Position numbers and translations under genes: made by a program. Positions 1 through 64,000 of a stretch of 64,000 nucleotides of DNA are shown piece after piece (position 1 is the stretch's first letter; every line of letters starts with the position of its first letter). Where the stretch lies: positions 992,001 through 1,056,000 of the forward strand of contig CM035350.1 of NCBI GenBank assembly GCA_020137815.1, in the 5' to 3' direction. Under the pieces are notes generated by a model. It was not told the DNA's origin, searched no databases, and saw only the letters and a list, made by a program, of their open reading frames with translations. This stretch comes from Hormiphora californensis. Taxonomy: Eukaryota > Animalia > Ctenophora.

Positions 1-1941
1 TCGTTTCTCCAGTAGAAGGGTTACCACGTCTAGAAGCAGCAGTACTGGCTGATTTTCTAGCAACACGCTGATCGTTGGTCTTAGACCGTTCCACAACCTT
101 GACAACTCTCTCAGTGGAAGGGTTGCCAGCAGGAGGATCCCTTGTTCTTCGAACTACCGTCTTCTTACCAGTCTCAGGGGTGCTACTATGAGAAGGGCTC
201 TGTTCCATCCTCCTCTCTGGTGTCTTCCTTGTCTCTAAAGTCTTCCTGACCTGGTCTCGTTCTGGTGTCTTCCTAACAACATCAGGTATCACCTTCCTGA
301 TCTTAGTTACCTCCTTCTCTGGGGTTCCTCGTGGTACCACTTCCACCTTCTGAACAGTGTTGACTCTCCTCACCTTCCCTGGTTGGATAAAGTTCTGGCC
401 GCCCTTCGTGCTGACCTTGGTGTACTCGACATAGTGACGGAGGTTCTTCCGGCTGGACCTGGCAGGTTTCTCTGGGGAGGGTTGTTTGGTGAATGTGCTC
501 TCCGTGACCATGGGTCCTGATGCAGACTCAGAGTCACTCAGTTGAACTGTGGCTGATTGTAGTGGAGGGTCGGTTCTACTGCAAATGTTTTCAGGAGCAC
601 CAGAGTTATAACGTGCTTCAATCTTCATCTGGCTAAATTGCTCCTCCATTGTAGAGTACTCGCTCTTCTTTCTCCCTCTCCTGGAGGAGCCCTGTTCCTT
701 GACTTGTGTCACCAGATAGTTCTTCCTCCTTGGTTCAGCTGACCCCGGTGGTGTAGACCTCGCTTCTTCCTGGCTCCTCTCCACAAACTTTAGTAGGCTC
801 ATGTTGGCTGAATCCTCAGGGAGGTTTGGGGGTATGGTCCTTGTGATTCGGGCATTTCTCTGCTGCATTTTCACTTTGTTCCTCACTTCTATCTCATTAA
901 AATGACTGAGTAGGTCGGTGAGAGTGGCCCTCTGACTTTGTATCTTCTTACTGTCACTCTCAGCAGGATAGAACTCTGAGTAGTGCTTCCTGCGATGCCG
1001 GGCACTTCTCTCCCTCATCCTAGCCTCCTGATCTACCTGACTGTCAGGTACCTGATCACTGGACCTCCTGTTCCGGGGTTTAGACAGCCTGACTCTGAAC
1101 TCTGGAGCAGCAGCAGTTGACTCTGAAGTATCGTTAGTAGTATGGATCCTCTTCCTCAGTTTGTGACTCAGTTGGTTAGGGAGTGTGATGGAGATACTTC
1201 GTTTTACTGGAATCTGATCTGGTTGTTCTTGTAGCTCCACAACCTTTTGGGACCGTCTCCTGTGGTGATGGTGAGCATGATCTGCTGCTGAGGAACGAGG
1301 GTGATGTTCCAAAGTGCTCCTGTGGTGTTCCCTATTGTGGTGGTGGTGCTCCACGGAGGAACGATCTGTTTCTGAAAATATCAGCTCAGTGTTGGCTGCA
1401 GCTGGAGATCGGGACCGAGTGTGGCGGTGTTGGTCTTCTGAGAGATGGACCTCCCGGCGTTTCTTCCGTTCTGGAGGAACCAGGTTCCTGGATTTCCTGC
1501 GGGGTTTCCTATCCTTCTGGAGAAGATCCTGGTGTGATGACCTGGGGAGAGAATAATGTGATTTGAAGTGATGATTGATGACACAATACTATTACTTGTT
1601 CTGAAGCCAGCTAGTAACCCTCTGCAACTGTGTGGACAGGATGTGTAAATGTATCAGTAAGCAATGCTAAATCTTATCTAAATCTTATCTACTCAGATCA
1701 CGGGATACAGATACTTGATCTCTCAGAAGATCTCTCTAATTAGCTACCTGTGATCGTATGAGAGTGGCTCTGTTGTTTTCAGACCAGCCTTCAGGTCAGG
1801 TTCATTATCAAATGTTGGGCTGCAGATGAGGGTATCATCCCGGGAGGGTGTCTTAATCTTGGGGTAGGAGCTGTCATCAGATCGGGCAGAGTTCACTCTC
1901 CTCTCTCTGCTCCTATCTGTGTGTATATGGCCTGCTGTCAT
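1..1941 (-). CDS. Large low-complexity R/S/K/E/P-rich protein of unknown function, 3'-partial (runs off window start); exons about 1941-1748 and 1541-<1
   Basis: ATG at 1941 (MTAGHIHTDRS...YDHR). Donor CAG|gtagc at 1748/1747 joins acceptor ctccccag|G at 1541 in matching phase 2. The frame is consistent from 1540 to base 2 (SSHQDLLQKDRKPRR...DPPAGNPSTERVVKVVERSK), with no stop seen in the stretches I translated. It is absent from the ORF track because its stop lies outside the window. Confidence 0.7.
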
Positions 1942-2491
1942 TATAGGGCAAAGGAAAAACAAGCAGGGACGTTTTTAGACACCAGGGGGTGGGATCGAGA
2001 GATAGGGCTAGATCACTTTGTGCAAGGGTAGTAGGTAAACCTCCTCTTCCTCCAGAGGGTGCAGGCAAAAGAAGGGGAAATGTGAATATGAGGGGGATAT
2101 CATTACTTTCTGCTTTGAAATGTATATACCCACGATAGTATCAGCTATACATGGTAATGAGTCCCTACTAACTCCACCTGCAATACAAGGATCGTACTGC
2201 GGTCAAAAGCTGCGCCCGGAAATGACAGTGCACGATTCCCTTTGTACATACACGCATATTCAAAGCTCTCTCTGTATGTGTGACACACTGTTAGGTTAGT
2301 ACGGAACGGGTTTCTCTCCCTCTCTCTCACTCACTCCCTCTTTTCACGAAGCCAGATTTCTGTTACTATACCTTGACACATTTTCACTGAGCGAATTGTT
2401 GTTCGTTTTGTGTCTGTAAAAGTCTCCCCCCATTCTTGTACATTTCTAACATTTGTATATCTGTTTTATAGCTGTCTGTAGGCCTGGTGAT

Positions 2492-5481
2492 ATGGGGGAC
2501 GATGATGATGATCGGAGTCTCGTTAATGATCTCTCCAATAGTCCTGACAAGTTCATGCAGCCCAAAGATATCTCGCTAGTTGGAGACAACTCAGCTCCTA
2601 TAATGCGGCCTGATCGGACCTCACTTGACAAGGAGTCCCCACCTAGATCTAGTGGGCCCATTATGAGCCTAGTTGAGAAGTTGAGGTCCTATCAGGAACC
2701 ATACAACGTCCTCCCCTCAGACCCAGAGCAGTCCGAGACGGAGGGACTGGTAACAGAGTTATCCCCCGGAACACCTCTCTCGGTTATCGACGAGACTCAC
2801 ATTGAAGAGGAAGAAGAAGAAGAGGAGGAGGGGTGGATCAGGTCTACCTGTCTCAGATAGACACTGCTACATGTGGGGTAGTAGCAGAGAGATGTAGACC
2901 CTGCTCCCTCTGCGTTCAGATCACAGGACCGATACATGCAGCAAAGGAGGATCTAGATAAGTGGGACAACTTCACCAAGTGTTCCGAGTTTATTAGCCTA
3001 TGGAGGCGGGTCAAGTGTCTTATCAAGACTGCTAGATCTGGGGTGTCTAGTAACCAGGGACCATGCTCCCCCTGTACCATGTGTAAACCAATATCAACCA
3101 CGTTCCACGAGTACGTGAGGACCAGGGAGGGGGCCAAGAGGACTCAGATCAGAGAGGATTTTGCAGAGATAATCAGGACATTGGATCCTGGTACCCATGT
3201 AGTAATGAACTCATCCGTGTGTAGTTTAGATAAACCCACCCTACCTAGCAGTGACATCACGCCCCAACAACAGGAGAGTAAGATGCAGGTTGCTAGTGAG
3301 GAGGGGAGTTCCCATGACAACCCAGACAGTTCCAGTAACCCAGACACCAGTGCCGGGGTTAACACTATACCAGTATTTGAATCAGCTGTTGATTCCTCAC
3401 AGGATGGGCAACAGATCAGGAGGGACCTCATTAACCAGATTAACAAGGCAATTAGTAAGGAGGTGAAGAGTCTGAGACGTGATCTGACAGACAGGATACT
3501 GGGGACCGTCTCACCCTCTGTCTCTGACAGGAAGGATATAGGTACTCTCAACATGGATAGTGCTATCAATGTGTATGCTGTTCAGGCTGGTAAATCAGGA
3601 GAACAGAGACTGAGTCCTACAGATCTAAACAAACTAGCAGCCAGTCTCTACTCAACTCCCATCTTTCCCTCTGCTGCAACGGGGAAGAAGCCTACTAAAT
3701 CTGACTTGCTGAGGAAACTACCAATAGCGGAGGAGAACAAGAAAGATAGGGTTGGGGTTCCTCTGGCCAACATGAACAAACCCCACCATCCTCCCTCAGA
3801 CATCAGGACGAGGGAGACCATCTCATCCAGCTCTGAAGACAGTACTGCCACCCCTGAACATATCCCCCTGGCTCCATTTGGACAGATGCACATAAAGAAG
3901 AAGACGGTGAATGTGAGGCAGCGAGATAACACCCTCTCTAACATGACATTCCCTATTGACGAGGAGGGATCTGTGTTAGAGAGTGAGGTTATCACTGCCC
4001 CTTATCCACCCCCAGAAGACACAGACAGCCCCAGTTTCTGTTGCGTGTGTGATAGCTGGGAACCAAGACAAACCAGCTCCAGTGACAATAGTGACAGTAC
4101 TATGGCAGATAGTGATGAGAGGTTTGCAGCAGGGAGGGAGTCGACTGATAGTGGTGCTAGAACTGATTTTACAGCTTACACCGCCGTGGTTCCTAGAAAA
4201 CCGAGCAAGGTTAACACAGCCCAAACTAAACTAACTCCCCCTAAAAAGATCAAGTTAGACCTGCCCCGGAGTCTCACCAAGAACTCCAACTCAACCTTCA
4301 TGATTAAAACTAAGACAGGGACAAATAACTCCATCACCAACAGTATCAGCACCACCAAGATGTCCATGTCCAGTGCTAAGAAGACAGGGATTCCCAGTAA
4401 TTTAGCACCGAAAAAGATAACTCCGCTGAAGAAACCAGCCAACTATGGGGCTAGCAAACAAACTAATGTTGCTAGGCAACCTGCTCCCAAGAAACCCATC
4501 TCAAAACTTGATGTTCCAGTTCAGAAACTAAAGTCTTTCAAGACAGAATCCCAGGCTAGAATGGCAAAAGAACCTAAAACATTCAAACCGAGCTCCGTTC
4601 CTGGCCCCAAACCCAAACCCACCCAAGTAAAACCAACTAGTCTCAGCAAAACTACCAAATCTGCCATGGTGAACCCTGCCACGTCCACGGTGGGACCATT
4701 CAGTGTGAGGAACTCTGGATCTGAGAAAGTATCGGGGAAGATCCAGTCTGTGTACCTGAAGAACAGTGTGCCAGGTAGTAAGGGGAACAGTGAGATGTCG
4801 CTATCCTACAACCACACAACCAAATCCCACGGGAAATCATCCTGCAAAACAGAACCGAGGAAGTCAGTTGCTAAGAGTCAAAGTGCCCCGAAACTGGAAC
4901 AAAGAGGGTCATTGAGGAAACCTGCTCCTGGAACTAGGAAGGACGTTATGACCAAGGCAACTTCAATTCCCTGTCTCAAGTCAACTACTTCATACGCCAG
5001 CAAGTCAGGAAACAGTACTAAAAGTACCCCAAAATCCGTTCCAAAGCCGGCCACAAAATTAAACCCTGCAGTTAAAAAATCGGTATCAAAATTGGGTGCA
5101 AAGCCAGAAACCAAACCAGTCACCAAGTTTGCCCCTAAAAGCGCTGCTTATACCAAATCGGAGCCCAAGTTAAACAAACCAAGTAAGCCCAAGCTGACCC
5201 CGAAAACTCCACCCTCTGACAAGAAGACTGAACGAGACTGTACTCCGGAGAGAAGCGCTCGATCCAATTCTAAACCATCCGCATCTCTTGACTCGGGTAT
5301 TGCCAGTAAGCGCTCTATAAAAAGCTACAAGATCACCCAGATAGACAATACTGAGAAAAGCCAGAGTCCCAAATCAAGAATGCCCTTACCAAAATCTCAT
5401 AGGTCGAGCATCCCCAAAATTGGGCCGAAGAACTCGTTCAGTATATCCTTTCCTAAGAAAGTCCGTTCTCCCTCGCGATGA
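2492..5481 (+). CDS. About 995-aa largely disordered protein: acidic N-terminus, small Cys-rich region and long K/S/P/T-rich basic C-terminal tail; one apparent 1-bp frameshift near 2830
   Basis: ORFs 2453-2860 and 2833-5481 join if one G is added to the G-run at about 2830-2833 (GAG GGG GTG GAT CAG). ATG 2492 follows an acceptor-like ctgtag at 2481. The 882-aa open frame is far beyond chance length. Confidence 0.75.
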
Positions 5482-6502
5482 TTGATCGAAATGTTTTACC
5501 GTTGTTTTAACTTCATTTTTATAAAATCCTGAATGATTTGAACTTCTCTCTCTGACAAAAAACCACATCACATTTATAACACCTCCATTCATTTGATCAT
5601 GGTGGTTGAGGGATAATCCGGGGGTGTGTTAAAAAACAACTCAATACTCCATTCTACCGAATCATGTTGTATTCATCCTATTGATCATGTCGCTGCGCCA
5701 GTGCTGGAATATAGCTCATGTACGGAGGATTGCATGTTATGAGGGTCCTGCCGCCAATACTAAATCCGAGCTATACATAATTTAACACACACATCCCCCT
5801 GTTTAACATGGCTCACATATCGGTGGTACCAGTACCGCTTTGATCTCTCACCAGTCTGCGGATCCCAGCATATCATATCTGATATAGTTTAACACACGGA
5901 ATCCATTTCATGTGATAGCAAGCTAAGTCGTGTGGATGAGGGAGTTAGAGTGAAACTGTTTGAGCATGCTCTCTTCCTTCGTCCGTTCTTCTCTCTAACT
6001 CCCCCTCTCTCTGTTCATGATCCATCTGTATCTCTCTCCTACACACTCTCAGTTGTTTGAGCAGTGGCTGTTGCTCGGCAGCCTCGAACAGAGGGAGGGA
6101 GAAAGAGACAGAGAGCTCTGTATATAACAAGCTGCTTATTGATCTCCCTGCAATTGCACTCAGTAAGTAACATGGTCAGGTGGCTATCACGTGACACTCC
6201 ATGCTTGCAACACTGCAGGGGAAATTGTTGGCGCGGCCCTTTCTGTCACACTAGTCTCTCTGCCCCCGTGCTACTGCTATAGCTTGTATTTTGTAATTGT
6301 AGGTAAATCTAACTCTCTCCAATTGATCTCAGGTAATACCGTTCAAAAAAATTGCTACTTCTCTACCGGTGATAGGTCGTGTTTTCAGACCCCTTGTTCT
6401 GAGTTCGTGTTCCATGGAAACACCGTCACCTAGCCTTTATGTATCTAACCCCCTCCTTCCACTTTTAGATAGACCTGCAGCCCTCCTCCCGACAGTACCA
6501 TC

Positions 6503-7824
6503 ATGTGCAACTGTAGACTGAAATACCCCCGGGGTATGAGCATTGTAGTGTGTATCTTCCTCTACATCTCCCTCGTGGGTCTACTAGTGGCTTTCTTCCA
6601 GGTACTATTATACTGCAACTACTGCTACACTGTCCCCCACAGAAGTCGCTGGGAGGGACAGTTTAGCCTGTCGCCATGTCAAACTGCAATTATTCAATGA
6701 CTCATATCAACAGTAACCCCTGGCTTTTGTGTTTTCATCAAGTACCACTATAAACTCTTTCTGAACACCTTCTAAATTCCTTTCTAATCTCCTTTCAGCC
6801 CTACTGGTTGGTGGTACCAAATAATAGTGAGTTTGCCTGTCTAAACCAAACTCAAAACTCATCTGGAACTGTCGATATGTTGACCACCAATGACCAAGGA
6901 AGCTGTGGTCTTTCGGGTAAATTAAATAATATTTAGAATCAAGCTGAAGACCTCTGACCTGCTATTCAATGACTAACATTAATATTTACAACTTCTACCA
7001 GTTTACTAAATATCATCATCATCCCCCACCCAGGAATGTGTTACCCAATCAGCCACACAGCCAAGTTCAACCTGAGCTGTTACCCCAACATGGCAACTGA
7101 ACAGTGTGTCTGGTACACTGATCTGGACAGTATAGGGAACCTGACTGATCAAATCGTCACCCTTGTGTTCCTTGGGGGTATTGTGCTGTGTGTATTTGCC
7201 TGGTTCCTAGCCATGGCAGGGTGCTGTTCTCTAACCTGCTGTTGCTGCAATATCTACACAGCCATATCTGTGTTCCTAACTGTCGGAGGTTTGTAATATG
7301 GGGGATATGGATCATAGAACTAGACGTGTATATCATGGGGGCCACTGGGCTAAACGTACGATTCCCATTTTGCCACATAACAGAGCCATAACATGCAACA
7401 TTGCAACACCTCCCCCATATTTACAGCTGTGGCGATGTTGGCCGCTGTCCTGCTTTGGTTTGGTATGATGGATAGCTACAAGTTAACCGACCAGTCCTGT
7501 GTAAACGTATTCTGTAACCAAGTTGGACTATTTGACCCTGGTTCCTGTACTATCGGATGGTCTGGATTATTAGGTGCGTATTATTCTCTCTCACTCTCTT
7601 TGTGCATGCCTGACCTGGTGTCCAGCCCCCCTCTCTCCCCCTCAGGGATCGTGATGTGGGCGTTTATCGTGGGTTGTGCTGTCGCATCCTGCTTCAATGC
7701 AGCACAATTGAGCAAGGATATCAAACAGGCTATACACGACGAGCACGACAACCCTAACGCTGCGGGCCGGAAAGCAGTGAAAGTGTCCCCAGTTAACGGG
7801 CACGCTGTGTCTGCCTGGCACTAA
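6503..7824 (+). CDS. LHFPL/claudin-superfamily tetraspan membrane protein A; exons 6503-6601, 6799-6916, 7034-7288, 7427-7573, 7646-7824
   Basis: All four introns are GT-AG with consistent phases. The product has 4 hydrophobic segments, FQPYW after TM1, GSCGLSGMCYP in loop 1, a Cys cluster after TM2, and FCNQVGLFDPGSCTIGWS before TM4 (LHFPL-like C..F..G.C.IGW pattern). Confidence 0.75.
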
Positions 7825-7922
7825 ATGTCAGTTAGCCCCCTCAGCCTCTCCTTCTCCACCCCTTTCTATATTATAGCTGTAGTGTTAGCCCCCTCCCCTC
7901 TCTCCACACCTCCCTCCTCTAG

Positions 7923-8119
7923 GTTTCGGAGCCTGGGTGTTGCTAGTGGTCACAGTTGTAGTGACGTGCTGCACGGCCTGCCATTACGGTAAGATCATCG
8001 AAGAGGAGGCGATCCCCGCAAAGAATATGGTGAACCCTTATGAGAGGAGACGGGGTGATAACGACAATGCCTTTTACTTTAAAGAAGTTCAGAATGCCAG
8101 GGCTGCCAGGAAAGCATAG
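7923..8119 (+). CDS. Alternative terminal exon of tetraspan gene A (alternative TM4 and cytoplasmic tail)
   Basis: Polypyrimidine acceptor ctccctcctctag at 7922, same phase 1 as the 7646 exon. It encodes (G)FGAWVLLVVTVVVTCCTACHYGKII...ARKA*, parallel to (G)IVMWAFIVGCAVASCFNAAQLSKDI... Confidence 0.65.
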
Positions 8120-8277
8120 AGAGAGACAGTATACTTGTTGGGTGGTATAATACCAAGAAGTTATAACTATTCACAATGAGTACCATTATAGAGATATATA
8201 TGAACACGTATTTCACACACACACACTAATACATAATAAATCAATCGGGATAACGCTGTGTGCCATAATCTGCGTAT

Positions 8278-8493
8278 CGGCCTCCCTAGCATCTCCGAGA
8301 GATCTCCCAGAGACGTCCAAGCTGGAGGATTATAATAGATGCACCGCCCGAGACACAATCTAGTGCCAGAAGTGTGTCAGAATTGTCACTGAGCCACTTT
8401 TCTGGCAGTATACTACACCTCGGGCGGTGCATCTATTATAATCCTCCATCTGGGACGTCTCCGGGCGAACTCCTGACGGTGCAAGGGAGGCCG
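8278..8493. mobile_element. Palindromic MITE-like foldback element (about 215 bp)
   Basis: Outer arms cggcctccct / agggaggccg. Inner perfect arms ggaggattataatagatgcaccgcccgag (about 8324-8352) / ctcgggcggtgcatctattataatcctcc (about 8419-8447). Confidence 0.7.
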
Positions 8494-8649
8494 TAACTAA
8501 CGAAAAATAAACCTCACGATCTGAATCTCTATTAAATGTTCTGTACTGGAGTAATTGTTTTACTTAAAAAATCGATTAATTAACTGCAACTTAACGTAAT
8601 ACATAATCACGCCGGTATACACAAGATAATCAGCACTTTCTTTCTTTCT

Positions 8650-8688
<39 letters not shown>

Positions 8689-8964
8689 TTTCTCTCTCTC
8701 ACCCTCTCTCTACATTTCTCTCTCCTTCAATTTACCCTTCACACTAACATAAAGAAGCAAAATAACTCTGAGGCAAAAACCTAAAACAATAAAACAATGC
8801 CCAAAGGTAACAACACCTAAAGTCTAAACAATGTCCCAGCGGTAATCCCTGAAACAATGTCCCAAATTAAACCAAATTACAACGCCCAATTCTGAAGAAG
8901 TTGCTTCCAGATAAACACAGTTAAGTTAGAGCTAGGAGCTATAATACTAATAGCATTGCACTGT

Positions 8965-11296
8965 TCAGCGGGGTTGTGATGTAGGTTCGGGGCTCATTAG
9001 TTCCTGTTTTAGCTGCTGCTGAATGTGAGCCAAGGGCACCTCAACATTATCTTGAAATGAACTGAAAAGAGTTGCTATTAGTAGAGTAGATGGTAGAACA
9101 AGGGTCCTTTTTCCTAGACGATATTATAGTAGCCGTAGAGCAAAGCTCGAAATGAAAATGAACACAGGCTGTTACAAGCATAACTTACTGGAGGTTTGAG
9201 GGGTGTATGGAGGTTTTGAGGTTCCGCAAACTCTCGGTAATAACTGATAGACCCCCTGGGGTGGCATTATCAGATACCTTCTGAACCTGGAACTAGTAGA
9301 GCCGTCAATTCTGTCACCAGCTTTATCGACTTTTCGTGCTCCAACCTAAGGAGGGATATTGTTAAAAACAAAGTGAACTTAAATCGAGCACGGTGATTAA
9401 AGGACTCAAGGGGACAGGTAAGGGGTCTGAATCAGACCGTCTGATCAAGTCAAATTTTTGCACTGTCATTGTTTGCTGCAGCAGCAGTGCGATCAGCAGC
9501 TTATAACGGCTGCGCGCGTCAATATTGCGCGCTGTTTCGCGCCAAGTTCCTATCCCTCATGTCAGGGCGTGTTACATACTTGAGAAGTTTGTTTGCGTCA
9601 CGGACTAGCGTGTTGGCGAGACCCTCTGAATTCGATTTGATTTCTACCGCCGCTATTGTCTCTGAACCAAGATGCTGGGAGGGAGGAGATTGATAACAAC
9701 GGAAATGAAAGTGTGTGATAGAGGTCCGAACAATTAAACACTGGCCTATTCCCCCCAATTATAGGTAATACTTAGGTACAATAGTCCATTTCTTACCGTT
9801 TTGCAGTGCTCCTGAAGTTCCTTGACAGTCTGGTGCAGGTACTTGTTTAGTTTATCAAACTCTAACACAGTCTTAGCATACATTAACTGTATCCCACTAT
9901 CTATCCCCTCTTTGAAAGACGTCTTCCTCTCTACAGCTGAGTTCAGGTTTCTAATTTTAGAGAGGAGATCTCTCTTTATATGTAGTAGCTGGGTCATTTT
10001 AACAATACACCGCAGAAATACCACTGGGTACCCTCCTAACTGTCCTGAGGGGAGAGGGTATAAATAATGTTTTATGACATTTACAATCAGGAGGGGGGAA
10101 TTTATTGTTTTACCTTGACATGGGTAGGGGGACGAAGAACCAGGCCTGGAATCTTTGGCTTGTTTAGTTATCATTTCCAGAACAGTATTACTCTACAGGG
10201 GGAGGGGGTTAGAGGCAGCCACTGGCGTGTTGAGAGGGTGTGAGAGGAGTATGTACAGGGACAAGTAACTGAGCAAATAACGAATAGTGTAAGAAAATTA
10301 GATTTCAATTGAAATCTAATTTGTTTTGCTTCATTTAGCCATCCCACTAACTATTTTACTCGTATTACCTGCTGTGTGTACTGAAAACCATAACTAAACC
10401 AAGAACATAAGAACCATTGTTCTAGGTATTGTAGCTGGGGTTACCTGAACATTGTAGTCGGGTACAGTGTGGGTGCCCAGACCAGGTCTGTCGAACCGTA
10501 TACGGTAGCTATGTGTTAGTGGATCTACTGCCTCAATCTCTCCAACAAATAATCCGTCTGATATGTGTGCTGAAAAAGGGATTGATCAACACACAGGGAT
10601 AATGAGTAACTAACTGATAGTAACTAACTAATTGTAATCAATACCTGTTACGCTAGTTCCGATAGCCAGGAGACCAGGTATTTTATCTGGTATGTCCTCG
10701 AAGTGCTCCAAGTTATGTTGTGAAGCTTCCTGTAACTGTAGTAACCGGATCTTGTTTCGTTTCTGTTCCAGAGTTGCCCTCTCCTCCTGTAGAATGGTGT
10801 TACTAATTAGTCCTCAGTGTGAGGGTATTAGGGGGAGGGAGACTTTCTGGCTCACCTGATCTACCAAACCTCCTCAGAGCGCTCATTTAATGAAATATAA
10901 TGCGGTGTGAGCCACGCAATGACTCACTTGAAAGAACTTTAGAACTACATCGTCGAGGTTTCCCCAGGCTTCTTCTCACGACACTCCATTGCAGCTGTGT
11001 GAGCTTTGTCCCGGGTTGTAGGTCGGGGAAGGTTGCTCGTAGACATGATACAAACTCATTGTCTTGCAAGAAGATGGTTTTGTCGATATCAGAGTAAAAC
11101 CATTCGTAGATACACCATTTTCGGGCTTTCTCTACTTTCAGGAAGTTCTTTATCTTTATCCCTGCACTCTGTATAAAATAATATGGAGTTCATCAAGTTC
11201 ATCAAGGATTAATGTTGTGTAATAATGTGTAAAAATTGAAAAGATCGACTAAAATTTTGCAAGTCTCACCTTCGTTCCATTATATGTGTCGCCCAT
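8965..11296 (-). CDS. LIN9: LIN-9 (MuvB/DREAM complex subunit; DIRP and Tudor-like domains), multi-exon, with two apparent +1 frameshifts
   Basis: Exons translate to KWCIYEWFYSDIDKTIF..DNEFVSCL, SLGKPRRCSS, EERATLEQKRNKIRLLQ, DGLFVGEIEAVD..YRIRFDRPGLGTHTVPDY, GGYPVVFL..IKRDLLSKIRNLNS..YAKTVLEFDKLNK and SFQDNVEVPLAHIQ, all characteristic of LIN9. ATG 11296, TGA 8965-8967. Confidence 0.93.
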
Positions 11297-11776
11297 CAGG
11301 AAACATCAAAACATTAGCATAGAAAACCTTGTTGGGTGGGTGTGTTGAATCTTTAAACTCAGATTGGACTAAAAATCTCATTCAAAACACCAATTTTAGA
11401 CGAAAATTGGCCCTTTTCTTTGAATTTTGCTCTTTTCCTCTTCACGATCCGAAGGAAAAGTGCGTCCGCGTCGTCCACATGGCAGAGCCACCCCTGATTC
11501 TTTTCAACTGTTCGCCCCCTATTTACATGACAGGGCCCACGAGACGGAATTTTTCCAGGGGGGGGGGGGTGAGGAGCACCGTAATTTTCGATGTGCGTGA
11601 CGACGAGCAGCGGCAGGGGGTTTGGGGGCCACAGGCCCCCAATAGGGTCCAGGGGCAGGGTGAAACCCCTGGAGAGAGGCTCACTCGCCCCCATCCCAAA
11701 TTAAATGTAGCGCGCGAGACAACACGAGAGAGAGACAGTGCAGGACGATAGAAGAAAGAGGGGATATCATACCCAA

Positions 11777-14700
11777 GGTCAAAGTGGGAAAATTTCTTAG
11801 AGATAAGGAGGGTCAAAATGGGAAAGTTTCTTAGAGATAAGGAGGGTCAAAGTGGGAAAGTGTTTTAAAAATAAGGAGGGTCAAAGTGGGAAAGTTTCTT
11901 AGAGATAAGGAAGTTCAAAGTGGGAAAGTTTCTTAGAGATAAGGAGGGTCAAAGTGGGAAAGTTTCTTAGAGATAAGGAGGGTCAAAGTGGGAAAGTTTC
12001 TTAGAGATAAGGAGGGTCAAAGTGGGAAAGTTTCTTAGAGATAAGGAGGGTCAAAGTGGGAAAGTTTCTTAGAGATAAGGAGGGTCAAAGTGGGAAAGTT
12101 TCTTAGAGATAAGGAGGGTTAAAGTGGGAAAGTTTCTTAGAGATAAGGAGGGTCAAAGTGGGAAAATTTCTTAGAGATAAGGAGGGTCAAAGTGGGAAAG
12201 TGTCTTAGAGATAAGGAGGGTCAAAGTGGGAAAGTTTCTTAGAGATAAGGAGGGTCAAAGTGGGAAAGTGTCTTAGAGATAAGGAGGGTCAAAGTGGGAA
12301 AGTTTCTTAGAGATAAGGAGGGTCAAAGTGGGAAAGTTTCTTAGAGATAAGGAGGGTTAAAGTGGGAAAGTTTCTTAGAGATAAGGAGGGTCAAAGTGGG
12401 AAAGTTTCTTAGAGATAAGGAGGGTCAAAGTGGGAAAGTGTCTTAGAGATAAGGAGGGTCAAAGTGGGAAAGTTTCTTAGAGATAAGGAGGGTCAAAGTG
12501 GGAAAGTTTCTTAGAGATAAGGAGGGTTAAAGTGGGAAAGTTTCTTAGAGATAAGGAGGGTCAAAGTGGGAAAGTTTCTTAGAGATAAGGAGGGTCAAAG
12601 TGGGAAAGTTTCTTAGAGATAAGGAGGGTCAAAGCCCCCCGGTCAAAGTGGGAAAGTTTCTTAGAGATAAGGAGGGTCAAAGTGGGAAAGTTTCTTAGAG
12701 ATAAGGAGGGTCAAAGTGGGAAAGTTTCTTAGAGATAAGGAGGGTCAAAGTGGGAAAGTTTCTTAGAGATAAGGAGGGTCAAAGTGGGAAAGTTTCTTAG
12801 AGATAAGGAGGGTCAAAGTGGGAAAGTTTCTTAGAGATAAGGAGGGTCAAAGTGGGAAAGTTTCTTAGAGATAAGGAGGGTCAAAGTGGGAAAGTTTCTT
12901 AGAGATAAGGAGGGTTCAAGTGGGAAAGTTTCTTAGAGATAAGGAGGGTCAAAGTGGGAAAGTTTCTTAGAGATAAGGAGGGTAAAAGTGGGAAAGTGTC
13001 TTAGAGATAAGGAGGGTCAAAGTGGGAAAGTTTCTTAGAGATAAGGATGGTCAAAGTGGGAAAGTTTCTTAGAGATAAGGAGGGTTAAAGTGGGAAAGTT
13101 TCTTAGAGATAAGGAGGGTCAAAGTGGGAAAGTTTCTTAGAGATAAGGAGGGTCAAAGTGGGAAAGTTTCTTAGAGATAAGGAGGGTCAAAGTGGGAAAG
13201 TTTCTTAGAGATAAGGAGGGTCAAAGTGGGAAAGTTTCTTAGAGATAAGGAGGGTCAAAGTGGGAAAGTTTCTTAGAGATTAGAAGGTCAAAGTGGGACA
13301 AGTTTCTTAGAGATAAGGAGGTTCAAAGTGGGAAAGTTTCTTAGAGATAAGGAGGTCAAAGTGGGAAAGTTTCTTAGAGATAAGGAGGGTCAAAGTGGGA
13401 AAGTTTCTTAGAGATAAGGAGGGTCAAAGTGGGAAAGTTTCTTAGAGATAAGGAGGGTCAAAGTGGGAAAGTTTCTTAGAGATAAGGAGGGTCAAAGTGG
13501 GAAAGTTTCTTAGAGATAAGGAGGTTCAAAGTGGGAAAGTTTCTTAGAGATAAGGAGGGTCAAAGTGGGAAAGTTTCTTAGAGATAAGGAGGGTCAAAGT
13601 GGGAAAGTTTCTTAGAGATAAGGAGGGTCAAAGTGGGAAAGTTTCTTAGAGATAAGGAGGTCAAAGTGGGAAAGTTTCTTAGAGATAAGGAGGTCAAAGT
13701 GGGAAAGTTTCTTAGAGATTAGAAGGTCAAAGTGGGACAAGTTTCTTAGAGATAAGGAGGTTCAAAGTGGGAAAGTTTCTTAGAGATAAGGAGGGTCAAA
13801 GTGGGAAAGTTTCTTAGAGATAAGGAGGGTCAAAGTGGGAAAGTTTCTTAGAGATAAGGAGGGTCAAAGTGGGAAAGTTTCTTAGAGATAAGGAGGGTCA
13901 AAGTGGGAAAGTTTCTTAGAGATAAGGAGGGTCAAAGTGGGAAAGTTTCTTAGAGATAAGGAGGGTCAAAGTGGGAAAGTTTCTTAGAGATAAGGAGGGT
14001 CAAAGTGGGAAAGTTTCTTAGAGATAAGGAGGGTCAAAAGTGGGAAAGTTTCTTAGAGATAAGGAGGGTCAAAGTGGGAAAGTTTCTTAGAGATAAGGAG
14101 GTTCAAAGTGGGAAAGTTTCTTAGAGATAAGAAGGGTCAAAGTGGGAAAGTTTCTTAGAGATAAGGAGGGTCAAAGTGGAAAGTTTCTTAGAGATAAGGA
14201 GGTTCAAAGTGGGACAGTTTCTTAAAGATAAGGAGGGTAAAAGTGGGAAAGTTTCTTAGAGATTAGGAAGGTCAAAGTGGGAAAGTTTCTTAGAGATAAG
14301 GAGGTTCAAAGTGGGAACGTTTCTTAGAGATAAGGAGGGTCAAAGTGGGAAAGTTTCTTAGAGATAAGGAGGGTCAAAGTGGGAAAGTTTCTTAGAGATT
14401 AGAAGGTCAAAGTGGGACAAGTTTCTTAGAGATAAGGAGGTTCAAAGTGGGAACTTTTCTTAGAGATAAGGAGGGTCAAAGTGGGAAAGTTTCTTAGAGA
14501 TAAGGAGGGTCAAAGTGGGAAAGTTTCTTAGAGATAAGGAGGTTCAAAGTGGGACAGTTTCTTAGAGATAAGGAGGGTAAAAGTGGGAAAGTTTCTTAGA
14601 GATTAGAAGGTCAAAGTGGGACAAGTTTCTTAGAGATAAGGAGGTTCAAAGTGGGAACGTTTCTTAGAGATAAGGAGGGTCAAAGTGGGAAAGTTTCTTA

Positions 14701-15005
14701 GAGATAAGGAGGGTCAAAGTGGGAAAGTTTCTTAGAGATTAGAAGGTCAAAGTGGGACAAGTTTCTTAGAGATAAGGAGGTTCAAAGTGGGAACGTTTCT
14801 TAGAGATAAGGAGGGTCAAAGTGGGAAAGTTTCTTAGAGATAAGGAGGGTCAAAGTGGGAAAGTTTCTTAGAGATAAGGAGGGTCAAAGTGGGAAAGTTT
14901 CTTAGAGATAAGGAGGGTCAAAGTGGGAAAGTTTCTTAGAGATAAGGAGGGTCAAATTGGGAAAGTTTCTTAGAGATAAGGAGGGTCAAAGTGGGAACGT
15001 TTCTT
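11777..15005 (+). repeat. Satellite array, 34-bp unit (ggtcaaagtgggaaagtttcttagagataaggag), roughly 95 copies
   Basis: Directly visible head-to-tail repeats with few variants and no unique spacers; one interruption (cccccc) at about 12635. Confidence 0.98.
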
Positions 15006-15546
15006 ACTAATTTCCAATTTTTGTAAATCCCTATTCCCTCACAACCCCCACTTGTTCTCACACTACGGCAAAAAACCGCAAATCTCCAGAAAGAGCACAA
15101 TTTTGGTTTAACGAATTTTGTGGAGAAACGCGTTATACTGTGTTCCTCTGTTCTACCCACCACTATTTTAACAGCCTTTTGACCGTTAGTTAGGACCACT
15201 ATTGGTGCGCGGTCGTGCCCACGGAAGGAGTGTTTAAACGACTCTAATTAGATAACTACAAAAGATAAAAACTATCTGAAAGTTGAGACTGCAAATTTGG
15301 ACGATTCTCTGTCCACACAAGAAGTTTCAAAGCCCCAGCCCTTCATATAAGGGCTGTGTTTAGGTCCTCTTTTTTGTCACTTTAAAACGTCTTTTTTCAC
15401 TGTTTTTCGGTCATAACTCGTGATTGGATTGTCAGAACATCACCCAAATGGCTACAGACACTTTTGGATAATGGGTATGCATTAGTTACTAGGCGGGAAA
15501 TACTACATCAAAAACAATATCATCCAAGTAGGATAGCGCTATTTAA

Positions 15547-16102
15547 AGGCCCTCTGACCCGAAAATCAATTTTCTATTTTTGACTTATTATGACACTACA
15601 TGGAAAATCATGAACAATGATGTATGTCCCACCTCATATGGTTATCTCTAAGGGGTCTAATTAGGTGTTGACAGGTGTGGAACTTCTCTCCCTTGCTATA
15701 ACGGGAAACAGCATATGGGAAGGGGGGCTCTTTGTATTTATGTGTAAAAGTTTACATTGTGTTCAGTTTATTGTCATCTGCGATGATTTATGACTTATTT
15801 AAATACAAATCATTCACTAAGTTGAAGAAACATGTTTTTAGATTTCCTTTTTATGTATCATGGATAAATTACGATATCACACTTGTCAGTAATCTCATTG
15901 TTTGTAAATGTACTCAATTTTTATGTGTAAACACAAAGGGGGAGAGATCTCATGTGCTGTCTCAGCTCGGAAGGGGGCAACCTTTTAACACCTAATTAGA
16001 GGGGGAAGGAGGAACCCGTAGAGTGTGAGATAACCTGGAATCTTCATGATTTTTCACATACTATCAATTTAGACAAAGTTGTTTTTTCGAGTCAGAGGAC
16101 CT
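15547..16102. mobile_element. Kolobok-type MITE with TTAA target-site duplication
   Basis: ttaa|AGGCCCTCTGACCCGAAAA at the left end and TTTTCGAGTCAGAGGACCT|ttaa at the right end. TTAA TSD with AGG termini is the Kolobok/T2-MITE pattern. Confidence 0.75.
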
Positions 16103-16332
16103 TTAAATGCCCCCTACATGAACTATAACTACACAATCTTGTTGTAAAGCTAGCCGCTTTTGGAGAGAGGGCTGTTGAGGATGAAAGAGGATGTGAAGAT
16201 GAATCTGACTCCCAGCAGCAGAACTTGTGCTGCGCCGTAAATGCGGACAGTTAAAAAGCGGACTATAAATTGATATTTTGTATTGTATTGTATTAAAACC
16301 GGTTTCAAGATGATCCAAGCACTCCTTCCGTG

Positions 16333-18252
16333 TTTAAGTTTAAGTTTAAGTTTAAGTTTAATCACTATTTATCACAAAGTCAATATTAAAATATTAAAAC
16401 CTTGTCCCGCTCTTACACCAAACATATTTAATATAAATAGATATAAAAAATAAGCTACAAGGCTGATGTGAAAGCACCAGCGGTTACCTAAAGCGGGTTA
16501 AGCTAGTTCACGATACAATGAGGCAGATAACATCAGCATAAACTGCACAATTAAATAACTGAGATACAACGGCTTTTGAAAAAGTGCACAAACAAACCAA
16601 CACAGCCCGCAGACAAACAAAACGAACAAACAAACAACCAAACAAATAAATAAGCAAACAAACAAACAAATAAGTTAACACTAAACAGACAGGCAAACAA
16701 GAAAGTTAACAAACAAGCATACATACAAACAAACAAACAAAAGAACAGTCAAATAAATAAATAAACAAACAGGTACAAGTGAACATCAAAATAATAACAA
16801 CAGACATAATATCAGATGAGACACACACGGTTAATAAGTAATAATAGAGTTCAGCATCACGAATAGTTTATTGTCCATACATGGCATAGTTTTTTATCGG
16901 TAAAAACGTTAAAACGGTATGTATGGATCTTCTTTCTTCTTTCGTTTCTCCCTTTAGACTCAGTCAATCTGGAACCTCATCTACTCAGACTCTACACAAA
17001 CTCGTAGGCCAAGATACACTTAAAACAGAAAAAACACACTAAAAATTCTCACTACTCTGGCTTGGATGATCCCTCTACTAAGTCTCATGAAGATGTAGGA
17101 AGGACAGGGAAATGGTAAATGTAGCAGGTTAAGGAGGGGGGAGCAGCAGGTTAGGGAGGAAGCAGCAGTGCAGGTTAAGGAGGATGTAGCAGGTTATGGA
17201 GGGAGCAGCAAGTTGAGGAGGATGTAGCAGGTTTCAGGAGGGAGCAGCAGTGCAGGTTAAGGAGGGAGCAGCAGTGCAGGTTAAGGAGGGAGCAGCAGGT
17301 TAAGGAGGGAGCAGGAGGTTTCAGGAGGGAGCAGCAGGTTAAGGAGGGAGTAGCAGGTTAAGGAGGGAGTAGCAGGTTAAGGAGGAAGCAGCAGTGCAGG
17401 TTAAGGAGGGAGCAGCAGTGCAGGTTAAGGAGGGAGCAGCAGGTTAAGGAGGATGTAGCAGGTTAAGGAGGATGTAGCAGGTTAAGGAGGGAGCAGCAGG
17501 TTAAGGAGGAATTAGCAGGTTTCAGGAGGGAGCAGCAGTGCAGGTTAAGGAGGGAGCAGCAGGTTAGGGAGGGAGCAGCAGGTTAGGGAGGGGGGAGCAG
17601 CAGGTTAAGGAGGGAGCAGCAGTGCAGGTTGAGGAGGGAGCAGCAGGTTTCAGGAGGGAGCAGCAGTGCAGGTTAATGAGGATGTACCAGGTTAAGGAGG
17701 ATGTACCAGGTTAAGGAGGATGTACCAGGTTAGGCCTTAGGGAGGAAGCAGCAGGCTGCAGGTTAGGGAGGAAGCAACAGGTCAGTGATGCAGCAGCAGG
17801 TTCAAAGGGAAAGGAGAAGGGTCAGGGGAAATCAGCAGTCGTAGGCCATCCTAAACAAACAGGTCTTCAAAGATTTCTTGAAAGAAGACAGTGTTTCTGA
17901 GTTGCGTATCTGCTCAGGAAGGCGGTTCCACATTTTTGGAGCGGCTACACTGAAAGCTCTCTCTGTTGCTTTGTAGTTGCATGTACTGTGCACCTCTTCT
18001 AGTCTCGTTGTATCAGTATCCACTCGCAGACATTTAGCCTTTGGTTTACGCTTTTGAACCATGTCTGCCATGTATCCGGGTGTGTCGTTGTTAAGTGACT
18101 TATAGACTAGCAGACATATCTTGTACTCGATTCTGTGTCTAATGGGTAGAAAGTGGCACTTCTTACGGAGATCAGTAACACCTCGTCTACTTCGTTGGCC
18201 AAATATAAAACGAGTTGCAGAATTTTGTAGCTTCTGCAAGCGCCTCACATCA
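16333..18252 (-). mobile_element. 5'-truncated L2/CR1-group LINE with long repetitive 3' region and (TTAAAC)n tail
   Basis: ORF 17832-18248 is a typical L2/Crack ORF2 C-terminus (LQKLQNSATRFI..HFLPIRHRIEYK..RAFSVAAPKMWNRLP..IR....LSSFKKSLKTCLF). Tandem tail at 16333-16361; cgtg duplicated at both ends. Confidence 0.8.
17120..17790 (+). repeat. Degenerate minisatellite (gcaggttaaggagggagca, about 19-24 bp) inside the LINE 3' region
   Basis: Direct observation of imperfect tandem units. Confidence 0.9.
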
Positions 18253-20748
18253 CGTGGGCACGACCGCGCACCAATAGTGGTCCTGACTACGTTTCAAACT
18301 CCTCACTCTTCGCGAGGAGCCTTAGCTTGGCAAACGCCGCTGGCCCCCGATAACAGCGCGGGATAAGGCAGCGCTTTTCAACGAGGAGTCAGGAGCCAGG
18401 TCAAAATTCAAAAATCAAAATGCAAAAATTTAAAAATCTTGCGTTTTTGAAAAATTAAATAAACAAAATTTCGAATAATATAGCGCGCGCGCGTAAGAAC
18501 GCGCAAAAACATAACGCGCGACAAAAATTGCTAGTCTTTGATCTGGCGCGGTATATTTGAACCCTTGAAATCAAACAAATAGTCAAAACAGATTGAGTTA
18601 GAAACATGTAATCTTGAAACAAAGTTGGTTTTATGTTCTATTTACAGAAGGATCCTGGATCATTGCAATAGTTGCCATGCTACGCAGTACGCAGTCTATC
18701 CATTCGGCCCCTTCGGGCTTGCGTAAGTTGCCTAGCTAGACTGTGTTTCGCTTTACAAATGTAAAGGAGAGTTAGAACATAGCAACGCGTAAGCTCACAC
18801 CAGGCCTTCGGTGTGAGAGCCGACAGACTGGGAACATGTCAATGCAATAGGTACTGAATTAGACTGAATGAACAAAAACCACAGCCTATACCCTCTATTC
18901 AGGCTGTGACAGACCCCATTTTGATTCTCAGAGCGCTCAGATCGTGTCGGCTCCGCCGGGCTGTAACTTAATTTTACATGAAAATGCAATTCCTTGCTGC
19001 AAATTAAGATTCATAGGGCCACTGTGGAAGAGGGACTGCAGGGAACGCTTTAGCTCTGGTCATTTGATCCGTTTTCCTGTAATACGATAAGCTCGTTTGG
19101 AACCACCAGGTGTGAACTACAGAAACTCTCAGTCACAATGTTCCCTGGCCTTAGCAGTAGTTTGTATCAATTTTCAAGCTTGAAATACTCTGACACTCTT
19201 CAGCTCTTCTGCTCAAACATGGTACGGGTAGTTCTTAATTTAAAAAGAAGCTGCTCTCTACATGAATCATCCAGTGAAATCAAAAAGGAATGCTAATTTA
19301 AGAAATTAGATTTTAGTACTTAGACTTTAACAATTCATATTACGTCGCGTCCAGAAATCAAACTCAAAAACAATTAGCTGATTAAGAATCAGAAGTAGCG
19401 ACTGTGACTGTGAGGGAGGACGAGACTTGGTGAAGATGTCATTAAATGAACTAAAAATTTAGCTCATCTTGCTGCTTGCTACCATGTACCTACCTACCAA
19501 AATATTTGTTTTCTGGGTGATCAGGCCGATATGTTATACTTATAGACGGTGCCAATATGCAGTAGGATAATTTACTTGCAGTACCACTGAATATGGTTAC
19601 AAAACTAGGGTGTGATATTACATGCCAGGATTCCATTTTTAACTTCACTAACTATAACTCAATTAGCATGCTGGTTCTACCGCTGTCTGCGTGTAACTGT
19701 TCGTCTGTGCATGTGCTGCTTATCTCCTGGCATTCTTGTTGCTGGGGTGTCAAATTCAATAATTATCCGGAACATTCTTTTAGCATGATTCCTATATGCG
19801 TGATCAGAATTCACATATTCAAGTCCATATTCGAAGGGTCCGGTAATCTCGCTTATTTTGGGACTTGGGTTGATATTTCCCGTATTTGCTTGGCCAGATG
19901 TTTCATCATATAATTCTGTGGTCAATAAACTTTAATATCATTGAACTTTAGCGAATATTAACTCTTCAGCGATTAGTTTAGATGATTCTTTTGCTTCTGT
20001 TAGTCTGATCTCTGCTACTCAACTATTCGTCCCTCAACATACCCCTCTCGTATTATTATGGTGGTCTCTCGTATTATTATGGTGGTCAGTGGTCACGGCT
20101 GCAAATCATAGTGTCGAATATAGGTAATCTTTCTTCGTCCAATGAAATTGAATGGGTCGTTCTCTTTTTATTCTTCATCTCTCTCTGGCCCAGCCCTTTC
20201 CCCTATCTCTCTCTCTCTCTCTCTCTCTTGCCAATCTTATTATACTCCTTCATTCAGTAGGTGTCCGGGGCTCTCAAACATTCTTAGCAGTCAGCTCCAA
20301 TTTGTTAATTGGCATTTCGTGCTTGCGAGGAGGAGGACAACTCAGCACTGGGCGCTCCTATTTGAATGTACCTGTGAAGTTGCACCAGCTGTTCTCTTCA
20401 CTAGTATTAGTTCTCTCGGCTGTATGGATCAATTTGTATAGCGGTATCTAGGAGGAGAGGGCAGGAAGACCCTTTATTCAAGGAACTGGGCGTGGAAAAG
20501 AAAGGGGGTCATTATCATTGTGGCACGTAGCTAAAAATAAACCTTCATTATTTCTTTCCATGTTGACCTTCTATATTTTTTTATGACAGGTTGAGAAGTA
20601 AAGGAACTATGGGAGGGGACAATGGGAGATTGAGAAATAGATTGCACCAGTAGAGAAATTATGATAATGTGAGGGGAGGGGAGTTGCACCTGCTGTCCCC
20701 ACACCCACTGCAGCAGCTGCCGCTCTTACATGATGCTGTCTTCGTGGA

Positions 20749-20834
<86 letters not shown>

Positions 20835-20989
20835 TGTGGAATAGAGAGTAGGGGAGCTAGAAAAACCTCTTGGAGTTGTTAGTTCGATAGTTCATATAAA
20901 ATTTCAAATAATTTTACAGTGCTGCTGCAGTTATCTAGTTCTACAGTGAGCTTTATGTTTCCAGCAAAGTGTCTATACCACCACATCCC

Positions 20990-21108
<119 letters not shown>

Positions 21109-21513
21109 CCTCTTTCTCTTTGACTTTCTCTCCTAACAATGTGAATATCCATTGTGTACCCTCATGAGTCATGGTCCCATTCCCCGGATGTACCCCTGCT
21201 TTGTTTCTCCAGATGAACTGCAGATTGTTACACTGAGATGCTGCATAGCACCATTCTGTTATGTTCCTCACACAATTGTAGTATTGGAGAGTTGAACCCT
21301 TCCGCTATTTGTCTCAGTGTCTGTCACAGTCATAGTATGATCCTAAACCTCAGAATCACATGGTCCTATCGACAACCTTCCAGAATATGATCATACTTCC
21401 AGAATACTTCCAGAATCTCTTGTCTCATATAACACCTGACAAAGAATCTCATAGTACTTTCTGAGAAAGTACCCTTTCTCCCTGCTGAGATTGTGTTCCT
21501 GGTATGGGCTGTC

Positions 21514-21823
21514 TGTTAGTGATCCCTGTACACAGATCAAACAAGATTCTTCGGGTTTTCAAACAATGTCCACTCACAGCAAGACACATCGCTTATATCT
21601 CAATATTCCACACGTGGCCCCTCCCGCGTGAGCGGGGTGAAACCATAATAAGACTAATAGGAGGGAGGCCGCGAGATTACACTCTCCCTGGTACCGACAT
21701 CTCGATAGGGGTGAAACCCTAGTAAGACCTAATAGGAGGGAGGCCTCGAGATTACACTCTCCCTGGTACCGACATCTCAAATATCAGTGGATATAAGTAT
21801 GATCTAATTGCACAATCCCAATA
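21514..21823 (-). repeat. 3' LTR of Gypsy element
   Basis: Matches 28432-28741 by eye; contains an internal duplicated motif taataggagggaggcc.cgagattacactctccctggtaccgacatctc. Confidence 0.95.
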
Positions 21824-22128
21824 TCTCAGTCCCTCCAAATATATAAAATAGAGTCAATAAAAGTGTTTCCCAATATCTCAGTCCCTCCAAATATATAAAA
21901 TAAAGTCCATAAAAGTGTTTCCCAATATCTCAGTCCGTCTGAACGTGAGGTAGTCATAGCGTGACAAAGGTCACGTACTATGTTGGCGGAGAGATCAGAT
22001 GTCGGTGAAGAGATCCGATGTCGGTGAAGAGGTCCGATGTCGATGTAGATCAGGTTAGGATATCCGATGACCCCGAGTCCAATAACATGGAGTCTAAAGT
22101 TGCTTGAGTAGAGGTGATTAAGCGGGAC

Positions 22129-22136
22129 TATATAAG
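22129..22136 (+). promoter_or_regulatory. Candidate TATA box (TATATAAG) for the antisense ORF of the Gypsy element
   Basis: TATATAAG lies about 39 bp before the ATG at 22168 (context caaaATG) and is preceded by 19-bp tandem motifs gatgtcggtgaagag(a/g)tcc at about 21990-22045. Confidence 0.5.
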
Positions 22137-22167
22137 ATGTTCAGGGATTCCGATACATCACCCCAAA

Positions 22168-22821
22168 ATGTATACTTCTGAATCTGACAGCGGCTTGTCC
22201 GATACATCCCAGCAGAGGAGCAGGCCCATACGGAGCAGAGGACGTGTCTTGAGTTCGTCGTCATCCTCTTCTACATCATCTACTTCCTCCTCATCATCTG
22301 CTTCCTCCTCATCATCGGCGTCACAAAGTCCACCGCCGCCCCCGTCTACCCCGCACCCGGATGTACTGCAGAGGTTAGAGGATCCCTGTGAGCCGACATC
22401 TACCCCCGTCTATGACCGAGTGATAGGAGGCGTCCCTACTGTACTGCAAGAAGATCTACAACAAGCCCTCCGACCAATGGTGGAGGTAGCCAATCTGGAG
22501 TTGGTAATGGGGCTCCGTGGTTCTTCTACAATCGAGGACATACTGAAGAGGATAGACGAGCATGCCCAGCGGGTAGAGGTCTTGGTTCGCCAGGGTAGAA
22601 GGCTGGCTTTGGAGAGGGCCCGACTGTACAATTTAGGGGTCGAGAGATTGTACCATGTGGAAGTCCAACGTGTCCGGTTTGCCGTATACCGTAGGCTGTC
22701 CGAGTGGCACCGGGCAGTGCGAACTGTTGTCCAAGGAGGAGAGAGGTCCAAGAAAACAGTGTTAGAGGAGTTGATTAACGCTAATAACCTCAGTTATTGT
22801 GTGTTGTGTTTACGGTTTTAG
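22168..22821 (+). CDS. Antisense accessory ORF (217 aa) inside the Gypsy element between pol and the 3' LTR; unknown function
   Basis: Open frame MYTSESDSG...SYCVLCLRF*. Poly-Ser/Pro N-terminus, amphipathic helical core and terminal CxxC. The stop lies 12 bp from the pol stop, and it does not overlap pol, so it is not a shadow ORF. Confidence 0.7.
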   Translation: MYTSESDSGLSDTSQQRSRPIRSRGRVLSSSSSSSTSSTSSSSSASSSSSASQSPPPPPSTPHPDVLQRLEDPCEPTSTPVYDRVIGGVPTVLQEDLQQALRPMVEVANLELVMGLRGSSTIEDILKRIDEHAQRVEVLVRQGRRLALERARLYNLGVERLYHVEVQRVRFAVYRRLSEWHRAVRTVVQGGERSKKTVLEELINANNLSYCVLCLRF

Positions 22822-22833
22822 AGTGACAGCGTA

Positions 22834-25800
22834 TTAATTTATTCCATATCGTGATATCTGCTTTTTACTGCGTACGGGCCGGGTTGGCTCATTAGTTTGG
22901 AGATTGTCACTCGGTTGCAATAACGTATTGGTTGTCGAGGGGGAAGGGTCTTCCGTGGCAGGGTCCGTTGATTCCTGGTTTTGAGACTTGTTCCTTGGAG
23001 TGAATTTCTTCATCTTGCTGATGTTAGTGACATGCTCTCCCTTTTCCGTTGCGATTATGTAGAGGTGTTGGTCACATTTCTTGATGATTTCGTAAGGTCC
23101 AGCCCATCTTTTGGAAAACTTCATCTGCGGGTTGGGCACCAGGAGGAGACAATGCTCTCCTTTTTCAAAATTTTGGCCTGGTTTTTGGTTGCTAGCATTT
23201 TCCATAGCTAGGAAATCAAGAGATGCGTTGTTACGGGCCCGTTGTAATATATCTCGATATGACCGGTATAGAGTGTATGCTCGGGGGTCTCGGAGGTGCT
23301 CGGGTTGTGCGAAGGGTTCTTGCTCTCCTTCTATCTCGATCTGGAGGGGTGCCCTTAGTTCTCTTCCATGTGCTAAGATGTTCGGTGTGAATCCAGTATG
23401 CTTAGATTTGATACCATTGAGGGCGAAGCATATGATGGGTAGATACAGGTCCCAGTCACGGAGTTGGTTCTCCGATAGCATGAGACGAAGAGCATTGTTG
23501 ATCTTTTTGTTAGCCCTTTCTACTTTAGCAGTCGAGCCACATGTGTAAGGGGTTCCGTGTGTTCCCTTGATTTTGAAATAGTCCAGTATCTCGTCGAATA
23601 TGGTGGAGGTGAAGGCACCGTCGTTGTCGCTGACGATTTCTTGCATAAATCCGTGCTTCAGGCACCAGCTCTGTGTAATTAACCGGATTGTTTCCTCGCT
23701 AGTTTTCGTCTTACATGGAACCGCCACAATGTATCCGCTGAAAACGTCTGTCATGGTGAGAATATAACGATTTTTCCTGGGTGTTATGGCGTCTCTCTCC
23801 GGTATGATATGGTCGATAGCAACTGCTTGTCCGAAGTGATTTGCAACGACATGTTTCAACGGGGATCTGCAATATTTGGATGGTTGTTTCGCCAGTCCAC
23901 ATTTCAGGCAGCTTTTCACATATAGTTCCACCTCGTCCGCCAATTTGGGCCAGTAGTATCGTCTCCGGATTATATCTGTGGTGTTTCGAATACCAGGGTG
24001 GATAGTAATGAGTGAATCATGGTGCCTTTTCAGTACTGACTCTCTCAGCTCTTCCGGCACGAGGATGAGGTAGTGGTTAGGTTCATGATGCGAAGGATTA
24101 ATCCAATATTTACACATGACCCCGTTTACTACTGTAAGTGAAGAGAATTGCTTCCAGTAACTTAGGAGGTCTTTAGGCATCCTTAGTTTCTGGGTGTTTT
24201 CGGGTTTCTTTCCTTCAATCATCCACTTCCTTACTTCAGAGAGAACAACGTCCTTGGCTTGTGTCTTGCGAATATTTTCGATATTCAGCTGAGGAGGTAG
24301 TGTTAATGTAGCGTCAATAGAGTTCACTCGGACTACTGTGTGTTCTTTAGGTGTGGCATTTTCCAGATGTTGGCCTGTCTCTTCCATGTTGTCGACGATG
24401 GGTGTGTTAGATTGGTTTACCGGTCTGTCGGTTTGACAGGATCTTTCTGCCGTTGTCAACTTCATTCCATAGCGACTTAAAAAATCACTGACAGAGTTCG
24501 ATTTCCCTGAGGTATGCTGGATGTTGAATCTGTATTTGGCGAGCCGCTGAAGTTGTCGGAGTTGGTGAGCGGTGGTGTTGCCATCTCTGAATATTGTCTG
24601 GAACTGTAACAGGGACAGGCAATCTGTTATCACAGTGAATGAGGTTCCCTGTAAATAAATTCTCCAATGTTCAATCGCCGCAAGCATGGCCTCGAATTCT
24701 AGGCGTGTTTGGGACCATGTCCTCTTCCTTTGGGGGGTGCGTTTAGAGAAGTACGCTATAGTTCGTCTTTCCCCCTTCACCACTTGTGATAACTCCGCTC
24801 CCAGCCCATGCTGAGATCCGTCGACAGTAACGTGGAAACTCTCATCCTTGTCTTCTACATCAGGAATGGCTAATGTTATTCCCCGGCAAATTTCTTTCTT
24901 GATAGAATCCAGGCTTTCTGCACAAATGGGGGACCATATTGGTCTTTTCCCTGGTCTTCCCTTATCGATGAGTTGATAGATAGGTTTGGCGAGAGCGGCA
25001 AAGTTCGGTACAAACTTCCTGTTGTAAGACAAGAACCCCATGAGGCTTTCCACCTCTTTCCTAGTGGTGGGTACTTGTAAGTTCCTGACCGCTTTGATTC
25101 TTTCATCCGTAACGCGTATTCCGTTTTCCGAAATGGATAGTCCAACGAAGGTTACCTCTTTTTTCAGGAAGTGGCATTTGCTAGGTGTTAGTTTAAGTCC
25201 AGCTTCTCTGAATTTCCTGAAGATCGTGTCTAGTTTTTCTAGATGTTCGGGGACTGTGTGGCTACCACATAATAGGTCGTCTAGAAAGTAGATGAGCTGC
25301 GATACGGGAATTTCTCTTGTGAGTTGGTCCATCATTCGACTGAAGGAGCTTGAGCTCGAGAGGTGTCCCATTACCATCCGTTTGAACACATATCGTCTGT
25401 TGTTAACGGAAAACGCGGTGATGGGTTTAGCTGCGTTGTTATACTCTACTTGGTAGAATGATTTGGATAAGTCGAACGTTGAGTAGTATTTCATACCTCC
25501 AATCGTGTCTGTGACATGGTTGATGTTGGGTAGTTGGTAGCCGTCTGGTAAACATTCTCCATTTACGGCCCGGAAGTCTGCAACAAATCTGTATCCTCTC
25601 CCATTGGGTTTCTCTACCAGAAATACGGGGCTGTTCCAGTATGACCTCTCGTTGCATTCCTCTATAACACCAGCGTCCAGCAATCCCGAGATGGTGTCCT
25701 CCATAGCATCTCGAAGTTTATATGCTATGGGTCGGGCAGGAATCCACCTTGGTTGATGATTGTGTTTCAACTTGATCTCTGCTTCGTAAAATTTGCACTT

Positions 25801-26745
25801 TCCGAGGTCGGTTTCAGAGGTGCTGAAGCATTCTCTGTTGTTCCATATGATAGATTCGAGCTGGGTTTTTTCGTTGTTGCTGATGCTCAATCCCTTTATT
25901 TTGAGTGCTGTCATGAGTTCCTCTTTGTTCCATCCCTTCTCTGAGTCCGGGTTGGGGTTTTCAACGTCAGGTGATGTCTTTTTTGCCCCTCTCAGATGAC
26001 CGTCAATGTCGATGGGTGTAGCTAAACCGAGGACGGTGTTTTTATATAAGGTTATGTCTCTGGGTGAAGGGTTTATTACGGCTACCGGAACTCGCTGTTG
26101 GAGTGAGTTAGTTAGGTTAGGAGACGTTGTCACATTGAATATTGAGGCTCCAATAAATGTGTTTGTCTTGTTCATGGTTTTATGGTATGGGTCTACAAAG
26201 GCTGGTGTGGTCCCGTGTTTGTGAAGGTTGTCTTGTATTCCGGTCCTTCCTGCGAGGAACATGGCTGTATTAGGAGGGATTGTGGTTGTCCTCACCAGTT
26301 TGACTTTTGCCCGCCGCTTACTGTTGTCCGCCAGTTTATCCAGTGATCTAAACGATGTTTCCCCTGATTTAGACGAAACCTTCCCGGTACCCATGTGGAG
26401 AGTAATGTCATGTTTCATCATGAAGTCTGCGCCGAGCAGGATGTCAACGTCCATACTGGGAATCACGATACAGGAGTGAGCTTTGGTTAAGCCGGCAATC
26501 CTCAGTGTGATGGTTATAGCACCACTAGTGGTGATGTTGTTCTTTGTGAAAGATGAAAGTCGGAGATTGGATTGTTCCACGCGGTCCTGATATCCAATCT
26601 TTGTCACAAGGTTCGTGCTAATAAGGGTAACTTGGCTTCCTGTATCTAGTAAGAATGTTGCTGGAGTATTTTCCACTAGTCCTGTTGCTGTAACGCTGTT
26701 GTTTATTGTTGGCCGTTTGCGTCCCCGGCCCCCAGGAAGTTTAAA
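22834..26745 (-). CDS. pol: Gypsy Pol polyprotein (aspartic protease, RT, RNase H, integrase), expressed by -1 frameshift from gag
   Basis: LLDTGS protease; RT motifs WNSPVFLVEK, FDLSKSFYQV and YFLDDLL; RNase H TVDGS..IAYFSK..TDC; integrase HH..H..CLKC, IDHI, SDND, VERAN and WAGPY. No chromodomain seen. Confidence 0.96.
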   Translation of the reverse strand, partial: FKLPGGRGRKRPTINNSVTATGLVENTPATFLLDTGSQVTLISTNLVTKIGYQDRVEQSNLRLSSFTKNNITTSGAITITLRIAGLTKAHSCIVIPSMDVDILLGADFMMKHDITLHMGTGKVSSKSGETSFRSLDKLADNSKRRAKVKLVRTTTIPPNTAMFLAGRTGIQDNLHKHGTTPAFVDPYHKTMNKTNTFIGASIFNVTTSPNLTNSLQQRVPVAVINPSPRDITLYKNTVLGLATPIDIDGHLRGAKKTSPDVENPNPDSEKGWNKEELMTALKIKGLSISNNEKTQLESIIWNNRECFSTSETDLGKCKFYEAEIKLKHNHQPRWIPARPIAYKLRDAMEDTISGLLDAGVIEECNERSYWNSPVFLVEKPNGRGYRFVADFRAVNGECLPDGYQLPNINHVTDTIGGMKYYSTFDLSKSFYQVEYNNAAKPITAFSVNNRRYVFKRMVMGHLSSSSSFSRMMDQLTREIPVSQLIYFLDDLLCGSHTVPEHLEKLDTIFRKFREAGLKLTPSKCHFLKKEVTFVGLSISENGIRVTDERIKAVRNLQVPTTRKEVESLMGFLSYNRKFVPNFAALAKPIYQLIDKGRPGKRPIWSPICAESLDSIKKEICRGITLAIPDVEDKDESFHVTVDGSQHGLGAELSQVVKGERRTIAYFSKRTPQRKRTWSQTRLEFEAMLAAIEHWRIYLQGTSFTVITDCLSLLQFQTIFRDGNTTAHQLRQLQRLAKYRFNIQHTSGKSNSVSDFLSRYGMKLTTAERSCQTDRPVNQSNTPIVDNMEETGQHLENATPKEHTVVRVNSIDATLTLPPQLNIENIRKTQAKDVVLSEVRKWMIEGKKPENTQKLRMPKDLLSYWKQFSSLTVVNGVMCKYWINPSHHEPNHYLILVPEELRESVLKRHHDSLITIHPGIRNTTDIIRRRYYWPKLADEVELYVKSCLKCGLAKQPSKYCRSPLKHVVANHFGQAVAIDHIIPERDAITPRKNRYILTMTDVFSGYIVAVPCKTKTSEETIRLITQSWCLKHGFMQEIVSDNDGAFTSTIFDEILDYFKIKGTHGTPYTCGSTAKVERANKKINNALRLMLSENQLRDWDLYLPIICFALNGIKSKHTGFTPNILAHGRELRAPLQIEIEGEQEPFAQPEHLRDPRAYTLYRSYRDILQRARNNASLDFLAMENASNQKPGQNFEKGEHCLLLVPNPQMKFSKRWAGPYEIIKKCDQHLYIIATEKGEHVTNISKMKKFTPRNKSQNQESTDPATEDPSPSTTNTLLQPSDNLQTNEPTRPVRSKKQISRYGIN
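26700..26745 (-). other. -1 programmed ribosomal frameshift signal (U UUA AAC plus downstream stem-loop)
   Basis: Gag codons TGT TTA AAC place the heptamer in correct X XXY YYZ phase at 26745-26739. The -1 frame reads FKLPGGRGRKRP, which is the pol ORF. Stem GGCCG/CGGCC follows. Confidence 0.85.
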
Positions 26746-28415
26746 CAACTTTGTAGTTTAGGGCAGTTCCTAACAAAATGATCGTCTTGCTTGCACAGAT
26801 GACATGTCCTGTCGTATGTCCTTCTGTCGTTCCTTCTGTAGCTCTGGCGGTTGTTTGGGGCACTGCTTCTCCTGTTGTGGTTATTTCTTTGGTGTTGTGG
26901 ATCGCTTGTTCCTGTTTCCACAGCATTCACTGAAGCGAGTAGATCGTCCTGTCGTTGGATTTCATCTTTGTCGTCGTCATGGAAAATAGTTTCAGCTGTG
27001 ACTGCAATTTGTACTGCTTCCTCAAAACTATTGGTAGAGTCGCGAATGATTTCGGCTTTGATGGAGTTTTTCCTTACTCCTCCAAGAAGAACTGAGTAGC
27101 ATAGTTGGTCTCCCTCACTTCCGGTAAGTGGTGAGCCCCATATTTTGCATGCCATAGCTCGGATGCGGCAAGAGAAATCATCTACACTTTCCCCCTTGAG
27201 CTGCTGAAGTTTAATTATTTTGCCTCTCAAAGCCCGAGATTCGGCTTCTGTGTAAATCCCTGTTTGTAAGAGGGGTATAAATAATTCCGGTGTACTCTTC
27301 TGTTTTGGGGTGAGTTTATCCGCAACGAGTTGTAGTTTTCTGGCCGTAGTATTGTCTACTCGGTTCAATAGTTGCCACAGTGCTGTTTCTCCAGTGAGAC
27401 CAGACATCTTCGTATACCTCAGATATTTATTACACCACTCTGAGAAGTCCTGGTGAGGCTCGTATTGATCGGGAGGATAGATGGGGATTGAGAATCTCGG
27501 TGTCGGGTTCACGTGTCCGGCAGATTGATGAGAGCTAGTAGCAGTGTCGTGTGCAGTATCAGCAGTCCGCTGATTTTGCAAGGAAGGGTTATACTCAGCA
27601 GGTCGCTGAATAGGGGCGGTGATGGTGGATGCATTATCAGCAGGTCGCTGATTTTGCAAAGACGGATTATATTCAGCAGGTCGCTGAATAGGGGCGGTGA
27701 TGGTAGATGCATTATCAGCAGGTCGCTGATATTGCACAGAAGGGTTATATTCAGCAGGTCGCTGAACAGGGGCGGTGATGGTTATTGCATCATCAGCAGG
27801 TCGCTGATTTTGCAAAGAAGGATTATATTCAGCAGGTCGCTGAATGGGGGCGGTAATGGTAGATGCATTATCAGCAGGTCGCTGATATTGCACAGAAGGA
27901 TTATACTCAGCAGGTCGCTGAATTATAGGGGCGGTGATGGTGGATGCATTATCAGCAGGTCGCTGATTTTGCAAAGAAGGATTATTCTCAGCAGGTCGCT
28001 GAATGGGTGATGCGGTGATGGTAGATGCATTCTCAGCAGTCCGCTGAGAGTGCTGCAAAGAGGAATTGTATTCAGCAGGTTGTTGAATGGTATCATTGGT
28101 AATAAACGTGTCGCTGTTTATACCAGGTTGCTGAGAGTTAGGAAAAGATGGCAGGTTGGCAGCTGTATCGGAGATGATGTCCTCGTTGGTTTCGTGGTTG
28201 CTGCTGGTAGACACAGTGAGGGATTCAATAGCTTCTTCTATTTTCGTTCGTAGTATCTCTCCTTCATTCTCTGCGTCTAGGATCTTTGCTTGCAAGGCTT
28301 CTCGTTTGTTTTTCTGGTTCTTGGTCCTCGAGTTTGTATTGCTGAGCTTTTCCTCAAGTTGTCCCTTAGTTGCAGCGTTGTTGGCTAGTTTCTCGTAGAG
28401 GAGACGTAGGTCCAT
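26703..28415 (-). CDS. gag: Gypsy Gag with N-terminal coiled coil, internal 26-aa tandem repeats and CCHC zinc knuckle
   Basis: ATG 28415 (MDLRLLYEK); capsid-like LQQLKGESVDDFSCRIRAMA; knuckle CHLCKQDDHFVRNC. Confidence 0.92.
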   Translation of the reverse strand: MDLRLLYEKLANNAATKGQLEEKLSNTNSRTKNQKNKREALQAKILDAENEGEILRTKIEEAIESLTVSTSSNHETNEDIISDTAANLPSFPNSQQPGINSDTFITNDTIQQPAEYNSSLQHSQRTAENASTITASPIQRPAENNPSLQNQRPADNASTITAPIIQRPAEYNPSVQYQRPADNASTITAPIQRPAEYNPSLQNQRPADDAITITAPVQRPAEYNPSVQYQRPADNASTITAPIQRPAEYNPSLQNQRPADNASTITAPIQRPAEYNPSLQNQRTADTAHDTATSSHQSAGHVNPTPRFSIPIYPPDQYEPHQDFSEWCNKYLRYTKMSGLTGETALWQLLNRVDNTTARKLQLVADKLTPKQKSTPELFIPLLQTGIYTEAESRALRGKIIKLQQLKGESVDDFSCRIRAMACKIWGSPLTGSEGDQLCYSVLLGGVRKNSIKAEIIRDSTNSFEEAVQIAVTAETIFHDDDKDEIQRQDDLLASVNAVETGTSDPQHQRNNHNRRSSAPNNRQSYRRNDRRTYDRTCHLCKQDDHFVRNCPKLQSCLNFLGAGDANGQQ

Positions 28416-28431
28416 AATCGAAGTCACCAGT

Positions 28432-28741
28432 TGTTAGTGATCCCTGTACACAGATCAAACAAGATTCTTCGGGTTTTCAAACAATGTCCACTCACAGCAA
28501 GACACATCGCTTATATCTCAATATTCCACACGTGGCCCCTCCCGCGTGAGCGGGGTGAAACCATAATAAGACTAATAGGAGGGAGGCCGCGAGATTACAC
28601 TCTCCCTGGTACCGACATCTCGATAGGGGTGAAACCCTAGTAAGACCTAATAGGAGGGAGGCCTCGAGATTACACTCTCCCTGGTACCGACATCTCAAAT
28701 ATCAGTGGATATAAGTATGATCTAATTGCACAATCCCAATA
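28432..28741 (-). repeat. 5' LTR of Gypsy element
   Basis: Matches 21514-21823; followed on the minus strand by the PBS. Confidence 0.95.
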
Positions 28742-29017
28742 TGTCAAATAACCTTGGTATTGCATTATTGCTATAGCGCGTTAATATCCAAGCAGATTCT
28801 TTTACCGAAAATGTAATTGCTTCCAATGCCTCCAGGACATGATGCCTCTATATTACTGGGATCTCTATAACGTATTATGGGTCACCCCCAACCACTAAAT
28901 GAGGGCATGGCTATTAATTGCATGTTTTTGTTTCCCTAACTGTTTCCTAATTGGAGCACTGAGTAAATACACACCTGTGTAATGTGTAAATCCACACAAT
29001 AAAAAGTTGTGTTTTCT

Positions 29018-30008
29018 CAGAGCAATGAATGTGTTTCCTGAGCTGAGAGCAATGAGAGTGTTTCCTGAGCTGAGAGCAATGAGAGTGTTTCCTGAGACTG
29101 AGAGCAATGGGAGTGTTTCCTGAGCTGAGAGCAATGAGAGTGTTTCCTGAGCTGAGAGCAATGAGAGTGTTTCCTGAGCTGAGAGCAATGAGAGTGTTTC
29201 CTGAGCTGAGAGCAATGAGAGTGTTTCCTGAGCTGAGAGCAATGAGAGTGTTTCCTGAGCTGAGAGCAATGAGAGTGTTTCCTGAGCTGAGAGCAATGAG
29301 AGTGTTTCCTGAGCTGAGAGCAATGAGAGTGTTTCCTGAGCTGAGAGCAATGAGAGTGTTTCCTGAGCTGAGAGCAATGAGAGTGTTTCCTGAGCTGAGA
29401 GCAATGAGAGTGTTTCCTGAGCTGAGAGCAATGAGAGTGTTTCCTGAGCTGAGAGCAATGAGAGTGTTTCCTGAACTGAGAGCAATGAGAGTGTTTCCTG
29501 AACTGAGAGCAATGAGAGTGTTTCCTGAGCTGAGAGCAATGAGAGTGTTTCCTGAACTGAGAGCAATGAGAGTGTTTCCTGAGCTGAGAGCAATGAGAGT
29601 GTTTCCTGAACTGAGAGCAATGAGAGTGTTTCCTGAGCTGAGAGCAATGAGAGTGTTTCCTGAGCTGAGAGCAATGAGAGTGTTTCCTGAGCTGAGAGCA
29701 ATGAGAGTGTTTCCTGAGCTGAGAGCAATGAGAGTGTTTCCTGAACTGAGAGCAATGAGAGTGTTTCCTGAGCTGAGAGCAATGAGAGTGTTTCCTGAGC
29801 TGAGAGCAATGAGAGTGTTTCCTGAGCTGAGAGCAATGAGAGTGTTTCCTGAGCTGAGAGCAATGAGAGTGTTTCCTGAGCTGAGAGCAATGAGAGTGTT
29901 TCCTGAGCTGAGAGCAATGAGAGTGTTTCCTGAGCTGAGAGGAATGAGAGTGTTAAGTGTTTCCTGAACTGAGAGCAATGAGAGTGTTTGCTGAGCTGAG
30001 AGCAATGA
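29018..30008 (+). repeat. Minisatellite, 27-bp unit (ctgagagcaatgagagtgtttcctgag), about 36 copies
   Basis: Direct observation; it generates the spurious periodic ORFs in the track. Confidence 0.97.
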
Positions 30009-31508
30009 GTTGCGTACGTGTTTTAGGAAACCTCAACACTAACAACAAGCTGCATAGATGTATACAGCTTCACTCATTATAGCTCTTCTTTCCATTCATT
30101 TCTGTACTGCAGCAGCAGCTGGAGTAAATCTGAGATCTGGATCATCAGATATACAAGTACTACCCCCTACCGCGGCACTCATCGTATGTATTGGTCATTT
30201 TCCAAGCCGCTACAAACTATCGCGCTAATCTACCGCTAATGAGATAAGCACTTAGAGGAGAGCAGCCAAATTTTGTATCGTTGAGTCGCTCAGAATAGTA
30301 TGAAGTATTGATTATTGAAGTAATCGATAGATAGAATTTATCTTATTCTCCAAGTTCTCTTTTCCTTCTTCCGGGTTCCCTCGTGATACCTTGTTGAATA
30401 AGGATGCCATGACATGTTTGTTATACACTGCTAGTCATTGTTACAATGTACTCAATGTACTACCACGAATCTCCATTCTCGTCTCAGAGGACTCTCCCTC
30501 TTTTCTCTCTCCCTTACACGCCCTATAGCTGCCCCTAGCAACACGCAAGCCCCCTCCCCCTTTGCTTTGTGTGTTTGTATAATCATAATTACTGTCTAGC
30601 ACATGCAGGATCCTTCTCCAATGTATTTATCACCCTGTGCTTGTGTGTGTGACGTGTGTGTCCCTGCACATTTACTAATGTTTGTAGTTCAGAGCCCTCG
30701 GTAGCGCGGGTAGGATACAAATAGAATTCAGATTCTTCATATTAATTCTGAATAATTTTGCCTGTTTTTTTTCTCTGTTTGCCCGGCCCCTCTGTGAGAT
30801 TATATGTGTTTACCCCTTTTCAAGTGATATGTTTATATGACGCGGTGTTTACACAAGACAAACACATCAGAGTTGTATCACAGTTGAATGTTGATCAGAG
30901 TTGTATCACAGTTGAATCTTGATCAGTCCATCTTTACTGTTGATCAGCCCACCTTTTATTGCTTGTTTACTGTGTGTGTTACTTGAGTTCACTCATTATA
31001 ATAGTGTGCAGCACACATTTGCTTTGGTCATCTCAACACTCGAAGTTACCAGCTCTCTCTACATCTCTCTTTCTCTACCTTTTTCTCTCTCACTTCTCTC
31101 TCACTTCTTCACTCTACTTTATTTCTCTTGAGAAATAGATGCTTGTCACTTGCTTGTTATGTGCGTTACACCGAGTACAGAAGCAGTTAGACACGGGACT
31201 GTAGAGTTTACTGTCGGCTATTATACGATCAGAATTTTAACGTCGTCGCTATGGTGATGAGATTCGATAGAACAGGTACGCAGATGCTTTCTAGGAGGAG
31301 ATATGAGAGACAGAGAGATAACTTATGTACCTAGTTAAACAATTAGATAAAGACCTGAGATCTAGTTTGTCTTATGGGAGAGGAAGTTGAATAGCAATGC
31401 TTACAAATAGATCCCTGTCGAGACAAGTATTTATTCGATCGAAAAAATTAATTTGTAATTGACGCATTTGCTGTAACTTGTACAGCTGACATACAATCTC
31501 ACCACCTC

Positions 31509-31630
<122 letters not shown>

Positions 31631-32418
31631 TCTCTCTCTCCCACTCTCTCTCCCCCACTCTCTCGCTAATGTATCTATCGCATATAGCTGTTCGAACTAT
31701 CATCTTTTGTCTCTGCTCTCTTGATCGTATGCAAAATGTCATGACGCATTGACGCATGTCTATTGTCTTAAAGATGTCACGAATGTTTTTTATCGTAATA
31801 TTTTGAACCGGCCCTTTTCTTGGTTTTCAGATCATTCGACAAAGATTCGAGCTGCTTTTTGCTTTGTTGTCTATCCAATATTTTTGTGGTTGTTCTATAT
31901 GTTATGGCGACCATCTTGTCTCTAGCGGCCCAGCAGTTAATATAGCAGCAGTCGTATTTTGTATTGCCATAGTAACAGCTGAGGAAATGAGCCAGAAATA
32001 GAAAGAGAGAGAGTGGAGATTGAGAGAGAGAAAGAAAGAACGAGACAGAGAAAGACAGAGAGATGACAGAGAATTTAATCTGAGTGCGTAGAAAAAGAGA
32101 GAAAACGCCGACCATATAGCTACTGAGATTAAAGGTGACATTTAATACTAAAATCGGTTAAATCAAATAACCCCAAGAAAAAGCTTATAATAATAAAGAT
32201 TTCATTTCGTCTGTTGTTGTACTTGTAGAAAAGAAACGTACTTTCTTTATCATGTCTGTTCAATGTTCATGCAGGATGCCGCAAATTGTATCTATTACTA
32301 TATTCTGATACTATAGTTCACAGTAAATTTTACTAAGTTGTGCCTACTGCTTATCATTACTTTGTATTATGTAGACTAACTATTTAACAATTTTCTCCAA
32401 AGTTTAGGCGTGTACTGG

Positions 32419-32790
32419 ATGGGTGGAAACAATACATTAGATGACCTAATGAGTAACAATGATACAAGTTCGTTTAACTTTGAGGATGCCCTTATTGGAA
32501 TCAGTGTGTTTGTCTTCGCTCTCGTCTTCGCCCTCATCTTCTTCTGCATGAATGATTTCAAATGTTCAAATAGGACAAATGCTCAGAAGATTTTCCATGA
32601 CTCAGTTTTAGAGAACAAAGCAGCGACCTCAAGCGATGGGGGTGAGTGTCATGGGAGTTTCAGTGCTAAGGTGTCCCCAGAGAACAATAATCACACGTTA
32701 GAGGATCAGAAGCCCTCAAGCTCAGGAAGGACGTTAGCGTTAGAATCACCCGATACAGAATCAGATTTTATCCAACCCCAGGAGGTATAG
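32419..32790 (+). CDS. Small single-pass (type III-like) membrane protein, 123 aa
   Basis: N-terminal NNT/NDT sequons, no signal peptide, one TM (ALIGISVFVFALVFALIFFC), Ser-rich tail ending QEV; acceptor-like tttag at 32406 just upstream. Confidence 0.55.
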   Translation: MGGNNTLDDLMSNNDTSSFNFEDALIGISVFVFALVFALIFFCMNDFKCSNRTNAQKIFHDSVLENKAATSSDGGECHGSFSAKVSPENNNHTLEDQKPSSSGRTLALESPDTESDFIQPQEV

Positions 32791-34034
32791 TGTGATAGGA
32801 GAGTTTTGTACAGTATCCTCTTATTTTATGTGTATAGTTTTCTAGGACCAAAGCAACAAACTAGTTATATCTTTCTTTCTTTTTAACTACCGAACCCACA
32901 TTATGGTTATAGCATGGCCTGATTTCTGATGTGATTTCCCCAGATCAAAAACCCCATTGTTACAGTGTTTAACTTTTTACCAGATAGAGAGAGTGATATC
33001 ATTTAGGACCCGGGTTGCAATGATTGTCTTGTGTTTGTTTAATTGCTTGAGTAATAGTAACACGAGGTGTATTACAATTAGAAATAAAAACAAATCTCCC
33101 ACATCAACATCCTTGTTTTACCACTTCCTGGCTTACTCGATAAACCCTGGCAGCGTCTTGACGTCACCCTCTTAATAACAGTGTTATCACTAACCATTGA
33201 ATAGCACGGTGGGGGGATAACAAAAGAAATGCCACTCATATTACTAACAATATGAAGTCGAGAGATAATATAATAAATGGAATTTGGTGTCTGCTGCACT
33301 GCGTGACTCAATTCAGGGCAACCCCTTCCCCAACTGTTATCTCTCCACTTCCGGGAATATTTATCATCTTAAGTCTAGGGTCAGACAATATTTAAAGATA
33401 TAATAATGTGAAACGAAACATTTCACATTTCAATGACGAAATCACCGAATGGATGATCAAGATGGCCAGGAACTTCATGGTAGGAGTAGGACTTTGCCTG
33501 CGAAGCTACGGGCGCGCGAACATGGGGGGCGCGACGTGCCCAAGGTAGGACTTGGTAAAATTCCAAATTCTTTCCAGTTCCTAACCTTGCTTCATCCATC
33601 TCTCTGATTGAATCCTGATCGGTGTCGGGTTTCCTATTTCAGGGTGTGACACACCGCTGTGACCTGTGTTCCTCATCGAATCAGGATGATTTTGGGACGG
33701 CCTGGTGACCTGGATTTGAATGCGCGCCTCAAATTCCCACGGTCGCGTACTGCGCGCAACTCATTGTCACTGAGGTATCGAGCGCCCTACTGACATGTGC
33801 AGGGAGGGTACGGCCTCGGACACCAGGTGTTTTTACAGTCACGAATGCAATGATTTTGAGCAGTAAACTCAATATGATTCACATTTACACATCTTTTCAC
33901 ACAACATCTGGGAGAAATAAAATCTGAATCTGATATCCCGCAATGAATAAAAGAAAACACTGTCTCTCTCTTCTTAGTTCTTTCCCGAAGAGAGATTTCC
34001 AGTCCCTCTCTCTGACTTTCTCTGAATCTGTTCA

Positions 34035-37000
34035 TCATTCATGAGCTAGTTCTGAAGACCGCCTCACTTTCACTGTTTCCAAGATGTGCTGGGGAAAGTC
34101 GACGATACACACTCCCAGACTACTTCTTCGCATACTCATACTGGCCACATTTAGCCACTCTCCTGCTACCAAATCGAACCTGTGATAGGGAGAGGATATT
34201 TAGTGCCCTGTGTTAGAGAGGGAAATAGTTACAGAGGGGGCCATAATGAAATCAAGAGGAGGAAAGATGCCCTTACTTTTCAACTGTGTTGAGGGAGCTG
34301 CATCCATCGTTACCACCCACAGCGTACAGAGCCCCATCCAGTACAGCGATATCGACAGCAGACCGGGAGGTGTGCATGGGGGCCAGCATGGTCCACTTGC
34401 CCTCTCTTGTATCATACCTGACAGGGAGTGTGTTGTTGTAAAATCATGTGACACTACACATGTGATACTATGTGTGTACTAATATAAATATCACTATGAG
34501 TGCAGCACACATGACAGTTAATATTACAAATGTGTGTTATAACGGCACTATATAACTGCAGCAGTGCTACCTAGTGTACTACTATAGTACCTACCGTTCT
34601 ACAGAGCTGAGACTGGTGCACCCGTCATTCCCTCCCACCACATAGAGGCAGCTATCTAGGGAGATCACCCCTGCACCAGATCTCTGACTGAACATCTTGT
34701 TTATAGTGTACCTAGGGAGGGAAGGGAATGAGTAGGAAGGTTCGTCAAATATCCCGTGCAGAGCAGTCATTTACTTGGAATACTGTTTGATCAAATATGT
34801 GCTCTGCGGGTTCTCAAAGTGGTGTGATTGCAGGTGTAGCCAGTAGGAAGTGTAGACACGCTCTGTTTACATTGGGTTGTGAGTGGTGTCAGTTTGTCTG
34901 CGGGTGGTGTGTCATGTGCATTACTGTGTTTGTCTGTGCAGTGTGTATTGCTGCAGACCTCATCAGATGAACGACACTACATAATGGGGTGAAAGGAAGA
35001 GAGAAGGAGAGGTACAGGTGAGATATAATATAAACGTACTGATGAAAGAGGGAGAGGGGGAGAGAGAGTCACGGATGACTGAGAGAGAGAAAAAGTGGGA
35101 GAGAGATAGAAATGGGTAGGGAGAGAGCTGCTATAGATTTGCTGCACAGTAAAGACTGAAGCTTCAATAGTGTACACTTTACAATATTAGTCGTTAGTGT
35201 ATCTCAATGAAGTTAACCCTCTCTCTATTTTACTAGCCTTCTCTAGAAACAACTCTCACTTTCTCCTGCTTTCACAAATCCCCCAAAAAAACAAGCAAAT
35301 CTTTATATGTCCCCGCACCTACTACTTCCTCTACCCCCCTCCACCTACCATTTCTCCCTCTCAGGGTGAAACATCTCGACAGAGCTAAGATGACATGTAC
35401 CATCGAAACCTCCCACTGCATAGATCATCTTATCACAGTTGACAGCCCTCACATAACGTCTCTTTGTTAACATCACTGGGGCAGCCATCCAAATCTAGAA
35501 TAATGACAAGGGGTCAATGTTGATTGTTGAACATATACTTGGAATTGCTAGCTGTACTATCTTACAATAATAATAGAGGGAATATTATGAGAGTGTTATG
35601 GAAGGTGTTTCAAGGAAAGTGCCCACTAGTTATAATGTCAGTGGCCCCTATTTAAAACAAACAACCACGTACGTCCATGTGAGGGTCGTATCTCTCCATG
35701 TAATCCAGACAGGTATACCCGTCATACCCGCCCAGGGCGTACATTAGCCCATCCAGCTCAGCAATACCAACACAGCTCCTCCTGATTGTCATGGGGGAGG
35801 CAGCCTGCCACTCATTCACCTGGGGAGGGGGAGGGATGGAGGGTGAGGGAGAGTAAAGGAAATTAATGAGAGGGAGTAAAGGGATAGAGAATGAATGAGA
35901 GAGGAAGGGAGAGGGAAGAGAGATGTGGAGGGCAATATATCGGATTGCAGCAGCCAATTACACGTCACATGAATTCTAATTACATTGCCTCCCCTACCGA
36001 TGGATTGTATTTCTCAGTTGATAGAAGGTGACACGCTCCATCATAACCCCCTGTAGAGTAGACATATCCATGGAGTTGGATAGCCCCTGCCCTGGCTCGA
36101 GGGGTTGCCATGGGGGACACTCTGTACCAAGCATCATCTGAGATAGAGTAACACTCGCACTCGCAGTGTGTAGTGAACTGTGAACCACCACCTATAGCCA
36201 TCATTGTAGGTGTGTAGTCTGGCTTTTTACGGGCCACCGTACCTGCAGCGAGCGAATTATTAGCTGCCAGCTGGAGTTAAATAAATCCTATTATATCACG
36301 AATAGGCAATACTGTTCAGTATTAGAATCTAAACTTGAAAAAGATTCATTCCTTACCATAGTGCTGCATAGCACTGCGTAGTTTTGGTTGCATATGATAC
36401 TTCATAGCGTGCATCAGTTGATCCTTGATCCTAACATCAGTGATATCACCCACACACTCCATCACCTCCCCCAGCAGATAGGAGGAGTTGAGAAGGGGCA
36501 ACTTGACACACGCTAACACCTCCGCTAACCGGTCACACCGAGATGTTGTATCATGGTTATACCACTTCATTACTGACTCAAACAGGACCCTCTCTCCCGA
36601 GACGTTGAGGTGGTCCATACTCAGGAACTGGAAGGAGAGAGAGAAATTGAGGTCATGAGAGAGGGAAGAGTGGTGATGAGAAAATATCAGTGAGATCAGG
36701 GGATGGCGGCGGCCAGTGTCTGTGAGAACAATATTATTGGGAATCGAGTTAGGAAGCGTGTGTGAGTGTCATACCACCAGGAGAGATAGGATAGAGGGGG
36801 GATATAATATGCAGGAGACATGTTGTCTGACAGAGAGTGGCATATCAGGACATGTTGACTGTAGGAGTAATTACAAGAGTGGAATCAGGACGTGTTGACT
36901 GTTGGAGTAATTACAAGAATCAGGACGTGTCCAGGACTAATTACAATCATCACGACTACAGACATGCCCCACTCACCTCTATAATGCTATCGGCAGGTAG

Positions 37001-39688
37001 TTGCACAAACTCCTCTCCCTTCTTGTAGACATCGTGGAAGTGACGCTGGATAAATAACCGGGAGGTATCTTGGAGCTGTTCACAGTTGTGCTTCTCTGGG
37101 GGGAGGGGGGAATAGGTGAGACTCTCTCTCAAAAGTCAAAACCCCAGTATAAAATTAGGGGGTGATCTAGGAATTAGAACCACAAAACTAGCTCAGGTGT
37201 TGCCGTAACTATAGGAATTAGGAAAGTGACACTTAACCAACCTGCAAATAGATAGAACCCCAGGCAGTTTTGTATGGACAGGTTCCTCTCTAGGAAGAGT
37301 CCACACTGTTCCACTACATAGTCCAATTGTAGCATCCTGGCAGCAGGTAGCAGAGCCTGGACATTCTCAGTCCCTATTGATACCTGCAGAGGGAGCTGTT
37401 ATAGAGACTTGCGGACTATAGAATTGGGCATGTAACATGTTCCATCCTATATTTTGTACACGTGAAAGAGTGAAAAGTTAAAGTTGTAGACCTCATATGC
37501 AGCAAGAGATCTGAGAGAGACGTCCTGTAATTCCACTGACTACGCTCCTAGATTACTGTCGCGCCAGTCTCTCTCTTTTCTCAAGCACAAGTGCATGCAA
37601 TGCGTACCCACAAAGCTTTACGTGCTACATGGAGCCATGTATTACACTGATACTACACAGAGATCAGTATGGAGACATTAAACACATGTTACAAGGTACC
37701 TGGTGAGTGTAGGCGTAGTCGATGAGTGTCTCTATTGCATCAGAGTCAACATCGTGAAGATGGACCTTGTCTTGTTTACTCTCCGCCAGGTTAGTGGTGA
37801 ACATGGCCCGGAAGTAGGGGGAACAAGACGATAGTACTATCCTGTGTGCCTGGGGGAGGGGGGGAGGGTGAGATGTGTGCTTTTTCCCTCTCTCTATACT
37901 GGGACACCTACCTCTCTCTCCTTCTCTCTATACAGGGACTGCACCTACCTCTATCTCCTTCTCTATACTGGGGGACACCTACCTCTATCTCCTTCTCCCC
38001 TACAACTATGGTGACGTCACAGAAGAACCTCTGTTCCCTAAAATACTGCATTTCATCCAGCATCTTTAGAGCCTCGTTATCGCTGTGGAAATCTAAACTT
38101 GTTCTTTGTGGTGGGGAATCGAGGGAGGGAGTCCTCTTCCGTTCAACGTAGGATCGCTTATATGCTTCGTCTGAGAAGACGCATGTGGTCAATATGTTAT
38201 ATTGATTATGAGAGAGGGGGGACACATGTCCAACATATTATATTGATTATTAGGAAAGGGGATAATGGGAGACTGGAAAGCCTGTGAAGGAGAGATACAT
38301 GGGTTATTGAGGGGGAGGGAGAACACATGTGGGGTGATTATTGCTGATTGCTTGGATAATTAGAATATTGCATCTTATAGGAAAATAAGACGAGTTAGAT
38401 GCATTTCTTGAAGCCATGTTGCTTTTGACGTTTCAACTTGTTTTTGTGGTGGCGTTCAGCCGAGAGTTCAACGAAGAGTCATACAGTGGTAAGGAGCTTT
38501 TTATCACTACTTATAGGATTATTTAAATTTTAAATGGCACATTTTGGTATGTATCAAAAAAGTGTGTAACTGGAATCCACCCTTCTAGTTCTGGTCTTTC
38601 CAAAACCTGTGGCTGGGAAAAACTATGCAAAGGTTACCCTAAAAGACAAGAGTTTTACTGGAGAGTTGACAATATGTGTATGGGCTAAACCGGCTCTATC
38701 TGGTAACCGGTACATTCTACAACTTCTAGATAAGGACGGTGAACTCGCACACATAGGCACCCATGAATCAGGATTTCCTGGTGAAACAATAACATGTAAG
38801 TTGGCAATTGGAGTTCATTGTATCACCAATTCTGAAGTTCTGCACTATGAAGGTTTGTTAGTTTGTTAATGTTTGTGAACTGTAATGTAACGTGCAAGTC
38901 CTACCATATACCTATGTTCACTATGTTTCAGATGAGTTGCCAATGAACACATGGACTCACATTGCTGCAATGTACAGTAAAGAAGAGTTCAGGATTTACC
39001 TAAATGGGACTTTATACGAGACTAAAACAGGAGACTACAAGTACACGATAAATGGAAAGAAAGAAGCCACAGTGTATGTGGGGCAGGTAATGTAACACGA
39101 CAACATAATAATGTTAATTCGTTGTAACACGATAACATAATCATGTTACTTGACATTCCATCCATTCCATCCAGGATGCAGCAGGTGGGAGTTTTGGTTC
39201 AGATGGTGAAAGTTTTAATGCAGATCGGGCCTTCCTAGGATCCGTAACGAAGTGCGGTATTTTCAACAAACTACTGGAGCAGAAAGATGTGCAGACATTA
39301 ATGACGAAAAATAATAAGAGTCTAAAGGAGTACCGAGTTATGTGGTGGAGTCAAGTAAAGAGGGGAGTGCATGGAAATGTGCATTTGATAGGTCCAGTCC
39401 TGGTAACTGGTAAGTGTTGAATGTGGGGGAGTGGGCTAATCTTCCAATCGGTCTTGGGCAGACTGATTGGAATTGGGAATACTAGGGTTGTATGTTCAGT
39501 GAAGTATATTTGTTGCTTTGACCCCTTCTCTCTTGTTAACAACTGGAAAGGAGGGTTAGAACAAGGTTGTTACCTGGTTCAGGAGAGAGGTCTGATAGAG
39601 TTAATGTAACTGACAGGTTATCTAACGTCGCCTCCAGCTCATCCAACCCTGAATCAATGGGTTCTATGTGTGCTGCTGGTTCTCTCAT
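34035..39688 (-). CDS. BTB-BACK-Kelch (KLHL family) Cullin-3 adaptor, about 12 exons
   Basis: [17 protein letters not shown]|[24 protein letters not shown]; [27 protein letters not shown]; Kelch repeats with GGYDG. Exon 1 39688-39574 (phase 1) joins acceptor at 38171; TGA 34035-34037. Confidence 0.9.
38416..39420 (+). CDS. Short pentraxin-like (CRP/SAP-type fold) secreted protein nested antisense in Kelch intron 1; exons 38416-38488, 38589-38795, 38932-39086, 39175-39420
   Basis: Signal peptide [15 protein letters not shown]; [21 protein letters not shown]; [14 protein letters not shown]; VGQD..GGSF..F...RAFLGSV; [13 protein letters not shown]. All introns are GT-AG and in phase. Confidence 0.8.
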
Positions 39689-39767
39689 CGCTTGTGGAGT
39701 GCAGTTATGGAGTACAAAGATTGTAAAGAAGTTTATTGGACACATGAAAAGATAGTGTGTCTAAATA

Positions 39768-40691
39768 TTAGTTTGTCCCATAAATATTGTCCCTCGGTGA
39801 TTTTTTCAAGAAAATGATGATTTGAAAGAAAATAAACGGTCCTACGGTATTCCTAGCATCCTTGGCTCCATTCCTATAGGTTGGGGATGTATCAAGGTAG
39901 TATAGTTCAGGAATTATGGGCCAATCTTTACACGTATGTCTTACTACGATCTTCAAAATTTCGATCATGAAATTGTTTCTTCTCATTAAATCGAATCCTG
40001 TGCTAAAATAAGGATATGGACTGCTCATTTTACCCGGTGGGGACTTAGGGGGCATCCTCTGGGAGCTCCAGGGACCTTTAACTTTTGAATAGAACCCTTC
40101 GTTTTAGGGCCATCACTCCTTAAACAGAGTTCACTCAAAACGGCCGCTGCAGACATTTTTGACAGAAACCAATGACCGTGAGAAGAAGCCAATGAAGGAC
40201 AGTCTTGAAATCGGCCTAAGAACTCTAGAATAGACCTTTCTCTACCACATAGGACCATCAATCGCATCCAGGTGGCCCATCTGGGGCCGAGAAACATAAT
40301 TTTGCGAGGTAGCCACTTTTTGCGCTGAAAATCAATGCTAATTTGTCGATTTGGCGTGCACATAAGTTGTCATAGGGATGTCTGAGCATCATTCCGATGC
40401 GTGTAACTCACCACACTACCTCAAAAGGGATCAGAGATGACTCTCCTGAGGTTAGATGGTGCCGAGATGGTTTTGGCTAGGTACAAAATGGGTCAAAGTC
40501 AGTTTTAAGATCGTTACAAGACTGGCCTACCAAATTCACCTACAGCTACCCTTCTGTATGGGCACGTAGAATCCCTGACCTATAGGAATGGAGCCAAGGA
40601 TGTCAAAAATACCGTAGGACCGTTTATTTTCTTTCAAATCGTTATTTTCTTGGAAAAATCACCGAGGGACAATATTTATGGGACAACCTAA
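39768..40691. mobile_element. Non-autonomous Tc1/mariner-type element, about 115-bp TIRs, TA TSD
   Basis: ta|TTAGTTTGTCCCATAAATATTGTCCCTCGGTGA... and ...TCACCGAGGGACAATATTTATGGGACAACCTAA|ta. TTAGGTTG termini resemble mariner ends. Confidence 0.85.
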
Positions 40692-41024
40692 TAGGTACAT
40701 TCAAAAGTATCAAATTTGCTGTAGAATGTTCCACAGGGCTATTGCTTTACATTTTACAACTCCATTCAACTTACCTGTTAGCAACCGGTTAATGGTTGTT
40801 ATTGAAATCTTTATTGGGCAAAAGTAATATTTAATTAATTATAAACTCAAAACTCAAATGTCAACATAATAGTATTCTTTACTTCTTCAACAATACGTTT
40901 TGTGCACGAGAATCTTCGAAGTTTCAAGTTTGACCCACTAAACAAAATGGAATCATGGTCTAGTTTTGAGGAAGCTGGAAAGGTAAAACCTAAAACTGAA
41001 GACCTAAGAGATATTGTAGGGATG

Positions 41025-42885
41025 AAAATGGGCCGGCGTGTCTATCTGTGTCCAGGGCTAGAGGGCGTGTGAAACCCCCACACGCAGAGCCAGGGGCGTT
41101 CTGTGTAGGGGCAGAGCCCTTGCGTTGTGGGTGTCCGCGGGCACACAGGCCGAAAAGACGGAGTGAAAATTGGCAAATGCTACTGACTCTATCGGAATAA
41201 GGTAGGCAGCGCATTTCAAGAGTGAAAAAAGAAGAAGAAAAATCAGAAAAACTTGGCATACGTTGCAGGCCCCTTATAATATAATATAAGGGGCCTGGAG
41301 GGAATACCGCGCTAGGGGGGAATACATAATCAATCATATCTCCGGTTCCAGATAAGGTACAGAAATCGTTTTGGTAGCGTTGGAAAGAGGAAGATAACAG
41401 CTTTCAAATGCAACCGGTTTCAGGTCTCTATCTTATCAGGAACAGGAGATATGAACCAAACTCCGCAAAATCGAGTGCGGTAAAATCAAAATTTGAATGA
41501 AATTTTAAAAAAGGTGTCCCTGCAAGAATCTGTGACGTCACTTTTTGAAAACAACCCATCTTTCAACGGCTATTGCTCAGCCTCCTTAAGTCCAATTAAC
41601 TTCTCTCAAAAACAGCAAGGTAGATAATCGTCAGATCTAACAACTGGTGAAAGAATCAAGTCAAACGGACTTCAGGAGCCAAAGTTATAAGCACCGCCGT
41701 TTTTTCGACCGCAAAGTTATCTTCGACCCAGCCGGGATCAGGCCAAACGCGCGCGCGGCATTCCCTCCAGTCCCCTCGTTGCGGGGGTGCGCGCATGAGG
41801 GGGCTGCAGCGCATTCCAACAGAAAAACAAAAATCGGGGAAAAAACTGTGAAAAAAGTGTGAAAAAAGTTCTGGACTGCGCGGCGCGCGCCTGTAACGCA
41901 CGGCAGAGCATAAAGAGGGTTCTTCCGCGCGCTACAGTAAAATTTTATTTGACTGGAATTGAACGACCGCGTCGCGACGCGCGTATCACCAAAAGTTGTG
42001 ATCAGAAAATTTTTCATTTTTCGGAAATCGTCTAAAAACGCTTAAAAATATGAAATTTTTGGAGAGCTTCGACCCTGGAGAGCTTCGACCCTGGAGAGCT
42101 TCGACCCTGGAGAGCTTCGACCCTGGAGAGCTTCGACCCTGGAGAGCTTCGACCCTGGAGAGCTTCGACCCTGGAGAGCTTCGACCCTGGAGAGCTTCGA
42201 CCCTGGAGAGCTTCGACCCTGGACCCTCACCGGGAGGCCGGGCTGCTCCCCTGGACCCTGCTTGACCACCTGACCGACTACCGAGGCCGCCGGCGGCCCG
42301 CCGCCCTTGGCGTAGCGGGGCCCGCGAGCTGGGACAGGGTTTGCAAGCCCCAGACCCCGGTAGGGGTCGAGAGGAATCCTAGATTTAGTCTTCAGATTGG
42401 CATGGAGCGTCAAAGACTGAAACAGAGGAGCTGTCTGTTTCTCGAATTTAACGCCGCCCGGATTGTTGGAATTTAAATTTTTTTAAACTGTCATATGTGT
42501 GTTCTTGAGAGGTGGTCATGTTTTTTTGATAGCCTTAATTTTATGTCAATTGTCAGCTTGGAAAGGGCGCGATTATAATCTGGGTGCCTTGCAGCCTGTT
42601 TACAGGTGCGTGCTACCAAAAGAGTATACTTAGACCGACTTTTTTCAAACGGCTATAGCCATGGAACCACATGGCCGATTTGAGTAAACTAAACGGTATC
42701 AGTTAGAGAATCGATAGCCCTAACCGATAACCCCAAACCAAACCCTAACCAGACCCTAACGGATAGCCCTAACCCGTCGTGCGCGCCAAAACTACGAATT
42801 GTTAGCAATGAAAGGCACCCAGATTTTAACGTTTTCCGCTTGGAAAGCGCTGCCTCGTCCCGGACTACGGGTCAATGGGGTCTGT
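41025..42885. mobile_element. Probable non-coding transposon-derived repeat with palindromic cassettes, an internal tandem array and CCCTAA-like motifs; boundaries approximate
   Basis: GC-rich ggggcagagcccttg motifs, hairpin at 41336-41453, 16-bp array and ccctaacc motifs at 42717-42775. No TIR or TSD identified. Confidence 0.4.
42061..42226 (+). repeat. Tandem repeat, 16-bp unit (ggagagcttcgaccct), about 10 copies
   Basis: Direct observation. Confidence 0.95.
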
Positions 42886-43302
42886 AGCATATATGCCAAT
42901 CGACAACTCGGTAATTGGTTATGTACACTCGTACATCCTGTGCCACGTTCTAGGTTCACTAGCTCTGTAACTAAAGATGTGTGCACATCAGAGGTTACCA
43001 CAGCGTATGCTAATTGCTAATCTCGAACCCCACCTATTTTGATCGCAGATTCGTATTTCAGGGTCTTGTCAACACCGTTACAGTATCCGTTCGAAGACAT
43101 TTAAAGGAATTCAAGGCCTTGAAGCTTTAGCAGATTGCTTGGCAAAGTAAATCAGTGATGAATTTGGACTTCCTATTGTACTGCTTTGCTTAGTTAGAAC
43201 AAGTATTATATGTTTTATCCACAGTCCACAGCTTATTCTTGTTTCTCAAAATACCCTCCCCCCCCCCCCCTTTTAGCACTGTATTCAGCTGTAGATTTGT
43301 GA

Positions 43303-45600
43303 ATGAACAATGGGAGACGCCGAAATCGGAGCGAGAATTCTCGTTATAATCTAAGGTATGATAATATCCTCACATTAATCTTATTGTTGCCTAACTCAAA
43401 TTCTCTTTGCAGGCCCCGAAGACAGGTAGCAGAAGAACCAGTGGTAGAAGCAGTACCACCCCCTCCTCCTCCTCCCAGGTATTGTGAAAGAGGGTCAGGC
43501 GAGCCAACCGATGATATATCATGGTTAGTAACCAGTACACTAATGAGGGAATGGGAGATTATATATAATCTCCCATGCCCTCATTAGTGTACTGGTTACT
43601 AACCTGATCTAATATTCCAGGCGCCGTAGAATGGGGGTTGCAGAACCAGCCCCAGCTAACCTCGCCGAGATAGTGCTAGATGAGTACATGAGAGACGACC
43701 TGTTTATGGAGGAGGAGGAGGAGGAAGAGAGCGAGGAGTACTCTGACGATGAGAGTACATCCAGTAACGATTCAGGGGATGCAGTCATTATAGAAGAGGA
43801 TGATGAGGAGGATGCAGAGATGTGGAACCCGTTCATTCCATTCAATGTGGCACCTGATAACTTCAACAACTTCTTTGATATCTTCAGACGTATTGCTAGT
43901 GGGTTTAGTACGAGCATGTACCGGCTGGACACCCTGCCCCTTCCCCTCCCTCCTGCTGAAGACAAGATAGATCTGTTTAATGGAAACCTCCCGCACTCAG
44001 CACACATCGCCATCCACAGAACTTACATTGTCCCTCCCTTCACTAACATACTGGTAAGAAGGGTTATGTTTTCTTTGTCATCTCATTTCTCAACCTCGTG
44101 TTCTTTTCTCTTACTCTCAACCTTTCTTTGTGTGTCCTTTATCCTATCATCTCATTTCTCCACCTCTTTCTAATTCCCCTCTCCCCTTCCCAGGTGGATT
44201 CAGTCCCCTCCGATACAAGCCGTCAGAGGGTCATCCAGAGGAAGCACATATTCCTAACAAACTACACCAGATCGAGTTGGAATGGTCTACAGAGTGCCGC
44301 CAAGAAACTCCGTCAGTTCAAATCCACGATATGGTGCACCGTGGAAACTGCTCAGAAGATAAAACGTCACCACCACCCATTGTGGCTTGAGGTATAACAG
44401 GAAACTGTAATATATTCACTGTCATTCAATCATACCGACTAGTTATCATCTGTGATTTGCAAATTGCAACTTGCTAGTTATCATCTGTACCCCACCATAA
44501 CTAACCGGGTTCATATGATAACTAGTCTTTAAATGACCCCCATTCCACCCCTTCTTCCACTATTTCAGATCCAAGACATGTTGAACACGTTAGAGCCAGG
44601 AAAGCTATACCAAGTAACACACGATGACATCAGGGACAGATTTGCAGTCATTGCCATACCTCTAGATGCCATCCCTGGCTCGTGCATGTACCTCATATCG
44701 CGAGAGGGCAAGTTCTTGGTTCACACGGGGAACAGTGCAGGACACCAGTCTTTTGATGCCCCTCTACAGATCGTGTTACAACATGCCCCCTCTATTGATG
44801 TGCTATACCTCGACTCAGCTTTGTACTACCCTAGTCGGGAACACTGTTATAAGGCTAACTTGGACTTGCAAGAAGTGGCACTGGCTAAAACGAGACAATT
44901 TATAAACCATGTAACTGCAGATGGGGGGTTTGTGACTATATTATTTCATAATGGGATGGAGAAGCTGTTTTTAGGCCTTGTTGCGTCTCTAACTTGTAAA
45001 ATAGGGATAACGGAAGAGATTTATGAACCCTTTTATGGGCATCTCTACCAATACGGGGAGAGAGTTACACGGATACCATTCCTGGGCAGGAAACAGCTCA
45101 CCTCAGAGGAGAGAGAAGAGAGGGTGTTCTTTTACACAGAATCCAGTGCAGAATACCATCAGATACACACAACTAACCCCTCTCACACCAGACTATTTGT
45201 TGTGTATGATATCCACTCCTGTCTAGAGAGGGCTACAGAGGCCCCAGCCGCCTGTAGAGGGATTGTGTTGAGGAAAACACGCCGCCATCCCCCTGAACAG
45301 AGGGAGGATGAGGAGGAGGAGGAGGAGAGTGATGGTACCTACTATATCCTCTTCCCCATGCACCCCAGTACTATCCAGGCAAGGTCAATTATAAAGACTC
45401 TCAGACCAGAGCGTGTATTCGGCCTGGCCACGGCACCAGGGGTAGGGTTTCACAACTTGAGAAACGATTTTACTACACAGATGGAGGAGTACTCCAGGAG
45501 CAGGCCTTCAACAAGGTCTAGAGGTCGGGCATCTAACACAACACCCGACACGATATACCGTCCCCATCCTGTACATGTAAGGAGGGGTAGCAGAGTGTAG
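43303..45600 (+). CDS. SNM1/DCLRE1-like metallo-beta-lactamase/beta-CASP protein with degenerate active site (pseudo-nuclease); exons 43303-43355, 43413-43478, 43621-44052, 44194-44391, 44569-45600
   Basis: Collinear SNM1-type motifs: ILVDS, FLTNYTRSSWNGL (for FLTHxHxDHxxGL), IWCTVET, DAIPGSCMYL (for NHCPGAVMFL), VHTGN (for HTGD), IDVLYLDS, GMEKL, FPMHPS (for YSEHSS) and LRPERV. Confidence 0.75.
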
Positions 45601-45770
45601 GGTCAGAGGACATGAGTTGTTAGGCTGTTTTATTACTGTACTTGTTGTATTTGGTTGGAAATTGGTTACCAAAATGTAAAATAGTTCGATCATCGAATGT
45701 GTCTATTCTCTGAACTTTGTTACCCGAAATCAAACTCCCTAACTAAACCTACTTCTGCCCTTTTAGGAGA

Positions 45771-47762
45771 ATGAATTCGAACAACCGTGGGATAGTGCTA
45801 TGTTTTCTAATATACCTTTCTCTATGCTCTACTATTATCAGTATCATTGAGATGCCATGGGTTACCATACCATCGGGATCAGCCATGACAGTAAGTAGTT
45901 AGTTACTTAGTTAGTAGGGGGTCACAATACCATATTTAGAAGAGGGATACTTTTAGATATATATGCTACTTCTAACTAAATAGCAGCAATGTTTTATGTG
46001 TTTATCTGATCTTGTGCTTGTTGTGTGATTACTGTAGGAAGTGGTTTAGCAGTCGATCTAAGCGTGTTTCTAGACTTTCTACTCAGCAACACATTTTAGC
46101 ACGCCCATGACGTCTAACTGGCGCTAGTACTGCTAGCTGTGCAGAGTCAGTTCTCTTATTATAGTATCTATCTCTCTCTCTCCATCTCTCAGCTCTCTAT
46201 CTCTCCCACTTTACAGGTAAACATGACTGATCTGGTGATGAACAGGACTGCCTACCAGTTTGCTAATGTGTCAGATGGATCCAATGTCACCTTTATAGCA
46301 ACACGACAAGGATTCTGTGGTAAGGCACTAGGTTTATAGTTAGGGGATCAGGGTAGATGTAATTAGAGATGGACTGATGTCTGATATTGTTATCTAATTA
46401 GCATGAGTGTGTGTATAGATCCTGTGTGGTTACCGGATGAGGTTCTCAAATGTCTGGGGGAGAGACAACACTGGATATCCTCAATTTATCCGCCTCCTCA
46501 GTTTACACACACTCTGCCCACACACACTCCACTCTCTCTTTCTCTCTAAACAACCATTGAATACTATAATTACCGACCCACTCCCAGACACACCAACCCT
46601 AACTACCCTGCAGGTATAAGCGGGTACTGCTACCCATTTGAAGAGGACAGTGTCATTGTGTCACTCCTAACTGGGGAGTGGGGACAGAGATGTAACCAAA
46701 TGAACCCCCTGACACCATTCTATGATACACCTGAGGGAGAGGAACCTTGGGCATTCTCACTCCCCAAACATGCCCCCTTCTACACTTGCATTGCAGGAGC
46801 AGGTAGGGAGCAGATATATTATCTACTGATGTATATTGTGGTGCTATACACTGAGAAGTATAACTATCTAACCCCCCACAGTGTTCCTGCTCTTGACGTG
46901 GATAGTTGGTATCTGTTCCTGTTGTAACTACGACTGCGGCTACTGCACCATCTACTCCGTGTTCGCTGTTCTCCTAGCATTTAGCTGTGAGTATGACGCT
47001 ATCACATCGCATCTGGTTTTTAGTTTTGGGAGTCGTGTTTAATGTTTTGTTTTTTGTTTCTCCTAACAACTCTCTCTCTCTTTCTAGGTTCGGTGTTCCT
47101 GGCTGGTGCCACCATGTTCTTTATGTTCTCTGATGACCCAGCCAGCTGTATTGGGAGGATCTGTTCTGATGTTAACACCCCCTTTTCACTCGGTAGGTGT
47201 CACCTCCTCACCGCTCGTTAGATAGGTGTCACGGGGGTCGGTCCGTTGAGTCGTACACACAATAAGAAGTTATGTTTGGAGCGCGCGGTGACAATCACTC
47301 AAATTGTTAGCATTCTATAACGCTCTATCTTGAGTGCGCGCAGCACGGAACACAACAATCGATTGAAATAGCCCCAATCTCAAAACGGCCGTGTGGGTCT
47401 TCAGCCAGCTCCGCTCTCTCTCTTTTTCTCGGTGTTTACATTCAAACGCGTAATTCTCTTGTTGCAAATAGAAACTCAAATCGAACACAAAATCTACACA
47501 CTCTCAAATTACATCATTATTTGGTAGTTGGTTGGTTGGTGACCCCCCCCCCCCTATTTCAGGACGGTGCGATCTAGGATGGAGTATGTGGGTGGCGGCA
47601 GCAGGGACAGCCCTGGGACTAATCCTGTCTATAGTGGCGTGTGTCCTGGCCAGCAAGACACCTCTAGGATCCCGAAACAAGCCCAACAAGATCATAGAGG
47701 TGAAACCTGGACCGAGCAGAGGACAACGACACAAGTTCATCACTACAACATCAGCCGCTTGA
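45771..47762 (+). CDS. LHFPL/claudin-superfamily tetraspan membrane protein B; exons 45771-45890, 46217-46319, 46614-46802, 46882-46987, 47088-47192, 47563-47762
   Basis: In-phase GT-AG introns; 4 TMs; QGFCGISGYCYP (cf. QGSCGLSGMCYP in gene A), Cys cluster after TM2, ICSDVNTPFSLGRCDLGWS before TM4. Confidence 0.75.
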
Positions 47763-49291
47763 ACCAGACTAGACAATTAAACTGTTTGTTTTTGTATATA
47801 TTTTACTAAGTGAAGCATGCCACAAAAGAGATCAAGAGAGACAACTGTGTGTGTGTGTTAGAAATGGAGTACGAATGGAGACAAGAGAGAAGCGATATAA
47901 TGATTATTGGTTGTTAATTTTGGTTACAGAAGGCAGTTATTGTTTTCCCTAGTTAGTAGCAGTAGACTTGTTGTCCATCTAGACTGATCAGTCAGAGAAT
48001 GAATTTGTAAATTTCCACCATATTTTGATTTTCCACAACCCCGCAAACTATCCGAGTGGTCTTCTTCTATTTCTAAAAGGACGCTGGAAAATAGGGGATA
48101 TAAATAATATCAGCTTGGTCCTTTCCCCCGTACGATGGCGAGTGCCAAGTATGCGATATAATGCCAGCTAGGTACCCCCGTCTGAGCAGGGTCATTGTCT
48201 GTATATCCATGTCATGGGACGTATGAACTGCCTGTTTATCCCATACACGGCCTGTGATAATGAAGGGGGTCTATTGATGGTCACCCCCTCTATAGTAGCA
48301 GTGTTATTTAGACCACCACCACCACACATAGAGGGGTGTTGCATAGTGAGATGAAGCTACACTGTATCAATCTCGCCCCTTCTATGTGTGTGTGTGTCTG
48401 ATGATATTAACGGTGCTGATTGTGTACCTCCCCCTCTCTCTCTGATTATGCTCTGATTGTGGGACGCCAGTATGCATTGACCAGTCTGTTGCTCTGTGAT
48501 AAATATTCAAATACAGCATGCGATAGCAATCCATAACTACGTGCCCTGGTCGAGTAGTCTACTAGTCATAGTTATGAATTATTTTAGCTCCTAATATATC
48601 AGACCTGCTGCTGTCGTTCGGAAAGCGCAGTTGAGGGATCTTCCCAGCCCTTTCCGAATGAGGTTCTATTTTGTTTGATTGAATCCCTTCCCCAGGAGGA
48701 ATGTTTTACTACCTAAGTGGGCTATTTGAAGAGGTCAGACAGAGCGAGAGGAAGACTACGTTTAGTTTTGATGGCCCAGTCAGCTGGCTAAACCGGATAG
48801 TGGTACCCTGTATCATGGCTGTGTTCTTTACCTTCAGGTACCAACCTGTCAGGCCAATGTTCTGACCACAGTTCTCCCCAACAACAGAACTAGTCTTGTT
48901 GTGTGTGTATGGGAGTTACAATACTAGCCAGGAACCTCAACCCTGTGTTGAACTAAATAAATACCCCCCCCCCTCTATCTACTGTGTTAGATAAATTCAA
49001 GCAAGGTAGGTATTTAGGCGGTCTACTCTAATCTACTGCTAATAGTAATGCCAAACTTGTCTAACAGTACAGTACTCTTCTGCTTTGTTTTCAGACTCAC
49101 CACCAGCCCTCACTACCAGAACAAAGAGGGAGAGAGAGAGAGAGGGAGAATGAGACTCTACTCAGTGAGAGAGCTAGAGTTTTACCTTTGTGTGAATACA
49201 ACGTGTGTGTGACTACACGTGGGCTTTCCTTTCTGAGTAATGAATTACCCATCAGCTCGTGTGTGTGTGGCAGAGTGATTTGTCCTTATGT

Positions 49292-49369
<78 letters not shown>

Positions 49370-49462
49370 TGGTAGAGGGTAATTGCACCAAGCGCACACA
49401 CTAATCTCAAGGAATCAGTGTCACTAGTATTCAACATTACTTAGTATCTTCTTGTTGTTGTC

Positions 49463-52400
49463 ATGTCCTATCTACTGTTTGCCAGTCTTGAGAAGTTAAA
49501 GGGGGCACTCCCCACGGGAGGGGGCATAGACGGTCTGACTAGTCAGCTTAACAGAAACACAATGAGCAGAGTCATGATACTCCTCGCCCTAATGAGGTAT
49601 AGAGAAATAGAGCTATCTTCACGATGTGGTAGGAACTGCTGTCAGAGCATTGACATGATAGAGGGACTGTGGGAGAGAATGCAGGATCACCAGAGCTGTG
49701 ATTACTTCAAGAAGGACGCTGTTAGCCCATCCCTGTGTATTACACAGTATGTAATCCCCTCCCCTCCCTGCAGTACATTTAACCAGCTGGTAGGGAACAA
49801 TATTAACTGTTTGGGATTCAAGAAGTTCAACACTGATTTTGCTGATCAATACTGCTGGACTCAGGGTATCTATACGAACAGGAAGGCATACAACATGCCC
49901 GAGAAGACTCCCTACCCAGGGATACTGCCCTGTACTGTGGAGTTTGATAGCACGGGGTGAGTAGTTCGTTGCTCGAAGAGAGTGCTTTGTTGTGTCCCTA
50001 ATACCAGGGTACTTTTTGACTTTTGTAAGTTGGTCCCTAAGTGGGTGAGTTTGAGTGATGGGATTCTGGTGATGAGGATCATGTAATAGCAACAGCTAAT
50101 TGTGCAGTTATATGTATTCCCCTCCCCCAGGCAGCGGCAGTACAGCTGCTCAGAGGCATCCCAAGCTGCTGATAAAGTGTACCACAGCTGGTACCAATGG
50201 GTTCCATTCTACTTCATGGCAGTGGCAGTAGCATACTACATCCCATATCTCTTCCTTAAAATATCCAGTAAGTGTGGTCAATGGGCATTGGGCATTATGT
50301 GGGCTGATTAATTCTATGTTAACTGATGTCTGTGACTCTGTGAAGTGTAGGTTTATAATTGTAGCTAACTACTGAGTACTGAATACTGATACATGCTGAT
50401 GATGGTATGTTTCAGAGTTGAGAAGATTAAAACCACTCCTGGTCTTGCTAAAGGATGAGAGCAATGTCAACTGCCATCCCAGAATTATTGTCAAGAAAAT
50501 ATCAGCTTGGATCTATAATGAGGTAATCATCCAATTAACTAATCATCCAATTAACTAATCATCCAATTAGCACATGTGGGTGTGTCTGCATTTCCCGTCA
50601 GAGCATCTCACTGTTCCTTCAGGACACTCATTTCCACTCTCCCCGCACTTTCCACACGTCTTTCTACAGTAGCTCTCGTAGCTGGTTCCACAATAGTTCC
50701 CCTTATCACAGAAGTTCCCCTTGTCCTCACAGGGCGGGGCAGGACCTGGGTTGTATGGGTCAGTAGGTCCCTCACTGTTCTCAGGATCATACACAGTAGC
50801 AGCATCCTCCTTGTCAGTATCTCCCTTCCCTGTCGCCTTTAGTTTGGGGTATGCAGTAAACCTGTGTGCCTCACAGTTGTAGTGGCCCCTGGCAAACTTA
50901 ACAAACCCTCTGTCTCCCCATCTACTACCCCAACTGTTTTTGATAAGGATGTAACGGGGAGTGTAGGCCACAGCCGCAACTGCATGGTTACTACCCCTGT
51001 TACAGGTAGTGTCCTTTAGGATGCCAGACTTGTAGGCGGAGAAGGTTTCAGTAACTTCAAATGCCACAGAGAGGACTCCCTGTGTGATTCCATAAAGGGT
51101 GTCTGCCTCATTCCTGTTGGGTGCAGCCCAATACCCAGTAACGGTATGGGACTTGAGAGAGTTCTCGGTGAGATCAGTGCACTTCCCAGTCCGGGCCCTG
51201 TAAGGGCGATCATTACCCCGACCCATTCTGCCTTGTTTCTTATTGTAATCCCATGCCTGGTAGTAGAACCCACCATTACACCCGTCCACTGAGGTCTTGT
51301 CTGCGTAGGTGCAGTCCAGGTACTCCTGCTCAGACAACTTCTTCAGTTTCCCGCTGGCAGCCTTGTAGGCCCCCTCCAGGGCAGCTGCTGCACTAAAACT
51401 CCAGCAGGATCCGCACTTGGCCTGGTCGTAAGGGGGCAGCACCGCTCCACGGTCTACCCAGGAGAAGGAGGCGGGCAGGGAAAGTGGTCTGGGTTCATCA
51501 CTAGTGGGTTGTGGGGTAAAGAGGGTGCCATTGAAACCAAGGTACTGGGCCCTCTCTTCTTCTGTCCTATCAGAGAGGAAGTTCAACCCGCTCTCCCATT
51601 CCTTGCCATGAGCATTGTTCTGGTTTACAACGAACTCCAGAGACCTTCTAAATAGTCCTAGTCGAGTCCTCTGCTCTGCAAGACTTGTGTAATGACGTCC
51701 ATTGTCCCTCTGGTATCCACTAAATAGGTTCCTCAATAGAGCGGGAGATTGCAGTGCTCTCTCCTCCTCTGCTGTAGGATAGGCGGCTGCGAGACCGAGA
51801 AACAAAAGTAGAATCATGGTTGATGGTTGAGACAGTAAATCTCCCTTTTCAAGTACTACCTCTCAAAATCACATGATTAGTTTATCACCTCTAAAGTGAG
51901 TTAGCATTTTACAATATGTGTTACAGGTGGTCTATCCTCGTTACGCTACCACATCTGCTATCCCTAAGTTTTGGGGAGATTTTGGACTGGTCATTACCGT
52001 GGTTCTGGTCAAGTTCCTATATCTCAGTAAGTGAGAGAGCAGCTGGTAAACGAAGGTGTACCCTATTAATCTTCCCAGAGAACATGTTTTGAAATCCCTC
52101 TCATGATGCTAGCAATCATACCACCCTTTGATGAGGAGCCATTACCCGTTGTATTTTATTAAATCCACGGGTACTTTGTCACGTGCTGTAGGAGGAGGGA
52201 TAATATAACTTTGTAGACGGGGTTAGATGAGGTAAACCAGCATCCCACTGCTTCTCTTTATTATTACTATCAATTCTATATATCTTGTTAACCATGCGAT
52301 TGTCTTTGCTTCTCCTGGTGGCCCTGGCCGCTGTGACCGTCACTGCTAGATCTCTATCTAGTCGGGAGGACAACTTGGACCTGACTAAGAGGGATAATGA

Positions 52401-53060
52401 TACCATCGAGGCAGTAAATGTTGCGGAGGGGGAAGAAAGTGCTGCAGAAGAAATTATTGAAGATGTTGTAGGAGAAGAAGAAGAATTAGAACAAGAGGAA
52501 GAAAAATTGGAAGAAAAATTGGAAGAAGAAGTTGAAGAAGTAGAAGAAGAAGAAGAAGTAGAAGAAGAAGTAGAAGAAGCAGTAGAAGAAGAGGAAGAGG
52601 AAGAAGAAGAGGAAGTAGAAGAAGAAGAAGAAGAAGAGGAAGCAGAAGTAGAAGAAGTAGTAGAAGAAGAAGAAGAAGCAGAAGTAGAAGAAGTAGAAGA
52701 GGAAGAAGTAGAAGAAGTAGTAGAAGAGGAAGCAGAAGTAGAAGAAGTAGTAGAAGAAGAAGAAGAAGCAGAAGTAGAAGAAGTAGAAGAGGAAGAAGTA
52801 GAAGAAGTAGAAGAGGAAGAAGTTAAAGAAGTAGAAGAGAAGAGCAGAAGAAGAAGAAGAAGAAGAGAGAAGAGAGAAGAAGAAGAAGAAGAAGAAGAAG
52901 AGAAAAGAAGAAGAAGAAGAACAGAAGAAGAGAAGAAGAAGAAGAAGAGAAAGAGAGCAGAAGTATAAGAAGTAGAAGAAGAAGAGGAAGAAGAGGAAGA
53001 AGTAGAAGAGGAAGCAGAAGTAGAAGAAGTAGAAGAAGAAGTAGAAGAAGTAGAAGAAGT

Positions 53061-53099
<39 letters not shown>

Positions 53100-53685
53100 G
53101 GAAGCAGAAGTAGAAGAAGTAGAAGAAGTAGAAGAAGAAGAGGAAGAAGAAGAAGCAGAAGTAGAAGAAAATATTTACAATATATTTGAAAACCTGGAAG
53201 AATTAAAAGAAGAAGAGGAGGTTCATGAGGTTGTTGAAGATCTGGAGAAAGAATTGGATGAATTCGAACACAAGGAGCACGAAGGTCAGGGGGAAGAGAA
53301 GGAGGAAGAAGAGGAAGAGGAGGAGATTCACAAGATTTTTGAAAAACTGGAAGAAGAAATTGATGAATTGGAACATGAACAGCACACGAGTAACGAAAAA
53401 GAGGAAGAAGAAGAAGAGGAGGTTCATGAGATTGTTGAAGATCTGGAGAAAGAATTGGATGAATTTGAACATAAAGTGCACGCAGGTAACCAGGAGGAGG
53501 AAGAGAGAGAAGAAGAGGAAATTCATGAGATTTTTGAAAAACTGGAAGGAGAATTAGATGAATTGGAAGAAGAGGAAGAAGAGGAAGAAGATGAGATTCT
53601 TGGACAACTGGAAGAAGAATTAGATGAATTGGAACATGAGGAGCACGAAGAAGAAGAAGAAGAAAAAGAAGAAGAAGAAGAAGAA

Positions 53686-53722
<37 letters not shown>

Positions 53723-53734
53723 CAGAAGTAGAAG

Positions 53735-53766
<32 letters not shown>

Positions 53767-55944
53767 GAAGAAAATATTTACAATATATTTGAAAACCTGG
53801 AAGAATTAGAAGAAGAAGAGGAGGTTCATGAGGTTGTTGAAGATCTGGAGAAAGAATTGGATGAATTCGAACACAAGGAGCACGAAGGTCAGGGGGAAGA
53901 TAAGGAGGAAGAAGAGGAAGAGGAGGAGATTCACAAGATTTTTGAAAAACTGGAAGAAGAAATTGATGAATTGGAACATGAACAGCACATGAGTAACGAA
54001 AAAGAGGAAGAAGAAGAAGAGGAGGTTCATGAGATTGTTGTAGATCTGGAGAAAGAATTGGATGAATTTGAACATAAAGTGCACGCAGGTAACCAGGAGG
54101 AGGAAGAGAGAGAAGAAGAGGAAATTCATGAGATTTTTGAAAAACTGGAAGGAGAATTAGATGAATTGGAAGAAGAGGAAGAAGAGGAAGAAGATGAGAT
54201 TCTTGGACAACTGGAAGAAGAATTAGATGAATTGGAACATGAGGAGCACGAAGAGCACGAGGAAGGATGTTTTAAAGAGGTTAACGAAGCAATGTCCGAC
54301 ATAGCAGAGGTAGAGATAGTGAAGCTAATTAACGACGCCATTGAATATCTTGAGGTCAAACTGTGGGATCTCATGCGACTGAAGCAAGAATTCATCGACG
54401 ATGTAAGTTGATTGTTATAGTCATTGTTATCATAATAAATCTAACATGAAGCATCATGTTAGATTTATTGTTGAGTGGAGGACGTTCTAACCGTGTCGTG
54501 TTGTCTGTAAGTGGTTCTAACCCTGTCTTTCACAGGAGGTGGAAGTGGAAGTGGTGATGGGTGAATACTCAGTCCTGAAAGAAGTCAGCGAGTTTATGGA
54601 GAAGAAATAGGCTGCTGTTTCATCTGAGAGCGATTTGAATGGATTTGAATTGCAGTTTAAAATTATAACTCTGAGTTTTTATATGTGTCATAACCCACTG
54701 AATCGACCCCCTACCCCTGGCTCCTATTTACTCTCTAACATCCCTACCCCCTTCAGGTATTGCAGTAGCCCACATGTTTGTGACAGCCTTGATGTTTAAA
54801 CTAGGAGATTGGACGACATATGGGCTAATGTTTGGTGTCAGTACTGCTACCACCCAGACCCATGTCAAGGATGTCTTGTTCCCTAAAGTTGTAGCCTGCA
54901 GGATCGCTAAATGGGGCGCTTCTGGTCTTGAAAATGAAACAGGTTAGGATTTATTATCCAGTACGGAGGGAGTTAAAGAGCAACTTCTATTACTATCTAT
55001 ACTCTGAGTAACTTGATTATATATTTTCCAGGCATGTGCATGTTGGCATTGAATGTTCTCTATCAGTATTTATTTCTGGTTATGTGGTACCTCAATGTCA
55101 CCCTCATCCTACTAAACGCTATCGGGTAATTGCCTTGTGTATATCGCTGCATGATACGGGGCCTGTTGCACCACACAAGTTCCCAGTGCTTAGTGGGCCA
55201 TTACCACTAGACCATACTAAACATTGCCTTGCTCTGTCTGGCGGCGCCAGACCCCAATTTGATTCTCAAGCGCGCGACAGTGCGCTCAGATGGGTCGCGG
55301 CGCCAGACAGGCCTTGCTCTACCCTCCCTCCTCACACAGACCACGTACTAAACACATTATTACACAGACCATGTGCAAAACATGCTCCCTGTTATTTCCA
55401 GGTGGTTGGTGACGCTATTTAACGTGGTTAACCCATCTGTGTCACATCAATGGATCGTCAATAACTCCCTAATGCAGGAAACCGAGGACTTTAACAGGAT
55501 GTTCGGCTACATAGGCCCCTCAGGTACTGTTGCCGCCCACTTCTGATCCCACTGGCCGCCTAACAATACCTCAGAGAGCTGAGAGGGTCTACTGAGAGAA
55601 TCCATACAACAATATAGATGTACCAAAACATTGTAACTCTAAAACTACACTCCCTCTCAGGGCGGATAATACTGGCCAAGCTAGCAGAGAACATGTCAGG
55701 TTACCTACTGTCTCAAGTCTCTACCAAGGTCATGAAGAAGATAGACAACCTTCACAGACGGAGAATGAGCAAGCCACCACTAGAGTTCTTCAGGGTCAAT
55801 GGACAGCCCCCAGAAATGATGCGAATGCCTCTGATGGAGTCTACTGCAGTGGCGTTTGGTTTGGCACCGGGCTGTCTAAAAAACAATGTTGCACCAACCA
55901 ACAATCTAGGAGGGGGCAGCGCCACCAACCAGTTGTCACAATAA
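49463..55944 (+). CDS. Innexin (ctenophore-type); exons 49463-49596, 49774-49956, 50131-50267, 50416-50522, 51927-52026, 54757-54942, 55032-55125, 55402-55523, 55661-55944
   Basis: Motifs NINC..DQYCWTQGIYT..PYPGILPC, YHSWYQWVPFYF, LFPKVVAC..WGASG..GMCMLALNVLYQYLFLVMW and GPSGRIILAKL. All eight introns are GT-AG with consistent phase. Confidence 0.92.
50567..51817 (-). CDS. Intronless cathepsin L-like papain (C1A) protease with I29 prodomain and C-terminal ShK-like and Cys-rich modules; nested antisense in innexin intron 4
   Basis: Signal peptide; ERFNIN-like and GNFD-like (GLNFLSD) prodomain; catalytic QAKCGSCW, NHAV and KNSWG; tail CEDKGNFC..YC..YCRKTCGKC then CPEGTVRCSDGKCRHTHMC. Confidence 0.93.
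   Translation of the reverse strand: MILLLFLGLAAAYPTAEEERALQSPALLRNLFSGYQRDNGRHYTSLAEQRTRLGLFRRSLEFVVNQNNAHGKEWESGLNFLSDRTEEERAQYLGFNGTLFTPQPTSDEPRPLSLPASFSWVDRGAVLPPYDQAKCGSCWSFSAAAALEGAYKAASGKLKKLSEQEYLDCTYADKTSVDGCNGGFYYQAWDYNKKQGRMGRGNDRPYRARTGKCTDLTENSLKSHTVTGYWAAPNRNEADTLYGITQGVLSVAFEVTETFSAYKSGILKDTTCNRGSNHAVAAVAYTPRYILIKNSWGSRWGDRGFVKFARGHYNCEAHRFTAYPKLKATGKGDTDKEDAATVYDPENSEGPTDPYNPGPAPPCEDKGNFCDKGNYCGTSYESYCRKTCGKCGESGNECPEGTVRCSDGKCRHTHMC
52294..54610 (+). CDS. Secreted hyper-acidic Glu(His)-rich protein nested on the same strand in innexin intron 5; one intron at 54403-54535; frame disrupted in GAA repeats at about 52840-52970
   Basis: Signal peptide MRLSLLLLVALAAVTVTA and KR dibasic site. 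ORFs 52285-52968 and 53254-54411 are E-rich. Donor GAT|gtaag and acceptor tttcacag|GAG give the terminal exon EVEVEVVMGEYSVLKEVSEFMEKK*. Confidence 0.75.
55234..55310. mobile_element. Tiny MITE with CTGTCTGGCG TIRs (second copy at 60037-60100)
   Basis: ctgtctggcg...cgccagacag termini and related internal sequence in both copies, in opposite orientation. Confidence 0.6.
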
Positions 55945-55948
55945 ACAT

Positions 55949-57165
55949 CTAGCGTCTTTTTCTTCTCCTCGGTGTTACCTTGTGACTAGCAAGGGACGAG
56001 AGGAGGGTCGGCTCCCCGTATATCTCACGAAGTCTACTTTCAAAGGCAGGGATCATCTGGTCAATGACAGAGGACTTGAACATTGTAGCGACTGTATTGT
56101 ATAACTTGTTTGAAAACCTGAGAGATGTGCGTGTTAAAAAGTATCTGAGGATGTTTTATTTGTGTTAAATTATTGTTTTAAAATTCCCACCTAAAAGAGA
56201 CTTCAAAATTCATCACGGAGGTATGTTCAATAGGTCCGGGTCCTATTGTCCAATCCATATTGAGGTGATCAAATAGTGTCTTGTTTTCACAAACAGCCTG
56301 GAAATGAAGAAAATCAGTTGATAGACGATGATATCATGAATATGGGTGAGCAATTTGAAATTGAAAACGGCTATCAGCAGAAAATTCCCACGCTTCAAAA
56401 ATGCGCGCTTCTCGCGCACTCGACCCACCACAAAGAGATTCGCGCGTTGCGTGAACGTACCGAAACTATTTTCGTGCCGTCCAGATTTGTAGAGCCGCTG
56501 ACTTTGGATGTGTACCCCAGTTTGTACAACTGAAACCCGACCTGGAGAGAACGGACAGTTAGCTGGTACAGTGGTACAATCAGTTTAGACAGTTTAAACA
56601 GTCTCATAATACATAATTCATAATCGGGATCACTCATTATATCTGACAGCTGGCTTGTATACCTTTAACTCAGCCTCCATATATTGATGGTTATCCCTTT
56701 TAGTTTCCTTGTGTACTACACTGTCCACACAGTAGGGGATGAATTCCTTGTATTCAGATACCTTCATTACCACATCATATATCTCTTCAGGGGACCACCT
56801 GAATATGGGAGGCAATTCTGTAGAATGGTACTGGTATCAATGGTATCAATGGTTTCAAACTATCACACTAGTACCATCAGAAATCGCCATTATCATGATT
56901 ATGTTCATCTTTAGGCTATTTCGCCAGAAGGCACATGGACACACTAGTATAACTTTCCATCACGTGTTGTTCATGTGTCAGGCCACACTATTGTACTAGG
57001 TATACCACTCATAAGAAAAATATGAGGAAGAGGAATATTATAATACTGAATAGACTCACCCAACCACCCTGTTGTCTCTATATTTCACTGTCTCCGTTTC
57101 TAGATCACTCTCCTGTAGGTGGGGGTTCTCCTCTAACCGTCGCTTTCGTCTCTCTCCCGCTTTTC
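55949..57165 (-). CDS. COQ10: Coenzyme Q-binding START-domain protein COQ10 (5' end uncertain)
   Basis: Exons give YRDNRVVG|WSPEEIYDVVMKVSEYKEFIPYC..MEAELK|VGFQLYKLGYTSKV|AVCENKTLFDHLNMDW..NFEVSFR|FSNKLYNTVATMF..AFESR; TAG at 55949-55951. Confidence 0.85.
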
Positions 57166-57394
57166 TGAGAATTATATCACGTGAGTGACAATGGACTCAT
57201 TTAATTGGTCTAGACCCGAGCTCTATTTTCATTTGTCGCAAAATGAGGTGAGACAAAGATTTGAAATTTAGTGCCCCCGTCAGAGAGAAGAGTGAGACGG
57301 AGTGGGGCCGATTGGATAACTAGAAATAATGAAGATTGAAGAACAAGAGATAGAAAGAGAGAAAATATGTGAGAGAAAGAGAGAGAAAGAGAGA

Positions 57395-57477
<83 letters not shown>

Positions 57478-58444
57478 TATATGTATATGATGGTTATCGG
57501 TTGATGCGAGTCGTCTCATTATTAACGCATTATCTGGTCATATAGCTCTTGTCTACAATTTTTTCAACATATTTAGCGCCGTCCACGATGCGGTCCGAGA
57601 CGCGAGAAAAAAAGCAATCAATATGAGCGGATTGCGTCCTAGACGCCGTAAAGTGCGTCGTAGGCAACGCTTTATGCGAGCGGCCAATATGACGGAGCAC
57701 CACTTTTATTTGTTATGTCTATCCCTCTCTCCCCCTCTATTTTCCGTGGTCTTCTATTAGCTATGTTTTTTCATCCATTATGCACCGAAGTGGCCACTGT
57801 AATGTTTGTTATGCGGGGTTTCTTTATGATTCATGCGGCCGCACGCATATATTTTTGCAGTGTGATTTACACAGATCAGCATTTCTAGAAATGTTGAGAT
57901 GTTGAGATATATCTTGATATGATATGTGCCTTTAGTTTGGCCCCTGATAACTATTTCAACCTACCTTTCCTGACGTTGTGTCGTGGTCATCGTGATCGTC
58001 AGGTCCCAGTGGGTCGTATACTCTCCTAACAGGGATCCAACAACCCTCCCACACTCCTCCCTCTGTTGTGCCTAGTAATGCATTGGGTTTAGAGGTGTTT
58101 ACAGTAGAATGACTGTATCAGTAATATTACCTGAGACAGGAGTTAGCGTAGATTCGCTCCTGCGGCAGTCCCCACCACTCTCCGACATAGTCCCACCCCA
58201 CTCATTGCTTTTTTGTTGTTGCTATACAACTCTTCTTCTGTAGTTGTATATCCTTGCTAATAATACTTAGAGCAGGGTTAGGTTAGAGAAAAGGTCGGAG
58301 ATAGATATGGGCGGGGCATTAAAACAATATATAATTAAGACGTTACAGGACATTTACCGATGGCATATATGCAATAAAATAATACTCTTGTGCAGTATTT
58401 CTGATTTCAGTCAAAATAATAAATTACCATTACATCTCTCTCTC

Positions 58445-63005
<4,561 letters not shown>

Positions 63006-63061
63006 GCTGGGGGTGGAAAAGGAATAGATAGTTATAGTGAGTACTGAGAATTAGGGAGATA

Positions 63062-63180
63062 CAGTTGTGCTCCGCCATGTTGGCCGCCTGCATAAAACGT
63101 TGCCTACGACACGATCTACGACGTCTAATACGCGTCCTGGATGGCGCTGTGCGGGCGTCCAATATGGCGGAGCACCACTG
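63062..63180. mobile_element. Short MITE with CAGT(G/T)GTGCTCCGCCAT TIRs; related partial copy at about 57640-57703
   Basis: cagttgtgctccgccatgttgg ... ccaatatggcggagcaccactg; the internal sequence recurs inverted near 57650. Confidence 0.6.
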
Positions 63181-64000
63181 AGAGAGAGCTAGAGCTAGAG
63201 AGATAGTGAGAGAGAAAGAAAGATAAAATATAGTGAGCTGCGAGAGGATTACCCAGGTTATATTGTTTGATGTTATTTCTTTGTCCCCAACATTTTGTGG
63301 CCTCTTCTATGAGGGCTCCATTCACATTTGTGTCAAAGTCCAATCCGGTTCATATATTGCAAACGAGAATTTCGATTTGAGAAACTACCGATTTGAAATC
63401 AAATGGAATAGATCATTAAATCGACATATAATTCATGATATTTCTTGTGTTCATCCACTTTCATTGCCGCTATAGTTCTATCGGACATACAACTCCACAT
63501 AACCCCATGTGGCCCACCCCTTGGTGACTCAATCAAAGAGAGCCATGATGATGATTTGTGTTGTTACAATGAGCGTATGCCATCAACTATTCAAAACTAG
63601 TTATCTTTTGGGTAGTAACTACTAACTACTGTATAATTGCAGATGAAGATACAGCTTGGGCTGCATGGCACAATCATCTAATATCTCCATCGTTCATGAT
63701 AAACAGTTTATAATAAACGCTCTGTAATTACACCACCAGCGCCTTTAACCAATACTTTTAAACTATCTGTAATGGTGTGCCTTCCTTGTTTAATGAGGGG
63801 GGAGTATGGAGCATAACACGTACACGTTAGTATATAAAGGGTCGCGTTGCTACAATATTACCCACTCATGTCTTATTGAAATTATTCAATGTGGACTGAG
63901 AGTGTGTGTTTGAATATATTGATTGTGATATCCTATAACTGACCTAATTTCCATTATTTAGCTAGTTATTTGGCATGAGCAACACAACTGCAGCAGTCAA

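Follow-up and report, generated by a model that had tools for sequence, protein, structure and literature searches.

The 64,000-nt stretch of Hormiphora californensis DNA analysed here (the window) carries an intact minus-strand Ty3/Gypsy element, and an open reading frame (ORF) of 217 aa lying antisense to its pol gene (22168-22821, + strand) is a real, conserved and unnamed accessory gene, whose function we infer. A first-pass annotation of the window had proposed a retained accessory gene at this position, and the proposal was borne out by purifying selection in the gene's own frame, the same antisense layout in a second species, and distant full-length homologues. Our leading reading, which we hold tentatively, is that the product is a separately transcribed nuclear activator or de-silencer of the element's transcription.

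The element contains gag, pol and both long terminal repeats (LTRs). On the minus strand, gag (28415-26703, 570 aa) shows internal repeats and a CCHC zinc knuckle, and pol (22834-26757), open from stop to stop over 1307 aa, has a protease-like start, read from the sequence, and RT, RNase H and integrase in the Ty3/Gypsy order by Pfam. A TTTAAAC slippery heptamer in the gag/pol overlap (26739-26745, minus) is a candidate -1 frameshift site, and the primer-binding site (28416-28429, minus), beginning with TGG, lies 2 nt off the LTR and is directly followed by the gag ATG. The 3' LTR (21514-21823, minus), which holds two 74-bp internal units, and the 5' LTR (28432-28741, minus) are 310 bp each with 0/310 mismatches, and the 4-bp target duplication TGTC flanks both sides (21510-21513 and 28742-28745), in agreement with the earlier description of the element as intact and young. 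When the LTRs were read instead as 315 bp with TG..CA ends, 1 mismatch and no target duplication were obtained; boundaries set by the 4-bp duplication make the LTR begin with TA, not TG, on the sense strand. The polypurine tract (PPT, 21817-21936, minus) adjoins the LTR, a position that suggests the plus-strand primer role, and the PPT/LTR-junction unit is present in three copies with 52-bp spacing (21817, 21869 and 21921). The + strand of this triplicate carries TATATAAAA and AATAAA in two units. Within gag, about six imperfect repeats of 19-20 residues (27528-28010) also yield an open antisense frame of 160 aa. The insertion is probably still polymorphic, because one contig of run X1 spans the left flank and the LTR, and a contig of run X5, from the same species as X1, tracks the flank as far as 21513, after which come 37 different letters, like an empty site.

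Elsewhere in the window, Pfam matches to animal genes were found in 5 of the 8 ORFs scanned, namely an innexin-like exon (49445-49960), a papain-family protease with a cathepsin match (50567-51862), an acetyltransferase with bromodomain (58533-59477), a LIN9 C-terminal region (9746-10192) and a BACK domain (36346-36768). Tandem repeats with unit lengths of 34 bp and 27 bp form long arrays at 11641-15000 and 29016-30009. Long ORFs at 52231-54411 encode an extremely Glu-rich repeat protein containing His, with a signal-peptide-like start at 52231-52968, and a 153-aa minus-strand frame at 17832-18293 has no Pfam match and presumably resembles a LINE reverse transcriptase, in the C-terminal part of that enzyme.

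The accessory gene sits between pol and the 3' LTR without overlapping pol and converges on it, the pol stop lying at 22834 on the minus strand and the two stops 12 nt apart; re-checking of the coordinates confirmed this arrangement as first described. When the 1010-nt interval between pol and the LTR was simulated with Markov models, ATG-initiated ORFs of at least 217 aa arose in 0/2000 and 2/2000 simulations, and the probability of a chance origin is 0.001 or less. That the ORF is a real gene is, in our judgement, very likely. We rejected the alternative of a sense-strand ORF in this interval, as open stretches on the minus strand reach at most 82-127 codons, without an excess of synonymous differences. 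Upstream of the gene, a TATA-like box, TATATAAG (22129-22136, +), stands 39 nt before an ATG in the context CAAAATG, both as annotated before; as a caveat, TATA-like 8-mers number 32 in the window with both strands counted. The annotated upstream array of 19-bp motifs holds as three units (21988-22044, +), putatively an enhancer, and is degenerate beyond them. The TATA-like box and the repeat array together make it probable that the gene has its own promoter. Each LTR likewise contains two copies of the array core GATGTCGG, on the sense strand of the element, and all 7 occurrences of the motif in the window lie inside the element (expected 1.2), in a count that is inflated by duplications, as the motif was chosen post hoc and 4/7 copies stem from the LTR duplication. 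In a local-alignment control, the sharing of GATGTCGG between array and LTR was not significant (p 0.21). No AATAAA or ATTAAA was found after the ORF on the + strand within 22822-24500, and the match of run X12, putatively an RNA run, to the ORF is limited to the poly-Ser stretch and uninformative on expression.

A relative of the element in a second species (organism B) is about 85-92% identical, and organism B shares the antisense layout because its contigs bridge the LTR and the ORF (21543-22437) as well as the ORF and pol (22409-23388 in run X6 and 22603-24500 in run X8). In its main contigs the Ser tract is shorter by 18 nt, in frame, and two one-base gaps compensate each other; one low-depth contig carries a 7-nt deletion. 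When the window ORF was compared with that of the second species, dN/dS was 0.29-0.38 in the ORF frame and not about 1, with 20.3 synonymous and 17.7 non-synonymous differences and 0 stops, as uncorrected counts based on 38 ORF differences among the 40 listed of 206, from rows picked by support and pooled over several contigs with the gap pair omitted. The selection test gave P values of 0.0003-0.0035 under transition weights of 1 and 3.9, while the remaining five frames of the region showed dN/dS of 0.55-1.87 with P at least 0.06. Within species, contigs of run X5 cover 22028-22421 and 22408-23711 and are gap-free inside the ORF, and the three ORF differences listed are all non-synonymous. 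Run X10 lacked cover over pol and the rest of 22841-24500 and run X11 lacked any, such holes in contig sets being uninformative.

A full HMMER search for homologues of the accessory protein returned three matches, P0155 (82% identity), P0156 and P0157 (about 29-32%, E 2.7e-4), of which P0156 is a fragment flanked by unrelated sequence. A profile search added P0188, P0189 and P0190, giving 6 matches among 7990 scored, and the full-length homologues P0157, P0188 and P0190 show identities of about 29, 24 and 25%. The N-terminus is of low complexity in all four full-length members and is followed by a PPP..PHP motif, a helical core bearing a conserved F171-R176-W180 motif (22678-22707, +, from the family alignment) and, at the end, an L202-N206-Y210 pattern; of the alignment columns, 25 are invariant in 4/4 members, none of them a cysteine. 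A single-sequence word search with the ORF core matched 0/456 candidates, the ORF as query matched 0/190 stretches in metagenome contigs and 0/10 in viral contigs, and P0157 likewise matched 0/10 in viral contigs. With P0190 as query, 2/11 stretches were relatives, with no locus.

In the window protein, residues 29-64 (22252-22359, +), the region in which organism B has its in-frame deletion, are rich first in Ser and then in Pro up to the conserved PHP motif at their end, and residues 91-213 (22438-22806, +) are predicted to fold into a basic four-helix bundle. AlphaFold2, run with an 8-row alignment, placed four long helices with a pLDDT of 72 and a pTM of 0.70, in line with the helical core proposed earlier. 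The best fold match had Z 9.5 and rmsd 5.4 over 128 aligned residues, a range that the tool deems common for bundles, and 0 matches at E 0.001 or better were found among PDB and viral structures. All fold matches are generic helical bundles and no nucleic-acid-binding domain was recognised in the modelled protein; the sole match of the PDB sequence search was a designed coiled coil, and Pfam gave nothing above cut-off, and no TRP28 (PF04195), for the window protein and 6 homologues. Structure prediction, suggested in the first-pass annotation as a check, produced a modelled helical core but assigned it to no family. The terminal CVLC noted there is present in the window protein but not conserved, C214 being Tyr in P0155 and organism B, and a metal site at CVLC was ruled out on the same ground, as the end is conserved neither among homologues nor in organism B.

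The core is basic in 7/7 family members (pI 8.7-10.9), and the highest 19-residue hydropathy is 0.64-1.22 in 7/7, so that a segment of transmembrane strength, or a signal peptide, is lacking, as expected from the earlier remark that the protein does not resemble env. On the basis of the model, the accessory protein is predicted to represent a small, soluble, previously unnamed family. These values bear on whether it could be a particle or transport factor in the env slot, whether bound to the capsid, bringing the integration complex into the nucleus or promoting spread from cell to cell. The gene does share the slot between pol and the 3' LTR with the envelope-like sense ORF of locus L004, and a small non-env spread factor, sORF2, is described for Drosophila in the available text of bioRxiv 10.1101/2025.03.14.642691, but sORF2 is a transmembrane protein whereas 0/7 members here have such a segment, and we regard a role of this kind as quite improbable.

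The basic core, with its conserved aromatic/basic motif, would also suit a helper that acts on RNA, either binding genomic RNA and exporting or protecting it, like Rev and CERV, or blunting small-RNA silencing. The N-terminus is Arg/Ser-rich and then Ser-rich in 2/4 full-length members, as might be expected of such a helper, and Ser-rich alone in a third, but P0190 has no Ser-rich tail. CERV, from the C. elegans Ty3/Gypsy element Cer1, provides an example of a Gypsy-encoded export factor in an animal, and it matches the window protein in being a new accessory product, other than env, of a Gypsy element in an animal (PMC10309623, from the part of the paper available). According to the same text, the CERV mRNA is a spliced sense transcript and the protein has G and M domains and a loop of essential cysteines, which sets it apart from the window gene with its unspliced-looking ORF, candidate promoter of its own, predicted helical bundle and non-invariant cysteines. 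We consider an RNA-level role possible but somewhat unlikely.

The orientation of the gene was compared among close relatives of pol, where 6 of 45 metagenome loci belong to the close clade and reach the pol end. No antisense ATG-ORF longer than 57 aa was found in these six, with 91-1511 nt past pol visible, while 4/6 have a longer sense ORF after pol, and that of locus L011 is a homologue of the accessory protein. This homologue (L011:2915-3595, pol strand) starts 378 nt past the pol stop, was found by a profile built without it (E 8e-4 among 5693 peptides), and is identical to P0190 at 99/101 positions. It is preceded by short repeats and by a TATAAA placed 79 nt ahead of its ATG. GATGTCGG is absent from L011; among 20 comparisons, one gave a weak hint, in that the region upstream of the L011 gene matches the + strand of the window LTR over 13 bp (p 0.007). 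An 80-nt block directly after pol is common to L001 and L011, looks like a PPT plus LTR start, and folds no better than shuffles. Judging from this block, the 3' LTR may contain the L011 gene; whether inside the LTR or internal, the gene is on the pol strand. A DNA pattern built from L011 found no matching locus.

Several other features were observed at these loci. In L004, whose pol is closely related, a truncated third ORF of 335 aa in sense orientation (4932-5936) reads as envelope-like: its N-terminus is hydrophobic, and a basic site precedes a hydrophobic stretch. It matched nothing in Pfam or PDB. L008 (6170-6488) and L009 (6464-6969) also have third ORFs in sense orientation, which contain proline-rich repeats and are truncated by the contig ends, and the family profile did not match either of these partial ORFs; an inverted repeat (6060-6168) lies just upstream of that in L008. 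In L001, an LTR-end/PBS-like block is present in two copies upstream of gag (1-41 and 682-722).

The idea of a dedicated antisense gene fits the window element and organism B but does not cover the whole family, since the homologue in L011 is in sense orientation. Because the L011 homologue lies on the pol strand, the conserved trait is, as judged from these sequences, the protein and not the antisense orientation, and double-stranded RNA is weakened as the reason for the gene. The protein itself matters, since selection acts at the amino-acid level and both orientations are found. The presence of a TATA box and a repeat array before the gene in both families suggests a self-contained cassette. 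These results also bear on self-limiting control, in which the antisense transcript would pair with genomic RNA, or the protein would repress the element, as HBZ does in HTLV-1, to cap copy number. Any + strand mRNA made here would be fully complementary to genomic RNA and, with no poly(A) signal nearby, may run into pol; the antisense orientation is kept in two species, and the option is raised in the available sections of the review PMC7264820. With a homologue on the pol strand, and with selection on amino acids that double-stranded RNA alone would not need, control of this type appears unlikely.

The pol of the element has 72 close relatives with 41-68% identity in the RT region, the next ones having 34% or less, and the pol alignment as query matched 0/33 in viral contigs and 0/237 in prokaryote genomes. 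Accessory protein clusters number 6 against these 72 close pol clusters. Indirect evidence suggests that P0158 and P0188 travel with pols P0053 and P0054: the longest contig is 6869 bp for both P0158 and P0053 and 726,963 bp for both P0188 and P0054, an equality that meant the same contig in 2/2 checkable cases (L009 with P0044, L006 with P0003) but can mislead, as two different pols both give 6969 bp. The two pols (80% identity) and the two accessory proteins (67%) are sister pairs. The pols of the three gene-bearing lineages are 40-48% identical to each other, and the three fall in one clade with a local support of 0.87 (FastTree, 88 rows, with L011 represented by 114 residues only). In L002, a purine tract lies about 75 nt past pol, and the 91 nt available leave no room for an accessory gene.

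Pieces of the ORF core (22419-22804) run into unrelated sequence in contigs of both species, some of them frameshifted. The junctions listed are at least 22702, 22803 and 22804 in run X1, at least 22456, 22527, 22544, 22587, 22600, 22664 and 22732 in organism B, and at least 22419, 22558, 22777 and 22803 in run X10, where frameshifting gaps occur; among those listed, one lies in pol (X6, 23385). In run X8, a given ORF-core difference was found on up to 9 contigs, compared with 1 for the listed pol differences. Possible origins of the pieces are retro-copying of a plentiful ORF mRNA, retention by the host as small-RNA templates, and non-autonomous elements derived from this one. Patchy detection among pol relatives and the decayed, frameshifted pieces would be consistent with a passenger, that is, a captured or chance ORF without a role for the element. 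This is already largely refuted by the chance probability given above, the frame-specific purifying selection and homologues tied to pols only 40-48% identical, and we give it very little credence. A broader picture, which we think rather unlikely, is a new family of self-promoted, orientation-flipping, counter-silencing regulator cassettes in a large marine-animal Gypsy clade, whose hosts keep its fragments as small-RNA templates; such templates would explain why ORF-core pieces occur in many unrelated contigs of both species.

In the mechanism that we tentatively prefer, activation or de-silencing of the element, a separate mRNA would start near 22158 from the gene's own TATA promoter, and the predicted soluble, basic four-helix-bundle protein would enter the nucleus. 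There it would trans-activate or de-silence the LTR, possibly through the short repeats that the array upstream of the gene has in common with the LTR. With a promoter of its own, the helper could be produced even when the LTR is inactive, and the cassette would work in either orientation. As far as the model goes, a protein that is soluble, basic and produced without the LTR would suit a trans-acting role in regulation, and support for the preferred mechanism may also be drawn from the selection, the homologues, L011 with its own TATAAA and repeats, the basic cores, and the precedent of Grande gene23 described below. Against it stand, first, the generic bundle, the non-significant sharing of GATGTCGG and the missing poly(A) hexamer after the ORF, and second, the absence of GATGTCGG from L011, the 6 versus 72 clusters, the lack of room in L002 and the three non-synonymous differences in X5. 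Taken together, we rank activation or de-silencing first, followed by the RNA helper, self-limiting control, the particle factor and the passenger.

Foamy-virus Tas is a trans-activator with an internal promoter. The VANC proteins of Arabidopsis VANDAL DNA transposons are anti-silencing proteins (PMC5735166 and PMC10398659, available parts). The likeness of the window gene to VANC and Tas is a functional analogy only, that of a trans-acting accessory factor with repeat motifs in non-coding DNA or a promoter of its own; the element class and host are different, no sequence or fold link was found, and binding and activation by the window protein are conjectural.

Antisense accessory ORFs at this position were said in the first-pass annotation to be known from plant Gypsy elements, and this is correct: antisense ORFs between pol and the 3' LTR (aORF-3R) are described in the available portions of PMC7264820 and PMC11963269 for maize Grande (gene23), rice RIRE2, Silene Retand (TRP28) and Botrytis Boty. 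The window gene resembles this class in position, antisense orientation, cross-species conservation and nearby tandem repeats, and differs from it in its animal host and in having a sense-oriented homologue in another family. Grande gene23 has an upstream promoter of its own and encodes a nuclear protein (PMC7264820, same portions), where the window gene has a candidate promoter. Compared with Retand as described there, the interval between pol and LTR is 1.0 kb here and 2.9-6.6 kb in Retand, and there is no match to TRP28 here. Among animals, the ORF3s of bdelloid rotifer Juno and Vesta elements encode a DEDDy exonuclease and a GDSL esterase and are exchanged between families (PMC5408684, available text). 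These are likewise variable third ORFs of an animal Gypsy group that are exchanged between families, but they are recognisable enzymes, with antisense coding ORFs unmentioned in that text, whereas the window protein belongs to no recognisable family. A survey of metazoan env genes includes ctenophores, and the word 'antisense' appears nowhere in its main text (PMC13524379). In a literature search that mostly left aside subscription papers and supplements (that of PMC13524379 may list relatives), an antisense protein-coding ORF in a ctenophore element was not found.

The role of antisense extra ORFs in plants and fungi is called an open question in the available part of PMC7264820. The gene described here extends this class to an animal, with a small soluble protein family carried by a very young and compact element. 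Its sense-oriented homologue separates the protein's job from an antisense-RNA effect, which the plant examples cannot do. If activation or de-silencing is true, the accessory protein would give animals a rare equivalent of the anti-silencing factors of transposons.
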